DNA of 64,000 nucleotides from Cyanidioschyzon merolae (lineage: Eukaryota): the NCBI GenBank assembly GCA_000091205.1, contig AP006492.2; one strand, written 5' to 3'. Shown one piece after another: positions 1-64,000 of the stretch. How positions within the stretch are numbered: position 1 is the first letter of the stretch; every line of letters starts with the position of its first letter. The notes beneath the pieces are model-generated. The model was not told the origin of the DNA and searched no databases. It worked only from the letters and a program-made list of their open reading frames with translations. Position numbers and translations under genes: made by a program.

Positions 1-370
1 CGACGCAGAAGACAGATTTCTTGGAAGGCCGCCTCCCGGAGAGCGTCTGCGTCGGCTCTTTCGAGGTGCTCAGGAAGCGGCCGCTTTCCATAAAAGGCCA
101 AACACTTGGCAATCGCCCGAAAGAGACACCGGCCGTCACCTGTGGTCGGTACCAGACGCAGTGCCTCGGGTGGAGCGCTGCCCGGTTCCGGACGCGAGTC
201 TGTGCGAGCGATGAGCGAACCTCGCCAGTGCTCCGCGAGGCCGTGCTTTCCAAACGTCCACAGGGGCAGACGCAGCGCCTGCCGGCCGGGGAACAAGCGG
301 GTTGGCTGTTCGAGTCCCAAGAGACTCAAGTGTGCCGAAGCGACACGTAGTGGCGGCTCCAAAAACGGCA

Positions 371-2959
371 TCAACTATGCAGGTGCAGTCCTTCGTAATT
401 CGACACCAGCGAAGGTGGAAGCGGCACTAGTCGGGAACGTTGCGGAAGCCACGCGAGTTGCAGTGCTGGCTGCAACGCGAACGTCTCCGCGGGCGCTTGT
501 TGTCGCCGGCACAACGCAGCCGCAGGGCACAACATCGACACGCGCAGTTGCTCGAAGAAGAAGAGGCCTGGACATTGTCCGGGTTGTTCGAAATCGACGA
601 AAGGAGTTCGATTACCTGTGTACGTCACAATGGCAGTGGTTCCACCGTCGAGATCAGCAACAGTGAACCAGCCGGTGTTCTCGTGCTGCTCACCTGGGCC
701 GCAGAGCCTGCCCCAAAAACCAATACGAGTCTGGACAAGGTACGGTTCGTGGAAAACCTGCGCTAAGCAAGATAGGTAGCGGCACTGCAAGGTAGACGGC
801 GGGAGACAGTGCGCGATTTGTTGTAGAATACACTGGCGTAGTTGGGTGTACCAGAAACGTTCCAGGGGAGCCACGGCACTGGCTCCTGGTGCTAGTACGC
901 GAAGCTGGGAGGCTTCACGTTGTTCCCCTGGACCGTCAGCAGTACGTACGTTCGCAAAAGTTTCCGGGGATGGTTGGCCAGTTCGCGACGGAGAAGCTAG
1001 CGGCTGTTCCAGTGGCACTGCAAGGGCCGCAACGATAGCTGGCGCTAACGCCGAACTCGCTGCTGGTGCTGCTGGTGCTGCTGGCGAGCCCCGCAGCCAA
1101 CTCGTCCAGTGTGCACCGTACAACTGGAGACGGCGGCCGGGCTCTACGATACCGCTCGCGGCACGCTCAGGCAGAAAGAGGACTGCACTCATTCTATGAT
1201 CGGAGCTGGAGCTCCGGCAATACTGTCTGCTGCTGATGGCGCTGGCTCTGCGGGTATCGACGGATGTAAGCGGAGCCGGCGCTACCGCTGTTGCTGGTGT
1301 CTCCTCCTGCACGATAGCTTGGTCAAGTCCTCGGCGCGTTCTTGTTGCTAAAATGGCGCCATTATCGCGAACGAGTTCGCATAAGGTCGCAACATCCGGG
1401 TGTTGCTGAGCTGCGTCGGTGACTGCCCAGCGACAATCGTTCGAATTGTCCCTTGCAGATGCCACCGCTGCACCCGTATTCAAGCTCGGGCGAGCCGCCA
1501 GTTGATGCTGCGTCATGGAGACGCTTTCGGCGATATCCTCGACAGCAACAAGGGCAATTCGAAGCGGAACGGGGCGTTCGGAAGCAGCGCCCGTCCGTCT
1601 CGGGCGCCACAGGACCTTTTGCACGGTGACGGTGGGCGTAACAGAAGCGCTCTGCATTTCTGCGCGTTCAAGACGACTGAATAGCGACAAAGCAGGGTCC
1701 TCTTGTGATTGCTGGAGGAAAAGCAGGCGCCTTGACTCCCACTCCCGAAGCATTTTGGCGAAGCGGCTCATCGCGCATCGATAGTGTAGTCGGAGCGCCC
1801 ACGGCGCTCCGCCAGTGCCAGTTCGAGACAGATGCGCCTCACCTTGAGGCGAGCATGCTAGGTGCTGTCCGTCGAGCTCCAGAGGCGGAGGCGATTGCTG
1901 CTGTGTCGCGACCAGGCTCGAGGGCGATCGAGTCCCCGAACCAGTACCCCAACAGAGCCGGGAAGCAATCTTTCTTTTGCGAGCTGAAGACCAAGGCGTA
2001 CCGTCAGGATTCCCGAAAAACGTCTCCGCAAAAGGTGAGCGAAAAGCGGCATCGTCGCTCGTCTCGCGTGCTTCGCGATGCTCGCTTCTGGCGCCGTTTG
2101 AAGCAGGCTCTTCATCGCATCTGGGAGTCTGCTGGCTCATCGGTTCCGCTGAAGGGATGCGGATTCGTTTGCGGACGCTCTGTACGGAAATCGGCGGCAA
2201 ATGATGCATTCTTTCCTCGGATCGTTTTGTTCGGGCTGATGCAGCTCCGGGAGACTGGCCGAAAACAGCAATCCGCTGACTCAGTCGCGCTGGTGTCTTG
2301 CACCAACTCGACGGAATCAGGGTCCGCGGGTCATCGGCGTGGTCCACGGGACGGATGCCTGGACGGATACCGGCATCATCGGTGACATTATTTGAAACGC
2401 TACCTGTAGTACGGTCGCGCTGCAGGGCATTCTCCTCGGAGTAAGTACCAGCGTACTGTCTGGACGACAGCGAGTCTCCGAAGACCGGGGACGCATCTTT
2501 TGCACTGCCACGCTCCGTAGCGTTACAGTCTAGCGCCTGCATTTGCCGCCGGTTTCCAGCCGCATCCGCTTTTGAGCTTGCCCCATGATCAGGATCACTT
2601 GTGCGGACTGCAAGCAGCGTCTCGGGTGCAGAGAGAGCGGCGCCCGTTGAGGATCGACGTTTCGGCGGAGCGTCGTCGACCTCGTGTTTTGCACCGCCAC
2701 GCACTGTATGCGGCAAAGAATACCTACGGCGAGTGCTTCCACCTTTTTCCGCCGCAATGCGCACAGTAAACCGCATGAAGATGGAAGCTTTCCTAGAGTA
2801 GAGATTTCGCGGGAACGCGTCGGAGAGCGTCACTGCACCTGTTGTAAAGTTTGACGGCGGCGTATTTCGTCCATATTCTATAGCAACGCAACGGAAGCAA
2901 ACTTGCGAAACGTTTCGTTTGCAAGCAGAACCTGTGTTCCGTCGTACTGGGACACACAC
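371..2959 (-). CDS. Hypothetical low-complexity protein (Ser/Ala/Arg/Pro-rich), no recognisable domain
   Basis: Stop-free frame of 862 codons, far longer than expected by chance at this GC content. Opposite-strand ORFs over the same span are fragmented. The track start codon is GTG; the real start is probably an internal ATG. Strand and extent are uncertain. Confidence 0.3.
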   Translation of the reverse strand: MCVPVRRNTGSACKRNVSQVCFRCVAIEYGRNTPPSNFTTGAVTLSDAFPRNLYSRKASIFMRFTVRIAAEKGGSTRRRYSLPHTVRGGAKHEVDDAPPKRRSSTGAALSAPETLLAVRTSDPDHGASSKADAAGNRRQMQALDCNATERGSAKDASPVFGDSLSSRQYAGTYSEENALQRDRTTGSVSNNVTDDAGIRPGIRPVDHADDPRTLIPSSWCKTPARLSQRIAVFGQSPGAASARTKRSEERMHHLPPISVQSVRKRIRIPSAEPMSQQTPRCDEEPASNGARSEHREARETSDDAAFRSPFAETFFGNPDGTPWSSARKRKIASRLCWGTGSGTRSPSSLVATQQQSPPPLELDGQHLACSPQGEAHLSRTGTGGAPWALRLHYRCAMSRFAKMLREWESRRLLFLQQSQEDPALSLFSRLERAEMQSASVTPTVTVQKVLWRPRRTGAASERPVPLRIALVAVEDIAESVSMTQHQLAARPSLNTGAAVASARDNSNDCRWAVTDAAQQHPDVATLCELVRDNGAILATRTRRGLDQAIVQEETPATAVAPAPLTSVDTRRASAISSRQYCRSSSSDHRMSAVLFLPERAASGIVEPGRRLQLYGAHWTSWLRGSPAAPAAPAASSALAPAIVAALAVPLEQPLASPSRTGQPSPETFANVRTADGPGEQREASQLRVLAPGASAVAPLERFWYTQLRQCILQQIAHCLPPSTLQCRYLSCLAQVFHEPYLVQTRIGFWGRLCGPGEQHENTGWFTVADLDGGTTAIVTYTGNRTPFVDFEQPGQCPGLFFFEQLRVSMLCPAAALCRRQQAPAETFALQPALQLAWLPQRSRLVPLPPSLVSNYEGLHLHS

Positions 2960-5544
2960 ACAAGTGATCTTGGCCCGAAGAAAACTACTACCATACTCGC
3001 AAACGTTTCCGAGTCGGCATCGGGCTGGTCGACAGACGCGCGCCTCAATTCAGCGCGAGCGGGTGCTGCTCCTGCAGTACTGGAGATGTCTCCTGGGGAC
3101 GCTGCACCGCCCGTGTCCCGCGGCAGATTACCACTAAAAGCTGAACTAGCATCTTTGTTACCGCCTTTCGATGTTTTTGGTTGAATTCTACGGCCTCGAC
3201 AATCGAAGAGCATCCATAGGAGTTCAAGGATTCATACGTCATTCGAGGATTCTCGGTCGTACGCTCAGCGTGACTCCTTCGACGCGCTGTCGTTGGCATT
3301 CATGACGTCACTGGAATGAAGCTCATTCGGCTTGTCCGGGAGCAAGCGCCTGTAAAACAACAGCTATCGCGATTCAATGCATATGGACACGTCGCCGCTC
3401 TTCTCCTTTCTTTACGTGCTGTACGCTCGAATCATACATTCCTCCCAGTTTCGATCTTTCCGCTTCAAGGCAATGCGAGGGCGCAGCGATTCACGTCGCT
3501 CAGTGCACGACGGATAGCATGGCGGTGTGGCCCTTTGGCGACTTGTTCACAAGCCCACGCCGAAAGGTCATCGATCTTCTCAGGTCAAATGGTCTACTCG
3601 GTACGAGAGACAAAACCTTACTTTGTTTGTTGCCGTCGAGGATACCGCATTCTACAGCAGCACGAAGCCCAGTTCGGGATGTGTTCTGAGATGCTCCCAT
3701 CCCATCTATTTGCGAGGAAAAGGGTCCTGAACTTGGGCTGTTGCTATCTTCGTTATCGCCTCTGGAGAAGTGTGCGTCAAAGCTGTGCTTGAATGGGCGC
3801 AGACGCATCGAAAAAACTCGAAATGTGCTCCAGCGTCGATTTCTCTTCCGGTTCTTGTTTCATCGTAGACAACATCACGTTCCACAAATTCTCCATCGAA
3901 TAGAACAGCGTGTATATGCGAATGCAGCGGTGCGAGCACTCGACGGATACATCGCGTAATAGAAACACGGAATCCTTGGTTAATGCGCCGGACGCAGAAA
4001 CTAAGCAAGGCATCGTGACGCGCCTTCTGTATCCGTCAAGTTCATATGCCGAGGGATCAAGGCAAGGGATCACGCGTGACAAGACGGCGCTCGGGCCAGG
4101 GATTCGGCGCCAGTGTTGGAAACAAACATGTCCACCGCCAAGTCGCAACACTGGAAAAGGTGCATCGAGGCTGCATCCAAAGAGGATGGAAATGACAATC
4201 GTAGCGTATATTGTAACTTTGGCCTGTGCATGAAATGCGTTGACAGCAGCCGGAAGCACCCTGATCTGGTGTTTCGAGCAACCAACACCATCCCTCAACT
4301 GCCGACCCCGGATCTGGAGCCAGAAGAGAGCCTGTTGGATTTGCAGCCGTATACCAGAGAGAGCAGAAGGAAGCGGTTGCAGAGCAAGCGCGCAGCGACT
4401 GGTTTCGATGACATTGAGAAGAGACCCAAAGCCCAGTATTTACGCCCGAGGCATGGAATCTTTTCCATTTTATTCTACCATTGGTGCAGCTGCAAGCAAA
4501 GGACAATTCGTGTGCGGCACTTTGCTCGACGCTGGCTCCCCTGTACCCATGCGGCTGTCCGGACAAGATCGATCACGACTTGCTCCATCGCGTCCTTGAT
4601 TCCCGAGTCCATGGACGGGGACACAGATCAGCATTTGTTCACCGGCAGGTGTTCTGGTGACTCATTGTACATGCATGCCATTCGACTCTAGTCGCCGCCC
4701 TCCGCTGGACTACCGCACGTCGCTGCTCGTGATGACGCCCCCACCGCTGTCTGTACACACCGAGGCGCTCGGACGGTACTGAACCCCCAGACCGACGGCA
4801 CAGAGGGCATGCGGGGCCTCAGGCGCTACCGCAGCAAAGCGCTCCCTTCCCGTCTGGCGCGATGTTGTCCAGAGCGCTATGAGCATGGACCTCGCCCTGC
4901 AAAACTTTGTCAGCGTTTCATGCAGCGGCGCACGGCAGATTCCCTTGAAAGTCACCGCATCGAACTGTTTGCGTCGGTGAATACCACTATCGGCAGGCAG
5001 CGGTTTCAAGAACGCCACGTGGCTTTGCTTCTGCATGGTTCGCGCACTTTTTCCCGTGTGAAACCATGCCTCATCGCTTGCTGGCTGGGATTCCAGTTGG
5101 CCTCTCCGAATAGCGCAAAATCACCAGCTTACTTCACGAATAGTCGAACAGCTGCGTAGAGCCTTGTGGCTTGCCCCAATATTCGGGAGCTAAACATGAT
5201 CCACACAGCGGAAACGAGTCCTCTTTACACGTAAATAGCAGACAACATGAACGACTCCCACGGTGTTCTGTTCGGCAGCGTCGATGAGCGTGGCGGCTCG
5301 CCAAGTACCTTGGAAGCTGACCACCCACGTTGTACGGCGTAAAAGCGTCCTTTTTGTAGATAGACTACGCACCACTTGGACCTTGACGGTGTGATTCTTA
5401 GGTTGAAGTTTGCACTCGCTTCCAAGACCCGCTAGAAAAGACCCCCTAACTCGCTGTTTCCGAAACGCCGCGAGACCGGGAAAACGTCTCCATATGCGCG
5501 AGCACAAATTCTCGTCCTCGTCATTGTTCAGGGGTTGGTGGTTC

Positions 5545-5835
5545 ATGGTCCTGATTACCTTAGAGTTTGGCGGTGGATTGGATGCAATTACAAGCGCCAA
5601 AGCCAAGACGGTTGCGTGTGATGTTCCGGCAAAGACGGTAGGCGAGTTAATTAGGTGGATTCGACGGCACCAAGTCCGAGAGCGACACGAGTTTTTCGCT
5701 TCGGGCGATGGCGTGCTTCGTCCGGGAGTTTTGGTGCTTGTCAACGAAGTCGACTGGGAGTTAGAGGGTAAAATGGAATACGTTTTACGGGAAGGAGATA
5801 CGATCGCGTTCATTTCGACGCTGCACGGTGGCTGA
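5545..5835 (+). CDS. URM1: Ubiquitin-related modifier 1 (URM1), 96 aa
   Basis: Translation MVLITLEFGGGLDAI...VLVNEVDWELEGK..YVLREGDTIAFISTLHGG matches the URM1 beta-grasp fold and its C-terminal HGG. ATG confirmed at 5545 in frame with ORF 5410..5835. The 5190..5855 minus-strand ORF is the antisense artefact. Confidence 0.8.
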   Translation: MVLITLEFGGGLDAITSAKAKTVACDVPAKTVGELIRWIRRHQVRERHEFFASGDGVLRPGVLVLVNEVDWELEGKMEYVLREGDTIAFISTLHGG

Positions 5836-8800
5836 TGCCCTCCGGGGTGTACCAAGTGTTCGCCCGGCAGGGCAACCGGCCTCGCGTTCGACCCATAGAC
5901 TCACAGGGCGCTCGTCGGCAACGAGCTCCGGCAGAGAGGTTTACGAACGTTGCATCCATAGACGCTCTGGGAACCCTACTGACCCTTTATGAATCGAAGT
6001 AGACTCTTGGGCGTTGCAACGCCGCGCTGGACCCAGAACTTCTGCATCAGGCTGTGGTGCCGTGCTTCGTGCCAGGGGTACCGATGATACCGTCCGAGGC
6101 ACGAAAGCCGAGTGCAAGTATCGCGTATTTAGGGCATTCGCATTCAATGCTCTGTGAACGTACTCAGACTCGTGCAACGTTGCACGGCCGTCCATCGCAA
6201 TGGGAGATGTGTATGCATGTATACGTGTCTATGTGCGCTTCGTTTACAAGCAACTGCACACAAGCCGCCCGCTAGCTGAGCAGGTCGACGCGATCGCTCT
6301 TCGAATCCTGAGTAACTTCATACAATGAAACACGATGATCGTCTACCAAATGCTCGAGAAAACTGTCCCCAGTGTTCGTATAAGGCGGTCCAGTCTTTGC
6401 GTTTTGCTGCAGCGTACCGTAACTGTGCCTTGCCCAAGGCGAGCATCCAACACATCCTCGACTGGCTACTGATTTTTTTCATCGAAAGTCTTGATCATTC
6501 CAGCTCAATTCCCACACTGAGGATGAAGCGATCCGTATGAAATTCCGCTTGACACAGTGCCGCTGGACGCTCCCAAAAGCGCGAGATATGCCCGGATGTT
6601 GATCGAGCCGCTCAAGTATCTGTGCACAAGGCACTGGCGCTTTTTCTTGTTGGTGGAATCACACCATAGCACGCCGCTCCCCGTACATCAATTCATACAT
6701 CGGTCTCTGTTCCACGCTCTGCGTTTCTATCTGTTTCAGCGGACACCTACGCTCGTTGTAGGTCTATGTCGCATTGAAAGCACCGATCGGAATCGTATCG
6801 AATCGTATCCTGCGATCGCTGTATGCTCTCGTCGAAGGATAACGAGCGCAGCCTTGGCGCGCTGCAGCACGTCCAGCGCCATAGGCTCCTATCAAATAAC
6901 ATGCCTTTTAGGCCAGTTCCTTTTCCACCACATGGAGCAAGTTATCGAATTTACGCTTCTTGTCTCTTTCGAAATGAAACCGTTGGTGATCCCAGCACGC
7001 TCTCATGCAGCCCCGCCAAAGATCGTCTGTCTCGGCCATTTCGACGCTCACGGACGGTCTCTTGCGTAGGATCTCTCCCACAAGTCACGATTTCAGGTCT
7101 AGAAAAGTGATGTTACAACGTGCACAGGGTGCGCTCCATGATGCGCTGGAGAATGACCCGTATACGCTTTTGTTTTTTGAGGTTGTTTTGATACCTGTTG
7201 GTACCTGCGCTATGGATTTTTTTCGACCAACAACGTCCCGCGGCTGCACTTCGAGATATTCCACAAACCATGTATGTAAATCTCCGATCCTGTGATCAAG
7301 CTGTTGTGCGTCTTACATTTCGCGCATCCGTTGTGTTGGCGCGGGAAAGCTTCATCGAAATATGGCAGAGGAATTTGGATAGCTGGCAGCCCCGCGGCTA
7401 TAACCCCTACCAACAGTTGCTCGACGATGTGCACCAAGGCGAGGGACGTCAGGCGAGCCTTCCTCAAAGAAGAAGCTACGCGATACCTGTTGGCGTCCTG
7501 CATTTCACTTTTTGTAAGACCTTCCCGTTCATGAGTTTTTGTCGCGAGGCCGTGATAGCGTTTTCATTCTGAACTTTCCCCACCAAGAGCGTTTTCTTCT
7601 GGTCATATCTTGACCTGTTTTCGGAAGAATCGTTTCTTTTATTGGCCTATGCTCTTGATCTTCATCTTTACTTGGTCGGGTGGCATGTATTTAGGCGCCA
7701 TCCTCCACTTCCGATCTTTCCTCGGAACTGAGGCACACTGGGTACATGGTAGCACTGACAAACGCCTTTTGTGCGGTAACGTCTGCGGCATCTTACGCAT
7801 CTTTTCGTCAGATGCTTCGCGAGCATGCCTTCGAGTCAAAGCACGTCTTTTCGCTGGCTCCCGCGCACGGGCAGCGGGGCAACACGGCAGTTCGCGGTTG
7901 GGAAAGTGGTAGAAATCGACCATGAAAAGAACGAATTGCGAAGGAGTCATGAACTCGAATGTCTCTTCCATTGAACCGCGAGTGTAAATACCGCATTCGA
8001 CAATGGAGCGAAGACGCATTCGGCAGGGTCAACCAGGGAGAACAGACTGGCACGAAGCGTAGCTGAACGCCAATTTCAACTGCGTATTCCCTGACAGCTT
8101 TGGTGTCAAGGTAATCGTTGTTTCATTGGAGCAGAAGAACGGAATTCGAGAGGGCAATTTCCCGAAATGCCTCGATGAATGATGCAATGAGGAACGATCT
8201 AGTCCACTACGTGATTTGCAGGCGACCACATTATAGTATTGGTGCTAGGGCTGACGTCGTCGTCAGGCTCGTTTGTCTCTTCTTGACGAACTGCGGTTTC
8301 ACCCTCTTGGAATGCTCATTCGCAGATCAACCATGTGGTCCGGGCCGAGACTTACCGAGTGAGGCGAATACGCTTCCCTCCTGTAACAGGAGTTCACGTT
8401 CCAGTGCGGATTCGGTCGTGTGTTGTTCAACGCGATACGGTGTCCAAGAGAGGTGTGTTTTTCTCTTTGTACGTATGTGTCTTTTCATGACATTTCGTAT
8501 CATGGGCGCGCAAACTTCACATTCTGAGCTTCTCAGGTATTATGTCTTAGTGACAAAACCGCGTGTAAGGTACTGGCGAGGAGACTGTCTTATCGATAGA
8601 GTCTAAGTTCCAATTTGAGTGCACGATGTTCCGAATGACGATTACCATGAAGGGTACTTGATCCACCTTTCGACCGCAGAGTATCTGATATATCGAAGCA
8701 AGGCCGCTTTGTCGCAAGGTAGCAGTAGCGGCATAAACTTTTTCCGCATCCTTGCTCCGATCTACAGGATGCATTCCTTTTACTGCGAATCTGTACGAAG

Positions 8801-9358
8801 AGCGAACGAAAACAAAAAGGGCGCGCAGGTGCGGGTGTTCCCGGATTCACTGTTCTGAGTATATCGAGTCATGCAATACATTGTCGATATCATCTGCTTT
8901 GACAGCGCTTGCTCGGCCGACTGGTATCCGACGTCATCTCAGAGTAGAAACATAGGTCGCAAAGACGCCTGGTACAATACTGGTCGCCCCGGCGGACACG
9001 CATCCATGCAAACCGCGCTTCCGCAGTGTACGGTCAGCAGCAGCAGCAGCAGCACCCAGGCGTCGTCGCTATCACTGCCGCTACTGATCGAGTCGCTACG
9101 GCCGCAGCTGGAGCCATGGCTCCTCCGATAACTGCGCCTGCTTCTCGGAGCAACATGTCAGCGCCTCCAGTCCATAAACAATACCGTGTGACCAGAACAA
9201 CGAGCTACACGATTCAGCGCCTCAGTGAGGGATCAGGACACCCTCGTGAGCGCGTCTTGATACATTGTGGGCCCACGACAGCTGCCAGCGATAGCCGTGG
9301 TGTTTTCCATATTTCTGCACTGGCGTTGACGATGCAGTGCTTCCTTCAGTGTCGCTCA

Positions 9359-10906
9359 TCACATGTACTGATCGAAGCCGGTGGCGTCGGCATCGTGAAT
9401 CTCGTCGGGATCGAGCGGACGATACAAGTCCAGGGCTCGCAGGCGCCGCTCATGATAATATTCCTTCTCGCGCAACGAAGTGAGTTCGTTTCTAAAGTAG
9501 GTCATAATTGCACGTAGGGTCGTTCGCTCTGCTTCCTGGACCAGCTGCGCAGCCTGTTTCAGCTCTGGAGAAAAGTTTTCTTCACATAGTGCCTGCGCCT
9601 CATCCAATGCTTGCATTCGCTCCTCGCACGAAGCCAGCACCAACTCGCACACCATTCGTTCATTTCCTTCCGATACAGGCAGCGCCAGGAACTCCCACAC
9701 TTCATCCCGGAACAAGCCCTCGAGGAGAAATGCATCCGATCCGCTGAGACAGAGCAAGCGGAGAAACTGCACCATCGCACTGAGCGGATTCTCCGCGGCT
9801 TGTAGCGCTTCCGATGTGAGGTCGGAAGCGGCAACGACAAAAGTCTGACCAGCAAGTTCATCCTCCGAAGTGGCATCAATTCGTTGTTGTTGCTGCTGCT
9901 GCTGCTGCAAAATATCCACCTTGTCGTCGTAGAATCGATCCAGACGGCTTATTTCGAAGGCCAGTGTGACAAGGCCTACGCATTCCCGCAATTTTCGCGC
10001 CGAATCAGGGTTGGAATGCTCTTCGAAATATCCGTACTGCAGGAAAAAGTCGATTGCGTCCGCAACGCGTGCATGATAGCGGAGCTCAGCCCCAGTGAGC
10101 ACGTCTTTCGTACATATCAAATGGATTTCCTCGCGCCCTCCCAGGAGACGCTTGCGCACCCACTGGAAACGCACGGTAGCATCCTCTCTACCAGTTGGTC
10201 GACACTCATCGAGCGGTGGTGCTAGGACCCATCGACCAACGTCCGCAAACCAGGTGCCTCTGTCGAGAACCAGCGCAACTGCACGCAAGAATGCGCTCGC
10301 CGAAAAAGTATCAACGGGAAGAACGGAGGACCTTCGTCGCTCTTCCAACCAGGATACCAGCTCGCGACGGAGCGTTTCTCGTCGAGTTTCCAGTGCGGTA
10401 CCCCGGAAGAGACGCGACCTGGAGGCGTCCCAGAGTAGTGGATGGTTCACGTAGAACTCCCGCTTGCGACAAACATTTTCCACATAATCGATCCATGGTG
10501 AACTTTCGTTTTGAACGGTTTCCAAAACGAGCCGCAAGGCAAGCTCTGCGGCTGCTTCCCAGCGCGCATCGTCGCTCGCTGCATCAGGAGTAGTAACTGC
10601 GGTACCGTGTCGTTCACTCACAAGCGCTGCAGCAACCTCCACTGACGCAACCACCTGACCAGTTTCCAGCTTCTGGGCCGCGTGCAAACCCAGACGCCCT
10701 TGGTGCGGTGTGGATCCAAGTTCAACCTGCAAGTACTGGCCAGGAACCTTAGCTGCTGAGCACAGCGGTTGAGCGACGCGCTGAAGCCTTCCAGTGCGTT
10801 GCCGGAGACCGGCCCTCGTGCCAAGGTGGCAGCTTCCAGCACTCCTTCGCAGTACGCATGCGCCTCTGCCTTGGTTTGCGGAAAGCGGAACAATAAAGCA
10901 CTGCAT
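9359..10906 (-). CDS. SET-domain protein lysine methyltransferase, Rubisco-LSMT/SETD3/SETD6-like, with internal poly-Q tract
   Basis: N-terminal SET-like beta segment (LGLHAAQKLETGQVVASVEV), HPLLWDASRSRLFRGTALE and the C-terminal DFFLQYGYFEEHSN motif typical of the LSMT/SETD3 family. ATG at 10904-10906. The QQQQQQQQ tract is encoded by (GCT/GTT)n at 9883-9908. Confidence 0.55.
   Translation of the reverse strand: MQCFIVPLSANQGRGACVLRRSAGSCHLGTRAGLRQRTGRLQRVAQPLCSAAKVPGQYLQVELGSTPHQGRLGLHAAQKLETGQVVASVEVAAALVSERHGTAVTTPDAASDDARWEAAAELALRLVLETVQNESSPWIDYVENVCRKREFYVNHPLLWDASRSRLFRGTALETRRETLRRELVSWLEERRRSSVLPVDTFSASAFLRAVALVLDRGTWFADVGRWVLAPPLDECRPTGREDATVRFQWVRKRLLGGREEIHLICTKDVLTGAELRYHARVADAIDFFLQYGYFEEHSNPDSARKLRECVGLVTLAFEISRLDRFYDDKVDILQQQQQQQQRIDATSEDELAGQTFVVAASDLTSEALQAAENPLSAMVQFLRLLCLSGSDAFLLEGLFRDEVWEFLALPVSEGNERMVCELVLASCEERMQALDEAQALCEENFSPELKQAAQLVQEAERTTLRAIMTYFRNELTSLREKEYYHERRLRALDLYRPLDPDEIHDADATGFDQYM
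9883..9908. repeat. (GTT)3(GCT)6 trinucleotide tract encoding poly-Q in the SET-domain gene
   Basis: gttgttgttgctgctgctgctgctgc on plus is CAG/CAA on the coding minus strand. Confidence 0.9.
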
Positions 10907-11769
10907 CCAAAGTCAAGCCCGTAAAGTGCAGTACTCGCACCAAGCTTGGCTCACCAACGAGCGGTACAAGACGCTGTTGGCATGCGATGCACCGAGTCGA
11001 AGGGGCGGTACGCTCCCGCCCGATGACTGCAAACCCCGTAGATGCGTTGGTGTTTTCGAGTACTTTCCTAGGATACAGAGCGTTGGTCCAGCTTGTCCAG
11101 AGGTGCGGGCATGTAATCGCGGAATATAGTAACTTGTCGATGCCTTTGGCTGCAGTTAAGCGTGATTCTACAGAGACTCGTTGCTCCGCCGTTCGTGAGA
11201 ACGCGTTCTGGGACGGTGCTGTGCAAAACGGTAACGATCCGAGTCGTTTGCAAAGGCCCGAGCATGCTTCATGGGTACCATCAGAGCAAGTCCACACGAT
11301 AGAGCTTCAAAGTGGAGCGCTTCAAGGCGAGTTTGGGCACCGCCGTACTGCGCTCTAGTTCGTTGCAGTTTTCTCGGACCGGTGTCGATCAGTCATGACG
11401 CTCGTCTTCTGCCTGGGGCCAACGAGTAGTTACGTCGGTTGCAAGCGTCCTGCAGACGCAGGACACATTGGTCATACAGGCGACTGGTGGATCACCCTGG
11501 TTTGGTTTCGCGCGGGACGGCCGCCACTGCGTCCACCTTGCCGGACGGTGTCGATCCAGTCCCGTGCCTCTGCCCGCGATGGCGACCGGTTGTCGTTCCC
11601 TTGCTGCACGCTTGACGCTGCATAGAACATGGACAGACATGAAATATCTACCGAGACAAAGTATGCGAGGCGCCAAGGTCGCTTCTAGTTTCACATAGTG
11701 GAGCAGCGCGACGCTGAGGCTCGCACGCTGTCCTCCGGGTTCGCAGTACACCGTATCAGATTTTACACG

Positions 11770-12747
11770 TTACGGTAGGAAGAAATGTGGGTTCGGTAGA
11801 AACTCGTCACCCACAAAAGTAAACGAACAGCGGTGAGATCCCAGCCATTTACGCAGGGCCTCTCTCGCCTCACCTTCATCGGGATAGAACTGATCCAAGT
11901 GATCCTGTAAGAGATCATTCGTCACCAGAATCGCATCATGACCAACCGCATATCCCAGGGCGAATGTATCATCGTATTCTCCGGCAGGTACGAAAACAAG
12001 GGCGTCAGATGCGCTAACCGTGGGAAGATCAGCCCGTTTCCGCCGATAGTCCGGGAGAAACACTACACAACGATAACCGCGCTTTCGAAAGAAGTCCACA
12101 GCGATGGCGATGCCCTTCGGGCTGAACACTGCATTTTGGCCGTGAGCCCAGGCGATATTCTCACCATCCAGAACTACAAGCGATACATTCGTGGCGGCAG
12201 CAGCGACATCGGAAGAAACCCGCGCCATACAGCCAGACGCACTCCGCGCCGACGTAGCAGGTGCCTCTATTCGCATAGCTTCTGGGGCAGCATGCGCACT
12301 TTCGGCATCAGACAGTGTTGCTGGGGTATGCGCGTCTCCACTGTGAACGCCACCAGCTGATGCGCTGCTCGCATAGGAAGTTTCGGGTGCTGCACGCGGA
12401 AGCAATCGCTGGACCTGCTCCCAGAGTCGTGCGAGCTCTTCTGCAAACTGATGGTGCTCAGCAGCCGATAGTTCCCTGCCTCGTCTTTTGCTTCGGCAGA
12501 GGCGTTCGAGTTGCTCGAGTCGTTCAAGGCCAAAAGTTGATAATGGCGAGTCCTTGAAGACACCAATCCAACACTTCCGAATGAACGCGAGCCGCTCATC
12601 GAGAGTTCTAGGCTGCCGTGCAGCCCAAAAGTGCTCCGCGAGTTCCGGCCCAAAAGCTCTCTCTAGCTGTGCCTTTAGTAGCAAATCCAGTGCGTTCTCT
12701 ATATCAGCGCTCTCAGGCAGATGGTGGCCAGAATCCTCGACAAGCAT
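11770..12747 (-). CDS. NYN/PIN-type ribonuclease, Zc3h12a (Regnase)/N4BP1-like, no CCCH finger
   Basis: LVVLDGENIAWAHGQ...FSPKGIAIAVDFFRKRGY..VVFLP...EYDDTFALGYA...ILVTNDLLQD...FTFVGDEFLP aligns with the Zc3h12a RNase core, including the DGxNxA, YDD and SND/TND acidic motifs. First in-frame ATG at 12747; the track start at 12768 is TTG. Confidence 0.7.
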   Translation of the reverse strand: MLVEDSGHHLPESADIENALDLLLKAQLERAFGPELAEHFWAARQPRTLDERLAFIRKCWIGVFKDSPLSTFGLERLEQLERLCRSKRRGRELSAAEHHQFAEELARLWEQVQRLLPRAAPETSYASSASAGGVHSGDAHTPATLSDAESAHAAPEAMRIEAPATSARSASGCMARVSSDVAAAATNVSLVVLDGENIAWAHGQNAVFSPKGIAIAVDFFRKRGYRCVVFLPDYRRKRADLPTVSASDALVFVPAGEYDDTFALGYAVGHDAILVTNDLLQDHLDQFYPDEGEAREALRKWLGSHRCSFTFVGDEFLPNPHFFLP

Positions 12748-13278
12748 TTCATGGCGACCTGGTAACAACTACTTTGTCCAGGGCAGGCGTATGCTGTACA
12801 GCTGCCCAGAAGCCGCTGCCGACTCTCCCCGAGGCGAATCGGGTACACTTGCGGCACCGTGCACTTGCACACGCAGAGCGGAAACGCGCTGCCGTACTTT
12901 CACACTAAAGCAGGTACCAGCACCAGAAAAAGCCTATATAGCCTGTGTTCGCCTAGTGCTGGCAGAGAACGAGTGCAAGCCGTGGACAAAGAGTGATCGC
13001 AAAGCCGCTTCAGCGAACCTGTGCAGACGCTTCGAGCACGTGAACTTGCTCTGTATCACAGGTGTACCACTAACAAACGAACACACTTTTGAACCAGAAC
13101 TGTAAACTAGCGAATACGCAAGTAGCACCAACGATCGTGTTCCCGAACGCTCCCCGCGGCCGTGTCGCTCCATGACCCGATTCCGTAACGCTAGGGTTCC
13201 ACATGATCATCCGTACCTTCATTACCTTTAGCGTAGACTTGAGGTGACCAGGGAACACTATGCGATAACAGGTTATCC

Positions 13279-14538
13279 ATGGATTTAGAGCAAGAGATAC
13301 TATGGGTTCGAAGGCTATGGGCGGAGCGATATCGGCATCGTCTACAGCCTCCACGAGACCAACTCCAGGGTGTGACTGAAAGCCGGCTCGAGCAACGTGA
13401 ACGCTCACGCGCGGTGCACCACGTCAATGGTGAACGCGCACTCGCAGCGCCATCCTTGGGCAAAAGGCAGTCCAGGGAGCATGATGGACGATTAGAGAAC
13501 GTACGCAAGTCCACTAGTGCCGTGAGTGGCGCGCTGCGGCACTACCGCGAACAGTCTGCGAAGCGATATCAACGGGAACGCACTGAGCGCGCTGCACTGG
13601 CCCCAGCAGCGCGGTTTCCTCTTTTGCGCCTTTTTGCGGGTTCCGCAGACGCGCGTGCTACAGCACCCTGGTCAGCGTATCCAGAGACGAGGCCCATAGC
13701 TATCACGCAAAGCCTGAACGACGGTTTATGGAATCAGCGGTGCCGCAGCCCGCGAACGCAACAGCTGGCGCAGGGCGCCTCGCGCGGTACCACGAAGCAA
13801 CTCGGATTGGGTCTTCGTACTGCGCTCATGATGCTGCAGTTTCGGTCGAAACGCTTCCACCTGCCAGCTGCACTGTCGACGGACCCTTTCACGCTCCGCG
13901 CGACGCGGTATGTGCAAAGTCTTGGTAACGAGGCTACATGTCAGGCGCTAGTCACCAGTCGCCCGGCGTGGTCGATGGAGGAGTCTGCTGAAGTGCTGGC
14001 TGCGCACGAGGCCTCTCAAGTGCTTGAAAATCATCCGTCGGACCTGTGTCGAATGCTGCACCAGGAAAAGCAAGCCCGGGGGCACGTTTGGTGCGCAAGG
14101 ACATCGTCACTGAGAGATGCCCGCGGTTACCACATGCTGACCATCCCAGCGCCCCGTCATGTGTCTTATGATTTTGCTCCTGCAGGCCAGTACACGAGTC
14201 AAGGACTATTCCAACGGCGCACTGCGTTGGTGAAAAATGCGTTCGCCGAGTTGTCAGCGGAAGCGTACCTGGTATGCAAACGCTATCAAGACTTACCAGA
14301 CGCGGCTTATCGCTGCCGATCGGCCGCTCAGTTCGCTGCCTGGAGACAGCGGCGGCAGGAGCAACGAGACCGCGCCGAAACCGCCATGCGTCTTGCTCAA
14401 GCACAGACACCCGCCATACACAGCAACGAGAACCAGTATCTTTGGGATACACGCCTAACGCTATTCATGCATGGCACGCGAATAAGTCAAGCCGATCGCC
14501 ATGCTCAAATTCTGATCGATAGATACGCTAGTTCGTGA
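13279..14538 (+). CDS. Hypothetical protein, 419 aa, Arg/Gln/Ala-rich, no recognised domain
   Basis: Long stop-free frame starting with a genuine ATG at 13279. It is divergent from the NYN RNase gene across about 530 bp. No motif recognised. Confidence 0.35.
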   Translation: MDLEQEILWVRRLWAERYRHRLQPPRDQLQGVTESRLEQRERSRAVHHVNGERALAAPSLGKRQSREHDGRLENVRKSTSAVSGALRHYREQSAKRYQRERTERAALAPAARFPLLRLFAGSADARATAPWSAYPETRPIAITQSLNDGLWNQRCRSPRTQQLAQGASRGTTKQLGLGLRTALMMLQFRSKRFHLPAALSTDPFTLRATRYVQSLGNEATCQALVTSRPAWSMEESAEVLAAHEASQVLENHPSDLCRMLHQEKQARGHVWCARTSSLRDARGYHMLTIPAPRHVSYDFAPAGQYTSQGLFQRRTALVKNAFAELSAEAYLVCKRYQDLPDAAYRCRSAAQFAAWRQRRQEQRDRAETAMRLAQAQTPAIHSNENQYLWDTRLTLFMHGTRISQADRHAQILIDRYASS

Positions 14539-15146
14539 ACACGATGGCGACATGCACAACCACGCTCAGCACATGCTAGATTTCAGTCGATGCACTATAT
14601 AGGGGATGACGCACAGGACCCGAGTATCCGCGATGATCTCGTGGACGCAGCGAGCACAGCACAGCTCGGCAACGACTGGCACCAAGCGACCTCGGATCCG
14701 ATCGGAAATCAATTGCTGGACTTCACACCCGGAGCATCGCCTCGGGCTCACAAGCACTCATGTTTGCAGCGGGTTGCGTTCGACGCAGGTTTGGCTGCCA
14801 ACTCGTCTCCACAGATACGCTGTAAAGCAGGACACTTTCGAAGCATACCGCCCGTCGACCTGGTTGCACGCGTCCTGCAACGAGGCGACACCGACGTCGG
14901 GCCATACCAAAACAACGCCAGAGCATGGCATCGTTGCTGCCAAACCTATATCAGCGACTTTGGGATTAGTGCAGATTGAGCCGTTCAGAGCGGGCTATCC
15001 GCTGTGCCTGCTGAACGCGACGCGACAAGCACCTGCAAGCATCCGATGTGAATGCCAGGTCAAGCGCGGGGCGTGCGACTTTCGGCTGCATGCCAACCTC
15101 TTACGTACAATGCACCATGCAATACATGTTTCGGGACAATTTCCCC

Positions 15147-16019
15147 CTACACGAGAAGTGTCTGCAAACTTGAAGCCCTCGGCAACGATGCCAGGTACTC
15201 TGCTTCGACAGCGTGCAAATCACCTGGCATGACCAGAGAATGGAGCGGTGGACCAAAATCTTTCCCGGAAAATTCCTTCAATGTACCGACCGCCATCAGC
15301 TCATCGACTTGTCCAACACGAGCGAGCCCAATACAAAGCGTATCCGAGTCATAGGCAAATGCTCCGGCTCCGGTTTCGTCCGTCTCGCGACCAAGCAGTT
15401 GGGCTCTCTCTCTCCACAGGGTAAGTAGCTGCTGTGCAGCATCAGCAATCGTCATGAAGCGAGGTGGTTCGAAAACCTTGACTCCTCGAGCCAAACTCTC
15501 CTCACTCGGTTCATGTACGCGAATATCCAGTAGGAAGAGGGTATGGAGGCCGCGGCGGCGATTCGCCTCGAGTTTCTCGTACCAGGAGGTCGGTCGCCAA
15601 GCGTTTGTCCAGAACACGAGGGAAATTGTCTCGCCAAATCGATAAAGCTGGAGTCCACACACTCCCACTGCGGTTAAGATGCTCGCGTTGAAGATGAAGC
15701 GGCACTCAACTCCGAGTTGCCGGGCTCGCAACACCAGGTCGTGATGCGTCGTTGCGCCGAAAACGTCACCAACTACGAGAAAGGCGACGTTTCCAGTCCT
15801 CGCTGGCTCCAGCAAACTCGATACATTTTCTTCAATCATTTCACGGTCAGCGATGGTGACTTTCTTTCCGTAGAGGTCTTCGAGCTGACCCAAGTCCGTT
15901 CGCAGGAGCGACGTGTAACCATCGAGAAAAACCCGATCACACGAGCGAACTGTTTCCAAGCCCCGCAGAGTTATGTCTCGCTCGTCTCCCAAACCCAAAC
16001 CTATGAAGTATAAGGGCAT
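15147..16019 (-). CDS. DPH5: Diphthine synthase (diphthamide biosynthesis methyltransferase)
   Basis: MPLYFIGLGLGDERDITLRGLE..VFLDGYTSLL...GNVAFLVVGDVFGATTHHDLVLRARQLGV matches DPH5 over its whole length. ATG at 16017-16019. Confidence 0.9.
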   Translation of the reverse strand: MPLYFIGLGLGDERDITLRGLETVRSCDRVFLDGYTSLLRTDLGQLEDLYGKKVTIADREMIEENVSSLLEPARTGNVAFLVVGDVFGATTHHDLVLRARQLGVECRFIFNASILTAVGVCGLQLYRFGETISLVFWTNAWRPTSWYEKLEANRRRGLHTLFLLDIRVHEPSEESLARGVKVFEPPRFMTIADAAQQLLTLWRERAQLLGRETDETGAGAFAYDSDTLCIGLARVGQVDELMAVGTLKEFSGKDFGPPLHSLVMPGDLHAVEAEYLASLPRASSLQTLLV

Positions 16020-16204
16020 AACGGAGCCGAGGGTCCCAGACGCAGCCGGGTGGTTGATAAGCGACCGCAGCCTGCGGTTAGTGAGGCGCCAGCCAAACGC
16101 GTGGCAAACGAACCATGTTGACGCTCATGCTCGCTCTGTCCCTGTACCTCGATTTTCTACGGAGCTTTTCTTGGATGCAGAGCTTTGGCATTCGAAGTGC
16201 AGCT

Positions 16205-16660
16205 GTAAGAGCTCATGGATTCATGAGTAGTTTTTGGAGTTTCATTCGTGTTGTCGAAGTGGGTTGTTCGCCACTTTGCCACTGGAATTCGTGAAAGTAC
16301 CGAAATCATGCTGATTCACGACCATCTCGCAGAAGAGTTCCTAAACTCAACGATAGCATGATCCGATGTGTACATGAGAAAGCATCCACTCTTCTAATTT
16401 ACACACGAGTAGCATGCTCAAAATAGGCATTCTTCAAGTTTTCTTTCTGTCTGATTCAAGGCATGCGCGCCGCAGCGTTGGCGCGAAGCAAATCTCGACG
16501 TTGTCCCTTGAGGAATACCTGGCAAGCTCATGCTGCAAGTTCACAGAGCTTCTTTTGTCAAAGTCATCCGCTGCGTTCGAAATACGAATCTACCGTCCTG
16601 TTCGGTAATCGATGAAACTGTATTTGCTAGGATCATGACACCATGCACGAGGCTTGCTCC
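16205..16660. repeat. Dispersed repeat family, copy A (about 450 bp, diverged)
   Basis: Shares with copy B, in the same order and spacing, the blocks GaGCTCAtGGATTCaTGaGtAG, CTTCTAATT..ACGAGTAGCATGC..AAAT..CAT.CTTC..GTTTTC and ATGAAAC..TA..AG.A.CATGA..C..CACG.G. Confidence 0.5.
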
Positions 16661-17732
16661 CGGAAGCTCGGCTCTCTTCTGTTATGTTTGGATGGGAAAA
16701 CGGTTTCGGACTCGGACTTGAGTCATCACAGTGATCGTTTCCATTTGGACCGAGCTTCACTGCTTTGCACGAAGATTGCGAAGACAGATCGAAATCTCCT
16801 GACCTGATCTGGAGCCTGGATTTTCCTTCCAAGACTTGTTTCATGAAAACACCATCATCCATATCGTTCGACTGCTAGCAACGGAAATGGAGGCAAAGTA
16901 GAGACCGCGCTACCCAAATCCGAAGATGAGAGAGAAAGAGGACACGAAAGCAGTCACAGGAAAAGCTTTCGCAGAGTCGTCTAGAATGACATTGGGAAGA
17001 GACGCAAACTGTCATGTTTTATGCCCGAACTTGCTGTAAGTGAGCATTCCAGGTCGTGCTGGCACGTAGGTGTGGCGAACGAGCCGTTTCCGGAGTGTTT
17101 GTTTATCGTTGGAGACAGGCCGCGCCTTGTCGTCAACATGATTGTGTGCTGTCCGCAGCACGTGCGGGTTCCGGACTCGTTGCAACCTGCGAGTACGCTC
17201 GGATCTGACAGCTGCTTCTGGATAATGCACAGGCACTGAACGCTGGATCTTTTGTAGGTGAAAAGCTAACGGAAACAGGAAACAGGAGGTGCTGCGGTGC
17301 CCGTCTGGTACCGACGGCCTTGCACGTCGTCACCACAGGAATACCGGCCAGCGACGGTACTCTGAGAAGCGCGCGATCAATTGGAACTTACGCAATTCGT
17401 CTTCATTCGTGCAAGAGACAGTTTAACAGAGCGATCTTGGGACGCGCGCAAGCTTTTAGACTTTGGGGATGACGAGCTCCACTTCGTCTACTGGACCCAG
17501 AGTAGCGAGCGTGCAGGCAACTTGGCGACGGGCTCGAGTGTTCCTGTTCTGCGTTCCACCGCGTTTCGATTGTGTTTACTCCGCGGGATGCTCGCAAAAG
17601 AATACGACTACTCTTCGCGCGTCGGCTTTTAATCCGAGAACCCTCCGTAATCAGCACCCTAACCGGGTTCTTCGCTACAAGCGCCGCCCACAAAGTTGCG
17701 GCTATGTCTGGCACTCTGCTTCTGTCACCAAT

Positions 17733-18494
17733 ATGGCTGCATGGTGTAGGCACTGTCACCAGCATACTTCTCAGTGTAGACTTGATCGTTCCGAAGAGGG
17801 TGCAACGGATCGATCCAGGTCTCCGGTCACGGAATGGCGCGTCATGTATGCTCGTTGGACGCAGGGATCTTCCTGGATGCCCCAACTTCACATAATGCTA
17901 CCGTTGCTGTTGGCGCTGTTCATGATAGACCTCCAGTTTATATTTCTGGCAGATGTGTCCTACGCACTCGAGCTGCCACCAGGATCCATGAGCGTCACAC
18001 GAGAGGAATCTGAAGAAAGCGGCACGAAGCAAACACAAACGCAACGTGTACGTAGCATCTTGGCGACGCTACAGCAAACCAAGTCCTGCATTCTCTGCGA
18101 CCTCAGCAGCGTTGATTTGAGCACAGCGGCTTTGGCTGGCGCGGACCTTCACGGTGCCGCGTTATCTCATGCGAACCTCTTCCAAGTCCAACTCTCAGGG
18201 GCGAACCTTCGCGGCGCCAAGTTCGATGCCTCGATCCTCGATGAGGCAGCCCTGGATGGTGCGGACCTCTCAGGCGCCGACCTGCGCCAGGCACTTGTTC
18301 GACGCACGCTTCTACTTGGGGCGCGTCTCGACGCAAACATTTCCATCGACGGGGCTGATTTTTCTGGAGCTCTCATTGATAGAACCAATCAGCGTCTGCT
18401 CTGCGAACTTGCACAAGGCGTGAATAGTCGCACCGGTGTAGCTACGGCGACGAGCCTTGCATGTCCGGAGCCAAAAACGAACCAGTCCCCATGA
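17733..18494 (+). CDS. Pentapeptide-repeat protein with bipartite (thylakoid-lumen-like) presequence
   Basis: Tandem A(D/N)LxG-type pentapeptide repeats (DLSSVDLSTAALAGADLHGAALSHANLFQVQLSGANLRGAKFDASILDEAALDGADLSGADL...). They are preceded by a hydrophilic Ser/Arg-rich stretch, a hydrophobic h-region (MPQLHIMLPLLLALFMIDLQFIFLA) and a VSYA cleavage-like site. Candidate ATGs at 17733, 17844 and 17877; the upstream part of track ORF 17463.. is probably not coding. Confidence 0.6.
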   Translation: MAAWCRHCHQHTSQCRLDRSEEGATDRSRSPVTEWRVMYARWTQGSSWMPQLHIMLPLLLALFMIDLQFIFLADVSYALELPPGSMSVTREESEESGTKQTQTQRVRSILATLQQTKSCILCDLSSVDLSTAALAGADLHGAALSHANLFQVQLSGANLRGAKFDASILDEAALDGADLSGADLRQALVRRTLLLGARLDANISIDGADFSGALIDRTNQRLLCELAQGVNSRTGVATATSLACPEPKTNQSP

Positions 18495-18900
18495 CCACAG
18501 ACTTTGTAGAGTTTCAAGCGCTCGCTCCGGGAAATTGCAAGGAGCGCGCTTCTTGTGTTTTTGCAGTTGCCCGTACCGCGCTTTAGCACGAACCCCGCTA
18601 GTCAGTAAATACGCAAGCAGCGGCACTGGAGACAGCGGTTGCACAGCTTGCCCAGTGCGTCCGCAACGTGCAGCGCTCCTGCGACACGCGGCTCTCCCTA
18701 TCACTTCATCTTACCCTCCTTAAAAACCACGTGCCGGCCAACGCGCGGATCGTACTTGATGACTGATAACTTGTAGGGAACGTTTCGCGGATTTTTTCGG
18801 GTAACATAAAAGTAACCGGTACCCGCCGCAGATACCAACTTGATCAGCACAGACTTGCCCTTGGCACCAGCCATGGCGGCTCTACGACACTTGCGCTCCT

Positions 18901-18933
<33 letters not shown>

Positions 18934-18934
18934 G
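18901..18934. repeat. (CAG)n microsatellite, about 10 units
   Basis: gcagcagcagcagcagcagcagcagcagaagcag, intergenic. Confidence 0.9.
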
Positions 18935-19330
18935 TCAAGCTACAAACCTGCGACAAGACGTTTGCGGGCAGAAGACCAGGTCGCTCAACACGCGCAGCGC
19001 GCTTTGCTCTCGTAGCACGAAGCGTCCGCACGTCCAACAGAGCCACTCGCAACGCCCAGTCGGTACCAGCAACCACGGATATACGTTCCAGCCGCTCTCC
19101 AGAGCGTTTCACGTCACCTGCGATGCAGTACGCCCTTGCCCCAGAGCATCGACGCTTCGTTGATCCAACGAATTTTCTGCGTGCGTGCGAGCCAGCAAGC
19201 GGCGCCTTCACAACATCGCCCCGTGCCTGCGCGCTCGTGCTGCGCAGGTATCCGCAGCGAATCTCAGGCCGCCGAATCGATCGACCTGATGGCGATGCAG
19301 GTACCGCCGCCGCCGCTGCGCTACAGATAC

Positions 19331-19465
19331 AGGCGCGCACACACACACGCTGAGACGTAGGCGCGCGCACACACACACACACGCTGAGACGTAGGCGCGC
19401 GCACACACACACACACGCTGAGACGTAGGCGCGCACACACACACACGCTGAGACGTAGGCGCGCG
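19331..19465. repeat. Minisatellite, about 4.3 tandem copies of a 30-32 bp unit (AGGCGCGC(GC)ACACACAC(AC)GCTGAGACGT)
   Basis: Read directly from the sequence. Lies about 190 bp upstream of the TauE-like gene ATG. Confidence 0.9.
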
Positions 19466-19654
19466 CGTGCCTATTTTGCGACACATGCCATGGCTGTGGC
19501 ACGCGTAGCGGCTGCGCATGGCTGCCCTGGCTGCACACAGCGCTGCACCCGGCCTGGCAACGAATCGCAACAGGATCGGATTGGGTCTGTGCGCGCTATC
19601 ATTGATGTGCAGCGTGCGGTTACGTCTGCAAGCTTGCGTAGCTGTTTCGGGAAC

Positions 19655-22069
19655 ATGACGCAAGCAGGGACTTTAACTCGAAACAAACCAAAGGTTCGAC
19701 GTTGGCTACCTGTTACTGTTTGCCTCTTGCTTGTGCTGCTGCTGCTGCTGGGCGCAACACAACCAGCCGCCGCGGTGAACGCGTGCGACTACTGTGACGC
19801 GGTGGGTAAGGCGTGTAACGCCACGCTGGGCAAGTGCTACCGGTGTACGAGCTCCAAGGACTGTCCATCACGCAAAATATGTAACGTCGATATCGGTCAG
19901 TGTATAGTGGGAGGTGTTTTTTCAAACTTTGACTGGCAGGAGGGCGTTCTCATCTTGCTGGTATTTCTGGCGGCAGGGGTGTCGAACGCTGGGGGCGTAG
20001 GTGGCGGCCTCCTCTTCGTGCCGTTGCTGGTGCTGCTAGCCTCGTTTCCTATACCGCAGGCGAGTGCGAACTCACAGTCTCTGATCCTGGGTGCGTCTAT
20101 TGCGAACTCTGTGTACAACTTCCGGAAGCGGCACGTCATCCGCGACGCACCGCGCATCGACTGGAACTTGGTGATCAGCACGATGCCTTTCTTTCTCTGC
20201 GGCACAACGCCGGGATATTTTCTGAATATTTCGCTTCCCGGCTATTTCACGGGTTTCGTTTTGGCTGCGATGCTGGGAGCGCTCACCATCCAGAGCTTTC
20301 TCTCGGGTACGCGCATGACTCGCCGCCAATGGAGAATGCGACGCGAGTTTTTGCGCCAGGAGGCAGCAGGCAGCGCTCCGCTTGACGGCCCTGCAGCATC
20401 CAAACCGACTGCACCGACTGCGAGCGACGGTACCTCCGTCGTGCAACCCGGCATGCAACCAACGTCTACTGCGGTCGGCGAAGAGCGCCTGGATATCGAC
20501 TCGATCACTTCGCGTTTGCCGGGTCACCAGGATGGGTCTGCCCGCGACGGGGCATCGACAGCGTCGCTTGCTGGAGGAACACAACCGGGGAATGTGGAAG
20601 CTGGCGCTGTGAACATCCAGCACGACGTTGCTGGTTCTGGAAGCAGCAGCGGCCAGCAGCACGACCCGCAACTGGGCGAGCCTAGTCATCGGGCAGCGTC
20701 GCAAACGACGTTGACCGAGTCGACGGGAGCGAACGTCGTTCTGGCTTCATCTCAAGGCGATGTGCATCCGTCTGTCTTAGCATCGAATGCAACAGTAGCA
20801 GCAGCAGCAGAAGCACGTGGACCTGTGCATGCGCCGGAAGAGTTGCTACCTGCAGCGGGCGCTCTTCCTGAACAGAGACGCGACTTGGATCCATTGCCGA
20901 GATCTGTGCTTCAAGAGCGACTTGGACACGCGGCAGTGGACGGCCACCTGACGCACCGGAGTGACCGCAATGAACGCACGGCCATTTGGGTGGGCATGAA
21001 ACGCTCGGTCTCCTGCCAAGAGGAGGAGCTCGTCGGACGTCAGCACCGCAGCCGTGACGACTCCACGACATCCTGTTTACCTATGCGCGTGCGTGGTCGA
21101 CACTCGTGTTCGGGCGTGCTGCGTACCGCCTCACTCTACGAAGACCTGGCAGGGCTGTATACAGTCCATGTTGATGAGCCTTCGCCTCGCTCCAGATCCA
21201 AACTCGCAAGCGCCGAGCGTTCCGGCAGTTTCGTGGACCAACAGGCCGGCTCTTTCGAGTCAACTTCCAAACTGTATCGAGTTTGGCGTTTCGTGGACCC
21301 GGTTCTCGCGAGTCGAAACCTGGAAGAAATGCTTGCGGCAGAGCGTCCATGGTTTCCCTGGCGTCACATTCTGTTCGTTGTCATCCTCATCGCCATTCTC
21401 TTTGCAGGGCAGTTTCTCTCAGGGGCACCCTATGCCCGGTCACCGGTCGGTGTCCCGCTGTGCGGTGCTGTGTACTGGGTCATTTTCATGCTCCAAGAGC
21501 TGTCTCTGTTTGTCATTGGGCTGCTTACTGTATTCCGCAACATTCGGTTGCGACGGCTTCGCGCTGCCTACGGATACCCCTGGTTCGAGCATGACGGACT
21601 CACGGATATGCGCTGGGACGGTATGAACCTCTACGTCTATCCGGCATTTGTGCTGGTGATCGGCGCCATTGACTCGTGGACGGGTCTGAGCAGCAGCGCC
21701 CTCATCATCCCTTACCTCTACTTGATCGCGCGCACTGACCTCGTTACCGTCCAGTCGTCGATGGCTATTGTGAATCTGGTCGCGAGTCTGGCTGCCGCCA
21801 TGGTCTTCCTTGTTGACGGCCGCTTGAACATAAGCTACTCTTTGTTCTACGGGCTCTGGGCAATGTTGGGCAGTTACAGCGGTGTGTTCTTCGTTTACTA
21901 TCTCGTGGATCGCTTTCAGATCCGAGCATTCATCATTCTGGCTATTTCCATTGCTTTTTTTGCGGCATTTGCGATCGTACTATACGAGGCGGTCCATAAT
22001 GTGCTCGCAGCACGGGCAGCAAACGCCGGCTGGAAAATGGTGAACATCTGTGTGCCGACGTACCTGTAG
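19655..22069 (+). CDS. TauE/SafE (TSUP, DUF81) family membrane transporter-like protein with N-terminal Cys-rich domain and long disordered loop
   Basis: Signal-peptide-like N-terminus (ATG at 19655). Cys-rich module CDYCDAVGKACNATLGKCYRCTSSKDCPSRKICNVDIGQC. TauE signature AGVSNAGGVGGGLLFVPLL. A roughly 330 aa low-complexity hydrophilic insert is followed by a second block of TM helices through to the C-terminus. Confidence 0.65.
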   Translation: MTQAGTLTRNKPKVRRWLPVTVCLLLVLLLLLGATQPAAAVNACDYCDAVGKACNATLGKCYRCTSSKDCPSRKICNVDIGQCIVGGVFSNFDWQEGVLILLVFLAAGVSNAGGVGGGLLFVPLLVLLASFPIPQASANSQSLILGASIANSVYNFRKRHVIRDAPRIDWNLVISTMPFFLCGTTPGYFLNISLPGYFTGFVLAAMLGALTIQSFLSGTRMTRRQWRMRREFLRQEAAGSAPLDGPAASKPTAPTASDGTSVVQPGMQPTSTAVGEERLDIDSITSRLPGHQDGSARDGASTASLAGGTQPGNVEAGAVNIQHDVAGSGSSSGQQHDPQLGEPSHRAASQTTLTESTGANVVLASSQGDVHPSVLASNATVAAAAEARGPVHAPEELLPAAGALPEQRRDLDPLPRSVLQERLGHAAVDGHLTHRSDRNERTAIWVGMKRSVSCQEEELVGRQHRSRDDSTTSCLPMRVRGRHSCSGVLRTASLYEDLAGLYTVHVDEPSPRSRSKLASAERSGSFVDQQAGSFESTSKLYRVWRFVDPVLASRNLEEMLAAERPWFPWRHILFVVILIAILFAGQFLSGAPYARSPVGVPLCGAVYWVIFMLQELSLFVIGLLTVFRNIRLRRLRAAYGYPWFEHDGLTDMRWDGMNLYVYPAFVLVIGAIDSWTGLSSSALIIPYLYLIARTDLVTVQSSMAIVNLVASLAAAMVFLVDGRLNISYSLFYGLWAMLGSYSGVFFVYYLVDRFQIRAFIILAISIAFFAAFAIVLYEAVHNVLAARAANAGWKMVNICVPTYL

Positions 22070-22569
22070 TATTTCATGAACGAACTAGTCGAAACATGAC
22101 CATGGCAGGTGCGCGCGTCGAGCGCCATTCAAGCAGAGAGCGCTTCGCTGGTGCAGGCGTCGCCCGAGGTCGCCAGCGAGCCAGTGATGCATCTGAACGA
22201 GCGGCAAACTGGCGTGCTTGTCAAGTCGAGCACAACGCTGCCTCTGTCGCATGCACCAGCGGCTGCGTCACATGCATCGTGCGTAGCGGTCTGCAGCTTT
22301 CTCTTCCAAGAAGCTGGATGCGAGTCGAGGCACTCCGGAATAGATGCATCCCCAAGCCGCGCTCGTGACGCGCTGACAATCATGATTTCAGTGCAGTCCG
22401 AGTACAACAGTGCGCGCTCGAGTTGCACTCGGTGCGCTCGACATGGATCCAGTGTCGTCTGCGGATGCTACACCAGTGTCAGGTTGAAATGGAGCGCTGA
22501 ACCACGAGAAGTAATCTAGCATTTCGATAGTCCTCACTCAAATTTGAGATCTGGAGCATCGGCATTCGG

Positions 22570-23060
22570 AGTGCAACAATAAGGGCTCACGGATTCGTGC
22601 GCAGTATCGGGATAGCCGGCTGTTGGTTTTTCGGACTGTCTTCTTCGACGCTTTAAAGCTGAAAGTCGTAGTGTCTGCGGAATCAACGTCATTCGCGATA
22701 TGATCTTGGACAAGGCTTCGTAATATCACTGATATTATGATCCAGTGCGTCCATACAAGAATCTATTCTTCTAATTCCATTACGAGTAGCATGCATAAAT
22801 GACACATGCTTCCAGGTTTTCGACGACCATTCCATTTCATGGGCAATGCATGAGCGCTGCGATTCGTGTCCCAGTACTGATGATGACGACAAGAACTCGG
22901 TTTCTTCCATTGAAGATTTGATAAGACGTTCATGCCGAAAGTGCACTGAACTTGTTACGTGAAAGAATCGATTCCGCTCGACTGGCGTATCCTGCACGGT
23001 TTGTCGTCAGTTATGAAACAATAGTCGAAAGTACCATGATGCATCTCACGGGACGTGATC
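22570..23060. repeat. Dispersed repeat family, copy B
   Basis: GgGCTCAcGGATTCgTGcGcAG ... TCTTCTAATTccattACGAGTAGCATGCatAAAT...CTTCcaGGTTTTC ... ATGAAACaaTAgtcgaaAGtAcCATGAtgCatcTCACGgGac, collinear with copy A. Confidence 0.5.
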
Positions 23061-24367
23061 TCAGAGGCAACCGTCTCCGCTGTTTGCATGGAAAGAGGGC
23101 GTGGACGCGGACTTTGGTTATCGCATCGATACCCTTCAGTGAAGCGTGTGTCAATGCATCGCACGAAGGAAGCGCAGTCAAATCGTAAGCTCTCGACTTT
23201 TTCTCCATCCTGGATTTTTTTGCTTCTAGTGCCAGTCTCATCCTAAACGAACGATGTGTGCCGCAAATGCCCTATAGAATGGAGAAGTATGCACTCGTGC
23301 GTACGGCGGACAGCGCACTCCCCAGGCGGTATCGCTCAGCAGTAGTCCGTCATCGTAGGGTGCGGCACCGAGCCCGGATACGGAGAAGTCATCAAGAACG
23401 AGCCCTTTGTATCTCTCAGCGGCAAATCTTGTGAGCGATGAAGAAAAGCCTCACGCGCCACAGTGCGGCGCTCGGACGAGGATATGTGGCGGATGCGTCT
23501 AGAAAACACTGACCATCGTCATGTTTTTCTGCTGCTGCAATCGGCGCTCCGAGGCTGCATCAATGCAATATGACGTGGCAAGCGAAGCGTGAGTCGCAAC
23601 GATATGCTTTGCATGAAATGAGTCAACATTTGCCTCACGCGGTGAAATTGGAATTGTCTTGTTCTCGTCAACGTCTTGCAACTGCTTATAACGTAGCGGG
23701 AGGAGAAACAAAACTCGCTGTATCGAGAGCGGAGCACAAGAGAGCGAGAACGAAAGCAAACATCCGCCAAGACTAGTATTGAATGATAGCGGTTGTCGAC
23801 CCAAACTTTGGTATCTAGTTCGGAATTAGCTGGGCTGGACCTGTTCCCTTCAAGTCTGGCATAAAGCCGTAACCGGATACGCTGTGCGAGCGTTCTTGCG
23901 CCTGCCATGGACAACCTCGAAGGGCGTCCACATCACCACAATCCTCCGAATAAACGAAGCATGTCTTGTTGGCGCACAGTGCGAAACCTTCATGATATTT
24001 TGCTCCGCAGCGAATTTGACCCAGCTGAAGTGCATGGATAGCCCTAGAGGCGTCGGCAACAAGATGCACGTCTGCGGTTGGTTCGCTGCTCCAAGTCCAG
24101 CAGCGTCTGGGCACGTTCTTTTGCAGTTGCGTATTCTGCTCGAGCGCCCGACACTCATGCAGCGCTCGGGGTTATTGTCGATGCTTCGTGACCAACGGCG
24201 CTTTCCTTACCAGACTGGCGCATCCGCTGCGGTATGATATCCAGGTAAATGGCAGCGACATTCGAGTAGCAACGCACGATTTGCAAAGCCGCTTTCGGAA
24301 TCATCTCGATTATATTCGATAATGGAACACCATTGTCGATCATTGATCGACCGGGGAAATGGTAAGC

Positions 24368-24392
24368 GGTGTGTGTGTGTGTGTGTATGTAT
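24368..24392. repeat. (GT)n dinucleotide microsatellite
   Basis: gtgtgtgtgtgtgtgtgtatgtattg, in a gene-free island. Confidence 0.85.
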
Positions 24393-27300
24393 TGGTGCGG
24401 GGCTTTAGCGTTGCTCCTTTGCTGAGCATACCATGCCAATGTTCCGCTCCAGACGAGAATTCAGTGTCACTTCTCCTGGCCTCTGATTCGTTTTCTTGCA
24501 AGTCTGTAGCGTTCCAGTGCGATGCCTCTAGTGAGTCACCTACGATGTCCTGGAACATTCGCGCACCTCAGAGCAGTTGGACGCGGCGGAAGCGCGACAA
24601 GCGGTAGCATAGTATTCGGGGCGTTCAAGCCTCGGTGCAGATTGTGCTAGCGCAAAGTTTTCCCGGGAAATAACACACGAGAGCGAGCATCATACCCTGG
24701 ATGACCTTGTCATGTGATGTTCTGTCAGTGAATTGTCGAACATGTCGCGCATTCGCCTCTGTTTCAAATGTTGCTTGTCTACCGATTTCAGAGAGCACCT
24801 GTGCCCATGTTGCGTGTTTGTCGTCCGGAATGCATCGATGCGAGAACTGGACCATCGAGGCTGGCGCTGGTTGCGCGGTCTCCTCGACACAGAGGGTGTG
24901 TAGTCATCGCGCGCTACAGCACATCCAGCCCCGCAGGATACCACCAAATGATGCGACTTGTCGGTGAGATCCTTTTCCAACTCATTAAAATCGTCGGTGG
25001 ATGCACGCTTCTTGTCTCCGTGCAACCGCAACTTGTGCTACTCTGGCGCGGTCTCAGGTATTTCAGCCAAACATCGTTGATACGAGTTATTTGGACGGTC
25101 CTGTAAGCTCCCTGAATGAAGCGTAGAGAGCGACGCCATCCGTGCTGGAAACGGTGCTGAGAGCTTCGAGGTGCCGCCTGATACCTGTATTCCAGTTATT
25201 GGCACGCCGTTTGGTGCTCACGATTCCTGACTTGCGATAATACCCATTCCTGAAGAAGCTGAGAAGTTTCATCTGATTTCCGTTCAGGTCTCCGGCGCCG
25301 TGCTTTTGATTCAGAGTTATGGCGACGGACAAGACGTCCTTCGACAAGGGATCCACATTCATCACGGGGTACTCCTGCTCAGTTACCTTGAAATGTTAGA
25401 CATGCGTCCGTCGGTCGGCTCTGGTCTAGGTATCACGGAATGCATGCAGATTGATATTCCGTCCGACTCCATCGTACCTGTAAACTTCTTTGCTTTTCTC
25501 ACTATGAAGAAGATTCCTTGAAGGAGTTCCTCTAATGCCGTTGGTGAAGACGTTCGAGTGCTTCATACTTGTGTGCAGAGACCAGTGGTAGCCCACTGAG
25601 GAGGCCAATCAGCACAGGACAACATTGTCTGCGGAGTTGTACTGGGTCTCGATGTGCCGTATGGGAAATACATCGAATAGATCCCCGAGGAAGTTGGGCG
25701 CTCGAATCCAGGAACCAAGTCTGCTTTGCTTAGGAGCGCTCAGTGCAGGGAATCTCAGAAGCGCAGTATTCGAAAAAGGCATGTATCCCGTTTCAAACAT
25801 GCTTCGGATACGAGTTCCGTGTACTTGATTCCGAGAGCAACGCCATGAGCTTGGACGATCGGAAGCGAACTCGCTTCCACTGCGACATCTGTTCCGTACT
25901 CGCGAGCTCCTCGATCGTCTCCGCAGTCACCAGCTCGTCGTTGACCGTCATCGATACTCCGCGAATGCCGTTTATCAGTCCCAACTTAACTGGGACAGTA
26001 CGTTGAGCGCGCAACGCCTCCAGTGTACGCTGCACGAACCAATCGACGGTGACCAGCATATGGTTTATGAGGCTGGTATGATGCTTTTGGGCACCTGCTC
26101 TGTAGACACTCCGGTTACCGACGTGTCGCGCCAATGCCTCCAGGTATTCTGGGAAGTGTGTATGTGTGCGACGCTCTAATCCGACGATCATGCGGTATGT
26201 CGTCTTCTGTCTGGAGCATCAGCTGTGTTGTCGCATGCTGGTTTGGTCTAGGTATGCGAGAGGAAGGTCGGTAGCCAGCTGTTCCGACACCGGAACTCCT
26301 ACAAGCAACTGCTTGATGCGGTGCGTCCTCGCGAGCGGAGCCAGGCACGACATTCTCGAGTATAGAGCGACGTGATCCCCACTGGCGTCTTGCATTGCAC
26401 TTTTTGAGAAATTATTCCTGGTGAGGAGTTTTGTTAGGCAGGCCTCGACAGTGATTTCAGAGTACTGTTTCCGCGTAAACCGTTCCTCCTGTCGATCTTT
26501 GCTTGGTGTCGTTTCGCGAGGATTTTTCTCTTCTTTGTTCAGGAGTTTCCTCGCCTTCTCATGACTTGGCGGGCTAGCATGGATACTAACGCACTACTCC
26601 GTATCCTTTATTCCGCAGTATTCAGATCCAATACGTAGACGTGGACACTGAAACTCGCCTGTTCTTCGTTTGTTTCTCCCATTCCTCAACTACCTCTTCG
26701 TCACCTGGTCCGGGTCGACCACGTCCGTGGACCGAAGCGCGCCGTTCCGCTTTCTCCCGCGTACGAGCAGCGAACCAGCACTGCAATGCACGGCAGGTGA
26801 ATGTGTAGAACCAGTCGACGCAGAGGGGTTCGTCGAAAAACCGTATCACAGATACGAATGACTCATCCATAGAAGCATGAGCTTGAATATGGCATTCGAA
26901 AAGGAGAACACGCCTCGGACTCGATTGAACTAGGGAGAAGATGCTAGCACGAAGAAGTGCTCAACACGAATCGCTGATGCGAACCGCTTCAGCGCATTTG
27001 AGTGATCGGAGTCCATGGTATCTACGAACAAGACACAAGAATCTGGCGAGCACAAGTCACAAAGCGCGTCAACGAAGAATGCGGTGTTGAACAATTCAGC
27101 CCTTGCAACAATTCGTAGGCGAACACACCATAAAATCGTTGTTTGGGCTGGTGTTGTCGTCACGCTCGCTTGCCTCTGCTTGACGAACAGCGGTCTTTCC
27201 CGTGTTAGGTACCGGTATTCAAGGCTAGCATTTCCCTAGGCAAGTCTCACCGAAAATGAAGAGCTCCCATACCTCCTGTTGAGAGCATTCGCATTTCAGT

Positions 27301-27850
27301 GCGAAATCCATTCTGTGACGTTCAGCAAGTGACGATCTCCCGTAGACGCGCACTTTTGTCTTTGTCCATTTGCGACTCTTCATCACCGTTCGAATCAGTG
27401 GTGCAGAGCTTTCACATCCTGTGTATTCTCTAATCGTTTTTCTTAGACAGCAAATGGATTGGAATGCACTGACGAAGAGACAATCGTGTAGATCGTATTC
27501 GACAAGCTGCGTTTCGGGTGCGCTCTGTCTACACTAAGCACTACGACAAGGGCAGTTCATTCACTGGCTGACCGTAGAAAGCGTGGCTTGAACAACGAAG
27601 GTCGTTGTTCTCGCAAGCTAATCATGGCGGCATCAACTCCTTCCGCGAACTTTCTCCAATCCACAGAACACTAGACTTTAATTGAATACCGGGGAGAAAA
27701 CCAGACAAGAACAAAACCAGCATGCTGGTTCACGTCTTCCAGCGTGCACTCCTCTGAGCATAACATGCGAACCTCCATACTCGCCATGCGCCGTGATACC
27801 ACGTCAGCCTTGCATCTGCGAATCGCTGGCGGCGGAAATAGTTTCCGCGG

Positions 27851-29338
27851 TTAAGCGGTGGCCACGCTGGCACCAGCACCGTTCTGTTGTGCCTCCTGTC
27901 GAATTCGTTCTGCCTCTCGAATGCGACGCTCAAGCTCCGGTCGGAAATGCCGAATAAGCCCCTGCACGGGCCAGGCTGCAGCATCACCCAGCGCACAGAT
28001 CGTATGACCCTCGATGTTCTTCGTGACCTCATACAACATATCGATTTCCTCGATTCGGGCATCGCCTTTCTCCATGCGACACAGCATTCGATGGAGCCAA
28101 CCGGTGCCCTCACGACACGGGGTGCACTGGCCGCATGACTCGTGCTGGTAGAAATAGGAGATGCGTCGAATCGCCGCAACGATATCTGTTGAACGATCCA
28201 TCACGATGACTGCAGCAGTGCCCAGGCCACTGCCAACCTCTTTCAGAGCGTCAAAGTCCATCATCACATCATCACAGATGTCCTTGGGCAGCAATGGAAC
28301 CGAACTACCACCGGGAATGACAGCGAGCAGGTTCTCCCAGCCGCCGCGTACGCCACCAGCATGGCGCTCGATAAGCGTCCGCAGGGGAATGCTCATCTCC
28401 TCTTCGACCACGCAGGGGTTATTCACATGCCCGCTTATGATGAAGAGTTTGGTGCCGCAGTTATTCTTACGACCGAGCGAGGCAAACCAGGAGCTGCCCC
28501 GACGTAGAATGGTAGGCACCACTGCCACGGTCTCCGTGTTGGTGACGGTGGTAGGACACCCGTACAAACCAATATTCGCGGGAAAGGGCGGTTTCAAGCG
28601 CGGCTTGCCTTGTTTTCCTTCCAGCGATTCCAGGAGTGCAGTTTCCTCACCACAAATATACGCCCCAGCTCCATGATGCACGTACACATCAAAGTCGTAG
28701 CCACTGCCACATGCGTTTCGACCAATGAGACCCTTTTGGTAGGCTTCTTGGACTGCGCGCTCTAACTGTTTACGCTCGTAGACGTACTCGCCGCGAATGT
28801 AGGCGTAGGCTGCGCGAGCACCCATGGAAACACCGACCAAAAGCATGCCCTCCACGAGTTTATGCGGATCATGGCGCATGATTTCGCGGTCTTTCGCAGT
28901 TCCAGGCTCCGACTCGTCACAGTTTACGACGAGATAGTTAGGTCGGCCGTCCGGATTCTGACGAGGCATGAACGAGTACTTGAGCCCGGTGGGGAATCCG
29001 GCACCTCCCCGCCCTCGTAGACCGCTGGCTTTGATCTCGTTGATGATCCAATCGCGACCTTTCAAAACCAGGTCTTTGGTACGGTACCAGTCGCCTCGCT
29101 TGAGTGCGCCATCTAGGAAAGCATCTCGTTCACCATACAAGTTTGTGAAGATTCGATCCTGGTCCTTCAACAAGCCATAGCTACGCTCGGCGTTCGACGC
29201 CCGCCACGTTTCCGGTTTCGGGGCTGGAGCTCCAGTTGCAACGCTGCTGGAAGAACGCAGCGTTGTGAACACGCCAACCAGCCAGCGTGTTCTCTTATGC
29301 ACCACACGCTGTAAGCTTCCACGAACAGCACCTTGCAT
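27851..29338 (-). CDS. NDUFV1: NADH dehydrogenase (ubiquinone) flavoprotein 1, complex I 51 kDa subunit, with mitochondrial presequence
   Basis: Near full-length match to NDUFV1/NuoF ([44 protein letters not shown], the C-terminal Fe-S binding [10 protein letters not shown]). First in-frame ATG at 29336-29338 gives an R/S-rich presequence; the track start at 29461 is GTG. Confidence 0.95.
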
Positions 29339-30759
29339 GGGAAGCACTACACGGGAAACTGCTGGGAGCACAGTTTGGTACTGAAGAAAAACACCTCGAC
29401 GCTGGAGCAGTGGCGGAGAGCGGAGTGGTGTTGTCGGCGCCGTTGCACCGAGCGCGTTCACCCGATAACAAATCGCTTGCGGGTGCTTTACAGGGCTGTT
29501 GTCTGCTGGGGTGCGTATGACGCTGGCGTGGGTGCGGATCGTACGGAATTGAGTGCCTGAGGAAGTAGCAACTCGATGATGGATTCTTTCGACTTTCCCA
29601 TTAATCTTTGGAAGGAGGCGACGCTTTGCGTATCATCGAAAGTTTGGCTTCTTAGCAGAAATTCTCGTTAAGCGGATGAGTCTGCCGGTTTCGTGCCTCA
29701 TGCTCCCTGCTCCAGTGGCGGTTGCTATGACGAGACACGAGCAGTTTTTCTACAAAGCAGTCTTACTCTGGGACTAGGAGCGGTCAAGTTGCATCCAGAA
29801 GTCGTCCTGGTCGCGGTGGTCTGCTGGTGTATCGCTTCGCGTAGTCGCAGGCAGGGGGTGTATCTGCGCAGTCTCCGGGCTTCCAGCTTGATAACGAATC
29901 CCGAGCTTGTGCCGGGTGAACCACGTGTCGAGCCGACGCCTTTCGGGGTATGATAATGCCTTGCTGTCTATATGCTATGTCCGCATCGGCGTTATAGGTG
30001 CTTTTACGGGGCTTATGGCTGGTTCGGTGCACGGTGGATCATAGGCAATGATTCGTACATGTGAAAGGAGGTATCGGGAGCAGAGCCTGACCCTAGCATC
30101 AAGCATGATGGACGTTTTTGCGATGACGGATATCCACCGCGCAATCCTGGATCCCTGCTTCATGTAATCCTCCAGTCGAACAAGAACGAGGATCGCATGT
30201 TTGCATTTTTTGACGTCAGAAGGATCAATGATCCTAGACCGCAAAGAAATTGGGCGAAAGCATTCGTCTCTAGGATCAGGTGCACACACGTCTCAGATGA
30301 GAGACAAACTAGAGGTTTTCTGGGGGATTTTCGCGCGCGCTGGTCAGGCGTGCGCATCATGGGATGATAGGGTGTAAGAAAAACCATGTTTGATCCATTT
30401 TTTCTCATTTGAATGCCGGGAGCCTGCATCATGGATCAGGCGCATACAAGCACTCGAGACAGGGAGCGCATACGGCAACGCGTCTCTCTCGGTTACATCG
30501 ATTTGTCCGGTATCCGCAGCGGTGCACTGCAGCACACCAATGGGGGTGTCGAATGCGCATATCCCGCCATTCGCCCTGATTCCCGTCATGAAAGTGCACA
30601 GCTCGTACTCAATCGCTCCAGGTGCTTTGCAGCTGCTTCTTCATAGGAGCGGTGCGTGGTTCGTGGAACGCGCGCAACCTGCGCGTTCCGACGCTCACTG
30701 CACGTTCAAAACCTGGTGAACGCTGCGCAGAGAGGCTCGCGAATGCCGGTCGTGTTCAT

Positions 30760-32097
30760 TTACAGATACAAACTGTCCGGAGCTCCTTGTTGTTTCTTGT
30801 AGAGGACGCTCTCTTTTGCCTTGCGGAAATCCTCCTGTGTCACTTTCATTCTTCGTTCACGCAACGCCATCATGCCTGCCTCGGTACAGATGGCTTTGAT
30901 GTCGGCTCCGCTGAGTGGATCCTTGGTCATCACGAATTCCTCTGTATTCACGTCGGGTGCTAGGCTCATCCGGCCAGTATGAATCGCAAAAATTCGCCTT
31001 CGAGTCTTCTCGTCAGGGAGCGGGAACTCGATCTTGCGATCGACACGGCCAGGGCGCAGCAGCGCCGGATCCAAGGTCTCAATTTTGTTGGTTGCCAGGA
31101 TCACCTTCACGTCGTGCCGTGCCTCGAAACCGTCCAACTGGTTCAAAAGCTCGAGCATTGTCCGCTGTATCTCGCGTTCGCCGCTCGACGTGGCATCGTA
31201 TCGCTTGGTGCCGATCGCATCGATCTCGTCGATGAAGACGATGGAGGGTGCGTTCTCATCCGCGAGGCGAAAGAGCTCCCGGACTAGTTTGGGCCCGTCG
31301 CCAAGGTGCTTCTGAATGAGCTCGCTGCCGGTGAGGCGGAGGAAGGTCGCTGAGGTAGAATTCGCCACAGCCTTGGCGAGTAGGGTTTTCCCGGTGCCCG
31401 GTTCTCCGTAGAGGATGACGCCTTTGGGTGGCTGGATGCCGATATCCTCGTAGAGTTCGGGATGCGTCAGCGGCAGTTCCACTGCCTCTTTGATCTCCTG
31501 AATCTGTTGGTCCAGGCCCCCTACATCCGCATACGTCTCGGGTGGGGCCTTTTCGACCTTCATCACCGAGACCGATGGATCGGTGTCATCGGCGAGCACG
31601 CCGACCACGGACAAGACTTTGTTGTGCAGTAGGACCGAACAGCCAGGTTCGAGTTGTTCACGGTCTACGAAAGAGCACATGTTCACGTAGTATTCCGGTC
31701 CCATTGCTGACGACACAATCGCGTGGTTATCATCGATGATCTCCTCGAGCGTGCCAACGCCCAACGGCGAGCCGCGCAGGGTCTCGACCTTTGCGCGGTC
31801 CTCCTCAACTCGCTCCACTTGTGGCTTGCTTAGAAGTGCATTGCTGATATACTCCTCCTCGAGAAGAAGGCAGTCCTTTAGACGTTCGAGTCGCAGGACG
31901 CGAAGTTTGCACTTCACCGCGGGTGTGACGGCGGGCAAGCGCTGCAGGGCGGCAGGACCGCGGCGCTTACGCCTCCTGCCGAAGCGCGTCGACCCGGGCG
32001 CCGCATCAAAACGCTTCTTCTTCTCACCTTTGCTTGCTTGATCACCTCGCTTACCGGAAGGCCCGCCACCTGGTGGCAGGGACTGGCCGTTGCCCAT
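30760..32097 (-). CDS. RPT2: 26S proteasome regulatory subunit 4 (Rpt2/PSMC1), AAA ATPase
   Basis: N-terminus MGNGQS (N-myristoylation-type start typical of Rpt2). Walker [16 protein letters not shown], Walker [15 protein letters not shown] region and C-terminal tail. ATG at 32095-32097. Confidence 0.95.
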
Positions 32098-34279
32098 GGA
32101 AAACAAGCGCTGAGCAACGCTGCACCGAGACGCAAGCGCGTGCCGGTTCAGCGCAGCGGACGTACCGGCCCTGCCCAGGCCGAAGCGATGGACGCACAGC
32201 GTTGTTGCCGCTGAAGTGTCGAGTGTCACCACACAGCGCTACGATGTCGCGCTTTTTCCGGGCTTATGGGGTACTCACGAGTTTATTTACGGGCGTGAAC
32301 TGAGCGACAAGGTTTGCGTGGCGTCTCCAGTCGCTGGTACCGTGTGGAATAGGGTGTAGTTGGGGAAACGCAAGCACTACTCAGCAAGTGGCGCGGCGAG
32401 TATGTGTGCGTTCAGCAGCGCGCATCTACCTCGAACTGGATTTCGACGGGCGCTCTGGCACACTGTACCACACGTATGTGGGTTCGGTAGAACGCGGGAG
32501 TATCTGGGAGGGAAATCTTGTGTCTTTTGCTCGTTACTGACTGCGTTCAAGTTTTCCAGGGATCCTGTTGTGACGCGGCATTCCGTTGGCTTAAAAAAAA
32601 GTCGTTAAGAGCTGAAAACTGTTAAGAAAGAGAAGTGATTTTTTGGTTAAGACGATCTTGAGGAAAAATACGTTCTTGTTCGGCTCGAGGCTGCAATTGT
32701 TGAAAGCTTTGGCGAGAGCGCGCCGCTCGAGTGAAGGCCTCGACGCCAGCTTGCCACAACGTCATTTTGGACAAACTCGCAGTACGGGTCGGTAGCAATA
32801 GAAAACTAGGTCGCGCTTGGTATGCCTGGCGGAAATGCAATCCATGTTGATCGTGAGTCTTGGTTTTCGACATTCGAGGTGTCCCGATAACTGTACCAAC
32901 TGTCGCCGACGCTCCGAGTGGAAACAGGATGTTGACTTATCGGATACCTCTAGGGTTTCTACCTCGTTCTCGTCGCTAGCTGCTTTATAGACGTAATCCG
33001 CGGCTTTGTACGGTTTTCACGAAATACGAGCGTTTTGAAGCTTCCTTCGGGGCTTTGCGGCGACCGCCGCCGATCTACCACAGCAACGCTTTCGCCATGC
33101 GCCCTGACCATACCCGTGCACGCTTTCCAAAAGGACGCTCAAATTCTGTTCAAGGATTAGCAGCAATCGTCTATGGACTTGAACATAGGTTGAGTACGGA
33201 TCTATGCTCCGCAGCTGCCGCGAGCGCGCCCGGTGCAACGCCCGAGCACGTTACCTCGTGGGATGAGCGAGAGAATGCGCTCTCCGAGGCTCACGCTTTC
33301 CAAGCAAGCTGAGCGTTCTCCATACCTGGTAACAGCAAAGTCTTGCTGTAGCATCGATTTCACTAGACCGTGGCGGAGTCATCTGCCACGGACGACGTGC
33401 TCCAGTGGCGGTTTTCTGTCATGCGAAAAGATGGTGCTCGCGTATACCATGTCAGTATTGGTACATGTTCTGATTCGAATCTGAGCGGCAGATGAAGGTT
33501 CCAGCACGCTGCACAAAGAATCGTCTTCTCAGACGCTTGTTCTCACGACAGGTTAATCGCACATATTCTTACGCAAATGGCAATGATATGAAAGCAGCGC
33601 TTGTCTTGGAGTGCTTGGGGGCTCCCCGCACGCACCTCGTATCGGCGATACGAAAGTGATCCGCGTCTATGGCTACAACAAAGCTGTGGACAGCGTCCGG
33701 ACACGTGTCCACGGCGTCATGCGTGCGCAGGTCTGGTCCAAGTAGCATGCACCTGCACCGGACGTGCTTCGCGCCTACGAGGCTACGTCGAACGTCATTC
33801 ATGAAAGCACGATGTCATGTAAACGCCAAGACGCATCGCGACACGTTTGGAACCACGAATGCGATCTCGTGGGGATGTGTCGAGTGTCGGCAATGAAATG
33901 CTGTGCTGGTGTCAATCTATAGATCATCGCTTTATAACAAGTCGCGTCGAGCACCTCGCCCTGGTTAACGGAGTGATAGATGGATGCAAAGGCGTGCTGC
34001 CCCTGGCAACGTGGGTACACATCTTCACTTCTTTGTTCTAGCCCAAAACCACTGATTCGCTCGTATCCAGGTAGATACCTGGACTTCGATGTTCTCGATT
34101 CGGCGCTCATGGTGAGTATCTCTGAATGCAGCGCGCGGATCCAAAACAGCTCAAGGAGGTCGTCGCTGGGGAAAGCGGCTACCTGCAGACTGCGATTTTT
34201 CAGAGTGTTCTACCCGTTCTCCATTGGAGCATCACCGCCATTTCTTGACAAGAAAAAAACGAAGACCCAAGTGCGTCAT

Positions 34280-35212
34280 TTAGAACCGTTTTGCTGCCCT
34301 TCTCGCCACGAGCACTTGATCGAGCAGGCGTAGTGCCTCTGTACCGTCCTTGGGCAACGCATCGATCACAGCGTCGGCGCCTTCGAAGCTCTCAAAACGC
34401 GTGTAAGCACTCTTTGTCACGAGGCAGCATAATCCAGCTGCTTTCGCGGCTTTCACGCCAATGGCAGAGTCCTCAATCACAACGGTGTGGTTTGGATCCA
34501 ATCGCATCTGCTCTATCGCTAACAGGTAAATATCCGGGGCGGGCTTTTTCCGCGGGACCACATCACCCGCGAATACTCGTATTCTCGGAGCAATATCTGG
34601 ACCCAGCAAGTTCACAATTGCCTGTACTGCCTCCTCATTCGAAGTGCTACAGACAGCCACGCGCATGTCGGAACGTTCAAAAGCCCGCTGAATAAGGCTC
34701 GCAACCCCGACGCGCAGCGGTATCTCTCCGGCGTCCACCATTTTCATGAAAATTTCCGTCTTTCGTTTGTGCAATCGCTGTACCAGCTCACGCTGATCAT
34801 CTGGGGTTCGCGCGACGTCCGGCCAACCAACTTCGTTGAAGTGTGCTGTCATGCGCTCCTTCCCGCCACCGACTTCCAACAACTGGCCGTAGAGGTTGAC
34901 GTCCCAGGTGGCCTTCTCTTCATCGATACGAAACTCGCGAAAGGCGCGGTTAAACGCTACTCTATGACCGTCTCTTTCAGTATCAGCTAAGACTCCGTCG
35001 CAGTCAAACAGAATGGCACGCGTAAGCGGCAACACTGCCGTTTGTGACGTTCCAGCGCTGAACGCTGGGTTGCGGCCTGACGACGCTGCACACGCTCGAG
35101 TCCGCTGCAACCAATTCACCGCCTGCGGTCGCCTTGAACAACAAGAACGATGACCTCGATGCCGCACGGGCGTTGATGGCAATGCCAGAAACGCAGTATT
35201 GCTCAATACCAT
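34280..35212 (-). CDS. HAD-superfamily hydrolase, CbbY-like, with transit-peptide-like N-terminus
   Basis: HAD motif I ILFDCDGVLADTE, motif II (CSTSNE), motif III/IV (K...IEDSAIGVKAAKAAG). About 60 aa Ser/Thr/Arg-rich acid-free N-terminal extension. ATG at 35210-35212. Confidence 0.8.
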   Translation of the reverse strand: MVLSNTAFLALPSTPVRHRGHRSCCSRRPQAVNWLQRTRACAASSGRNPAFSAGTSQTAVLPLTRAILFDCDGVLADTERDGHRVAFNRAFREFRIDEEKATWDVNLYGQLLEVGGGKERMTAHFNEVGWPDVARTPDDQRELVQRLHKRKTEIFMKMVDAGEIPLRVGVASLIQRAFERSDMRVAVCSTSNEEAVQAIVNLLGPDIAPRIRVFAGDVVPRKKPAPDIYLLAIEQMRLDPNHTVVIEDSAIGVKAAKAAGLCCLVTKSAYTRFESFEGADAVIDALPKDGTEALRLLDQVLVARRAAKRF

Positions 35213-35787
35213 AGTCGTTTCGCGTTAGTGCAGTACGTTGCGGATGAGTACCGCCCAGGGGGCAATGAGCACGTGGCGCATCTTGTTCGCAAGCGCTTCA
35301 GCGTGCGTTTCCTGGATATTGGATATGATAGACCATAGTATCCAAAAATGGACTGCGGTGCGCTGCACCTACACGTCTTGTATTTTCGTCGGTGCGTACA
35401 CGATAAAATCCTTAATGCGGACGCGGATGCCGCGCTATCTATTCCGGAAACGGTGAAGTACACAGACTTCTGAATACGAGCTAGGTACGCTCGTGTAGCC
35501 TTGGAAGCATCGCTGCAAACGGTATTCGGGGTACGGTGAGGAACGCAGGTACCCGTTCACGATCTACAAACGTTTTCTGCTTTTTCTACGCTCGGAAGCG
35601 AATGCAGGTACTGTGTAATCGTTTCCGACCATTCTGGGAGGCTGAATTTTTTCTGCGCGTCGCGGCTTAACACCAACCTGATCTGTGTCGAAAGTGAAGG
35701 CACTTTATCTAGCGAAGCGCTTGTCTCCAGCGGAAACGCTTGTGTCTCCAGCGCTGTGGTTTGCGGCGAAACCGCTGCGTCGGCGCC

Positions 35788-38700
35788 ATGTCGACTTCCA
35801 ATGCGGGTAACAGCGACATCATGTGCGGAACAGTTGACTGGCAACTGGTTACTGCACGAATCGCCCGTCTCGGTGATCAATTCTTGCTCCAGCTTCCTAA
35901 CGAACCAGAAGCCGTAGCAGATCTCTATGGAGACCGGCCAAACAAGCGACGGGAACGCATTCAGGGCTTCGACTCTTGGAAAGCAGCGGAGCTGGTGCCT
36001 GCCTTACCTACGCCCGACGAAGTCCAGGATGCTGTGAAAGACCATATGGACCTGATCACGAGCCGGAAGGGGGTAGCGGACCCATTGACCGACCTCGATG
36101 CAGACGAGACTTCGCTGCACCGCGAGAAGCGAGCGCGCTACACCACGGATGCGCCTTCGGTTGCCAGTGTCTCTGAGCTGGTACGATACCTGGAACCCAC
36201 GAGCGCAGAGGCTTGGATAGGTGCGGTGGCTCTGCAGGTGGCACTCTGGGCCAACAGGTTGCGCGAGGCGTCCTCGCCCGTCCTTCCAGCAGCGATCGCC
36301 CATGAGGAGGATTTTCAGCGGCGTGCCCAGATGGGCGTCTTTGCAACCGGCGAAGCACCCCTGGTGGCCCCGAATCCCTTGCTGCCGACTTTGGTACGCT
36401 GCGGAACCGAGCTCGGGCACAAATGTGATGTGTTTGCTCTATTCCTTGCCTGTTTGGTGTATCCAGATCGAGCGAAGCAACGAGAGACGATGAAGGAGCC
36501 GGAGGCACTTTCGAGAACCGACGCGTTTTGCCAGCACCTCGCCCGTCAAGTAGCGGAGACAGTTTTCGGACTTTTCAACAGTGCGCTGCGGCACATAACG
36601 ACGGGTGCACCGATCGCGGAACAGTCGCTGATGATCTCTATCACGCCAAACGCTTCAGCGACTGCGAAAACTGCAGGCTTCATGAAGCTACCTCCGGTGC
36701 TGCAGGCACGGCGAGCACTACATTTCCTCGCCGAACTCGCGAATACCCATATTCTCGACTCGGAATGGTTTGTGCGTCGCATTCTGCATGATCTGTTGGT
36801 TGAAGCAGCGCTTTTTGGGGCCGAACAGGATCAAGCACCCCTCAGCCGTTCACAGTTTCTCGTTGAACTCGCTTTGGATGGTCTTATGCATTGCGGGCGC
36901 GAAGCAGAACGTGTAGCGGCGGACTGTGTAGATGCGATTCTTCAAGCAGCGGAGCGCTTCGCCGGAACGATTCGTTCCCCGAGCACCATCATCGAAGAGT
37001 GCGCTCGCATGGAACGTCTGTTCAGCCCGGTGAAAGATGTGGAGCTGAACTCGCCAGCACTCGATGAAGCACACCGTGCGTCCCTGCAGGTTTCACGACG
37101 CTTCCACGAGTTGCTCCTGGTTTGCCGCAAGCTGCGAGCACGCTCCTGGCACTGTAACCTGTTACCCCAGTACCATCTGCTGTTCTGGGAAACGCGTATC
37201 CGAGATAGTGGCTTGAGGATGCAGCTGCCCGTGCCGCCGCTTTCGCGACACAGCATCGACGCACGCTATCCAGTGCCCAGCATCCGCTTACACATCACCA
37301 AAATGGACACTACAGTCGAGGAGCACACCTCCGCGTCCGAGACTCCGACCTCACCGCCAGTCGCAAATGAGCAGAATGACTCCAAAGCACAGAGCTGGTG
37401 GCCGGCGATGAGCTTCACCGACCGCTTTCTCGCTGTAGAGCGACTGAGTGATATGCTTGACGCTTTTCTGGCCGATCGCCGTATCTGTGTCCAAATGCTG
37501 CGTCGACCCCGAGCCGGATTCTCCATGAAAGACCACCAGATGATGCTCGTGGAGACGATTCTCAGTGCGATGCTGCAAATACCGAGATCGCGAAACCCGC
37601 TTTTGTTTTACGCGACTGTGCTTGTTGAGCTGTGTCGAGGTGGTGATCCGCAAACAGCGATTCATTTGCTGCAGGCGGTCGAGACGCTCATCCGGGAAGC
37701 GCAGCGCCTCGACCCCGAGGTTACGGAACGCGTCGCCCAGTGGCTCGCCTTCCATTTGTCTCATTTTCAGTGGGAGTGGAACTGGGACGCCTGGCTGCCG
37801 CTGCAGGGGAACGTCCACTCAGCGGCGCTCATTGCGTCGATGCTGGAATACGCGGTTCGTCTCTCGTACCGCGAACGAATTGCGGAGAAAACACCCTCTG
37901 CTTTGCATAACTTGCTGGTTCCACCTGCGGAGCCCGTCTGGGAAACCGAGTCACCGCTGATCGGGAGCCCGGCTGCATCTCTGCTGGCGAGCATTCCGGA
38001 ACCCGTCAAGGTGGAATTGGCACAGCGTCTGGTAGCGTCAGCGTATGATGCGGTGCCGTATCTCAATGAGCATGTTCCCAAGGAGCTGCGACCTGCCGTC
38101 TTTCTCCAAGCGCTGCTGCGCGGTGGGTATGGAGCGCCGAGTTTCTTCGCCAACTTGGTCGAACGCTGGGGCGGTGTTCTTCGCGAGCTCTGCCGAGACC
38201 CGGGCGCAGCAGCGGCGGGTCTTCAGCTCGTCTCTGTGGTGCTCCAGGTATGGGAGTCGTCCCATCAGCATGCTCTCCTTTCGCTGAACTGTTTGAGTTC
38301 GGCAGGCATACTCGATCCTTCCACCGTTGTGACTGGCGTATATCGACAACTGCTGAACCGGTACCCGACGAGCGATGACCTCAGCTTTGCAGCGCTGAAT
38401 GACTTGCGTTTTCCCTTCGAAACAGTGAGGTTCTTTCTGAATCAGTATAGAGATCGTTTACGCCGAATCCAAACAGATATCGAGATGCTCTTGCTGGCTA
38501 TATCGCGTGCACCAGAACGCGACCTGGATACCATGGAGGCAGCGTTAACGCGGGCGCGACAAATGCTTCAGCAGCATCGACAAGGCCTGAAGCGTTTCCT
38601 CGCTGCCACCCTGGATAGCCTAGCACAAATCCTTCGCCACTATCATGGCAGTAGCGGCGGTGATCGTGGTGATCGTGATCATCATGAGACTGACGATCAT

Positions 38701-38952
38701 GAAGATCATGGTGGCACAGCGTCTGCGACCTCTGCCTCTACGGGAGACACGGCACCAGCAGCGCTCGTTCGGGGCTGGTTACTTGAGCGTTCCCTTGGCC
38801 TTGTCCAGGAACTCCTACGAACCCAGCTCGACCAGACGCCGCGCCTACTCGGCACGCTGAAGGCGTTGCTGGGCAACTTTACGAATGCATCTCTGAAGCG
38901 GATGCTCCACGACTTGGACCAGTTGGCTCGCTGGTCGCTCGCAACGGTTTGA
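35788..38952 (+). CDS. CBP80: Nuclear cap-binding protein subunit 1 (CBP80-like, MIF4G repeats)
   Basis: LVELCRGGDP..AIHLLQAVE...WLAFHLSHFQWEWNWDAW...RLSYRERI matches the human CBP80 segment LIELCKLQP...WFSHHLSNFQFRWSWEDW...RLSYHQRI. Size is about 1050 aa. First in-frame ATG at 35788. Confidence 0.65.
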   Translation: MSTSNAGNSDIMCGTVDWQLVTARIARLGDQFLLQLPNEPEAVADLYGDRPNKRRERIQGFDSWKAAELVPALPTPDEVQDAVKDHMDLITSRKGVADPLTDLDADETSLHREKRARYTTDAPSVASVSELVRYLEPTSAEAWIGAVALQVALWANRLREASSPVLPAAIAHEEDFQRRAQMGVFATGEAPLVAPNPLLPTLVRCGTELGHKCDVFALFLACLVYPDRAKQRETMKEPEALSRTDAFCQHLARQVAETVFGLFNSALRHITTGAPIAEQSLMISITPNASATAKTAGFMKLPPVLQARRALHFLAELANTHILDSEWFVRRILHDLLVEAALFGAEQDQAPLSRSQFLVELALDGLMHCGREAERVAADCVDAILQAAERFAGTIRSPSTIIEECARMERLFSPVKDVELNSPALDEAHRASLQVSRRFHELLLVCRKLRARSWHCNLLPQYHLLFWETRIRDSGLRMQLPVPPLSRHSIDARYPVPSIRLHITKMDTTVEEHTSASETPTSPPVANEQNDSKAQSWWPAMSFTDRFLAVERLSDMLDAFLADRRICVQMLRRPRAGFSMKDHQMMLVETILSAMLQIPRSRNPLLFYATVLVELCRGGDPQTAIHLLQAVETLIREAQRLDPEVTERVAQWLAFHLSHFQWEWNWDAWLPLQGNVHSAALIASMLEYAVRLSYRERIAEKTPSALHNLLVPPAEPVWETESPLIGSPAASLLASIPEPVKVELAQRLVASAYDAVPYLNEHVPKELRPAVFLQALLRGGYGAPSFFANLVERWGGVLRELCRDPGAAAAGLQLVSVVLQVWESSHQHALLSLNCLSSAGILDPSTVVTGVYRQLLNRYPTSDDLSFAALNDLRFPFETVRFFLNQYRDRLRRIQTDIEMLLLAISRAPERDLDTMEAALTRARQMLQQHRQGLKRFLAATLDSLAQILRHYHGSSGGDRGDRDHHETDDHEDHGGTASATSASTGDTAPAALVRGWLLERSLGLVQELLRTQLDQTPRLLGTLKALLGNFTNASLKRMLHDLDQLARWSLATV

Positions 38953-39472
38953 ACGCTGCCTCTCGTTTGCGACAATGACGTGCACGAACGACGCCATCCA
39001 GGAAATATAGGTCCTAAATCGTGAACCTTGAGTTTCGGGGGAGACGCTGCGCCCGCTTTTTCGAACAGGCAACACACACGGCGCTGCGGCATGCAGCTGC
39101 CATACGAGGACGGGCCCGCGTTGAGTTGTCGGCTCACTGGTCGGAAACGGAAGTTCCATGGAAACGTCGTCGTCCCGCGAGAGCCGGAGCGTCGAAGCGC
39201 TCTCGCTCCCGGGCACGGTTCCAAGGTCAGAAAGAAGACGCGACTGCGGCAACGGTAACGTGCACGGCGCTGACTCAAGACGAATACGCTCCGAGTTCGA
39301 ATAGAGAAGACTTGATGGTAGCGATGACGCAGTGCAAGGCGCTGTTCGACGTGCTTGCAACGTCACCAGGTGATCCCAAGCGCCGAAACCTGCTGCGCCT
39401 GCCGATGAGCGCTTCAGACGCAAGCGCTTCACTCTGGTAGCCGAACGTTCCCCGAAGCCGACCTGAACTGGT

Positions 39473-39676
39473 TCAGTTCACTTTCTTGCGGTGACGGGTG
39501 AGCGTGCTCTCAGCGCCCGGGTCCAAGCCACGTGGTGTCTGCAGCCGAACCAGACACAACATTCCCGGGACCAGGATCGCCAGTAGGAGCAGGGCAGTTA
39601 TGATACCCATCCATAGCGCGGGTGTGAGTGCACCTGATGTCGCCGTCTCGGGAAAGTTCTTGGCTTTCGGGTCCAT
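39473..39676 (-). CDS. Putative small single-pass membrane protein (67 aa)
   Basis: ATG at 39674-39676. MDPKAKNFPETATSGALTPALWMGIITALLLLAILVPGMLCLVRLQTPRG... has one clear TM helix. No homology recognised. It lies in the CBP80-trpB intergenic region. Confidence 0.25.
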   Translation of the reverse strand: MDPKAKNFPETATSGALTPALWMGIITALLLLAILVPGMLCLVRLQTPRGLDPGAESTLTRHRKKVN

Positions 39677-40281
39677 ACGCAAAGGCAAGACGAGAACAGA
39701 CCTACAAGTCAAGACAGCGCAGGTCTCTGTGCGCTGCCAGCACGTTCTTTCGTTTCGGAACCGGTGCAGCAGGCAGGCGCACTGCAGAAGCCACGGTGTT
39801 GCTGCAGGCACCTTTCCGTAAACTTGGGGAGGTGCACGAAAGCTCCCGGTTTATAGACTGCGTTTAAACAGTAAAGCGGGAGGAGTGCGTTTTCGAAGGT
39901 TCAGAGGGCTTGCGAAGCGTCGTTCGTGTCCGAGTCTCACTGTGCACAGCAAGTTTCCGCTGCTGCTGCTGCACGCAGCAGACGCAACGCGCACTTGGAC
40001 TTGGTTGACATGAAGCCGCTAGGGACTCGTTTGTTTCCATGCACGACCGAGTTCAACGGTAGGTAGAAGCGTTCCCTACGTCCACGAAGCTTCCACGTTA
40101 GAGTCGTGCGCCACACTGACGTGCAGCAGCAGTTGCACCTAGTTTCCAAGTTCAAGGCGCTCGAGTGACTCGCGCTTGTACCGCTGAGCGGCGCAAAGCG
40201 TCTTCGAGCGGAATACACACGCAAGCTTGGCAAGATGCAGATTTGGTGCTTTTTGCACTGCGATAAAAGCAGAAGGGCGCT

Positions 40282-41814
40282 TTAAATATCTAGGCCGCTC
40301 ACCAGCGGGCTGTTTCGCTCTTTCAGTGCCGTGATAACGGTGTTCACATCCTTGTCTCCTCGACCGGAACAATTCACAACAACGATCGGGCGCGCTCCTG
40401 CGGGAATCGTATCGTTGATGCGTTTCAGCGCTGCAAACGCATGGCTCGTCTCGAGCGCGGGTAGGATGCCCTCCAGTCCCGAGACCAACTGAAAAGCATC
40501 CAAAGCCTCTTCGTCTGTCACCGAGAGGTACTCTGCTCGCCCAGTGTCGCGCATAAAGGCATGCTCAGGGCCGACGCCTGGGTAATCGAGACCCGCGCTT
40601 ATGGAGTGCGCCTCTACGATCTGTCCATCGTCGTCCTGGAGCAAGTAGGACATGCTGCCGTGGAGGACGCCGACCGAGCCCTTTGTCAGTGTGGCAGCGT
40701 GTTCGTGTGTATCGAGGCCTCGACCTGCAGCCTCCACCCCAATAAAACGCACACTGGGTTCGTCCACAAAGCGGCGGAAGAGACCGATAGCATTGCTGCC
40801 GCCGCCGACGCAGGCCACCAAGATGTCCGGCAATCGACCAGGGCCGTGCCGCTCTTGCACTTGCTGGTATACTTCCTCACCGATCACGTAGTGGAAATCG
40901 CGCACCATGGCTGGGTACGGGTGAGGTCCGGCTACGCTGCCGACCACATAATGCGTCGTGCTTGGGTTTGTCACCCAGTCGCGGATGGCATCCGACAGCG
41001 CATCCTTCAACGTTGCCGTCCCGGTGTGTACGGGTCGCACTTCGGCGCCTAGCAAACGCATCCGAAACACATTCAGCTTCTGACGTTCCATGTCGCGGGC
41101 ACCCATGTACACAACGCAAGGCAGTCCGAAGCGTGCACACACGGTGGCGGTGGCAACACCATGTTGGCCCGCGCCCGTCTCCGCGATGATGCGGGTCCTG
41201 CCCATGCGTCGCGCTAGCAACACTTGACCGAGTGCGTTATTGATCTTATGGGCACCTGTATGCAGGAGATCTTCTCGTTTCAGGTAGATTTGCATACCAG
41301 ATCCATCCGGACGCGCAAAGTGAGCCGTGAGACGCTCGGCAAAATAGAGCGGCGTCGGTCGACCAGCAAAGTCTCGAAGCTGTTGTGCTAGCTCCTGTTG
41401 AAATGTCGGATCTTTTGAGACCTTTTTGTAAGCTTCTTCCAGCTCTTCAAGACACGATATAAGGGTCTCTGGCACAAACTTACCGCCAAAAGGCCCGAAC
41501 TTGCCACGCGCGTCCGGCACGCTCGACCGGTAGCGTCCAATGCGGCCGCGCAGGTCTGTCACGCGTTCTCCATGCTCGATCTCCTCGGGAACGACGTTTT
41601 CGGTCGCATTGTCCGCAGCCACGGAACGTTCCGGTGTCATGAGCATGCTAGGCAAGAACACGGTACGGGCAGCGGGGTTTTGCGAACGCGCACGTCGTCC
41701 AAGCGTGCGCCTGTTGTCCACGCTACGACCGCTGTTTCGCGTGAAGCGTTCTTTCGCAAGAAAGAAGCTAGTCGTGTTTGATAGTGGTGCGACAAACGCT
41801 GTGCAGTTTAGCAT
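40282..41814 (-). CDS. trpB: Tryptophan synthase beta chain (standalone, PLP-dependent) with about 100 aa transit-peptide-like N-terminal extension
   Basis: [28 protein letters not shown] (PLP lysine), [20 protein letters not shown], and C-terminal GRGDKDV. No fused TrpA domain. N-terminus is R/S/T-rich. ATG at 41812-41814. Confidence 0.9.
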
Positions 41815-41838
41815 TGTTGGATATCCGTTTCGTTCCTA

Positions 41839-43977
41839 CTAGGTACAGTGCAAAAAATCCAGTGTCAGCTGAAAAACAAAGAACGCCCTCAGCGTCGAAC
41901 GTCGCCGGTAGTGTGGAAGAATGGCGGTGAACGCGTCCGAGCCAAATCGTCTCGAACTGACGTGCAGACGCCTCCGCGTCTTTTTGGACCTGCCACCTAC
42001 TACTGCTTCCAACTTCTTCTCATATAATTCAACTTGAAAGCATTGTCCAACTAAATTCCTTCTTGTCCATTCTGGAGGTCTTTTCTCCTGCACTGCACAT
42101 CCCCGTATACTGACGGCGGCATTGAAGTCGCGGTTCACAAACTACATACGTTTCTCGCCATTTTTGGTACTTACCATGAAAGTAGTCCTCGAACGTTGGC
42201 CTTCCTTTCTATTTGCTCTTCCGTCATCGCTCCGTACTTTTTCATATCCGCAGGGCTCGGCTGGCATTTTTCTATCTCGACCCTCTGAAGTGTACACCCC
42301 AACACATGGTGCGTAAACGTTGTTCGGAACTCATCTACAGGTATCGTAACAAAACGCCGTGCGCACTCCTTGTACGTTCTTGTCGTTGGAGCTGGCGCAG
42401 TCCCTTTTTGGGTCTTCCATCGCCCTGCCCCATACGCTACTGAGAGCCTCTGACGTTCATCCTCCTTCAAGGCGCTCAACTGATTGAAAAAGTTGGCAAA
42501 CGCCCGCTGCTTCCCACAATACAAATTCATTCGCAGACGAGCCCACCGAGGCTTTGTATACTCCTCCCACAGTGCACCCCAATGAGCAACGAGAACTTCC
42601 ATGAATTTCCGAAAGGCTTGAAAGTCCGCTCCTCGGCTCGTGATCTCTCTCATAGCTTCCAGGTGATCCCTCAGTCCTGCAGTCCACGTCTCAATTTTTC
42701 TTGCATTCATGATTCCCGATTCTCGATAGTATCTCGCTCTCGAGAACCTCAAAAGACGCATGTCTTTCTGACGTAGCTTGCCGTCAATGCCATTTTCTGC
42801 ACGCTTGGGTACAGCGACGGCTATGATATTTGTGTTTCCGGGGTCCGCGCCAATGACAAAGTCATTATCCTCTACCTCCTGCGTCGCAGGATCCGCGTCC
42901 TTCTTATCTTCATGCTTCACCAAGGACAATATCGAGGACGGGCCAGGACGATCTCTCTTCAACCGCCGATAGAGTACACACATAGCTACTTCATCGGTTT
43001 CGATTATCCCAGTGAACTACGTTTGCTTGTTCATTTTGAGACGTTTGAAATCGAAGATATTCTTCCCGTACGTCTCCCGGTTTTCGCCGGTGAATTCCTC
43101 CCTGCTAACATTGAACTCCGGACTGATCTCCTTCATGATTCTGTAAAGGACAGCGGAGTCGATAGTCACAAAGTGTGACTTGATGTTGCACAACGGAACG
43201 ACGTTGAAGCGCTTCCCCATTAGGACAGCCTTCCATCTCTCCCATTCTTCATTTTTCCTCACTCAGCTTCACCTCTGCCTGGCGTTCGAGCTCTCGGTCC
43301 AGAAATACGAAATACCGCAGAATGAGGCGATAGTATCTTTCCGTATCTTTTTTCAACTCTGATATCTTTGCTGCGGGATTCGCCAGCCCCAAGAATGCAC
43401 GGTGCTCTTGTATAGCCGCGTGGATTACAGAAGCTTCATTCGTGCTCCTGCGTGGCGTCTTCTTGTGGACAAATTCGATCTCATCTTCATACTTTCGATC
43501 GTTGGTGATGCCATTGGTAATCGCCCATACTCCTTTGCGAGACAGGCCCGGGTATAGCGCAAACACGGCGCGTATCATGAAACGCTCCGGGTTCATAGTC
43601 AAATGGTTCCTCAGGTTCGTGAGTTACTCCATTGCCCCATAGTCGTACATACCCCCGTCACCCTTGTATCGAGTAAACTCAAAGGTGTAAATGGGATGTT
43701 TTTCGTGGAGGCCGTGAACCCGCTCATTTTCCCTCCGCGCTTTCTCTGTACCAAGCATCAGGCGGCGAATAAAGGTCATGTCGAAAACCTCATCCGGGAC
43801 CTCGACTGTTTCCATGTGCGCCACGTCTTCGTCTATCTCCCTCGCCAACTGTATCAGTCCTGACGACGCCCTGACAATACTCGTGGAGTACGAGTCGACA
43901 CGTTTTTTGATAGCGTCTCGCAACTTTTCCCTGTAGGGATCCTTGATTTGATTCAGGAGAAAGGCTTTCACCACCAT
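41839..43977 (-). pseudogene. Fanzor/TnpB-like (OMEGA, RuvC-like RNA-guided endonuclease family) gene, disrupted by two in-frame stops and two frameshifts
   Basis: Five collinear minus-strand ORF pieces: 43977-43624, 43602-43249, 43262-43017, 42983-42171 and 42138-41839. RuvC-I-like [17 protein letters not shown] sits in piece 4. A ...RRFVTIPVDEFRTTFTHHVLGC... segment (typical TnpB region preceding the zinc finger, which is degenerate here) follows. RuvC-III MNRDFNAAVSIRGCA sits in piece 5. Pieces 1/2 and 3/4 are each separated by a single in-frame TAA/TAG. Junctions 2/3 and 4/5 are frame shifts, and tested GT-AG splicing did not restore the frame. Confidence 0.55.
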
Positions 43978-44520
43978 CTCGTCCTACAGTTGTCTCTCTT
44001 GCCGCCTTCGATGTTGGGCCTCCCTCTTCGGTCCTTCTTCTCTTCCTTTTCTTCTGGACTAGGCAATGTTTTTTGTTTTTTCTGGCAGCCGGCGACCATG
44101 GGCCTGCAGGATCGTCGACTTGCTTTTTCATAGCAAGTCCACGATTTTTTTCGTTTTTTCGAGAAAGAACGCCCTTTGAAGCCTTCTGTTATGTATTGCG
44201 AAAAAACACTTGACAAGACTTGTTCGAAGTTTGAAACACAAATGAACTGAAAACTGTACTTGGATATGAAGTCAACGGAAATACATCTTTTACCTTAGGG
44301 CTACAAGCTAGAGATCAAGATCGCGTTTCCCTTCACCGGCGACATGCGCATAGCGTCAGTTGACTGCCTGATCTCCCAGGTGCGCTCACCGAGCGCGATT
44401 ATTCTTTCAGATGACAAAACGTTGACATTGACCATGGATCCCAGAATTCGGAATGGATAATGGCTTTCGGGAAAGCGTCCATGATGAAGCAACTACATCC
44501 AAGTTCCATTACCCATACTT
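41839..44520 (-). mobile_element. Probable transposon relic carrying the Fanzor/TnpB-like gene (approximate boundaries from the GC drop)
   Basis: Lower-GC block containing the Fanzor remnants plus about 500 bp of AT-richer sequence upstream of its ATG. Ends and TIRs not resolved by eye. Confidence 0.35.
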
Positions 44521-46919
44521 CATCTCGGATATTCTGGTCGTTTCATACGTTCTGTCGTGTGCCGAGTGCCTACCGTGAGCACCCGCCGTAGCGCGTATAC
44601 CGCTGAAGCAGATGCTGCACGGAGACAGGACGGCGCTGCCGTACCGCTGAGGGCGTCGAACCGAGGCGCTTGTGGTGCATGCTGGTATGCCTGCGGCATG
44701 CTTTTTTCTGCCTCTATGCGTCCAAGGTACCGGCTTGTCCGACACTGCTATCCAGAGGAGCCTTCTCGCAGCTAGCCGTTCGCATATGTAACGTGAACTT
44801 GTTCACGCGTGCACCAGTGTGCTACTGAGACCAGCCAGGTACGCGCAGCTGGGTTCATGACGAACGTGTTTCATTTTCCCACTGAGCTCGGGCAATACGC
44901 AGATCGGCTCATACATGCTCTGGAACGCGCTGCGGAAGCGAACGCCGCCATTCTGTGGCTATCCGGGAGCAACAGCTGATTCGAGTTCATGGACTTTGGT
45001 ACAGCGCTCGGCTCCTTGTCAACGATGCTTGTCGTTGGCACCGAGGCTCGGCCGCTGTGCCTCAGTCGTTTGCAACGCGGCACCGAGAAGCGCGCTGCTG
45101 TACCATGTGTCACGAACGGGATGCGTGCGTTCGCACCAGGCACGACAGTGCACGCAAGCTGTTACGCATCGACTTCGGCGCTGCGGCCTCGGACGACTCG
45201 GCGTGCACGCATACCCACAGATGACGTGTACGTTGTAGCGTGCACCAACGACGACGTCGTTACCCTAGTTGTATATGAGATATACTCACCGGATTCCGAC
45301 TTGTATGTTTCGTACGTTCTTCATCAGGGATGTCAAGAACTGTAGTTTCAATGCCAGAGACACGAATCTGCAAACGTATTCGCGACTTTCCGAAATGTTG
45401 CTCGTGGCACAAGGTTAAACGTGCTCGAGCCGGTGCCTTGAGAGGCAGCGCAACGCCCTCGCATCACAATCTGACGTTTGAAGTGAGGTCGGCGCTCGGT
45501 GTATCTCAGGGCAAAGGCGTTCTTCTTTCGAGGAAAACCCGGCTGCGCTTGTTTGGTCCGCACTGGTGGGGAACGTAAGCTTCCCGACGAGAGCTGAGGC
45601 TCATTTGCTGTCTGCCAACTTTGGTGATGCATCCGAGGAAATCTGGTTCGATGCAGCGGCCTTGTATCAGCATCAAGCGCACGCTAGCGCTGCGGCAGCT
45701 GTTCGCGTTTCACTTGGCTGATTGCCTCAGCCGCCTGTATTCGAATGGATCACGAGCGTTGCTACGGTGATTTCGCTTGTACCGTAAGTCTTGGTCGTAA
45801 ATTGTTATCACGGCGCATGTCTGTGGGTTTGTTAGCGTCTCGATTCACGTAATGACATGGTGGGGATATTCGTTCTTCTTTGCCGTCGCCATTTTGCATG
45901 CCATATCCTGGGGTGGCCTATTCCAGAGCACGTGCCCAGACACAGCGCTTGCTGACGAACGATCGAAGGAATCCAAGCGCTTGTCCAAATCCGCATATGC
46001 AGGTGTGCCCGCAAAAGAGTGTCTCCAACACTCTCTGCGGCCATTTGTACGTTCTGTCGGCCTCAGCTCTGTAGTTACCCGATTGCATCGGAGCTTGATT
46101 GTTCCAGCAACGCTGCTCAATTGCAGTGTGAAACACTTGCATTGCTCTGACGTCGGATGCTGCTGAGATAGCGGGGAAGATCCGTGCCATTCTAGCTGAG
46201 ATAGCGAACGTTATGGTGAACTCCTGTCGAACACTTGTTCGGTATAAGGTGCGTTCCAGTACGACTCGGCGAGCGCTGCGCAGCTTACATCACTTTTCAG
46301 AAAAGAGACGTCGACGAACCCTGCAAGAATGACCGAGGCAGCGCAAAGAAAAAAAGCCAGCTAGCGTCTGGGTGACGAGGTCCAAGGCCTCGCTACCGAT
46401 CCCAACGCAGCTGCCAACTAAGAGATATTGCGAGAACCAGGTGAAAGGTTCAAAACTCGACTGGCAACACTCGTTTCAAATCAGCACACGCCGCAGTTGA
46501 TGTTGCTCTTCAAACGATTGCAAGCGTAACGAATCAGAGGAGCTGGTGGTTTTTACGTTTTCGCGTCGATTCGTCACACCACTTGCCTGTAGACATACGT
46601 AGCAACGGAGGCTGCTCCGTGTGCAATCACAAGAGCCGCGATCAGGGATGGCTATCTTCCAACGACTTGCAAAGCACCGTGACTGCAACACATGCGGCAG
46701 GGTCGACCGATGCCAGCAACAGCAGTTTCGCTTAGGCGGCCGCGGGCATGCAACCTGCGTCAGTTGCACTGCAGCCAGCTGTGCTTCCGCTCTGGCAACA
46801 GCGTAGGTGTGCGTGTGTGCGCTAAAGTTTACCGCACACGTAGCACATCAGGTACTTGAAGGGACTGCTTGGAAACCAAGCGTGGGTAAGAATTGGGACG
46901 GTTGAATTAATTGGTTTTC

Positions 46920-48740
46920 ATGCGACAAGCTTCACGGAAAACGAGCACCGGGACAACGGTACCTCGTTTGGAACGCGATGCTCAACCCGGCATTTCTGCT
47001 AGTTTCCTAGTTCTCATGAATAAACAAGTGCGGAAAAGCCTTACCTTCAACGACGAACACGTTTCTCGGCGAGCCGACGTGTTATGGGGACGCTTGTCAC
47101 TTTTTTTTAGCGGGAGCGGTCAGAAGCCTGCAGCGTCCTGTCGTGTGGTGGCGTTTCAAACCACGCTTTCGGGGATCACGAGCGTCTTTCAAGCACCAAG
47201 GCATACGACGCAAGCGCTGCGAGAACCAAGTTGTAGGCGACAAGGACTGCTTAAGAGGGCACGACCTGCACGCAGGAGCACTTTACCCGGGCGAGAACGA
47301 ACGCTAGCTGCTTCTCGTCGAACGCTATTCGTGCCACTGTACGCAAGTGCAAACGACAACGATCTGCGAGCGCAGCAAGAGTCCTCTTCCCGCGCGACCA
47401 TTCGCAATCGTTCAGCTACAACTCGCAGCGGCAACGACAGTAGTGTGAAAGAGGGAACCGAGCCCCAGCGTCCGCGAAGTGTATCCGAGGTAGCGGTGGA
47501 GCAGTTTGAGGAGCAGCCAGGGCCCTCAACGACGGTGATCGCGGCCACATTCGTCGCAATGTATCTTACAATTGGCACACTATTCTACTCTACAGTGGAA
47601 TCGTGGTCGCCACTCGATGCCCTCTACTTTGTCGTGCAGGCTGGGTTGAATGTGGGCTACGGGGATATCCAGCCGACGAAGGAGATCTCCCGTCTGTTCA
47701 CGGCAGCTTTTGTACTTGCTGGAAACCTGCTGCTTGGTGGAGCACTAGCGCTTTTTGTCCAAGGAGCATTGATGAAGCAAGAACGACTGATACAACAGTT
47801 TGCTGATGAATCCAACAAACTGCGCGTAACGATGGATGACGAAAACAACGACGGTGCCTGGGAGACGAATGCGGGTTCCGGCGTTGCTGGCTGGGCGGTA
47901 TCGCTGTTTAGTGATGCGGTGAGCTTTACCCGGGGCATTCATAAGGTTCTTTCTTCCTATGCAAAACGCGCGGGAAGACGACTCTCCAATGCTGCAGAAA
48001 ATGCGCTGAGCAGTTTCAGCGACGATGCCATGGACGCGCCACGCGGGATAGACCTACTTGTACGCGAGCTCTCTGCGGTTGGTGCCGCGTTCCTGAATAC
48101 CCCGTTGGGAAACGTCATCTCCTCTTATTCCATTTTATGGCTGTGGATTGGTTCAGGTACCGCTTTCGGAATGATTCACGAGCACTTGCCGTTTGCTGAT
48201 GCGTTACTCTTTTCGGTGAGCAGTTTGAGCACTTTGGGGATCAGTCCGCCGCCGTCCAGCGACCCCGTTTCGAGGCTGTTCTGCACTGTCTTTCTGCTCA
48301 GCGGTGTCGCGGTGTATGCGTTAACCCTAGGACGAGTGGCGAATTTCTTCGTCGACCGATACGAACGCGAGCAAGTTCGACGTCTCGTGACCACCCGTCT
48401 ACGTCTGCGGAAGAAACTGCAGCAGATAGCACGACGCTGCGATATTCACGACAACGCGGCAGCGCTGGCATGGAAGGCCCAGATGAGGAAGCAGCACGCA
48501 GAGCTTCTAGAGACGCCGCTTTGGCGGCCGCTTTCGGAAGCTGGCCTGGCATCCGCTACAACACCAGATCCAAGTCAGCGTACCGGTGAAGATGGCGACA
48601 AAGCGGAGCCATTGCCTGACGAGGAGACCTTGACCTGGGCTGAGTTTCTTGAGTGGAAGCTGCTCACCGAAGGTCGCATTTCAGTTGAGCGCCTGAGCGC
48701 TATTCGGCGGGAATTTGAGCAATGTTTCGAGAAGATGTAG
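46920..48740 (+). CDS. Two-pore-domain-type K+ channel (4TM/2P topology), second selectivity filter degenerate
   Basis: Pore 1 TM-P-TM with canonical filter LNVGYGDIQP. A second TM-P-TM unit has LSTLGISP in the filter position. Long cytosolic N-terminus and a C-terminal helical (EF-hand-like?) tail. ATG at 46920. Confidence 0.7.
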   Translation: MRQASRKTSTGTTVPRLERDAQPGISASFLVLMNKQVRKSLTFNDEHVSRRADVLWGRLSLFFSGSGQKPAASCRVVAFQTTLSGITSVFQAPRHTTQALREPSCRRQGLLKRARPARRSTLPGRERTLAASRRTLFVPLYASANDNDLRAQQESSSRATIRNRSATTRSGNDSSVKEGTEPQRPRSVSEVAVEQFEEQPGPSTTVIAATFVAMYLTIGTLFYSTVESWSPLDALYFVVQAGLNVGYGDIQPTKEISRLFTAAFVLAGNLLLGGALALFVQGALMKQERLIQQFADESNKLRVTMDDENNDGAWETNAGSGVAGWAVSLFSDAVSFTRGIHKVLSSYAKRAGRRLSNAAENALSSFSDDAMDAPRGIDLLVRELSAVGAAFLNTPLGNVISSYSILWLWIGSGTAFGMIHEHLPFADALLFSVSSLSTLGISPPPSSDPVSRLFCTVFLLSGVAVYALTLGRVANFFVDRYEREQVRRLVTTRLRLRKKLQQIARRCDIHDNAAALAWKAQMRKQHAELLETPLWRPLSEAGLASATTPDPSQRTGEDGDKAEPLPDEETLTWAEFLEWKLLTEGRISVERLSAIRREFEQCFEKM

Positions 48741-49060
48741 AGCTGGATCCGCAGTCTACCATAGCGACAAGCGAGCGTGCGTGCGCTCCTCGCTTTCGGC
48801 AAGAGCGGACGGCAACGCCCTACGATCCAGCGCACTTGCACCAGCTGTCTGATGAATGCAGCGCCTGAAGTCGAGCGTCGCGACCGCGGCACCGGCAGCA
48901 GCGGCAGCAGCACCCAAGATATCGAGAATTGCATGTGAGAACGGCGTGCAACAGGGTCGGTGCTAAACGCGCCCGTTCACCCATATGACCATCCAGCACC
49001 ATCGGGCGTGGAGCGTGCGGTCAGAATTCGAGGCAGGAGGCACCGCTAGGCATCGTGGCC

Positions 49061-51346
49061 TCAAGCGGCCTGCAGCCATTGATCAAGCAGACCGCAGAGA
49101 CGCTCCGCGTGATCGAGACCCGCTTTCAGCCTGCATACCGCATTGGCAAAGCGGAAAAGGGCGCCGGTCTCGCCGAGTACCAGTTCTCGCCAATGTAAAT
49201 CGATCAGACAAACACTTAAATCCAAGGCACCGTCCAGTGCCGCCGAAGCAGCACCCTCAAGACCGGCATGGACGCGCTCCAAGCGCTCCGAAACGTCCGT
49301 CAGGATGCAGCACACGTCTCGCAGAGGAAGTTGTCGCAGAACGTTTCGCGTATCTGAGCTGCTTGGTCGCGGATAGGCGTAGAGCGAGTTCACCAGCCTC
49401 CCTGTGGCGCCTGGGTGCTTTGCGTTGCTGTCTGCGGACTGCTTGTGTCGCAAATGATGAAGCAGAAGGCCAATCTGCTCCCCTACAGGCATATTGGTGC
49501 AGTGACAACCCAGTGGAATGAAAGGGATCAAATCACTGAGGGCGGGCATGGAGCTGGCCTCGGGAAAGGCCGCGCGCAGGTCTTTGTACTGCACGCGAAG
49601 ACATGCCCGCTGTTCCTGCAAGATACCGTGCGAAGATGCCACCGCCATAGCATTCTCGATGTACTTTTCACGCAGGCGCGCATTCAAGTGGAGCAAGTGC
49701 TCTCTCAACGAAAACGCGGACCCTGAATGGTCTGGTGGTTCCGTAGCGGCATGCGTTGCGGATCGCAATACGATACCCTGAGGGCTGTCGGCAAGTGCGC
49801 CGCTTCCGGTGGCATCCCTGTATGTGGGAAAGTTCTGTAAAGCTTTGACCCAGAGTTCCCACGATCCGATCTGGATCGCTGCGAGCAACGCCTCTTCCTG
49901 TTGGCAAAGCGCTTCGACGGAAGGCGCCTCACTGGACTGGTGCACCCGTTGCGTATCCAGCTTGCCAGCGGCGACTCGGTTGGCCTTAGACTGCGCAGGC
50001 AGACGCGCTTGTCCAGCCTGCAGACTCACCGCGGGGCCAGACGGCAGCGCTCCCGAGTCGTGGTCACGCAGGAGCCGAAGCATATCCGCCATTCGCAGCG
50101 TTGATGGCAGCGTTGCATGGAGCGAAACCAGCCAGCAATGGACGCCAGTAGACGGCACTTCCTCGCCCCAGCCGATCGACAGTTTGGCGGTATCCGCTTC
50201 GTAGCTGACCCACGCGGGGTACTGTTTCGCGAGTACCGGCGAATGTGTAGAGAACGTCCCATGCTGTTCTGATTCGTCTGTTTCAATGCGTAGAAGCTGG
50301 TGTCTCTGCCCAAACTCTACGTCCCAGAGTTGCAGGTGGCGCTTCCAGTGCTTGGCGGTAGCTTCCAGGTCACCAACAGTACACTGATTGCTTCGTAACT
50401 TGCGACGCAGGCCAACTTTCTGCTGTCCAGGAACAATGACCGGAGCAGGCGCTTCTGCTACCACGACGACACAGAATGGTGTGTTGGCGATACCCACCGC
50501 AAACAATCCTATCCAGGATGCAGATTTCCGGTTCTCATGCTCCAAAACTGTATCCGTACCTCCAGTGTTCGCTGCAGGAGCGCAGTCCGATTGTCGTCGT
50601 TTACCAGCGCGGTTCCGCTCGGCTGGACGCTGTGCTCCAGACGGTGTTTGTGATGTGTTCGGTTTTGCGGGCCTGAGCGCAGCATTCCGTTGACGCCGCA
50701 GATAAAGCTTCCTTTTGTCGGAGTGGTACTCAAATTGTAGTAACTGAAGGATTGAATTGTTCCAGAGGATCACGCAAGCTATTCCCCATGTATTCATCAT
50801 ATACTTCCCAGTAAATGTCTCTTCAGACAGTGGAACACTCCAGAGACTCGTGTCTAGGGGTTCGAGAGCACCCAGCTCTGCAGAGTACCCAGATTCTTGA
50901 CTTGAGGGCTCGGGCGTGTCTAATGCTGCCTCTAGCTGTTCGGACGGGTCCTTCACCAGCAAGCAAAGTTTGATGCCTCCTGAGGGATCACGGTTGCTCT
51001 GAAGCGCAATCACATAGCCATTTTTCAGTGTTAGCTGCGTGCTTAAGACAGGCGAACAGGGGGTATGCTGTCCTGCGCTGCAGCGAAACTGCTGGGACGT
51101 GACCGGGGAGCCCCTCTGCGCGACACTTTGACCCGGAATCGGCTCTAGAGCACGACTCGTTCCGGAGCCGTTAGCCAACACAGTGTCATCAATGCTATTG
51201 CTACTGTGGTTGCTGCCGTCCTCTGAGACGACGGCGAAAAACGACGTGTCTTCTCTCCGAACCTCCGCCACAACAACGTCTTCCGTGGAGTGCGGCTGGA
51301 GCAGTCTAGAGCCCACCGCCGCCGGGACCATCACCCAGGCACGCAC
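49061..51346 (-). CDS. Hypothetical conserved-looking protein, 761 aa, no domain recognised
   Basis: Long stop-free frame with mixed composition, not merely low complexity. Convergent with the K+ channel and divergent from the YL1-like gene. My hand re-translation near the 5' end (about 51300) disagreed with the track by 1 nt, so the start is uncertain. Confidence 0.4.
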   Translation of the reverse strand: MRAWVMVPAAVGSRLLQPHSTEDVVVAEVRREDTSFFAVVSEDGSNHSSNSIDDTVLANGSGTSRALEPIPGQSVAQRGSPVTSQQFRCSAGQHTPCSPVLSTQLTLKNGYVIALQSNRDPSGGIKLCLLVKDPSEQLEAALDTPEPSSQESGYSAELGALEPLDTSLWSVPLSEETFTGKYMMNTWGIACVILWNNSILQLLQFEYHSDKRKLYLRRQRNAALRPAKPNTSQTPSGAQRPAERNRAGKRRQSDCAPAANTGGTDTVLEHENRKSASWIGLFAVGIANTPFCVVVVAEAPAPVIVPGQQKVGLRRKLRSNQCTVGDLEATAKHWKRHLQLWDVEFGQRHQLLRIETDESEQHGTFSTHSPVLAKQYPAWVSYEADTAKLSIGWGEEVPSTGVHCWLVSLHATLPSTLRMADMLRLLRDHDSGALPSGPAVSLQAGQARLPAQSKANRVAAGKLDTQRVHQSSEAPSVEALCQQEEALLAAIQIGSWELWVKALQNFPTYRDATGSGALADSPQGIVLRSATHAATEPPDHSGSAFSLREHLLHLNARLREKYIENAMAVASSHGILQEQRACLRVQYKDLRAAFPEASSMPALSDLIPFIPLGCHCTNMPVGEQIGLLLHHLRHKQSADSNAKHPGATGRLVNSLYAYPRPSSSDTRNVLRQLPLRDVCCILTDVSERLERVHAGLEGAASAALDGALDLSVCLIDLHWRELVLGETGALFRFANAVCRLKAGLDHAERLCGLLDQWLQAA

Positions 51347-51836
51347 TAGAATTCTTGAAAACGCTTCCTAAGCGTGTAGCGGTTGCACTTTGATTGCTGT
51401 TTGGCTGGCCCCAGCGCCAAGGTCGCTTCCACGAAGCACAGGTGCCCAGAGCCAAGTGGCACTCGGCTAGATTTTTCCACCGCGCAGTTTACACCGGAGT
51501 ACCCCTGTTCCGGACGCAAAAAAAAGGTAGATCACGGACCCTGCACGCCACTGATCCTCAAGCTGGCAGTAGCTCCGGTGCGAAATCTTGCTGAACTCGT
51601 TGAACAGAGCCTTGTATCACTGAAACTACTACCGCCAGCGACGGCACAGTGCGCAGTTGCCTCTGGGTCGTACAATGCAGCGTACCGACAATTCGTTCTC
51701 AACTGGATAAACGGCGGTTTTACTGACGTGACCCTAGAAAGTCGTTGCTCGAAACTGTGCTTTTTTTGATCTGCGAATGTGCGCCTGGGGTCTGTTTCAG
51801 ATCTAGTTTGGCACCTTCTGCCCAGTTTCGGGCTCC

Positions 51837-52847
51837 ATGGAGCAAGACACAGCTGCAGCAAGTAATCGCCGGGTACTGCCCTCGCGCTCCACCCGAGGTC
51901 AGCGTCTTCACCAACTAATAGGCGAAGAACTCGAAGCAGATGACCTGTTCTGGAAGCAAGCGGCGTCTATTGATAGCTCAACGGAGGAGGACGATGATTT
52001 CGCGGTGTCAGAGGCCTCGGAACTGTCTTCCGCGGATGACGCGATCAGCTCAACAGAGGAGGCTGCAGAAGTGAACCCACTACCTACAGACTCGAATACT
52101 AAGGGTACGACAGAAGAAATCGATGAGGAACAAGAAGCCATCTTGAAGGAGCGGGAACGCCTTGAACGACTCAAGGTACGCAAGAAGCGCTATCGCTTTG
52201 GGAAGTACGAGGACCCCGCTTTGAAGGAGCGGGAAAGTTCGAAGCGTCCTCGCAGTAGCCGCAGTCGTTCAACTACGCAATCGGATTTGGATGCCCTGTA
52301 CAGCTCTCCAAAAGCTACACCCGATAGCTCTGAATGGTCTGTGTCCCGTGAGAGCCTCCGCCGAACCACCAAGGCGGCATCCGAAGAGACAGCGCGCTTG
52401 CTTGAGGAACGCGCTGCTACGAAGGCACAGCGTCAGCAGGAACGTCAGCGCCGCCGTGCTGAGCAGACGCCGCACTCTGGAGCGTTGAGTCAAGAGGAAC
52501 GCCTCGCAGAGGCGCTGCAAGTCACCGAACCAGCAAATCGACTTGAGCTTGAGCATCTGTTGGCACTGGCGGACGAGAAAGACTCAGCACTCAAGAGGCA
52601 AGCCAGGGCTCAACGTCAGCATCCGGCGTTGAAGACGAGCGTCATGCGCTGGTTCCGCGGCTATCGGCCTCAAAGCACAGGTGGGTATTGTGGAGGCTCC
52701 GCACCCGACAAGGCGTCTTCGGCCGACACGGTTTACGTAGAATGGGTCGCATTTCGTCAGGAGGAAGATATGCCGATGTTTTTGCGGAAATCTCAGCACG
52801 CACCACAGCAAATGTCAATGCCGAGCTCGTCCACAACTGAGCGTTGA
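51837..52847 (+). CDS. YL1/VPS72-like protein (SWR1/SRCAP complex subunit family)
   Basis: N-terminus RSTRGQRLHQLIGEELEADDLFWKQ plus an acidic Ser/Glu/Asp stretch resembles the YL1 N-terminal domain (TAGNRL..LLEAEEEDEFY). Basic coiled region and EERLAEALQVTE..NRLELEHLL segment. ATG at 51837. Confidence 0.5.
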   Translation: MEQDTAAASNRRVLPSRSTRGQRLHQLIGEELEADDLFWKQAASIDSSTEEDDDFAVSEASELSSADDAISSTEEAAEVNPLPTDSNTKGTTEEIDEEQEAILKERERLERLKVRKKRYRFGKYEDPALKERESSKRPRSSRSRSTTQSDLDALYSSPKATPDSSEWSVSRESLRRTTKAASEETARLLEERAATKAQRQQERQRRRAEQTPHSGALSQEERLAEALQVTEPANRLELEHLLALADEKDSALKRQARAQRQHPALKTSVMRWFRGYRPQSTGGYCGGSAPDKASSADTVYVEWVAFRQEEDMPMFLRKSQHAPQQMSMPSSSTTER

Positions 52848-52877
52848 GAGGTGGCGTCGACGAACCGTGTCAGCTGA

Positions 52878-52898
52878 GGCTGCTGCTGCTGCTGCTGC
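52878..52898. repeat. (GCT)n microsatellite, 7 units
   Basis: gctgctgctgctgctgctgc just 3' of the YL1-like stop codon. Confidence 0.85.
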
Positions 52899-53901
52899 CT
52901 GCATGGCAGACGCTCGGACGATGGGTTTCATGGGCGCGTTCAGCTCCAAGCAATGGATTCAGAGGAGGAAGCGCACGCCCTTTGTTGTTGCCTGACTCGT
53001 AACCGAGAATGGGATTCTAAAGGTAACCGCATGTAAGCGTATAGATTCTGCGGACTTGATTGCATCACGTATCTGCCATGTTTACTGGGTCTGTTTGGAG
53101 AACAGCAAAAAGGACAAGGTATTCGAAGCATCTGCGGCAGGTGCCACACCAGATATTTATTTTGAGTGCCCTGTGCCGCTCGGGAAATTCCATCACAGGT
53201 GCCTATGATCGATTGTCGATTACACCATACCGAGTCCAGGTAGACAAGATAATATGTAAACCGTCCAGGAGGTGAATTGCCTGTGTATCTCGCTGGCAAG
53301 TATGTATGGCACTGGCCAGAATGTCGTTCTACATTCATTTACCCAGAACGACGGTGTACGCAAGCATGATATGATGATGGGTAGTAAACGATTTCACGGT
53401 TGAGCAACAGAGCTCCTATCGAAATCGTCTTCTTTCAGGTAAGTACTGACCACGAACGCGCCCCGGGTCTTTAGAACCTTTCAACGCTATTCTATTTCAT
53501 CCACGCTGACTGCAGTCAAATGCCTTTTGGCGCAGTGTATTGCATGAGACCAAGAACGATATCGAATGTAATCGATAGATAGAAGACGAATTGCGTGGAG
53601 GGTAAGTATATTCTACTGAAAAGTGTTACGAGGTTTGCATTGCTCCTTTGGGTCAGTCATACCTCAGTACTCTGATGCTTGAGGAACACTGAACGAAAGA
53701 CGTAGATGCACTCCGCTCGAAAAACCGATGGTCTTAAAGACTGCATGCGGACAATGGTAGAAAACACGACCTGCTTATCACCATAAAGAAAGCACAAGCG
53801 ACGATAATAGACGCCACGAGCGTCCCTGCGTCTCAACAGCTTATTCATGTCGTGGTGATAACACAGGGATACAGTCCCAGAAAAGAGTCCAAGTTCACGC
53901 A

Positions 53902-54405
53902 ATGCCATATCCGACCGAAATCGCATCTACGAAAGGGTTCCTAGAACGTCGCTATCCGTCTAAAGCAGAAGAAGCTCGGTATGTTTTTTTGGTCGATGAG
54001 ACTTTCCTCGAACGGAATGGTCGGAGCGTACATGTGCATTCGCTGAGGGCACCGGTTGCATATACGATCGAATTCGAAGAGAACTAAGACGTCATCATCT
54101 TTCCTAGCTGCAATGGATTCATGTCGAGGCCTCAGTTTCGCAAGTTGAGATGGCTCATACAATAGCACCCTCTTCGTCGAATCATAGAAGACTTTTCGCT
54201 CAAGTCTGGCAACGTCCGCCTATTGAACAAGGCAGTATTTCACCATTGCCATTGCGTTTGGGCTTTTGCCAACGCAATCGAGATAGAACTGCCGTTCATT
54301 CCTCCGTACTCTCCTGGCTTCGATCCCACGGGAGAACTGTCTTCTATCATGAAACGTAATGATCAATCCACTGAACGAACCGCGGAAGCGTTCCGCACGC
54401 GGTGA
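53902..54405 (+). pseudogene. Tc1/mariner (IS630-family) DDE transposase remnant, frameshifted
   Basis: ORF 54223-54405 encodes ...AIEIELPFIPPYSPGFDPTGELSSIMKRN, matching the LxFLPPYSPDLNPIE..W..LK signature around the third catalytic residue. ORF 53902-54087 in the same frame has YVFLVDETFLE, resembling the second-Asp region. An intervening ORF is out of frame. Sits in a low-GC island. Confidence 0.45.
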
Positions 54406-55377
54406 CACACTGGAGCACATTTCGTTTTCTTCTGCAATACCTCTACGCTCCGGAAATGTTCTCACCTTTGGGTGTAAACAATAACTTTCATTTTGAAAAA
54501 TAAGGAATGACCTGGGCTGTACACTTTTGAAGCTCAAGACGGAAGGCAGGCTGCGGGGCGCTTCGGCGAAAGAAAAGCACAGAGAGCCGAGAGAGCACCA
54601 AATGGCACGGAGAGCACGTGCTCGACGGCTCCTCGCATCGGAGAGTTCCACCAGATACAACAAACGCAAGGAGTTTATATGCGGAGACTACAACGGGGCC
54701 ATCAGTGTCAGACGATGTGCGGTGCTGGAGACAAAACCCGCGGAACTAAGGTGATCCGACTTAATGGGGCACCCTCTAAAGCTCTCGAAGTGTACACGGA
54801 TGAATGGAAGCTGGCGGCAGTCACCCGGTCGGAAAAAGGCTGGGAGGCGTCTGCGCGTGGATAGATATATTTACTATCTATCGACGTCAAACGTTTATCA
54901 TTTTACCGATCGTATAGAGCAGTCGCCTAAAGCAAGTGATACCCGCCGATGCGTCCCGCTACTTACTCTTGATCCCACATTCAGTGAGCACGAGTGCCTC
55001 ATGACCCGAGCAGCTCAAATATGCCTCCGAAACGACTGTAAGGAGAAACGAGCGATACACTGACTAACGAGCACAACCCTGCTTCCGTAACGACTGCATC
55101 GGTATACGAGCACACATAAAGCGTGAAACGGAGAAAATACGCTCTTACGGGATCCAAATACCCAGCCGGCTATGCGCCGCTGAAGAGCAAAGAAGCGCAC
55201 GGCACTCCGGAAAGCGACCTAACGGCGTAAGGTTGTCGTCAACACGCTCGCCTTTGCGAAAGTGGCAAGTCAGAGCGCTCCGACTCTTGGACAGGGTATC
55301 GTGGTCTTCTAGGTATCGACGATGTGGTGTGGCTTGCGTTGACTTTTCGGGTGTCTTCTACTGGAACTCGTATCCCG

Positions 55378-56859
55378 ATGCCGTTGGCGGCTTTTTCTGG
55401 TGTGCTTAGGGTTCCCGGTTGTCTCCGCTGCTGTGCGCGCTGGACACGAACCATAGACGAGTGCGTCTTTGTAAGGCGCTGCCGCTCGAGCAGAACTCCT
55501 TTGACACCCCTGCGGCCACTGGGGTGTGTTCGTCAGCAGGAGTCACATCAGCGACTGCAGGCTAGTCAAGACGTTCCAGAGCTGGTGCAGACGAGCGCGG
55601 AGGCGGCTGGAGCGGGACTCGTAGCTGCGGGGGCGTCGCGGTTGGCACCACCGCTGGTGCAGTGGCCGCAAGACACACCCCGAGCGCTGCTTCAGTATGT
55701 GAAACGAGAGGTGCTCGCTGTTGTGCCAGAACCAGACTTGTCGGCTGAGTACCTCTTCATGGAAGCGCTGAGACGGGCACAGTCCAGTGTTCAGATGCAG
55801 CACCAGCTGAAGCAGCTGCGGCAGCTGCGATACCAGCACCAGAGGTATGCAGCGCTCGGACTTGACGCTTCTCAGCGCGACTGGCTGGATGTTCTTCTGA
55901 TTCCGCCGCCATTGACCCTTCCAGCGTTCAGAGCTGCTGTGAATGCTTCGGGGAAGTTTTCGCCTGCGCGCCAGACAGTGCGAGAGGAGCAACATCCAGC
56001 GATGCATTGGGTAGAGACACTACGCGACGCTATTCGGGCCGAGTATCGAGAGCTTTGTATTCGTAGGCTTTCGCGAGAGCCCGTCCAATACATATGTGGT
56101 TCGTGGGCATTCCACTGCATCGAGTTGCTTCTACAGCCTCCTGTTCTGATCCCGCGACCCGAAACCGAGGAGCTCGTGGAGCATGTGCTGCGCAGCGACT
56201 GGGCCCAACGCGCACGAGCAGGTGAATCCCTGCGCCTTTTGGATATTGGGTGCGGCAGTGGAGCGATTGTGCTCGCGTTGTTGGCGAGTCTGCGGAACAC
56301 GAATGTAGCTGCAGTTGCCATTGATCCCAATGAAACTGCGGTTTGGATAACCGCGGAGAATGCACGTCGCCTTGGTGTTGCGCTCTACGCAGAGCGCGGC
56401 GATGCGGAGACGCTGCATCCATTCCTGCGTATCCTTCGGTGCGATATTCAGACATTCAAGTCGGATTTGCTGACGCAAGCTCGAGCGATGCGCGATAGCG
56501 GTGAACACGAGTTCACCTACGACCTCATTGTATCGAATCCACCCTATGTATTGCCTGGTGACATGGCGACGCTTGCGCCAGAGATTCGCGACTTTGAAGA
56601 CCCTGCAGCGTTATCGGGTCTTGATGAAGATGGCATGCGTATCATCCGAGCGATTTTGAAAGCGTGTGCTGAAGCGCCCAGTTTGCTGGCGCCTGGCGGT
56701 GAGCTGTGGATGGAGGTGGACCCCTCGCAACCGCCAAAGATTGCTTCATTGCTCGCAGCGACTGCGAGTGCTGCTTCTTCCGTTACGTTGGAACTAGTCG
56801 ATGTGAAGCGGGATCTTTCGGGGCATGAGCGCTTTGTGCACATCCGACGGCCACGTTGA
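55378..56859 (+). CDS. HEMK: Release-factor glutamine N5-methyltransferase HemK/MTQ1-like, with long N-terminal extension
   Basis: LLQPPVLIPRPETEELVEHVL, LDIGCGSGAI (SAM motif I) and the NPPY catalytic motif (DLIVSNPPYV). Long R/S-rich N-terminus suggests organellar targeting. First in-frame ATG at 55378; the track start at 55324 is GTG. Confidence 0.8.
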   Translation: MPLAAFSGVLRVPGCLRCCARWTRTIDECVFVRRCRSSRTPLTPLRPLGCVRQQESHQRLQASQDVPELVQTSAEAAGAGLVAAGASRLAPPLVQWPQDTPRALLQYVKREVLAVVPEPDLSAEYLFMEALRRAQSSVQMQHQLKQLRQLRYQHQRYAALGLDASQRDWLDVLLIPPPLTLPAFRAAVNASGKFSPARQTVREEQHPAMHWVETLRDAIRAEYRELCIRRLSREPVQYICGSWAFHCIELLLQPPVLIPRPETEELVEHVLRSDWAQRARAGESLRLLDIGCGSGAIVLALLASLRNTNVAAVAIDPNETAVWITAENARRLGVALYAERGDAETLHPFLRILRCDIQTFKSDLLTQARAMRDSGEHEFTYDLIVSNPPYVLPGDMATLAPEIRDFEDPAALSGLDEDGMRIIRAILKACAEAPSLLAPGGELWMEVDPSQPPKIASLLAATASAASSVTLELVDVKRDLSGHERFVHIRRPR

Positions 56860-57299
56860 GTGCCTGGCCTCCATTACGCAGGCTGGTGGGTCGCAGCGCG
56901 CGAACACGGCACTAGCGTGCCCCCTGTGCAGGCAGCTTGCTGTGCGACCCAGCCTGCACGATACCTCGGCAATGAGCTCGCTAACGCACAAGGATTGGCC
57001 CTGTTGGTTGTTCTTTCCTGAGCAGACAAGCATCCCGTAACATCAACGTTGGGGAAATTGCTAGCGCTCGATTCAGAGCCCGAATCAGAGCCCTTGAACA
57101 GTATCATGAAGCATGTGGTCGCCCTGCGCTTGAACACGCCGATGACTCCACAGTTCCTAGACGAGACCTGCTGTTGCGTAGACGCTCTCGAAATCGCCCT
57201 GCAGCTGCCACGCTCAGCAGCATACACCAGAAAGCTCGGCTTCAGCTCCTGATTCGGCATCATCTTTGCATGAAGGTTTTGCAAATACTCGTGGAAAGC

Positions 57300-57325
57300 C
57301 GCGGCGGCGGCGGCGGCGGCGGCGA
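57300..57325. repeat. (GGC)n microsatellite, about 8 units
   Basis: gcggcggcggcggcggcggcggcg in the 3' intergenic region between the HemK and kinase genes. Confidence 0.85.
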
Positions 57326-57544
57326 GAATGCCTGGACCCAGAGCGCATCTCTGCGTCTGGCGCTGTATTCCCCACGAAGGCCGTTATCTCGCCAGCAAAA
57401 GGTGCTTGGAGCCTGCGTCTCGCTCAGCAATAGCGTATGATTCGCATTCGATATACCCAGAACAAGACGGTTCGAAAGCCGTCGCTGCATGTCGCGGAGG
57501 TTTCGCTCACGCAAGCGGGAGTCTTCGCGCGTGCGCTTCTGCGC

Positions 57545-58459
57545 TCAAGGACAGGACGACCAGTTACTGGCGAGGAAGCCTGCTTCTCGAAGCAAACGCT
57601 GTACGGATGTGACGATGTGATCGACAGGCTGGTCCGCAGATACGCAATACTGGCGATCTGCTGGAAGTCGTTGGCGAAGCGGCAGCGTCTCCTGCACGTA
57701 TACCTTAAAGCGTCGTTTGAGCGTTGGCGTGAGGTCATCGTTGCGATGGCGTTGCTGAGCGCGCCGCAGTGCTACGCTGAAAGGCAGGTCTAACCAAAGG
57801 AGCACGAAGCACGGATACGCGGTGAGGGTCCGCTGAACGCTCGTTTCGAAGGCCTGCCAATTCTCGTGGTTTCTGGGGAACCCATCGACGATAACCGTCC
57901 GCTGGTCTGAGCTTGTCGACGTGCTCCAACAGCGTTCCAAAGCGCTGTTCAGCAGCGTTGCTGTGATCTCGCTGGGAGCGATGCGATCACCGACGAGCAG
58001 CAGATTCTCCAGTTCTCGCGACTGGTCAGCCGTCACCAGTGGACTTGTGCCGGAGGCAGCTTCGCGGAGTAGGTCACCGACGTTTAAGTGTCGCCAATTG
58101 TGCAGCTCAGAGAGCTTCTTCGCAAGGGTGCTCTTCCCTGCCCCTGGCGCTCCGAGCAGGAATAAAAGTCTCAGAGACTGGGCGCAAGTCATGGGGAACG
58201 CGCCAAACGGCAACTCTTGTCCTGGAACTGCAACAGCACCGAGCGCTCTACGAGACTCGCTCTGCGAGAGCCTAGTTGCAGGCCGGCTGAGGTAGTTTGC
58301 TGGGGGCAACGGGTGATCTACTCCAAAGCGCGTGATCGGTAGGTTTTGCTGGCCTCCTGGCACCGGTTTACGCCGAAGCATCCCATGAAATGCTCCGTTC
58401 AACGGCACAAAGGCAATGCGAGCGTGCAGTGGAGCACACTCGCACTGCCTGCTCTGCAT
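57545..58459 (-). CDS. UMP-CMP kinase/adenylate kinase family protein with N-terminal extension
   Basis: P-loop LLFLLGAPGAGKST, NMP-binding region, VIVDGFPRNHENWQAF (GFPR motif) and LID arginines RRAQQRHRNDD. ATG at 58457-58459. An alternative start MTCAQSL lies 10 aa before the P-loop. Confidence 0.7.
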   Translation of the reverse strand: MQSRQCECAPLHARIAFVPLNGAFHGMLRRKPVPGGQQNLPITRFGVDHPLPPANYLSRPATRLSQSESRRALGAVAVPGQELPFGAFPMTCAQSLRLLFLLGAPGAGKSTLAKKLSELHNWRHLNVGDLLREAASGTSPLVTADQSRELENLLLVGDRIAPSEITATLLNSALERCWSTSTSSDQRTVIVDGFPRNHENWQAFETSVQRTLTAYPCFVLLWLDLPFSVALRRAQQRHRNDDLTPTLKRRFKVYVQETLPLRQRLPADRQYCVSADQPVDHIVTSVQRLLREAGFLASNWSSCP

Positions 58460-58892
58460 TGCCTGTATCTTAGACGCATGCCTTGGTGGTGGCGATTGGG
58501 ATGCTCAGAGCTATACGGGGTGCTTATTCGACGGACACTGTCGATCCATTTGGAAGAAATCCATTTGTTCGATGTACGCTTAAGAGCATCCGATCGGACG
58601 CTGAGCGTAAATTCGTACGAGGATCGTTTCCATGTTGCACAGGCTTCTCGCTGGAAGCATCATGTATCGCCACAGTGATGTAGCGCTTTTGAAGGAGCAC
58701 AGATTTCCTCTCTGATAATCAGCAGCGCTTGCCCGTCATCGTAGCGACTCGAAATGGATTCTGTGACCTTATCCGATACAAAGAAGCATTGCCACCGAAT
58801 AGCGGTACATGCGTTGTCCGTGCATGACAATCTTGTTCGATGAAATTGGAGCGGATTGAATCAGCGAACACAACAGTATACGCTAGAGTTCG

Positions 58893-58950
58893 GATCTCTT
58901 CTAATTGCCATGAACGCGAGCCTTTGCATTCTTTTTTCTTTCAGATTGCG
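58893..58950. repeat. Dispersed repeat family, short diverged copy C (core only)
   Basis: TCTTCTAATTgcCAtgAaCGcGAG..CcTTTGCATTCTTttttcTTTC resembles the A/B core TCTTCTAATT..ACGAG..GCATtCTTC..TTTCTTTC. Confidence 0.3.
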
Positions 58951-59204
58951 AACGATGGATCTGGAGGCAGAGGAAAGACCGGCGTGTTTCGAGCAGGACA
59001 CATGAGAGCGATGAAAAGGAATAAGTCACAAAAAATCCCCCAAAATGCTGATGCTGATCACAGTCGTAGCAGACCTAAACCTCAGTATGTACACCCGAGT
59101 TAGGCAAGTAAACGCTTCTCCAATTAATGCTGAAGTTATTGAAGAAATCCATGATCATCATAGCGCAGGCTGCACGGCAGTCGCTCCGGCATGATCCGTG
59201 CGTT

Positions 59205-59205
<1 letters not shown>

Positions 59206-59243
<38 letters not shown>
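59206..59243. repeat. (ACGC)n tetranucleotide microsatellite, about 9 units
   Basis: cacgcacgcacgc... in the divergent intergenic region between the kinase and SNF2 genes. Confidence 0.9.
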
Positions 59244-59474
59244 TTGGTAACGAGCTGTACATTTGGCGGGTTTTCTATCGGTATCGGCAAGCAAGGCTGG
59301 AGCAGCGTTCGAGCGCCTCTAGCGTTGTTGTCAGACTTGCATGCCTGTTTTGGGGGAGGCTCCAAATTCTAGTTTTCCTCGCACTTCGGTACCCAGAGGA
59401 GCTGTTGACAGCGTACATAGCTCTTGTGGACTGCCAGGAAGCGCGAAACGGGGGCACTAGCGTTAGGTTTCACC

Positions 59475-62024
59475 ATGGTTGACGTTGAGAAGACTGCGCG
59501 TACCGGAGACTCCGTCGACAGCGGCAGAGACGAGTCACGCAAGGAAGACGACGTTCTTGTCAAGCGGAGTGAACAAGATCAGGTCTCATTAACGGAAGAC
59601 GGACTGGTGGCGTCATATCCCGTAGGCGAGTGCTCTGAAAGAGACAACGGCGGCGGCGACACGGGAGACTGTTCGGTAACGGACCAGGGCGATCTCGAGG
59701 CCGGCACCAACAGCGCCACGCAAGCCGTAAAACGCCGAAGGTATGAGCATCTGGAGAGGCTGCTAAAAGCTGCCACTCTGTATACCAGTGTACTTTCAGA
59801 ACAGATTCGGCAACAGCAGGAACAGTATCGGCGGCGCGCGCATCAGCAGACCAGCACCCCTCACAACGAGCGCTCGAGCAAGCCCGGAAGCACCGCAGGC
59901 GAGAAGAAACTAAAAACACTCGTTGAAACTGCAGACAGAGAGCAGGTTGACGTGCGTCGGACGGAAGCGCGGGATGCCGGCGCGTTGCAGTTGCAAGAAT
60001 TTACCGGCGGTGTTCTCCGAGATTACCAGCTCGCCGGCCTCGAGTGGTTGGTTTCTCTCTATGAAAATGGCATCAATGGTATCCTAGCAGATGAAATGGG
60101 GTTGGGGAAGACGATTCAGTGTATTGCTTTGATCTGCCATCTCCGTGAAATGGGGGTTCAAGGCCCCTTCCTTATTGTAGGACCCCTGACTGTACTGCCG
60201 AACTGGATTTCCGAATTCCAACGCTTTGCGCCCAGTGTGTACGCCCTGCTTTATCACGGGACGAAGAGCGAACGCCAGTTACTTCGCAAACGGCACCTGA
60301 GTACACGCAACGGTGCATCAAACATGCCCGTCGTCATTACCAGCTACGAAATCGTCATGCGCGATCGAGTCTACCTCAGCAAATATCACTGGGCATACAT
60401 CATTATCGATGAAGGTCATCGTATCAAAAACATGGACTGCCAGCTGCTGCGAGAGCTCCAAAGTTACACTTCAGCGAATCGCTTGTTGATAACCGGCACA
60501 CCGCTGCAGAACAACCTGGATGAACTGTGGTCGCTGCTCCACTTTCTAATGCCTGACATTTTCGACTCAGTTGAGCTCTTCCGAGAATGGTTCGATTTTG
60601 GGAATGATATCGCGGCTGGTGCCCTCGAAAGACAACAAGAGGACGCCATCGTGTCGAAGCTGCATATGATCCTGCGTCCATTCATGCTTCGCAGACTAAA
60701 AAGCGATGTGGAGAAAAAAATGCCGAAGAAACGCGAAATCTACTTGTTCGCTCCGTTAAGCGCCCTGCAGCGAGAGTACTACATGGCTATCATGCAGGAT
60801 AGGATCCATGAGCTTTTGAACGCCCGCTATGGTCGCGAATATACGCGCCCGCTCACCTTGCGCAACAAGTTCATGCAGTTGCGCAAAGTATGCTGCCATC
60901 CGTACCTGATCGCTGAGCCCGAGGAGAACTTCACTGATGGCGCCTACCCGATCACTGATGAGCGACTCGTTCACGCAGCTGGGAAGCTGGCCCTGGCTGA
61001 TCGCCTGCTACCTCGTCTTCGAGCGCGAGGCCACAAAGTGCTACTTTATTCACAGTTCACCTCGATGCTCAATATTCTGGAAGATTATCTGCAACTGCGT
61101 GGCCACAAATACGCTCGCATCGATGGTTCGGTGAAATTTGAGGATCGCATTCGGCAGATGGAGGCGTTCAACTCTCCCGATTCGGAGATCTTCATTTTCT
61201 TAATGAGCACACGAGCCGGTGGACTTGGACTCAACCTCCAAGCCGCCGACACGGTGATCTTCTACGACAGCGACCCGAACCCGCAAATGGACCTGCAGGC
61301 CATGGACCGTTGCCATCGAATTGGCCAACGCAAACCGGTGCACGTGTATCGTCTGGTCACACCCAACTCAGTCGAGGAGCGCATGCTGAACCGAGCTGTA
61401 GAGAAGCGTAAGCTTGAGCGGCTCGTTGTGACCCGCGGTCACTTTTACTGCGATGCAACCCATGCGTCGCTGCAGGCACCGTCCGCGCCGTCAGCGTCGA
61501 ACGCAGGTCCATCGACGACTCCCGATGAGAATCGAAATCCCAGCCAGACGGTATCCAGTTTTGATGAAGCATTGGTGCAGAAACTGAGCGCACTGGAGGA
61601 GAACCTTCTCGACCTGGATACCATCGCGTCCAAGGAACAAGTAGAGCGGATTTTGGAAGAGCTGGTGAACTTTGTCCCGGCCGAGGCTGAGTACGGCAAT
61701 GGAGGTCAGATCACCGACGCAGACCTCGATGCGTTGATGGATCGGGAGGAAATGATCGATCAGGAGGCCGAGTCGCATGCGGATGCCGAATCGCTACCTT
61801 TGCAGGAATCAGCATCCACGCAAGCATCGCAAACGAGTCGCTCGTGTCGTCGGAAACGCGCAGCTATGGACGCGAATGAGGCAGCTCCTCTGAACCTGAG
61901 CGAGACGACCGACGCTGATGGTATCCAGACGAAGACAGATGCAGTTGTGTTTCGGCGTCAGATCGCCCAGGGTCGCGGTTACCAGATTTTCGAGTCCGGT
62001 GGCGAATCGAAACTCTTTCAATGA
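59475..62024 (+). CDS. SNF2-family chromatin-remodelling ATPase, DDM1/HELLS(LSH)-like subfamily
   Basis: LRDYQLAGLEWLVSLYENGINGILADEMGLGKTIQCIALICHL...FLIVGPLTVLPNWISEFQRF...IIDEGHRIKN...LLITGTPLQNNLDELWSLLHFLMP matches HELLS/DDM1 nearly motif for motif. C-terminal helicase domain (LYSQFT, DGS...R, RAGGLGLNL, DSDPNPQMDLQAMDRCHRIGQ). First in-frame ATG at 59475. Confidence 0.9.
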   Translation: MVDVEKTARTGDSVDSGRDESRKEDDVLVKRSEQDQVSLTEDGLVASYPVGECSERDNGGGDTGDCSVTDQGDLEAGTNSATQAVKRRRYEHLERLLKAATLYTSVLSEQIRQQQEQYRRRAHQQTSTPHNERSSKPGSTAGEKKLKTLVETADREQVDVRRTEARDAGALQLQEFTGGVLRDYQLAGLEWLVSLYENGINGILADEMGLGKTIQCIALICHLREMGVQGPFLIVGPLTVLPNWISEFQRFAPSVYALLYHGTKSERQLLRKRHLSTRNGASNMPVVITSYEIVMRDRVYLSKYHWAYIIIDEGHRIKNMDCQLLRELQSYTSANRLLITGTPLQNNLDELWSLLHFLMPDIFDSVELFREWFDFGNDIAAGALERQQEDAIVSKLHMILRPFMLRRLKSDVEKKMPKKREIYLFAPLSALQREYYMAIMQDRIHELLNARYGREYTRPLTLRNKFMQLRKVCCHPYLIAEPEENFTDGAYPITDERLVHAAGKLALADRLLPRLRARGHKVLLYSQFTSMLNILEDYLQLRGHKYARIDGSVKFEDRIRQMEAFNSPDSEIFIFLMSTRAGGLGLNLQAADTVIFYDSDPNPQMDLQAMDRCHRIGQRKPVHVYRLVTPNSVEERMLNRAVEKRKLERLVVTRGHFYCDATHASLQAPSAPSASNAGPSTTPDENRNPSQTVSSFDEALVQKLSALEENLLDLDTIASKEQVERILEELVNFVPAEAEYGNGGQITDADLDALMDREEMIDQEAESHADAESLPLQESASTQASQTSRSCRRKRAAMDANEAAPLNLSETTDADGIQTKTDAVVFRRQIAQGRGYQIFESGGESKLFQ

Positions 62025-64000
62025 CCCCTTTTTGTCTTTCGCTCGCTCTTTCTGTGTATTTGTGTTTGCGGGTAGCAAGTGCAGGAACCGACGACTCAAG
62101 GGCGCGGGATGACCGTCAAAGACCTGCGCTGCGCTCTATGTTGCGTACCCGTTCCAGCGTGTGAGCGTCGTCGTAAAAATCGCATGTCGCTGCAAATATG
62201 TCTGAAACGACTGCGCTGCTCTTCGTTCGTATGGTAGAGGATCGATGCATCCAGTCGGATTTCGCTGGTTACGCCAGCGCTATCCGTATACAGACATGAG
62301 CCAGCTCAGCGCTTCTGAAGATGCTTCTGTGTACCACGTGGTCGAGTTTCGTATGCTCCGGGCGTGCGCTTCTCGGTTTATGGAGCAAACCCCTGGCTCC
62401 GCTGATGATCACGCGTGCGAGGTCGCAGGCGTCACGCCTCTACAGCGACGGTTCATACAAACGGAAGACTGACGTACTTGGAGTATGCTTGGATTTCGGT
62501 CATGTCACACTTGGTTTGGATGAGCGGGCTCGTTATTCAACGTGCATGCATAAGGGGTCAAGGATCCATATATGGTTTTAGAATTGTTCTGGTCGTGTTT
62601 CCGGAGTGGTGGAATTCGACGATTTGCATCAGAATGCGAGACATCACGGTTATCAAAATGGTTTGCGACGTGCTCGAGCCAGGGTTCCTAAAACGATCGA
62701 TATGGTTATGCACTTTATGTATGTGCGGATCTTGATTCTTCGGCTTTTCTCGCGCGTAGCATGCCCAAATGACGCACTTTTGAACGTTTCGATTCTGCTT
62801 CGGTTTCAGCGCATCGATGAGGAAAAAATACTCGATGTCGTCCCTTGACAACTTGTTCTCAAGAGCATTCCGAAAGCCCCTGCCCCGCAACATACACCCT
62901 TCAATAATCCGTTTCGTTTAAGAGACCTCTGCCCTGTGTTTGTGTTCATCGGGGACACGGCATTCGCCAGCACCATGATACTTATTGCCGCACATGCACC
63001 CAGAGGCTGCTGTCCTTCTGGTTTCATGAAGATAGGTCGCGGACTTGGGTCATTGCGGAGATCGCTTCCAGCGGAGCGTGCGTCACTGCTTTGCAAGAAG
63101 CGAGCAGACGCGAAGCGAAATTTTCGGACTTGTTCTCGAGCCTGGATTCCCCTGCCGATGCTCGTTTGGTTACGGATGATACCGTGCGCCACAGGTCCTC
63201 GATCGAATGGGACAGCTTACTCACCTGGGAGTCGCCCGAAACAATCCCACCGTTGAAGGGTGCTCCACGAGGCCCGGAACCGGAAAACGGTATCAACGGG
63301 AGGCTTCTGTACCCGTCAGGGGCATGTAGCGAGCGACGAATCAGGCGTAGACGCTCCACAGGGCGACACTCAGAGCAGGACCAGAACGGTGAGGAAATCT
63401 CGCAGGCACACTGGAAAACCTAACCACAGTCAAGTATTGTGGCTGCGAAGGGCGCACCGCACCCGTATGCGAAGAAAATGAACATGCTAAGCGAAACATA
63501 GATCTCGGCTTCTGCATGTGCATCAAACAAGTCGACAACTGCCAGAAGCCACGAAATCGGGACTCTATGCTGCCATGAGAGTCGCTCGAGTGGCGACGAT
63601 GGATCCACATTGGAAATGAGAGTAGGTGTGTTGAAATCCTTAAATATCTGAGCGGTATTGGACATAATCGTGGAGAAAATCCGACAAGGCTGGCGTTGAT
63701 GATAACGGAAAGAGACTCAAACATATTCGAAAACGTATGTTTTGGTTGTCCGTTTGCAATTGACTCTAACAAGGATGGAAAAGGCTGCAGTGATGAAGGC
63801 TCTACTCGCAGCGGGTACGCGTTCCTGTCTGAAGCCAGTGACACGCAAATGCGTACGTAGAAGCGCGTAGCGCCTTTCGAGGAATCCATCCTCCACCATT
63901 AGAAATGCCTCGATGTGCACTGGAGGTCTGGATAAACCGCGAGATGCCTAGATGTTGCTCCACACAACGCTGTCCGTGATCCGTGGATAAACCTCAGGCG

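Follow-up and report, generated by a model that had tools for sequence, protein, structure and literature searches.

Mariner-type elements that carry Fanzor1 and show TA duplications have been described as PGv-1, PUl-1 and PUl-4, and Fanzor1-carrying mariner derivatives are known in which one of the two genes was lost while the inverted repeats were kept (Bao & Jurka 2013, Mobile DNA 4:12, PMC3627910). The same study described a Fanzor1 element of Cyanidioschyzon merolae, CMe-1A (TE-N2_CMe), which is about 3 kb long, has no detected inverted repeats or target duplications, and is about 80% identical to its consensus (PMC3627910). Very probably, CMe-1A corresponds to the WSV486-like interspersed repeat of C. 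merolae with 253 copies and a length of 3.2 kb, the one odd repeat class in a genome described with 0.7% transposable elements (Nozaki et al. 2007, PMC1955436). In the literature searched, no Fanzor1-carrying mariner-type family has been reported from this red alga. Our analysis of a 64-kb stretch of chromosome 10 of C. merolae 10D (hereafter the window, at its full length) shows repeats that very likely belong to a single old and non-autonomous family of DNA transposons, with a unit of about 1.38 kb, whose copies are decaying neutrally.

Like PGv-1, PUl-1 and PUl-4, the family unites a Tc1/mariner DDE transposase and Fanzor1 in one element with terminal inverted repeats and TA. Unlike them, it is an internal-deletion derivative in which a truncated transposase is fused to a truncated Fanzor1, neither being complete, and it is much older, with distinct copies sharing at most 65% pairwise identity. 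With CMe-1A, represented here by the window copy at 42-44 kb and its metagenome paralogs, it has in common the host genome, the derivation from Fanzor1, the decay, the interspersed position in intergenic DNA and the RuvC-III motif NRDFNAAINI. CMe-1A, in contrast, has a full Fanzor1 without a transposase part and is younger, whereas the present family contains a DDE transposase remnant, measures 1.38 kb with 28-bp inverted repeats (about 3 kb without such repeats in CMe-1A) and keeps a C4 zinc ribbon which the CMe-1A proteins appear to lack. The 270-aa CMe-1A ORF of the window had no match in Pfam or NCBIfam; PF26935, which is attached to the CMe-1A family, is a DUF only.

The transposase part resembles IS630/Tc1-mariner (DDE_3, HTH_Tnp_IS630) in the helix-turn-helix (HTH), the motifs xIDETGF and xxDNAxxHK, the probable TA target preference and the short inverted repeats, and differs in that the YSPxxNPIE region with the third catalytic residue is deleted. 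MITEs are usually shorter than 0.8 kb, without coding capacity, and have terminal inverted repeats and target site duplications. The family is similar to them as a non-autonomous internal deletion of a DNA transposon with inverted repeats, TA flanks and many copies, but it is 1.38 kb long and its body is nearly all recognisable coding remnant; it does not qualify as a MITE in the ordinary meaning of the term, a possibility that an earlier note on this DNA had raised. The same note had also thought of a SINE-like element. SINEs have a pol III promoter in a tRNA-, 7SL- or 5S-derived head, a 3' tail and no inverted repeats; the present family has inverted repeats and neither poly-A nor pol III architecture, and the window was scanned against Rfam and for tRNA-like sequences with no match. 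A published MITE survey, as far as its accessible text goes, records none in C. merolae (PMC3964958).

The repeat had initially been described as a unit of about 450 bp with at least three copies. Two of these, copies A and B, are homologous with 61.4% identity over 679 nt (blastn of 16000-17200 against the window, match at 22554-23218, E 5e-43). Outside the CTTCTAATT..ACGAGTAGCATGC core their identity is 65.9% to the left (z=25.8 against shuffles) and 59.7% to the right (z=14.6), well above random expectation. Including both inverted repeats, the actual unit spans about 1.38 kb (1378 bp between the TA dinucleotides), of which the 450-bp version takes in the 5' 40% only. The conserved blocks that first drew attention are remnants of the transposase HTH region and of the first catalytic-aspartate motif, with ATCGATGAAAC encoding I-D-E-T.

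Four copies are present in the window, every one on the + strand (Table 1). Copy C, suspected as a possible copy near 62550-62700, is real, and a fourth full copy, D, had been missed. As described in the earlier note, every copy is situated in a stretch of lower GC that has no long ORFs (GC of the copies 0.476-0.517 versus 0.548 for the window). Copy A lacks consensus positions 818-1233 by internal deletion: HMM positions 57-817 match at 16092-16846 (E 3e-140) and positions 1234-1444 at 16852-17076 (E 4e-18; nhmmer). A shorter core copy proposed at 58893-58950 did not hold up, since this stretch shows no match to the A/B core above chance. Local alignments of 58700-58950 with the consensus and each copy stayed within the shuffle range for four of five targets; against copy B the result was 4/300 shuffles, obtained via query positions 58718-58744 at the KPVIVGYG region and not at the core. 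The adjoining family fragments are 3' ends in head-to-head arrangement, and the one on the - strand overlaps the proposed core copy.

Table 1. Copies and fragments of the transposon family in the 64-kb window.
Feature	Position	Strand	Extent and evidence	Landmarks
Copy D	3105-4486	+	full length, 1382 bp; blastn and nhmmer	small insertion in left inverted repeat; remnant start codon near 3186; DDE aspartate motif 1 near 3632 and motif 2 near 3862; transposase/Fanzor junction near 3889; zinc-ribbon remnants near 4143 and 4227; RD motif near 4260 (motifs and junction from hmmalign map); right inverted repeat ends at 4486
Copy A	16096-17072	+	977 bp, internally deleted; nhmmer	transposase-derived part 16175 to ~16846; 3' tail and right inverted repeat 16852-17072
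Copy B	22471-23869	+	full length, 1399 bp; nhmmer E 8e-304	left inverted repeat 22471-22496 and right 23842-23869 (ends from sequence); junction near 23268; TA immediately outside both ends (22469-22470, 23870-23871)
Copy C	62443-63777	+	full length, 1335 bp; nhmmer E 3e-275; blastn 61% over 684 nt to copy A	TA at 62441-62442; junction near 63196
3'-end fragment	58944-59133	+	consensus 1249-1430, nhmmer E 4e-32; blastn 4310-4476 vs 58957-59131	end of Fanzor-derived ORF, 3' untranslated part, partial right inverted repeat
Second 3'-end fragment	58822-58937	-	consensus 1334-1444, nhmmer E 1e-12 (weaker evidence)	

Copies were counted in the 64-kb window and in metagenome contigs, and the consensus was built from 21 distinct copies, four from the window and 17 from Cyanidiales-bearing hot-spring metagenomes; nhmmer matched the same consensus span in all of them. 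The consensus ends in 28-bp terminal inverted repeats with 26/28 matching positions (score 46 versus 17.6±2.3 for shuffles, equalled by 0/2000 shuffles), and these inverted ends coincide exactly with the limits of family homology. In single copies the inverted repeats are visible, decayed and not distinguishable from shuffles, and in an 8-copy consensus they are marginal (115/2000 shuffles as good). TA is the consensus dinucleotide outside both ends; besides copy B, several metagenome copies have it on one or both sides, and in others it is mutated. The conservation of TA at both consensus ends and in some copies suggests a TA target duplication. The earlier suggestion of an old non-autonomous element is thus borne out in substance by the 28-bp inverted repeats with flanking TA, no copy being intact. 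About 90% of the 1378-bp unit is recognisable ORF remnant.

From the ATG through the second catalytic aspartate, the consensus has a single stop in frame +0 and is otherwise open. The translation of this frame matches Pfam DDE_3 with 36.7 bits (cut-off 28.6) and shares 39% identity over 271 aa with a transposase of 317 aa that is intact on the metagenome contig L025 (E 2e-58). An N-terminal HTH is present as part of the DDE_3-type homology, and the first and second catalytic aspartates are located in VAIDETAF and FIMDNIAFHK, respectively. A reading of LFVAIDETAF as the first RuvC motif of a small TnpB was rejected, the motif being the first aspartate motif of a DDE transposase. Directly after the second aspartate the transposase homology stops, and in place of the E-bearing region of L025 (YSPWFDPIE) the family has sequence derived from Fanzor and read in another frame. 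In the overlap of the two frames, the transposase frame alone is significant (z 9.7 versus 1.6-2.3 for the other), which fixes the junction right after the second aspartate. Because the third catalytic residue is deleted, no complete transposase is encoded and the family is non-autonomous.

The Fanzor part is open in consensus frame +2 from ILYRMEQRALA to the stop and matches PF07282 (Cas12f1-like TNB) with 26.7-29.1 bits (cut-off 26.3). In full-length Fanzor1/TnpB the first RuvC aspartate is located 125-275 residues upstream of the zinc ribbon; in the family it is absent, the region of the GLDPGRVN motif being deleted. The zinc ribbon and the RD motif are present (consensus LTTVKCHRCEG...LCMKC...RNRDLNAAINI), in the order of the Fanzor1 motif, in which the RD motif comes after a [TS][TS]-x-x-C4 zinc ribbon (Bao & Jurka 2013, PMC3627910). 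This part is 55% identical to three intact Fanzor-like proteins (P0121-P0123), two of which were matched in the window itself by tblastn, P0122 in copy D at 3852-4061 (frame +3, E 1e-3) and P0123 in copy C at 63216-63512 (frame +3, E 3e-4). Its identity to residues 544-721 of the L025 Fanzor1 ORF is 42% (E 8e-29), and since only the counterpart of these residues has been kept, the Fanzor part is the remnant of a Fanzor1 gene and not a Fanzor1 gene. Upstream of the junction, Fanzor homology in frame +2 is not significant. According to hhalign (95.7%, E 9e-9), the L025-type Fanzor and the published C. merolae family CMe-1A are homologues. PDB sequence searches with the consensus, the CMe-1A profile and the L025 Fanzor gave no match.

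On L025, which comes from another metagenome and is about 40% identical to the family at the protein level, a Fanzor1 ORF at least 717 aa long comes directly after the transposase ORF (2218-3171). This contig carries the intact parent-type architecture of transposase plus Fanzor1; a full-length partner with the same inverted repeats was not found in C. merolae itself. The master copy of the family corresponds to a composite of a transposase gene and a Fanzor1 gene minus about 1.95 kb from the middle; the deletion took away the transposase's third catalytic residue as well as Fanzor's first RuvC aspartate. The master copy started with TA, a 28-bp terminal inverted repeat and a short leader, after which an ORF encoded the first ~235 residues, at the N-terminus, of a DDE transposase of Tc1/mariner-IS630 type (HTH, first and second aspartate). 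Directly next, shifted by one base (an offset that rests on the consensus of 21 very diverged copies), came the C-terminal ~180 residues of a Fanzor1 nuclease, eukaryotic TnpB-like and of RuvC type, with the QRALA..GYG motif, the WEHLTT-CxxC...CxxC zinc ribbon and NRDxNAAINI, and finally a short trailer, the inverted repeat and TA. Movement would have been by cut-and-paste alone and would have depended on a transposase acting in trans, produced by full-length relatives able to recognise the inverted repeats that they share with the family. The family was probably amplified in one old burst and appears to have been inert since; its copies now seem to account for a large share of the low-GC 'gene-free islands' in the window.

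In Fanzor1/TnpB, the guide (omega) RNA is specified by the 3' end of the gene together with the right end of the element. The deletion kept this omega-RNA-encoding part (the last third of Fanzor, the trailer and the right end), from which it may follow that the family spread as a putative trans-acting guide-RNA donor or 'homing' passenger of Fanzor1 and not as a plain transposase parasite. We consider such a mode of spread unlikely; the consensus of the retained 3' region folds with z ~-1.9 versus shuffles, which is not significant.

The repeat could be a mere module of the described 3.2-kb WSV486-like repeat or Fanzor1 element CMe-1A, without a family of its own. At two loci an old Fanzor1 relic is indeed found tail to tail after a family copy (at 6390-8870 after copy D and at 24400-27770 after copy B), and a Fanzor1-type C-terminus with NRDFNAAINI is common to both families. 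The published repeat class is also loosely defined, by a weak BLASTX match to WSV486, and some copies of the present family may therefore have been counted there (Nozaki et al. 2007, PMC1955436). However, the ends of the family are particular to it and are marked by inverted repeats of its own, and CMe-1A has been described as lacking such repeats (PMC3627910). Copies A and C and most metagenome loci have no CMe-1A-type sequence nearby, and CMe-1A copies without the family occur on L007 and in the window (41959-44131, - strand). Older relatives of CMe-1A also lie in the window. At the DNA level the two families resemble each other over some 30 nt only, at the NRDFNAAINI codons, and the Fanzor tail of the family aligns weakly to the CMe-1A profile. 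That the 1.38-kb unit usually stands alone with its own ends is a trend in the loci covered. Taken together, a mere CMe-1A module is quite improbable.

Still less probable is a functional non-coding module under selection, be it a regulatory element, as the earlier note had suggested, or a structured RNA gene family. There are few indels given the 40% divergence among copies, islands of higher conservation exist, and the 3' region of the consensus folds slightly better than shuffles, albeit at the non-significant z-score given above. The conserved islands, however, are ancestral protein motifs (HTH, IDET, MDN..HK), no Rfam family matches, and neither the position nor the orientation of the copies relative to neighbouring genes is consistent, some lying upstream and others downstream. 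The copies diverge between strains at the neutral rate and are under no constraint: comparison of 10D with L001/L002 gave 0.72%/0.51% divergence for family copies, similar to 4-fold degenerate sites (0.96%/0.51%) and other intergenic DNA (0.70%/0.88%), with about 0.3% at codon positions 1-2.

The third scenario, a live and fast-evolving gene family encoding a domesticated chimeric transposase-Fanzor protein, draws on the intact in-frame 449-aa ORF P0125 from another organism (contig L014), which has nearly the same chimeric layout, and on the long sense-strand open stretches of the consensus. Because this intact chimera exists, the fusion in the family might be a selected protein rather than a deletion accident, and P0125 could be a working, putative hybrid RNase-H-fold protein, half DDE fold and half RuvC fold; no convincing inverted repeats were found around it on L014. 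In the window, by contrast, every copy carries stops and frameshifts, and the longest + strand open stretches reach 76-172 codons (76 in copy A, 87 in copy B), compared with a requirement of about 420. Conservation along the alignment columns lacks a period-3 pattern, the consensus itself requires a frame change at the junction, and both catalytic sites are incomplete, all of which makes a live gene family very unlikely. Coding on the minus strand, for which similar ORF fragments and a 230-codon open minus frame in the 8-copy consensus were noted, was rejected because both strands are stop-poor and significant protein homology is confined to the + strand. The idea that the repeat might form the omega-RNA region or the 3' non-coding end belonging to a neighbouring minus-strand Fanzor relic was rejected because the repeat and the Fanzor relic families occur independently.

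C. merolae serves as a model 'minimal' eukaryote. The decaying non-autonomous transposon family described here is an ordinary kind of genomic fossil and reveals no new mechanism. It explains sequence left blank by gene annotation, in that at least part of the gene-free lower-GC intergenic DNA is a second, older and precisely classifiable family, a non-autonomous Tc1/IS630-type transposon with a Fanzor1 tail and defined inverted repeats. It also ties the Fanzor1 genes of red algae to a definite type of mobilising transposase and provides a consensus usable for masking and dating. Four copies are present in the 64 kb of the window and four more in about 66 kb of other contigs; if this density holds genome-wide, an unlisted family would account for several percent of a genome advertised as 0.7% transposons.

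A sensitive blastn search with the region 16000-17200 as query returned three further plus-strand matches in the window (Table), which an all-against-all search of the window confirmed and lengthened to ~1.2 kb. An earlier note had described a family of about 450 bp with at least three copies, two of them the copies named A and B here. The alignment that might have left A and B without identity outside the CTTCTAATT..ACGAGTAGCATGC core gave 65.9% and 59.7% identity there (z 25.8 and 14.6 versus shuffles), far above shuffles; the repeat is therefore real, and A and B are related copies. The unit is longer than had been claimed, however, and a fourth full copy exists. The proposed "core copy" at 58893-58950 does not match above chance, and two fragments of the family's 3' end were found at this site. 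Pairwise identity among the window copies is only ~55-60%.

Table. Positions of family copies, fragments, Fanzor1-type sequences and intact relatives
Feature	Position	Strand	Remarks
Copy D	3105-4486	+	
Copy A	16096-17072	+	
Copy B	22471-23869	+	
Copy C	62443-63777	+	
blastn match of 16000-17200	3176-3877	+	58.5% over 718 nt
blastn match of 16000-17200	22554-23218	+	61.4% over 679 nt, E 9e-45 (single-query search)
blastn match of 16000-17200	62516-63167	+	61.3% over 684 nt
Family 3'-end fragment	58944-59133	+	at site of claimed core copy
Family 3'-end fragment	58822-58937	-	at site of claimed core copy
CMe-1A-type copy	41959-44131	-	71-76% amino-acid identity to >280 paralog-like hot-spring metagenome proteins
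CMe-1A-type C-terminus fragments	53989-54858		tblastn of protein P0034: 54506-54784 (+); blastn pair 41960-42301 / 54858-54513 (-); nhmmer extra fragment 54333-53989 (-)
Older Fanzor1-type relic	6390-8870	- (sense)	tail to tail, downstream of copy D
Older Fanzor1-type relic	24400-27770	- (sense)	tail to tail, downstream of copy B
Intact composite element	L025:2218-5395		unrelated metagenome Ga0306899; 317-aa DDE transposase ORF, then Fanzor1 ORF of at least 717 aa
Intact 449-aa ORF (P0125)	L014:516-1865		run SRR33769809; in-frame chimera

Additional copies were collected from contigs encoding paralogs of a neighbouring repeat ORF and by one scan of metagenome contigs with a consensus translation, which left 21 distinct copies once strain duplicates had been taken out. 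All 21 match the same profile span, at pairwise identities of at most 65%. Four copies thus lie within 64 kb here and four more within ~66 kb of metagenome contigs (L007 and L009-L012), a density that comes from regions picked for their repeat content. The 21-copy consensus reveals three features not clear in any single copy, namely the ends, a transposase part and a Fanzor part; the inverted repeats, putative TA duplication and frame offset reported here are all consensus-based.

The consensus begins with TACACCCGTGTCAGATTAAAATGGAACA and its 3' end, reverse-complemented, reads TACACCCATGTCAGAATAAAATGGAACA, a match at 26 of 28 positions (inverted-repeat score 46 versus 17.6±2.3 for shuffles, with 0 of 2000 shuffles as good). 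The start and stop of family homology coincide exactly with these inverted repeats. TA is the outermost dinucleotide on both sides of the consensus, as it would be if left by a TA target duplication, and copy B is flanked by TA at 22469-22470 and 23870-23871.

From an ATG to just past the motif FIMDNIAFHK, frame +0 of the consensus is open apart from a single stop. Its translation scores 36.7 bits against Pfam DDE_3 (threshold 28.6) and is 39% identical over 271 residues (E 2e-58) to the intact 317-residue transposase of metagenome contig L025, which carries the full set D (IVAIDETGF), D (LMDNIAFHK) and E (YSPWFDPIE). The block ATGAAAC..CATGA..CACG of the earlier note corresponds to the codons for IDET...MI..TG, the first catalytic aspartate motif, and the remaining blocks fall within the helix-turn-helix region. 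Frame +2 is open from ILYRMEQRALA to a stop ~50 nt short of the right inverted repeat and contains the motifs VIVGYGTGRGNG, WEHLTTVKCHRCEG...LCMKC and RNRDLNAAINI. Its translation reaches 26.7-29.1 bits (Pfam threshold 26.3) against PF07282, the zinc-ribbon/TNB domain of TnpB, Fanzor and Cas12f proteins, is 55% identical to three intact proteins (P0121-P0123), and matches residues 544-721 of an ORF of Fanzor type located directly 3' of the L025 transposase gene (42% identity, E 8e-29). Window copies C and D are also matched directly on the plus strand by two intact Fanzor-like proteins (E 3e-4 and 1e-3). Fanzor and TnpB guide RNAs are normally encoded in the 3' part, which the family retains; the consensus fold of this part has only a marginal edge over shuffles.

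In the stretch covered by both frames, significant similarity is confined to the transposase frame (z 9.7 versus 1.6-2.3); this places the junction immediately past the motif of the second catalytic aspartate, where the frame changes by one base. Compared with L025, ~1.95 kb is absent, comprising the last ~90 transposase codons, the spacer and the first 543 Fanzor1 codons; copy A additionally has consensus positions 818-1233 deleted. The master copy thus lacked the third catalytic residue of the transposase and the first RuvC aspartate of Fanzor. Judged from these sequences, it must have been non-autonomous, and it would have been moved by the transposase of full-length relatives recognising the same inverted repeats. 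No empty site was seen, nor any autonomous partner belonging to C. merolae itself. The L025 element, whose Fanzor1 ORF continues beyond the contig end, has the parent-type architecture of the family. Mariner-type elements with Fanzor1 and TA duplications, and derivatives with a gene lost and the inverted repeats kept, were described by Bao and Jurka (PMC3627910).

A nearly identical layout is found in P0125, in which a helix-turn-helix and DDE transposase, cut after the second D, is fused in frame to a Fanzor1 C-terminus; its Fanzor portion is ~26 residues longer than that of the C. merolae family. P0125 may have arisen by a deletion of its own or be a chimera under selection, and in view of this intact frame there is a small chance that the transposase-Fanzor fusion had a function.

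The window is compact (G+C ~55%), and both strands carry long ORFs without introns. Three of its ORF products are exact matches to proteins of C. merolae strain 10D, BAM80303 (CMJ180C), BAM80304 (diphthine synthase) and BAM80312 (tryptophan synthase beta); the region is also present in hot-spring metagenome contigs at ~99.2% identity. Imperfect tandem GT/GC-rich repeats (~19310-19470, translation VCVCVRAYVSACVCV...) lie directly upstream of a TauE-family ORF (19490-22069) and overlap its start. An inverted pair of ~235 nt (29934-30165 / 44425-44658; 60% identity, E 2e-9) belongs to neither family profile.

Translated self-comparison of the copies gave equally strong matches in all six frames and their conservation shows no period of three; the copies themselves therefore carry no coding signal. 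Every window copy is full of stops and frameshifts. Between 10D and two metagenome strains, the family copies diverge by 0.72% and 0.51%, compared with 0.96% and 0.51% at 4-fold degenerate sites, 0.70% and 0.88% in other intergenic DNA and ~0.3% at codon positions 1 and 2; these small numbers give no sign of constraint. Copies are located both upstream and downstream of neighbour genes, in no consistent relation. Given the broken frames, unconstrained divergence and inconsistent gene relation, the copies are regarded as inert relics making up much of the low-GC "islands"; the latter two observations also leave a regulatory or RNA function, as in the "shared regulatory module" suggested earlier, without support.

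For C. merolae, Nozaki et al. [quoted passage not shown] Bao and Jurka 2013 list Fanzor1 in WSSV and describe the C. merolae element CMe-1A, with ~150 copies of ~3 kb and without inverted repeats or target duplications (PMC3627910). The WSV486-like repeat is very probably CMe-1A, as is the multi-copy Fanzor1 family represented at 41959-44131, where the ORFs are split (42171-42983, 270 aa; 43249-43602; 43624-43977; 43790-44131). Its proteins bear only the Pfam tag DUF8286 (PF26935), despite the motifs GADPGNTN and NRDFNAAINI, and the L025 Fanzor type is homologous to this family (hhalign 95.7%, E 9e-9; PMC3627910). On another metagenome contig (L015:1478-7224), the intact Fanzor1-like protein P0122 is encoded beside RNA_ligase, 2H-SAK and Peptidase_S74 domain genes, surroundings that look like those of a virus and not of an alga; this fits the idea that Fanzor genes are spread by viruses.

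The two older relics are collinear (60% identity over 1776 nt) and 31-39% identical to CMe-1A proteins at the amino-acid level; the fragments at ~53989-54858 likewise count among the older relatives of CMe-1A. Their pairing with copies D and B could reflect an ancient segmental duplication or coincidence; elsewhere the two families adjoin at only one other locus (L045), arranged differently. A Urm1-like gene (5545-5835, +; assigned from the Pfam Urm1 match of its metagenome orthologue) lies between copy D and its relic, and the corresponding spacer at the paralogous B locus is only ~0.5 kb.

In contrast to CMe-1A, the family studied here is bounded by inverted repeats of its own and contains the remnant of a transposase; it shares only ~30 nt of DNA with CMe-1A-type copies and stands without CMe-1A-type sequence at most loci. 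The literature searched contained no description of a C. merolae family of Tc1/mariner or IS630 type; the family may correspond to the eight "class II" loci of Nozaki 2007 or be a relative of theirs, and may be present in Repbase. The earlier interpretation was half right: the family is an old non-autonomous transposon, of a kind already known and of modest significance, but it is neither a SINE nor a typical MITE nor a regulatory module.

Follow-up and report, generated by a model that had tools for sequence, protein, structure and literature searches.

In Cyanidioschyzon merolae, a dead copy of the CMe-1A transposon lies in sense orientation directly 5' of trpB, the gene for the tryptophan synthase β chain, and the explanation that best accounts for the locus, to which we assign a probability of about 0.55, is that the 3' end of this copy serves as the upstream part of the trpB promoter and possibly as some of its 5' untranslated region (5'UTR). 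The evidence comes from a stretch of 64,000 nucleotides (the window), from paralogous copies of the element, and from related strains and species.

The CMe-1A relic upstream of trpB

A Fanzor-like relic had been noticed in the first-pass annotation, and matches to both the CMe-1 protein and the consensus DNA bear out its presence directly upstream of trpB on the same strand. By alignment, the ORF pieces derive from CMe-1A, an already known Fanzor1-carrying transposon family of C. merolae (Bao and Jurka, 2013, Mob DNA 4:12, PMC3627910). The 734-residue consensus protein aligns over its full length, its residues 1–733 matching positions 44131–41944 in four frame segments (residues 1–21, 36–294 in frame −2, 294–654 in frame −3, and 650–733) with 62–83% identity (tblastn). 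At the DNA level, positions 648–1120 of the published consensus correspond to 44397–43919 and its 3' piece (the last 159 nt) to 42035–41922, with 78–88% identity (blastn). The pseudogenized Fanzor unit (consensus ~648–3169) occupies 41884–44399 on the minus strand. Homology to 80 paralogous loci ends at 41881–41959 on one side and at 44399/44668 on the other, a hidden Markov model of 78 copy 3' ends matches 42004–41892, and the GC content of the relic is 0.47–0.52, as opposed to 0.55–0.61 in its flanks. As described for the family, the unit is ~3 kb long, devoid of terminal inverted repeats, and present in many copies that are ~75–80% alike; the C-terminus, the position of the stop and the 3'-terminal DNA are also those of CMe-1A. 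CMe-1A copies number ~150 and TE-N2_CMe copies ~70 in the 10D assembly. The window copy differs on its 5' side, where the TE-N2_CMe module that makes up the 5' 635 bp of CMe-1A (PMC3627910) is truncated and inverted. Rather than the full module in consensus orientation, only its positions 2–256 were found, at 44410–44666 on the plus strand (86.8% identity over 257 nt by blastn), an inverted arrangement common to several paralogous loci.

TnpB and Fanzor proteins are reportedly omega-RNA-guided nucleases, encoded by IS200/IS605-type elements and their eukaryotic descendants. The relic resembles them in its RuvC-like D...E...RD arrangement, with a RuvC-I-type motif (GADPGNTN, 42828–42851, located through the tblastn alignment with the CMe-1 protein), a RuvC-II-type motif (VDEFRTT, 42318–42338) and a RuvC-III-type motif (NRDFNAA, 42115–42135, matching NRDFNAAINI of the published consensus), all on the minus strand. 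Measured against the motif that defines Fanzor/TnpB proteins, D-X(125,275)-[TS][TS]-X-X-[C4 zinc finger]-X(5,50)-RD, the D, TT and RD elements are present, whereas the position of the C4 zinc finger is taken by HH..C..C (42311–42261), in the CMe-1 family consensus too. Searches of Pfam (without PF26935), NCBIfam and PDB sequences gave no match for the ORF pieces, for a joined 712-residue reconstruction or for the family profile, and AlphaFold2 modelled the intact paralogue P0001 with a mean pLDDT of 36, too low for the model to be used. The window harbors further Fanzor-like relics, at 24672–26575, 54506–54859 and 6662–7060, which are truncated and uninformative on 3' flanks.

In contrast to intact members of the family, the window copy has a nuclease frame that reads as dead, with three frameshifts, at least four stops and its own stop codon lost, and as such it cannot encode a nuclease. 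Following the minus strand, a nonsense codon at 43624–43626 is specific to the strain of the window and is replaced by a Cys codon in six related contigs; a frameshift at 43249–43256, near consensus residue ~294, marks the change of the tblastn segments between frames −2 and −3; and an in-frame stop is found at 43017–43019. A cluster of lesions at 42142–42195 combines a frameshift between RGLLSW and STKNGEKRM with TAA at 42173–42171 and TAG at 42144–42142, where intact copies read RGLLALVSTTxxGKKRMEFVNRD. A 33-nt "intron" (GTAAGT...TAG, 42174–42142) was considered for this region and discarded, as its length would keep the frame although a change of frame is needed, and intact paralogues read straight through.

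The junction between the element and trpB

The trpB coding sequence (40282–41814, minus strand) specifies 510 residues and is identical to that of BAM80312.1 / XP_005534919.1 of C. merolae 10D. It scores 608.8 bits against TIGR00263 (cut-off 392.45), residues 104–495 covering positions 1–383 of the 385 of the model, and it is 72–74% identical to cyanobacterial TrpB proteins. The window ORF and the 10D protein (P0167) retrieve an identical set of contigs.

As first reported, a TAG at 41841–41839 precedes the trpB ATG (41814–41812) by 24 nt, both on the minus strand. Its reading as the end of the nuclease gene, with a gap of only ~25 bp between element and trpB, did not hold. Fourteen paralogous copies keep the C-terminus ...RRLHVSWRRFV*, with the stop 56–59 nt before the end of the element, and the published CMe-1 protein likewise terminates in ...HVSWRRFV (Bao and Jurka, PMC3627910). 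By comparison with these 14 copies, the canonical stop (TAG in intact copies) lies at 41940–41938 and is mutated to TCG in the window, so that the last ORF piece runs by accident out of the 3' non-coding end of the element into host DNA (41839–41937, minus strand). Its last 8–15 codons and its TAG, part of a TAGTAG doublet at 41841–41836, belong to the host flank.

The published consensus stops at 41884 in the window. Among 50 independent copies, similarity persists ~8–16 nt farther, to ~41864–41868 in the window, with a pairwise identity in the flank of 0.49 at +1 to +8 and 0.31 at +9 to +16 over a background of 0.25. From this decay, an element-end zone was placed at 41864–41883 (minus strand), with the degenerate 3' tail TTCTTTGTTTTTCAGCTGAC and an exact end that is uncertain within the zone; the tail is similar to those of two other copies, L060 and L077. 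The true 3' end of the family would thus lie ~16 nt past the published consensus, where, in an alignment of 50–60 copies, it closes a long terminal hairpin. The tail pairs back into this hairpin in intact copies, and the hairpin is degraded in the window copy. The expectation that the element runs past the nuclease stop is thereby correct for intact members, by 56–59 nt plus the ~16-nt tail, but not for DNA beyond the TAG at 41839, since the element ends upstream of it. By these alignments the element ends between 41884 and ~41864, leaving 49–69 nt of host leader before the trpB ATG. The spacer at 41815–41863 is host-derived, being unlike all 50 copies beyond ~+16, and would hold the 5' leader and/or the core promoter of trpB. 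It is free of ATG, as is the sense strand for ~210 nt upstream of the trpB start, and a motif scan of it found no TATA box. Non-coding DNA of L087, a Cyanidiococcus-like contig, is too diverged to be aligned with the window.

The non-coding 3' end of CMe-1A is conserved and foldable, overlaps the ORF at its end and extends to the boundary of the element, and in these respects resembles a putative omega-RNA scaffold with a guide position in the flank. In a sub-alignment fold, the conserved 3' 150 nt were 88.5% pairable, compared with 36–56% in slid controls, with covariation that did not exceed that of shuffles. RNAalifold returned no structure for the full 269-column alignment of copy 3' ends. 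The 3' end also differs from established systems in that Rfam contains no match for it and in the weak covariation support for its fold.

The first-pass annotation had further proposed that the N-terminal presequence of TrpB might be encoded by the element, or else that translation starts at an internal methionine. The TrpB domain begins at residue 104, and the 103-codon extension that precedes it (41506–41814, minus strand) is read as a plastid transit peptide. Transit peptides of rhodophyte plastids bear an N-terminal Phe motif (PMC7038456). As in the Phe-motif transit peptides of rhodophytes and glaucophytes (PMC7038456; PMC2222254), an early Phe (within the first 3–7 residues; F7, at 41796–41794, in the window) and a Ser/Thr/Arg-rich, acidic-poor stretch precede a cyanobacterial-type TrpB. 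This Phe lies at the extreme N-terminus and is conserved in the orthologues L087 and P0049, as MPFATAFIVSL in the former and as MAAFVAG in L088/P0049. Upstream of trpB, tblastn detected no Fanzor homologue over 3.0 kb in L087 and over 10 kb in L088, and in both relatives none lies nearer than 1.3 kb. Apart from the proximity of the two, nothing speaks for a transposon-derived presequence, and the element stops 49 nt or more before the ATG, 41506–41814 shares no sequence with any paralogous copy and is entirely host DNA by this comparison, and homologous presequences occur in these relatives that lack a nearby Fanzor homologue. At the level of sequence, this reading can be considered refuted.

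The internal start, Met57 (41646–41644, minus strand), with the presequence region as leader, is very unlikely. Some gene callers do choose it, giving P0168 and, in Cyanidiococcus, KAK4529854.1, each of 454 residues, and its surroundings are conserved between genera. Nevertheless, an open frame precedes this Met in three species, over 56, 76 and 48 codons, with a joint chance of ~2e-4 if it were non-coding, and in each of them it opens with a Phe-motif N-terminus of the rhodophyte transit-peptide type. The stretch 3' of Met57 is acidic and devoid of targeting character, and the short form would lose the plastid-targeting signal. The upstream ATG (41814–41812) is used both in the 10D annotation, which has 510 residues, and in a 530-residue Cyanidiococcus call, and the contig from which a 454-residue call derives (L113) has an intact upstream ORF. 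From these comparisons, trpB keeps its own ATG and an ancestral, putative plastid transit peptide, and is a nuclear gene with a product predicted to be plastid-targeted.

Position of the family next to host genes and variation among strains

The available part of the text that describes CMe-1A does not mention its position relative to host genes, and the word "promoter" is absent from it (PMC3627910). At 12 of 43 distinct CMe-1A insertion sites, a same-strand host ATG lies no more than 66 nt from the end of the element. Random intergenic positions gave 4.8%, with a median distance of 523 nt (binomial P = 6e-7 for 12/43). Adjacency to genes beyond chance thus holds at the level of the family as a whole. 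The ORFs downstream of copies are real genes, among them those for cysteinyl-tRNA synthetase (CysRS), topoisomerase I, a Macro-domain protein and a methyltransferase. The CysRS ATG follows the consensus end by 30 nt and must be genuine because the catalytic domain begins at residue 27. The true host DNA at the sites within 66 nt amounts to 14–50 nt, and to 14–30 nt at CysRS, methyltransferase and topoisomerase I; such sites represent more than one quarter of the independent ones, and the genes are often essential. The 3' neighbors of the 43 sites lie on the same strand in 27 cases and on the opposite strand in 15, an orientation bias that is weak by itself, and the d3/(d3+d5) asymmetry test used 5' boundaries that are known with less certainty than the 3' ends. 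For six of the 15 opposite-strand neighbors, the gene end is no more than 40 nt away from the element; closeness is therefore not purely promoter-side and may stem from targeting or from streamlining of the genome. The depletion of ATG in the last ~156 nt of copies is real, with P ~0.1 when counted as one event, which is how it must be counted because the copies share ancestry.

In 20 closely related haplotypes, variable sites amount to 5.5–8.5% in the last ~260 nt of the element (41882–42140), a value possibly inflated by paralogue-driven assembly noise, compared with 1.3–1.8% for the remaining intergenic DNA and 0.2% for trpB, where the whole coding sequence has three variable sites, in addition to R23S in L113. 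Purifying selection on the element 3' end was not found in these haplotypes, in which it is among the most variable stretches, and this variability argues against a sequence-specific constraint on the transposon end.

These data bear on the view that the transposon is an inert neighbor, the full trpB promoter and start residing in the 49–69 nt host spacer plus downstream elements, a possibility that we hold to be clearly less probable than a contribution from the element. Its closeness to the gene would then come from a preference of insertion for nucleosome-free gene boundaries or from later loss of dispensable DNA, a component of this view for which our confidence is just as limited. The high variability of the element end, as opposed to one singleton (41856) in the proximal 60 nt of spacer, favors such a view, as do the degraded terminal hairpin of the window copy, the copies that abut the 3' ends of opposite-strand genes, and the element end itself, in which a motif scan found no TATA box or other recognizable promoter motif. 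On the other hand, the spacer is too small for a significant contrast in polymorphism (0.9–3.7 variants expected, 1–3 seen), the host remnants at CysRS, methyltransferase and topoisomerase I are too short for a promoter, and a Pol II pre-initiation complex spans ~60–80 bp. The sole transcription start reported in C. merolae lies ~165 nt upstream of an ATG (PMC12989068), and an equally long leader at trpB would have its 5' end within the element. As the promoters of C. merolae are uncharacterized (PMC12770821), very short leaders and promoters that fit 50–70 nt may nonetheless exist.

A possible contribution of the element to trpB expression

It is plausible that the promoter or 5'UTR of trpB derives from the transposon, and the geometry makes such a role likely. 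Insertion would have displaced the former upstream DNA by ~2.8 kb, so that trpB transcription would have to start either in the spacer, which is short, or in the last ~150 nt of the element, which are free of ATG. Either start would place the pre-initiation complex at least partly on transposon DNA, and the 3' end of the element would then contribute the upstream portion of the promoter and possibly some of the 5'UTR. The family-wide excess of copies within 66 nt of a same-strand ATG lends indirect support to this role. It would reflect a habit of the family, copies of which are strongly enriched directly upstream of same-strand start codons, rather than a special adaptation at trpB, and a plausible reason is that the 3' end of the element is built for outward transcription, which an omega-RNA that takes its guide from the flank would need.

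A quite improbable alternative is that trpB is driven by its original host promoter or by the Fanzor promoter, the element being read through in a long leader or spliced out as a 5'UTR intron. The tail TTTGTTTTTCAG does look like a polypyrimidine tract followed by CAG, and the relic and trpB share a strand; yet most tails of the family finish with GGTG instead of CAG, and the translation of trpB would be blocked by a 2.5-kb leader that contains many ATGs as well as a long ORF. In a motif scan, no GTAAGT/ACTAAC pair brackets the element, the sole GTAAGT being at 42174 and ACTAAC being absent. C. merolae has only ~27 short introns, which also counts against such a transcript. Splicing of the element as a 5'UTR intron was rejected since neither donor nor branch-site architecture was found. 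Four short Logan/JGI contigs with trpB (L109–L112) were considered as transcripts, as they start inside the 3' region of the element, but they carry downstream genes on both strands and, from this layout, are genomic contigs broken at the repeat.

Promoters and 5'UTRs of transposon origin are known from the outward promoters of bacterial IS elements, from solo LTRs and from MITEs near plant genes. The trpB locus resembles them in that a sense mobile element lies immediately 5' of a host gene that must stay expressed. It differs in that the element end is without sequence constraint among strains, and its promoter activity is a putative one.

At trpB itself, the result is mainly clarifying: the transposon belongs to a known family, the apparent end of its ORF arose through decay, and the transit peptide is ancestral. 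Its potential importance lies in the pattern of the family, more than one quarter of the independent CMe-1A sites being within 66 nt of a same-strand host start codon. We tentatively propose that CMe-1A copies habitually sit in sense orientation tens of bases 5' of ATGs, with their outward-transcribed 3' ends, the presumed omega-RNA region, supplying the start and the 5'UTR of dozens of housekeeping genes, including trpB, CysRS and topoisomerase I, an extension that we consider distinctly less probable than the reading of the trpB locus. By analogy with the targets of homing endonucleases, such positions may persist since flank-derived guides match constrained, slowly evolving sequence. C. merolae permits gene targeting by homologous recombination, which makes the idea of promoter supply directly testable. 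If transcription at these sites starts inside the element, a eukaryotic genome that is among the most streamlined would have a Fanzor transposon as a major source of promoters and 5'UTRs, and this would give a first handle on the core promoters of C. merolae, so far uncharacterized (PMC12770821).

The Fanzor relic upstream of trpB

Over ~41800-44450 the G+C content drops to 0.47-0.52, compared with 0.55-0.61 in the flanks, and the strand skew is strong. The minus-strand ORF pieces found there upstream of trpB carry the RuvC-like motifs GADPGNTN (42851-42828), VDEFRTT (42338-42318) and NRDFNAA (42135-42115). In a homology search the joined Fanzor-like frame was matched by 44 metagenome proteins at 54-78% identity, and a metagenome scan yielded at least 254 related loci, some of them in samples that also hold the TrpB of the window. 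The family, CMe-1A, was described in C. merolae by Bao and Jurka (2013; PMC3627910) as ~150 copies, each ~80% identical to a 3169-bp consensus, that lack terminal inverted repeats and encode a 734-aa Fanzor1 protein. Residues 1-733 of the consensus protein, CMe-1, align to the window at 62-83% identity in four minus-strand frame segments, namely residues 1-21 (44131-44069), 36-294 (44028-43252), 294-654 (43256-42177) and 650-733 (42195-41944), and at the DNA level the consensus matches 44397-43919 and 42035-41922. Since sequence searches of Pfam, NCBIfam and PDB returned no match for the relic, and structure prediction of an intact paralogue (P0001) reached a pLDDT of only 36, the putative Fanzor assignment is based on the similarity to the published family and on the motifs. 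The sole named distant homologue of CMe-1, P0046 of Haematococcus lacustris (861 aa; 30% identity over 37% of the query), also has a hAT-family dimerisation domain (PF05699).

The copy next to trpB is a pseudogene whose reading frame shifts three times and is interrupted by stops at 43626-43624, 43019-43017, 42173-42171 and 42144-42142. Related-strain contigs (L001-L006, L089-L098), compared over 41876-44447 and 99.2-99.5% identical overall, carry different inactivating lesions: the window alone has the stop at 43624, and the related strains alone have an extra G at 42701; the relic frame is therefore decaying independently within the population. One contig, L095, is just 97.2% identical. In these comparisons variants are several times denser within the element than in other intergenic DNA, and the strain differences in the relic could stem from gene conversion with paralogues or from chimeric assembly.

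Further remnants occur in the window. A module resembling TE-N2_CMe, which forms the 5' 635 bp of the published CMe-1A consensus, lies at 44410-44666 (plus strand), covers consensus positions 2-256 only and is inverted relative to published CMe-1A. Several paralogous loci show this truncated, inverted arrangement, and in many others homology breaks off exactly at 44399, so that TE-N2_CMe may be an element in its own right which frequently inserts next to CMe-1A. A solo copy of this type (29625-30167, minus strand; 70.5% identity to consensus positions 15-554) sits directly upstream of the same-strand ORF 27851-29461. A second, far more divergent Fanzor1-like relic at 24672-26575 (minus strand; 24-33% identity to CMe-1 residues 13-656, in several frames) is likely to represent a different family. 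Fragments similar to the C-terminal part of CMe-1 were found at 54506-54859 (plus strand, 44% identity), where 54825-54858 also matches the 3' DNA of the consensus and the end is truncated, and at 6662-7060 (minus strand, 30% identity). The ~2.2 kb from the element to the K+-channel gene (44669-46910) contain no long ORF, and no similarity was detected between them and the orthologous intergenic DNA (1.3 kb) of a Cyanidiococcus-like locus.

Start codon and presequence of trpB

The trpB ORF comprises 510 codons on the minus strand (40282-41814, ATG 41814-41812), and exact-sequence look-up identified its product as BAM80312.1/XP_005534919.1 (P0167, 510 aa), so that the public annotation of C. 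merolae 10D starts the gene at the same ATG. The protein is a cyanobacterial-type tryptophan synthase beta subunit, 72-74% identical to Nostoc proteins; it scores 608.8 bits against TIGR00263 (cut-off 392) over residues 104-495, and the enzyme domain is thus preceded by ~103 residues.

The first-pass annotation had proposed that this presequence might be encoded by the transposon, or that translation might begin at a downstream Met. Two eukaryotic relatives were found along with their genomic surroundings. The Cyanidiococcus-like locus L087, whose protein cluster includes KAK4529854.1 of Cyanidiococcus yangmingshanensis, has the order orthologous K+-channel gene, 1.3 kb of intergenic DNA, trpB, and tblastn detected no Fanzor homologue anywhere in it, including 3.0 kb upstream of trpB. 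The second locus, L088, shares with the window the downstream genes for Ac45/VOA1 and a MIF4G cap-binding protein, and tblastn found no Fanzor homologue in the 10 kb upstream of its trpB. All three N-termini have a Phe within the first seven residues, as in MAAFVAG of L088 and MPFATAFIVSL of L087, the latter lying ahead of the called start in the same frame (another call, P0169, has 530 aa); in rhodophytes and glaucophytes such an N-terminal phenylalanine motif directs proteins to the plastid (PMC7038456). The frame ahead of the conserved internal Met is open for 56 codons in the window, 76 in L087 and 48 in L088, the segment that follows this Met is acidic, and the contig behind a 454-aa gene call still has an intact upstream ORF. 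Given the Phe motif, the open frames, the acidic segment and the two loci with no Fanzor hit in the 3.0 kb and 10 kb upstream of trpB, the presequence is ancestral and host-encoded and is probably needed, with a predicted role in plastid targeting. Neither proposal is retained: a transposon origin of the presequence is rejected, and a start at the internal Met (41646-41644) is unlikely.

The element boundary and the trpB leader

A TAGTAG doublet at 41841-41836 does precede the trpB ATG by 24 nt on the minus strand, as first noted (~25 bp), and it is not the proper end of the nuclease ORF. In 14 copies, as in the published protein, the frame ends in RRLHVSWRRFV, with the stop 56-59 nt before the consensus end; in the window this canonical stop codon (41940-41938) is TCG, and the ORF therefore reads through the non-coding end of the element and 8-15 host codons up to the TAG at 41841-41839.

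Three lines of evidence agree on where the element ends. DNA homology to 80 paralogous loci stops, on the trpB side, between 41881 and 41959, with an HMM trained on the ends of 78 copies matching 42004-41892. The published consensus end, ...CTTTTGAAAGGCG, corresponds to 41884. Past this end, pairwise identity among 50 copies with distinct flanks is 0.49 at +1 to +8 and 0.31 at +9 to +16 before falling to the background of 0.25; these tails commonly finish in GGTG, and in intact copies they base-pair with an upstream CACC... segment, so that the element terminates in a long hairpin (for an L015-type end, 19 bp, -13.1 kcal/mol and z = -4.35). From the similarity decay and the hairpin-closing tail, the transposed unit seems to extend ~16 nt past the published end, to ~41864-41868. 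Two hairpin subfamilies, TTCGACTTTCGAA and TTTTTCTTTTGAAAG, each retain pairing among the paralogous loci, and the hairpin of the window copy is degraded (z = 0.12). In reality 49-69 nt of host DNA separate the element from the ATG, and the ~25 bp first noted reflects an artefact.

Motif scans of the 5-kb region upstream of trpB revealed no TATA box on the sense strand and no intron-like architecture able to remove the element, and the ~210 nt before the ATG are devoid of sense-strand ATGs. C. merolae promoters are uncharacterised (PMC12770821), and the one transcription start reported lies ~165 nt from its ATG (PMC12989068). From geometry alone, the trpB initiation complex would sit at least partly on transposon DNA, and we put the probability that the 3' end of the element is physically part of the trpB promoter or leader at slightly better than even, about 0.55. 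A self-contained host promoter confined to the spacer is a distinctly weaker candidate, and minor alternatives take up the remainder. Among 20 haplotypes, variable sites amount to 0.2% in the trpB CDS, three in the spacer (two at its distal edge), 5.5-8.5% in the last 260 nt of the element and 1.3-1.8% in other intergenic DNA; the element end is not visibly constrained, its variability being possibly inflated by paralogue-driven assembly noise.

Position bias across the CMe-1A family

After the 3' ends of the paralogous copies had been placed with the HMM, the copies reduced to 43 distinct insertion sites, and at each the first downstream ORF of 120 aa or longer was taken as the neighbour. In 27 cases the neighbour shares the strand of the element, and in 15 it lies on the other strand. 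A same-strand ATG lies 17-66 nt past the consensus end, or 0-50 nt past the hairpin end, at 12 of the 43 sites, and an opposite-strand ORF ends within 40 nt of the element at six more; random intergenic positions of the window, handled identically, gave 4.8% and 2.0%, respectively, with a median same-strand distance of 523 nt (binomial P = 6e-7 for 12/43 and 1e-10 for 18/43). The 5' ends, whose boundaries are less certain, lie much farther from genes, d3/(d3+d5) falling under 0.25 at 14 of 20 sites. The ORFs that follow the elements are real genes of the host and encode cysteinyl-tRNA synthetase (CysRS), topoisomerase I, a Macro-domain protein and a methyltransferase. Judging from its domain layout, the CysRS ATG, 30 nt past the consensus end, must be genuine, because the catalytic domain begins at residue 27 and translation from the next Met would leave out the HIGH motif. 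Some copies occur as same-orientation pairs 3.1-3.9 kb apart, head-to-tail or nearly so (ends at 1129 and 4990 in L018, 1056 and 4994 in L061/L062, with a Macro-domain host gene in between, 1338 and 4477 in L068, and 1798 and 4937 in L070).

Given the 43-site bias of 3' ends towards same-strand ATGs, the arrangement at trpB is typical of the family, and several sites keep too little host DNA to accommodate a promoter. The proposal that the promoter or 5'UTR derives from the transposon is retained, with indirect support at the family level and the polymorphism as one contrary signal. Taken singly, the trpB locus adds one more case to an already known type of event, involving an element of a known family; the part worth following up is the position bias across CMe-1A as a whole.

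Follow-up and report, generated by a model that had tools for sequence, protein, structure and literature searches.

A probable pseudogenised copy of the Fanzor1 element CMe-1A in DNA of a Cyanidioschyzon merolae-type red alga

Three Fanzor1 proteins, PpFz1 of Parasitella, SpuFz1 of Spizellomyces and GtFz1 of Guillardia, have been characterised experimentally, and the Fanzor protein class was reportedly explained at the functional level in 2023. The repeat CMe-1A of Cyanidioschyzon merolae was catalogued earlier, with about 150 old copies, each with an identity of about 80% to a consensus of 3,169 bp (PMC3627910, Bao & Jurka 2013). The consensus has an ORF of 734 aa and no terminal inverted repeats (TIRs) or TSDs, its 5' 635 bp constitute a separate repeat, TE-N2_CMe, and a few intact copies are reported in C. 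merolae (PMC3627910). Composites of Tc1/mariner and Fanzor1, e.g., PGv-1 and PUl-1, are described in the same work (PMC3627910). The logic of a RuvC nuclease combined with a guide RNA from the 3' end of a transposon is shared with ISDra2 TnpB and the IS200-IS605 OMEGA systems; ISDra2 TnpB differs in being prokaryotic and about 400 aa long, and in having the RuvC-II residue at the canonical position, a C4 zinc finger and a TnpA Y1 transposase as a partner.

We analyzed a stretch of DNA of 64,000 nucleotides (the window), in which a first-pass annotation had recognized a multiply disrupted Fanzor/TnpB-like gene at 41839-43977. We assign a probability of about 0.93 to the reading that this region is a pseudogenised copy of CMe-1A, i.e., of an old DNA element that carries Fanzor1 only ('solo') and belongs to red algae of the Cyanidioschyzon merolae type. 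The element belongs to the repeat family catalogued in 2013 and, in this respect, was already known.

Comparison with the CMe-1A consensus and its paralogues

The CMe-1A consensus was taken from Additional file 2 of PMC3627910 and aligned to the window by blastn. Consensus positions 648-3126 correspond to window positions 44397-41922 on the minus strand, with 84.6% identity over 2,489 bp, and 78% of the 3,169 bp is covered. The best protein match, obtained by tblastn, is 83% amino-acid identity to the CMe-1 consensus protein over 361 residues; as a sequence match to a published protein, this is far beyond chance.

All five collinear minus-strand ORF pieces listed by the first-pass annotation were found at their coordinates with the peptides that it had quoted (Table 1). 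The TAA at 43624-26 separates pieces 1 and 2, which share a frame; the TAG at 43017-19 separates pieces 3 and 4, which share a different one; and the frame switches are located near 43257 and near 42177. The pieces are real, but the interval 41839-43977 does not delimit the repeat: its body is longer, extending from 44397 to approximately 41884, and the ORF begins at 44131. The remnant starts with the ATG at 44131-44129, and the position of the consensus stop codon reads TCG (41940-41938). The 3' end of the element was set at GAGGGCG (41884-41890), and about 75 paralogous loci are alignable across 44399-41894.

Table 1. Coordinates of the Fanzor1 relic and of its features in the window.
Feature	Position	Strand	Remark
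CMe-1A-type Fanzor1 element core	41884..44397	minus	consensus 648-3169
TE-N2_CMe-like 5' module fragment	44410..44666	plus	consensus 2-256, 86.8% over 257 aligned columns
734-codon Fanzor1 ORF remnant	41938..44131	minus	codon-wise alignment to CMe-1A consensus ORF
ORF piece 1	43624-43977	minus	quoted peptide present
ORF piece 2	43249-43602	minus	quoted peptide present
ORF piece 3	43017-43262	minus	quoted peptide present
ORF piece 4	42171-42983	minus	quoted peptide present; 270-codon piece, the longest
ORF piece 5	41839-42138	minus	quoted peptide present
1-nt deletion, frameshift 1	near 44082	minus	N-terminal basic region
1-nt deletion, frameshift 2	near 44025	minus	N-terminal basic region
Premature stop TAG	43984-43986	minus	consensus Tyr50
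Premature stop TAA	43624-43626	minus	consensus Tyr170; strain-specific
2-nt deletion, frameshift 3	43255..43259 (near 43257)	minus	consensus alignment
Premature stop TAG	43017-43019	minus	consensus Val373
In-frame 3-nt deletion	42698..42702 (near 42700)	minus	other strains have an extra G at 42701, giving a frameshift
4-nt deletion, frameshift 4	near 42177	minus	consensus alignment
Premature stop TAG	42142-42144	minus	consensus Glu667
RuvC-I catalytic Asp, GAC in GADPG	42843-42845	minus	retained; aligns with SpuFz1 D383
RuvC-II catalytic Glu, GAG in VDEFRT	42330-42332	minus	retained; aligns with SpuFz1 E541
RuvC-III catalytic Asp, GAC in NRDFNAA	42127-42129	minus	retained; aligns with SpuFz1 D606
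Conserved 3'-terminal segment, candidate omega-RNA scaffold and right end	41884..42040	minus	overlaps ORF end; degraded here

The locus shares with CMe-1A the layout of a 734-codon ORF whose stop codon falls within the conserved 3' segment, the occurrence of many copies about 80-86% identical to the consensus, the lack of TIRs and TSDs, and a separable 5' repeat. It differs from the CMe-1A consensus in that positions 257-647 are absent, positions 2-256 are inverted, and the ORF is ruined by nine lesions. The inverted 5' module fragment abuts the Fanzor body. The same module, of roughly 270 bp, occurs independently and is found near other copies in either orientation, and many of the 75 related loci begin at consensus position 648; the Fanzor core (648-3169) can thus be separated from the TE-N2-like module as a unit of its own. 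Since the inverted fragment takes the place of the 5' 647 bp of the consensus and no TSD or TIR marks the ends, the 5' boundary of this copy is uncertain. No terminal inverted repeats were found at this element. Two resemblances between its ends were considered and rejected: a perfect 12-nt inverted match (41883-94 with 44645-56) is most simply a chance match of the inverted TE-N2 fragment to the mutated right end, and a 22-nt direct similarity between both ends is likewise most simply a chance resemblance.

The closest intact relatives of the encoded protein (P0046 and P0047; 38-40% identity) are located directly downstream of a gene for a DDE_3 (Tc1/mariner/IS630-type) transposase. Intact composite elements are present in metagenomes (L080-L084), and in one of them (L084) the transposase-Fanzor pair is enclosed by 32-nt TIRs. 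Using tblastn, we found no match to a DDE_3 transposase remnant within or next to 41884-44668. Unlike the Tc1/mariner-Fanzor1 composites, this copy has neither a transposase relic nor TIRs, and it is a Fanzor-only derivative. The window contains three other Fanzor relics, which have DDE_3 tblastn matches in the order transposase, then Fanzor.

For a sample of paralogues, we fetched 75 related metagenome loci. Their identity to the CMe-1A consensus is 78-90% (median 86%), and the full 734-codon ORF is present in none of the approximately 75 loci; the best paralogues (L004 and L007) encode 722-752 aa, are truncated at the C-terminus (...ENFIG) and are without the consensus N-terminus. Judging from these sequences, the CMe-1A family is old and largely dead in the sampled lineage. 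The first-pass annotation had proposed present or recent activity of the family, and this is unsupported because of the distance of the copies from the consensus and the lack of a full ORF among the sampled loci. It had also considered that intact paralogues may exist elsewhere in the genome; the sampled loci contain none, and the few reported for C. merolae are those of Bao & Jurka (PMC3627910).

Lesions, the 3' end and the neighbouring gene

Lesions were mapped by codon-wise alignment to the 734-codon consensus ORF of CMe-1A. Of the nine lesions, four are indels that shift the frame, four are premature stops and one is a deletion of 3 nt that keeps the frame (Table 1). The two in-frame stops and two frame changes that had been noted within 41839-43977 are all present, but the copy as a whole is more heavily damaged. 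Because of the two 1-nt deletions near 44082 and near 44025, the N-terminus (MKKQVDDPAGPWSPAA..., SPEEKEEKK...) is scattered over three frames.

Three other assemblies (L001-L003) also contain this locus, and eight of the nine lesions are common to all. The codon at 43624 is TAC (Tyr) in L001-L003, the TAA being confined to the strain of the window, and an extra G at 42701, specific to L001-L003, breaks the 270-codon piece in those assemblies. Since the three other assemblies carry the same indels, the four indels are unlikely to be assembly errors. In the comparison of L001 to the window, 38 of the 55 differences fall within the 2.9-kb relic (1.3% versus 0.37% in the flanks); thus, the divergence of the relic is about 3.5 times that of the flanks. 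The strain-specific lesions and the faster divergence of the relic are indicative of neutral decay. The catalytic codons survive, yet a full protein from this copy is impossible because of the four frameshifts and four stops.

At the 3' end, conservation stops sharply at ...GAAAGGCG(TT), and in 35 independent loci it is followed by unique flanks. The conserved segment is about 150 nt long and contains the consensus stop codon; in the alignment of paralogues, its conserved blocks follow each other in the order ...GAGACGnTTTGTCTAGGGCGCG...CCGCCACTACTGTACACC...CGTTCGACTTTCGAAAGGCG(TT). SpuFz1, PpFz1 and GtFz1 likewise have a conserved segment at the 3' terminus, non-coding or overlapping, that stops at the boundary of the element, and the segment 41884-42040 may represent an omega-RNA scaffold. 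The RNAalifold consensus was weak (7 pairs, -1.6 kcal/mol), and a hand-drawn four-helix model, although 83% paired, showed no covariation above that of shuffles. The z-scores of MFE folds were between -0.7 and -2.1, with two positive values, and were not significant; no Rfam family was matched in the window. Folding and aligning the 3' region, as the first-pass annotation had proposed to do with an intact copy for locating an omega-RNA, revealed a conserved and sharply bounded 3' end and no covariation in favor of such an RNA.

An intact element would be expected to encode a Fanzor1 of 734 aa with REC, WED, RuvC and TNB domains and the D-E-D triad of RuvC. By analogy with the characterised Fanzor1 systems, transcription of its omega-RNA would begin at the 3' end of the ORF and run on through the element's right end, the flanking DNA supplying the guide part. 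The resulting ribonucleoprotein would cut matching DNA flanked by a TAM, which may contribute to persistence of the transposon (restorative homing). The copy in the window, with its broken ORF and mutated 3' RNA-like segment, is drifting neutrally.

The downstream neighbour of the relic is a gene for a plastid-type tryptophan synthase beta (TrpB), an intact ORF of 510 codons in the standard code. The protein is of the cyanobacterial type with an N-terminal extension, a type that fits a plastid-bearing host, and its homologues include cyanobacterial and plant proteins at 72-74% identity and metagenome sequences at 82% and 74%. Together with the match to the CMe-1A consensus, this TrpB probably puts the window in C. 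merolae or a near relative; no protein in NCBI or UniRef clusters with the TrpB at 90% or above, and the host may therefore be related to strain 10D without being 10D itself. No tRNA or rRNA in the window helped to place the host. The right end of the relic (at about 41884) is located 69 nt upstream of the TrpB start codon (ATG 41814) on the same strand, and a cis effect of the relic on TrpB expression is possible given this arrangement.

This proximity is compatible with a reading in which the protein gene is dead and a part of the relic has been exapted, either as a promoter or 5' UTR of TrpB or as an omega-RNA-like segment used in trans by the Fanzor of an intact copy. The 3'-terminal segment is, moreover, the best-bounded conserved part of the family. 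However, strain differences are found within 41876-42004 as well, and nothing shows constraint; the window copy carries mutations in the long-range complementary blocks of the family (AGTAGTGG/CCACTACT) and in the terminal hairpin; and no intact Fanzor is present among the approximately 75 loci. We consider exaptation to be highly improbable.

Even less credence can be given to the idea that the Fanzor gene is functional and only looks disrupted owing to introns, programmed frameshifts or reassigned stops. All catalytic codons are retained, and a GTAAGT...TAG stretch does exist at 42142-42174. However, the frame changes are deletions of 1, 2 and 4 nt compared to a contiguous consensus ORF, rather than GT-AG-bounded insertions, and where this copy has the putative intron, 34 other copies have homologous coding sequence. 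The in-frame stops include TAA as well as TAG, whereas the neighbouring TrpB is intact under the standard code. Furthermore, the lesions are polymorphic between strains, with an additional frameshift in the longest ORF piece of the other strains, and divergence is elevated. It should be noted that the 33-nt stretch, taken as a candidate intron, was rejected: it is homologous to consensus coding codons (...V S T T S D G K K R M E...). The first-pass annotation had itself found that GT-AG intron models fail to restore the frame and that joining across this stretch meets TGA. The latter holds, and the former agrees with the consensus alignment, in which 42142-42174 is coding.

Fanzor1 identity, catalytic residues and the zinc finger

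The assignment of the pseudogenised CMe-1A copy to Fanzor1 was derived from family profiles and from the fold of a relative. Pfam searches with each ORF piece, with the 710-aa concatenation and with intact relatives gave nothing significant. The lone match, below threshold, was to a Cas12f1-like TNB domain at NRDFNAA, and the precomputed Pfam label was DUF8286 only, and weak. Neither phmmer with the 710-aa reconstruction nor a profile of eight sequences found a match in PDB. A protein search returned 48 relatives, all of them metagenomic, including many fragments with 56-78% identity and a few intact proteins of 676-702 aa with 38-40% identity. A second, profile-based search widened the set to 139 proteins, and an exhaustive search with a profile yielded 6,656 representative clusters at E<=1e-3, 939 of them at E<=1e-30. 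The family is thus large, with thousands of members in the clade containing CMe-1. Many ORFs of the clade are intact (600-700 aa), and some are located within mariner-type elements with a conserved 3' tail. On metagenome contigs, prokaryote-style gene callers annotated the region of the relic as five small genes.

An alignment of 114 sequences (A2) was used as an hmmsearch profile against PDB, and it matched PpFz1 (E=1.4e-18), SpuFz1 (3.1e-11) and GtFz1 (0.007; 6.8e-3). These profile-Fanzor1 alignments bring the TDG, DPG, DEF-x-T and N-R-D motifs into register, and none of the TnpB chains in PDB passed the A2 search. Thus, of the HMM and BLASTP comparisons proposed in the first-pass annotation, the 114-sequence profile reaches Fanzor1, but the single reconstruction and the 8-sequence profile do not. 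The structure was modelled on P0044, an intact relative with 40% identity, and not on the broken copy of the window. The AF2 model (pLDDT 91.7, pTM 0.89) has the bilobed REC/WED/RuvC/TNB fold. In a Foldseek search of PDB, the top matches of this model were SpuFz1, PpFz1 and GtFz1 (E ~1e-17 to 1e-15), with TM scores of 0.55-0.73 over about 670 aligned columns, i.e., the full length (0.65/0.73 for SpuFz1); Cas12f was next, with E ~1e-4. The full-length fold and the aligned catalytic D-E-D are shared with the three characterised proteins (PDB 8GKH, 9CEU-9CF3), and sequence identity to them is only 11-15%. The profile and fold matches together specify as Fanzor1 what had been described as a Fanzor/TnpB-like gene.

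The RuvC-I Asp and the RuvC-II Glu are invariant in the 114-sequence family alignment, and the RuvC-III Asp is kept in 113 of the 114 members. The metal-coordinating residues of SpuFz1 are D383, E541 and D606 (PMC10432273), and the D-E-D residues of the window copy are in register with them, in agreement with the canonical TnpB/Fanzor order reported from the ORF pieces. The catalytic Glu of Fanzors is relocated to a site just upstream of the zinc-finger position (PMC13565253). As in SpuFz1, PpFz1 and GtFz1, the relocated RuvC-II Glu is found in a D-E-[FY]-x-T-[ST] motif. The Glu of VDEFRT, previously regarded as an uncertain RuvC-II residue, aligns with SpuFz1 E541 and therefore is, by sequence register, the relocated catalytic glutamate typical of Fanzors. 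The concern that the DPG, DEF and RD matches might occupy mutually incompatible positions was dispelled by alignment to real Fanzor1 sequences, in which they are in register.

A prokaryotic TnpB/IS605-family gene, present as a contaminant or after recent horizontal transfer, is the least credible alternative and is refuted by the profile, fold and consensus matches: in its favor, Pfam yields only the sub-threshold Cas12f1-like match, whereas Fanzor1 ranks far above Cas12f with no TnpB chain among the matches listed, a protein of about 700 aa whose N-terminus is basic and NLS-like suits Fanzor1, the element occurs in approximately 75 loci among eukaryote-type genes (WD40, MIF4G/CBP80, GRAM/VASt), and it matches a red-algal repeat consensus.

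The Fanzor1 clade of CMe-1 departs from the described systems in one respect. A C4 zinc finger is part of the Bao & Jurka motif (PMC3627910) and is present in SpuFz1 and TnpB. SpuFz1 and ISDra2 TnpB share this TNB/NUC CCCC finger, whereas the whole CMe-1 clade is without one. No C4 (CCCC) zinc finger was found between the catalytic E and the RD motif in the 114 family members. The number of cysteines between the catalytic E and D is 0-3 per sequence, a CxxC is present in 1 of 114, and a single position, in RGLLWC, is frequently Cys (76/114). The degenerate C-x9-C pair reported earlier thus has its counterpart in a clade-wide lack of the finger, the window copy having two Cys. The missing zinc finger is a clade-level loss within a clear Fanzor1 fold and gives no ground to exclude homology.

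The object described here is an ordinary pseudogene copy that reveals nothing new on the mechanism of Fanzor. The appropriate treatment in annotation is to mask this region as a pseudogene of CMe-1A (Fanzor1) and not to represent it as five small genes. Decayed Fanzor1 elements from at least two lineages are scattered over the host genome: the 64 kb of the window contain four relics, of which three have remnants of a mariner-type transposase. A single lead is of wider interest, namely that a Fanzor1 clade which is large and partly intact has no zinc finger; this lead concerns the family rather than this dead copy, and specialists may have spotted it already. If the proteins of the CMe-1 clade are active RNA-guided nucleases, the zinc finger would be dispensable for Fanzor1 function, a proposition that we consider rather unlikely; if true, the clade would offer a natural variant useful for engineering and for understanding the TNB domain.

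Fanzor1 relics and their two-gene relatives

Beyond the main relic, i.e., the pseudogenised copy of the published Fanzor1 element CMe-1A, the window contains further Fanzor1 remnants, each preceded by a remnant of a DDE_3 (Tc1/mariner-type) transposase. We compared these with P0044-P0047, a group of intact Fanzor1 relatives from metagenomes, or with CMe-1, the CMe-1A protein. The second relic is almost full-length with a heavily broken reading frame, and its transposase remnant lies directly upstream; this relic belongs to a lineage other than that of the main relic. The third relic has an internal deletion, and the transposase remnant ahead of it was detected at 28.6% identity over 189 aa (E=3e-20). 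Its order, DDE_3 transposase followed by Fanzor1, is that of the intact metagenomic elements L080-L084 (contigs of 3.8-4.9 kb), which consist of these two genes, the second encoding a Fanzor1 protein of 698-699 aa. One of these elements, L084, has 32-nt terminal inverted repeats starting TATAC/TATTC.

Features in the window outside the main Fanzor1 relic
Feature	Position (strand)	Comparison
Third Fanzor1 relic and DDE_3 relic	6510-7530 (-), 7967-8530 (-)	Fanzor1: 35-48% identical (aa) to P0044-P0047
Second Fanzor1 relic and DDE_3 relic	24675-26572 (-), 26903-27232 (-)	Fanzor1: 30-37% identical (aa) to P0044-P0047
TE-N2_CMe-like repeat, stand-alone copy	29625-30167 (-)	70.5% identity to CMe-1A consensus 15-554
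Tryptophan synthase beta gene (TrpB)	40282-41814 (-)	Intact, 510 codons, cyanobacterial type
5' module	44410-44666	CMe-1A consensus 2-256/270
DDE_3 fragment, then C-terminal Fanzor1 fragment	54184-54399 (+), 54500-54934 (+)	Fanzor1: 44% aa identity to CMe-1 consensus; 69% nt identity to CMe-1A consensus 2737-2964

Variable modules of the element

The repeat TE-N2_CMe, which makes up the 5' part of CMe-1A, has a similar copy in the window with no attached Fanzor body. The 5' module itself (~270 bp) is found at L015, L027, L049, L051, L058 and other loci, as well as in the window; it occurs in both orientations relative to the Fanzor body and may adjoin it, lie ~400 bp upstream of it, or lie downstream. 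The outer end of the window module (44645-44674) and the right end of the main relic (41883-41913) resemble each other over 22 nt in direct orientation, and over 12 nt they match perfectly in inverted orientation.

Just 5' of the RuvC-I motif, a 78-bp unit (CMe-1A consensus 2117-2196; window ~42848-42921) encodes a 26-aa acidic/lysine-rich repeat, present in 1-5 tandem copies among the paralogues (L004-L079) and once in the window copy.

Genomic setting

The main relic ends 69 nt upstream of the TrpB start codon, on the same strand. TrpB is 72-74% identical to Nostoc proteins (BLAST coverage 77-81%), and its N-terminal extension of roughly 100 aa is presumably a plastid transit peptide. The GC content of the window is ~52-60%, except in the relic bin (49%), where GC skew and AT skew are both strongly negative on the plus strand. 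Across positions 1-64000, no tRNA genes were found by ARAGORN, and no Rfam families at the gathering threshold.

Zinc-finger site and 3' tail of the clade

In the 114-sequence family alignment, the segment from the catalytic Glu (RuvC-II) to the RD motif (RuvC-III) has no C4 zinc finger anywhere in the clade; a conserved R-G-L-L-W-C-x-S-T motif occupies that site (P0044 residues 569-636). Despite this absence, the predicted fold of the clade remains Fanzor1-like. In L080-L084, the 3' tail of ~110 nt appears, by eye only, to be strongly conserved, whereas the proteins are merely ~65% identical between elements; this tail looks like a good site in which to search for the omega-RNA of the clade.
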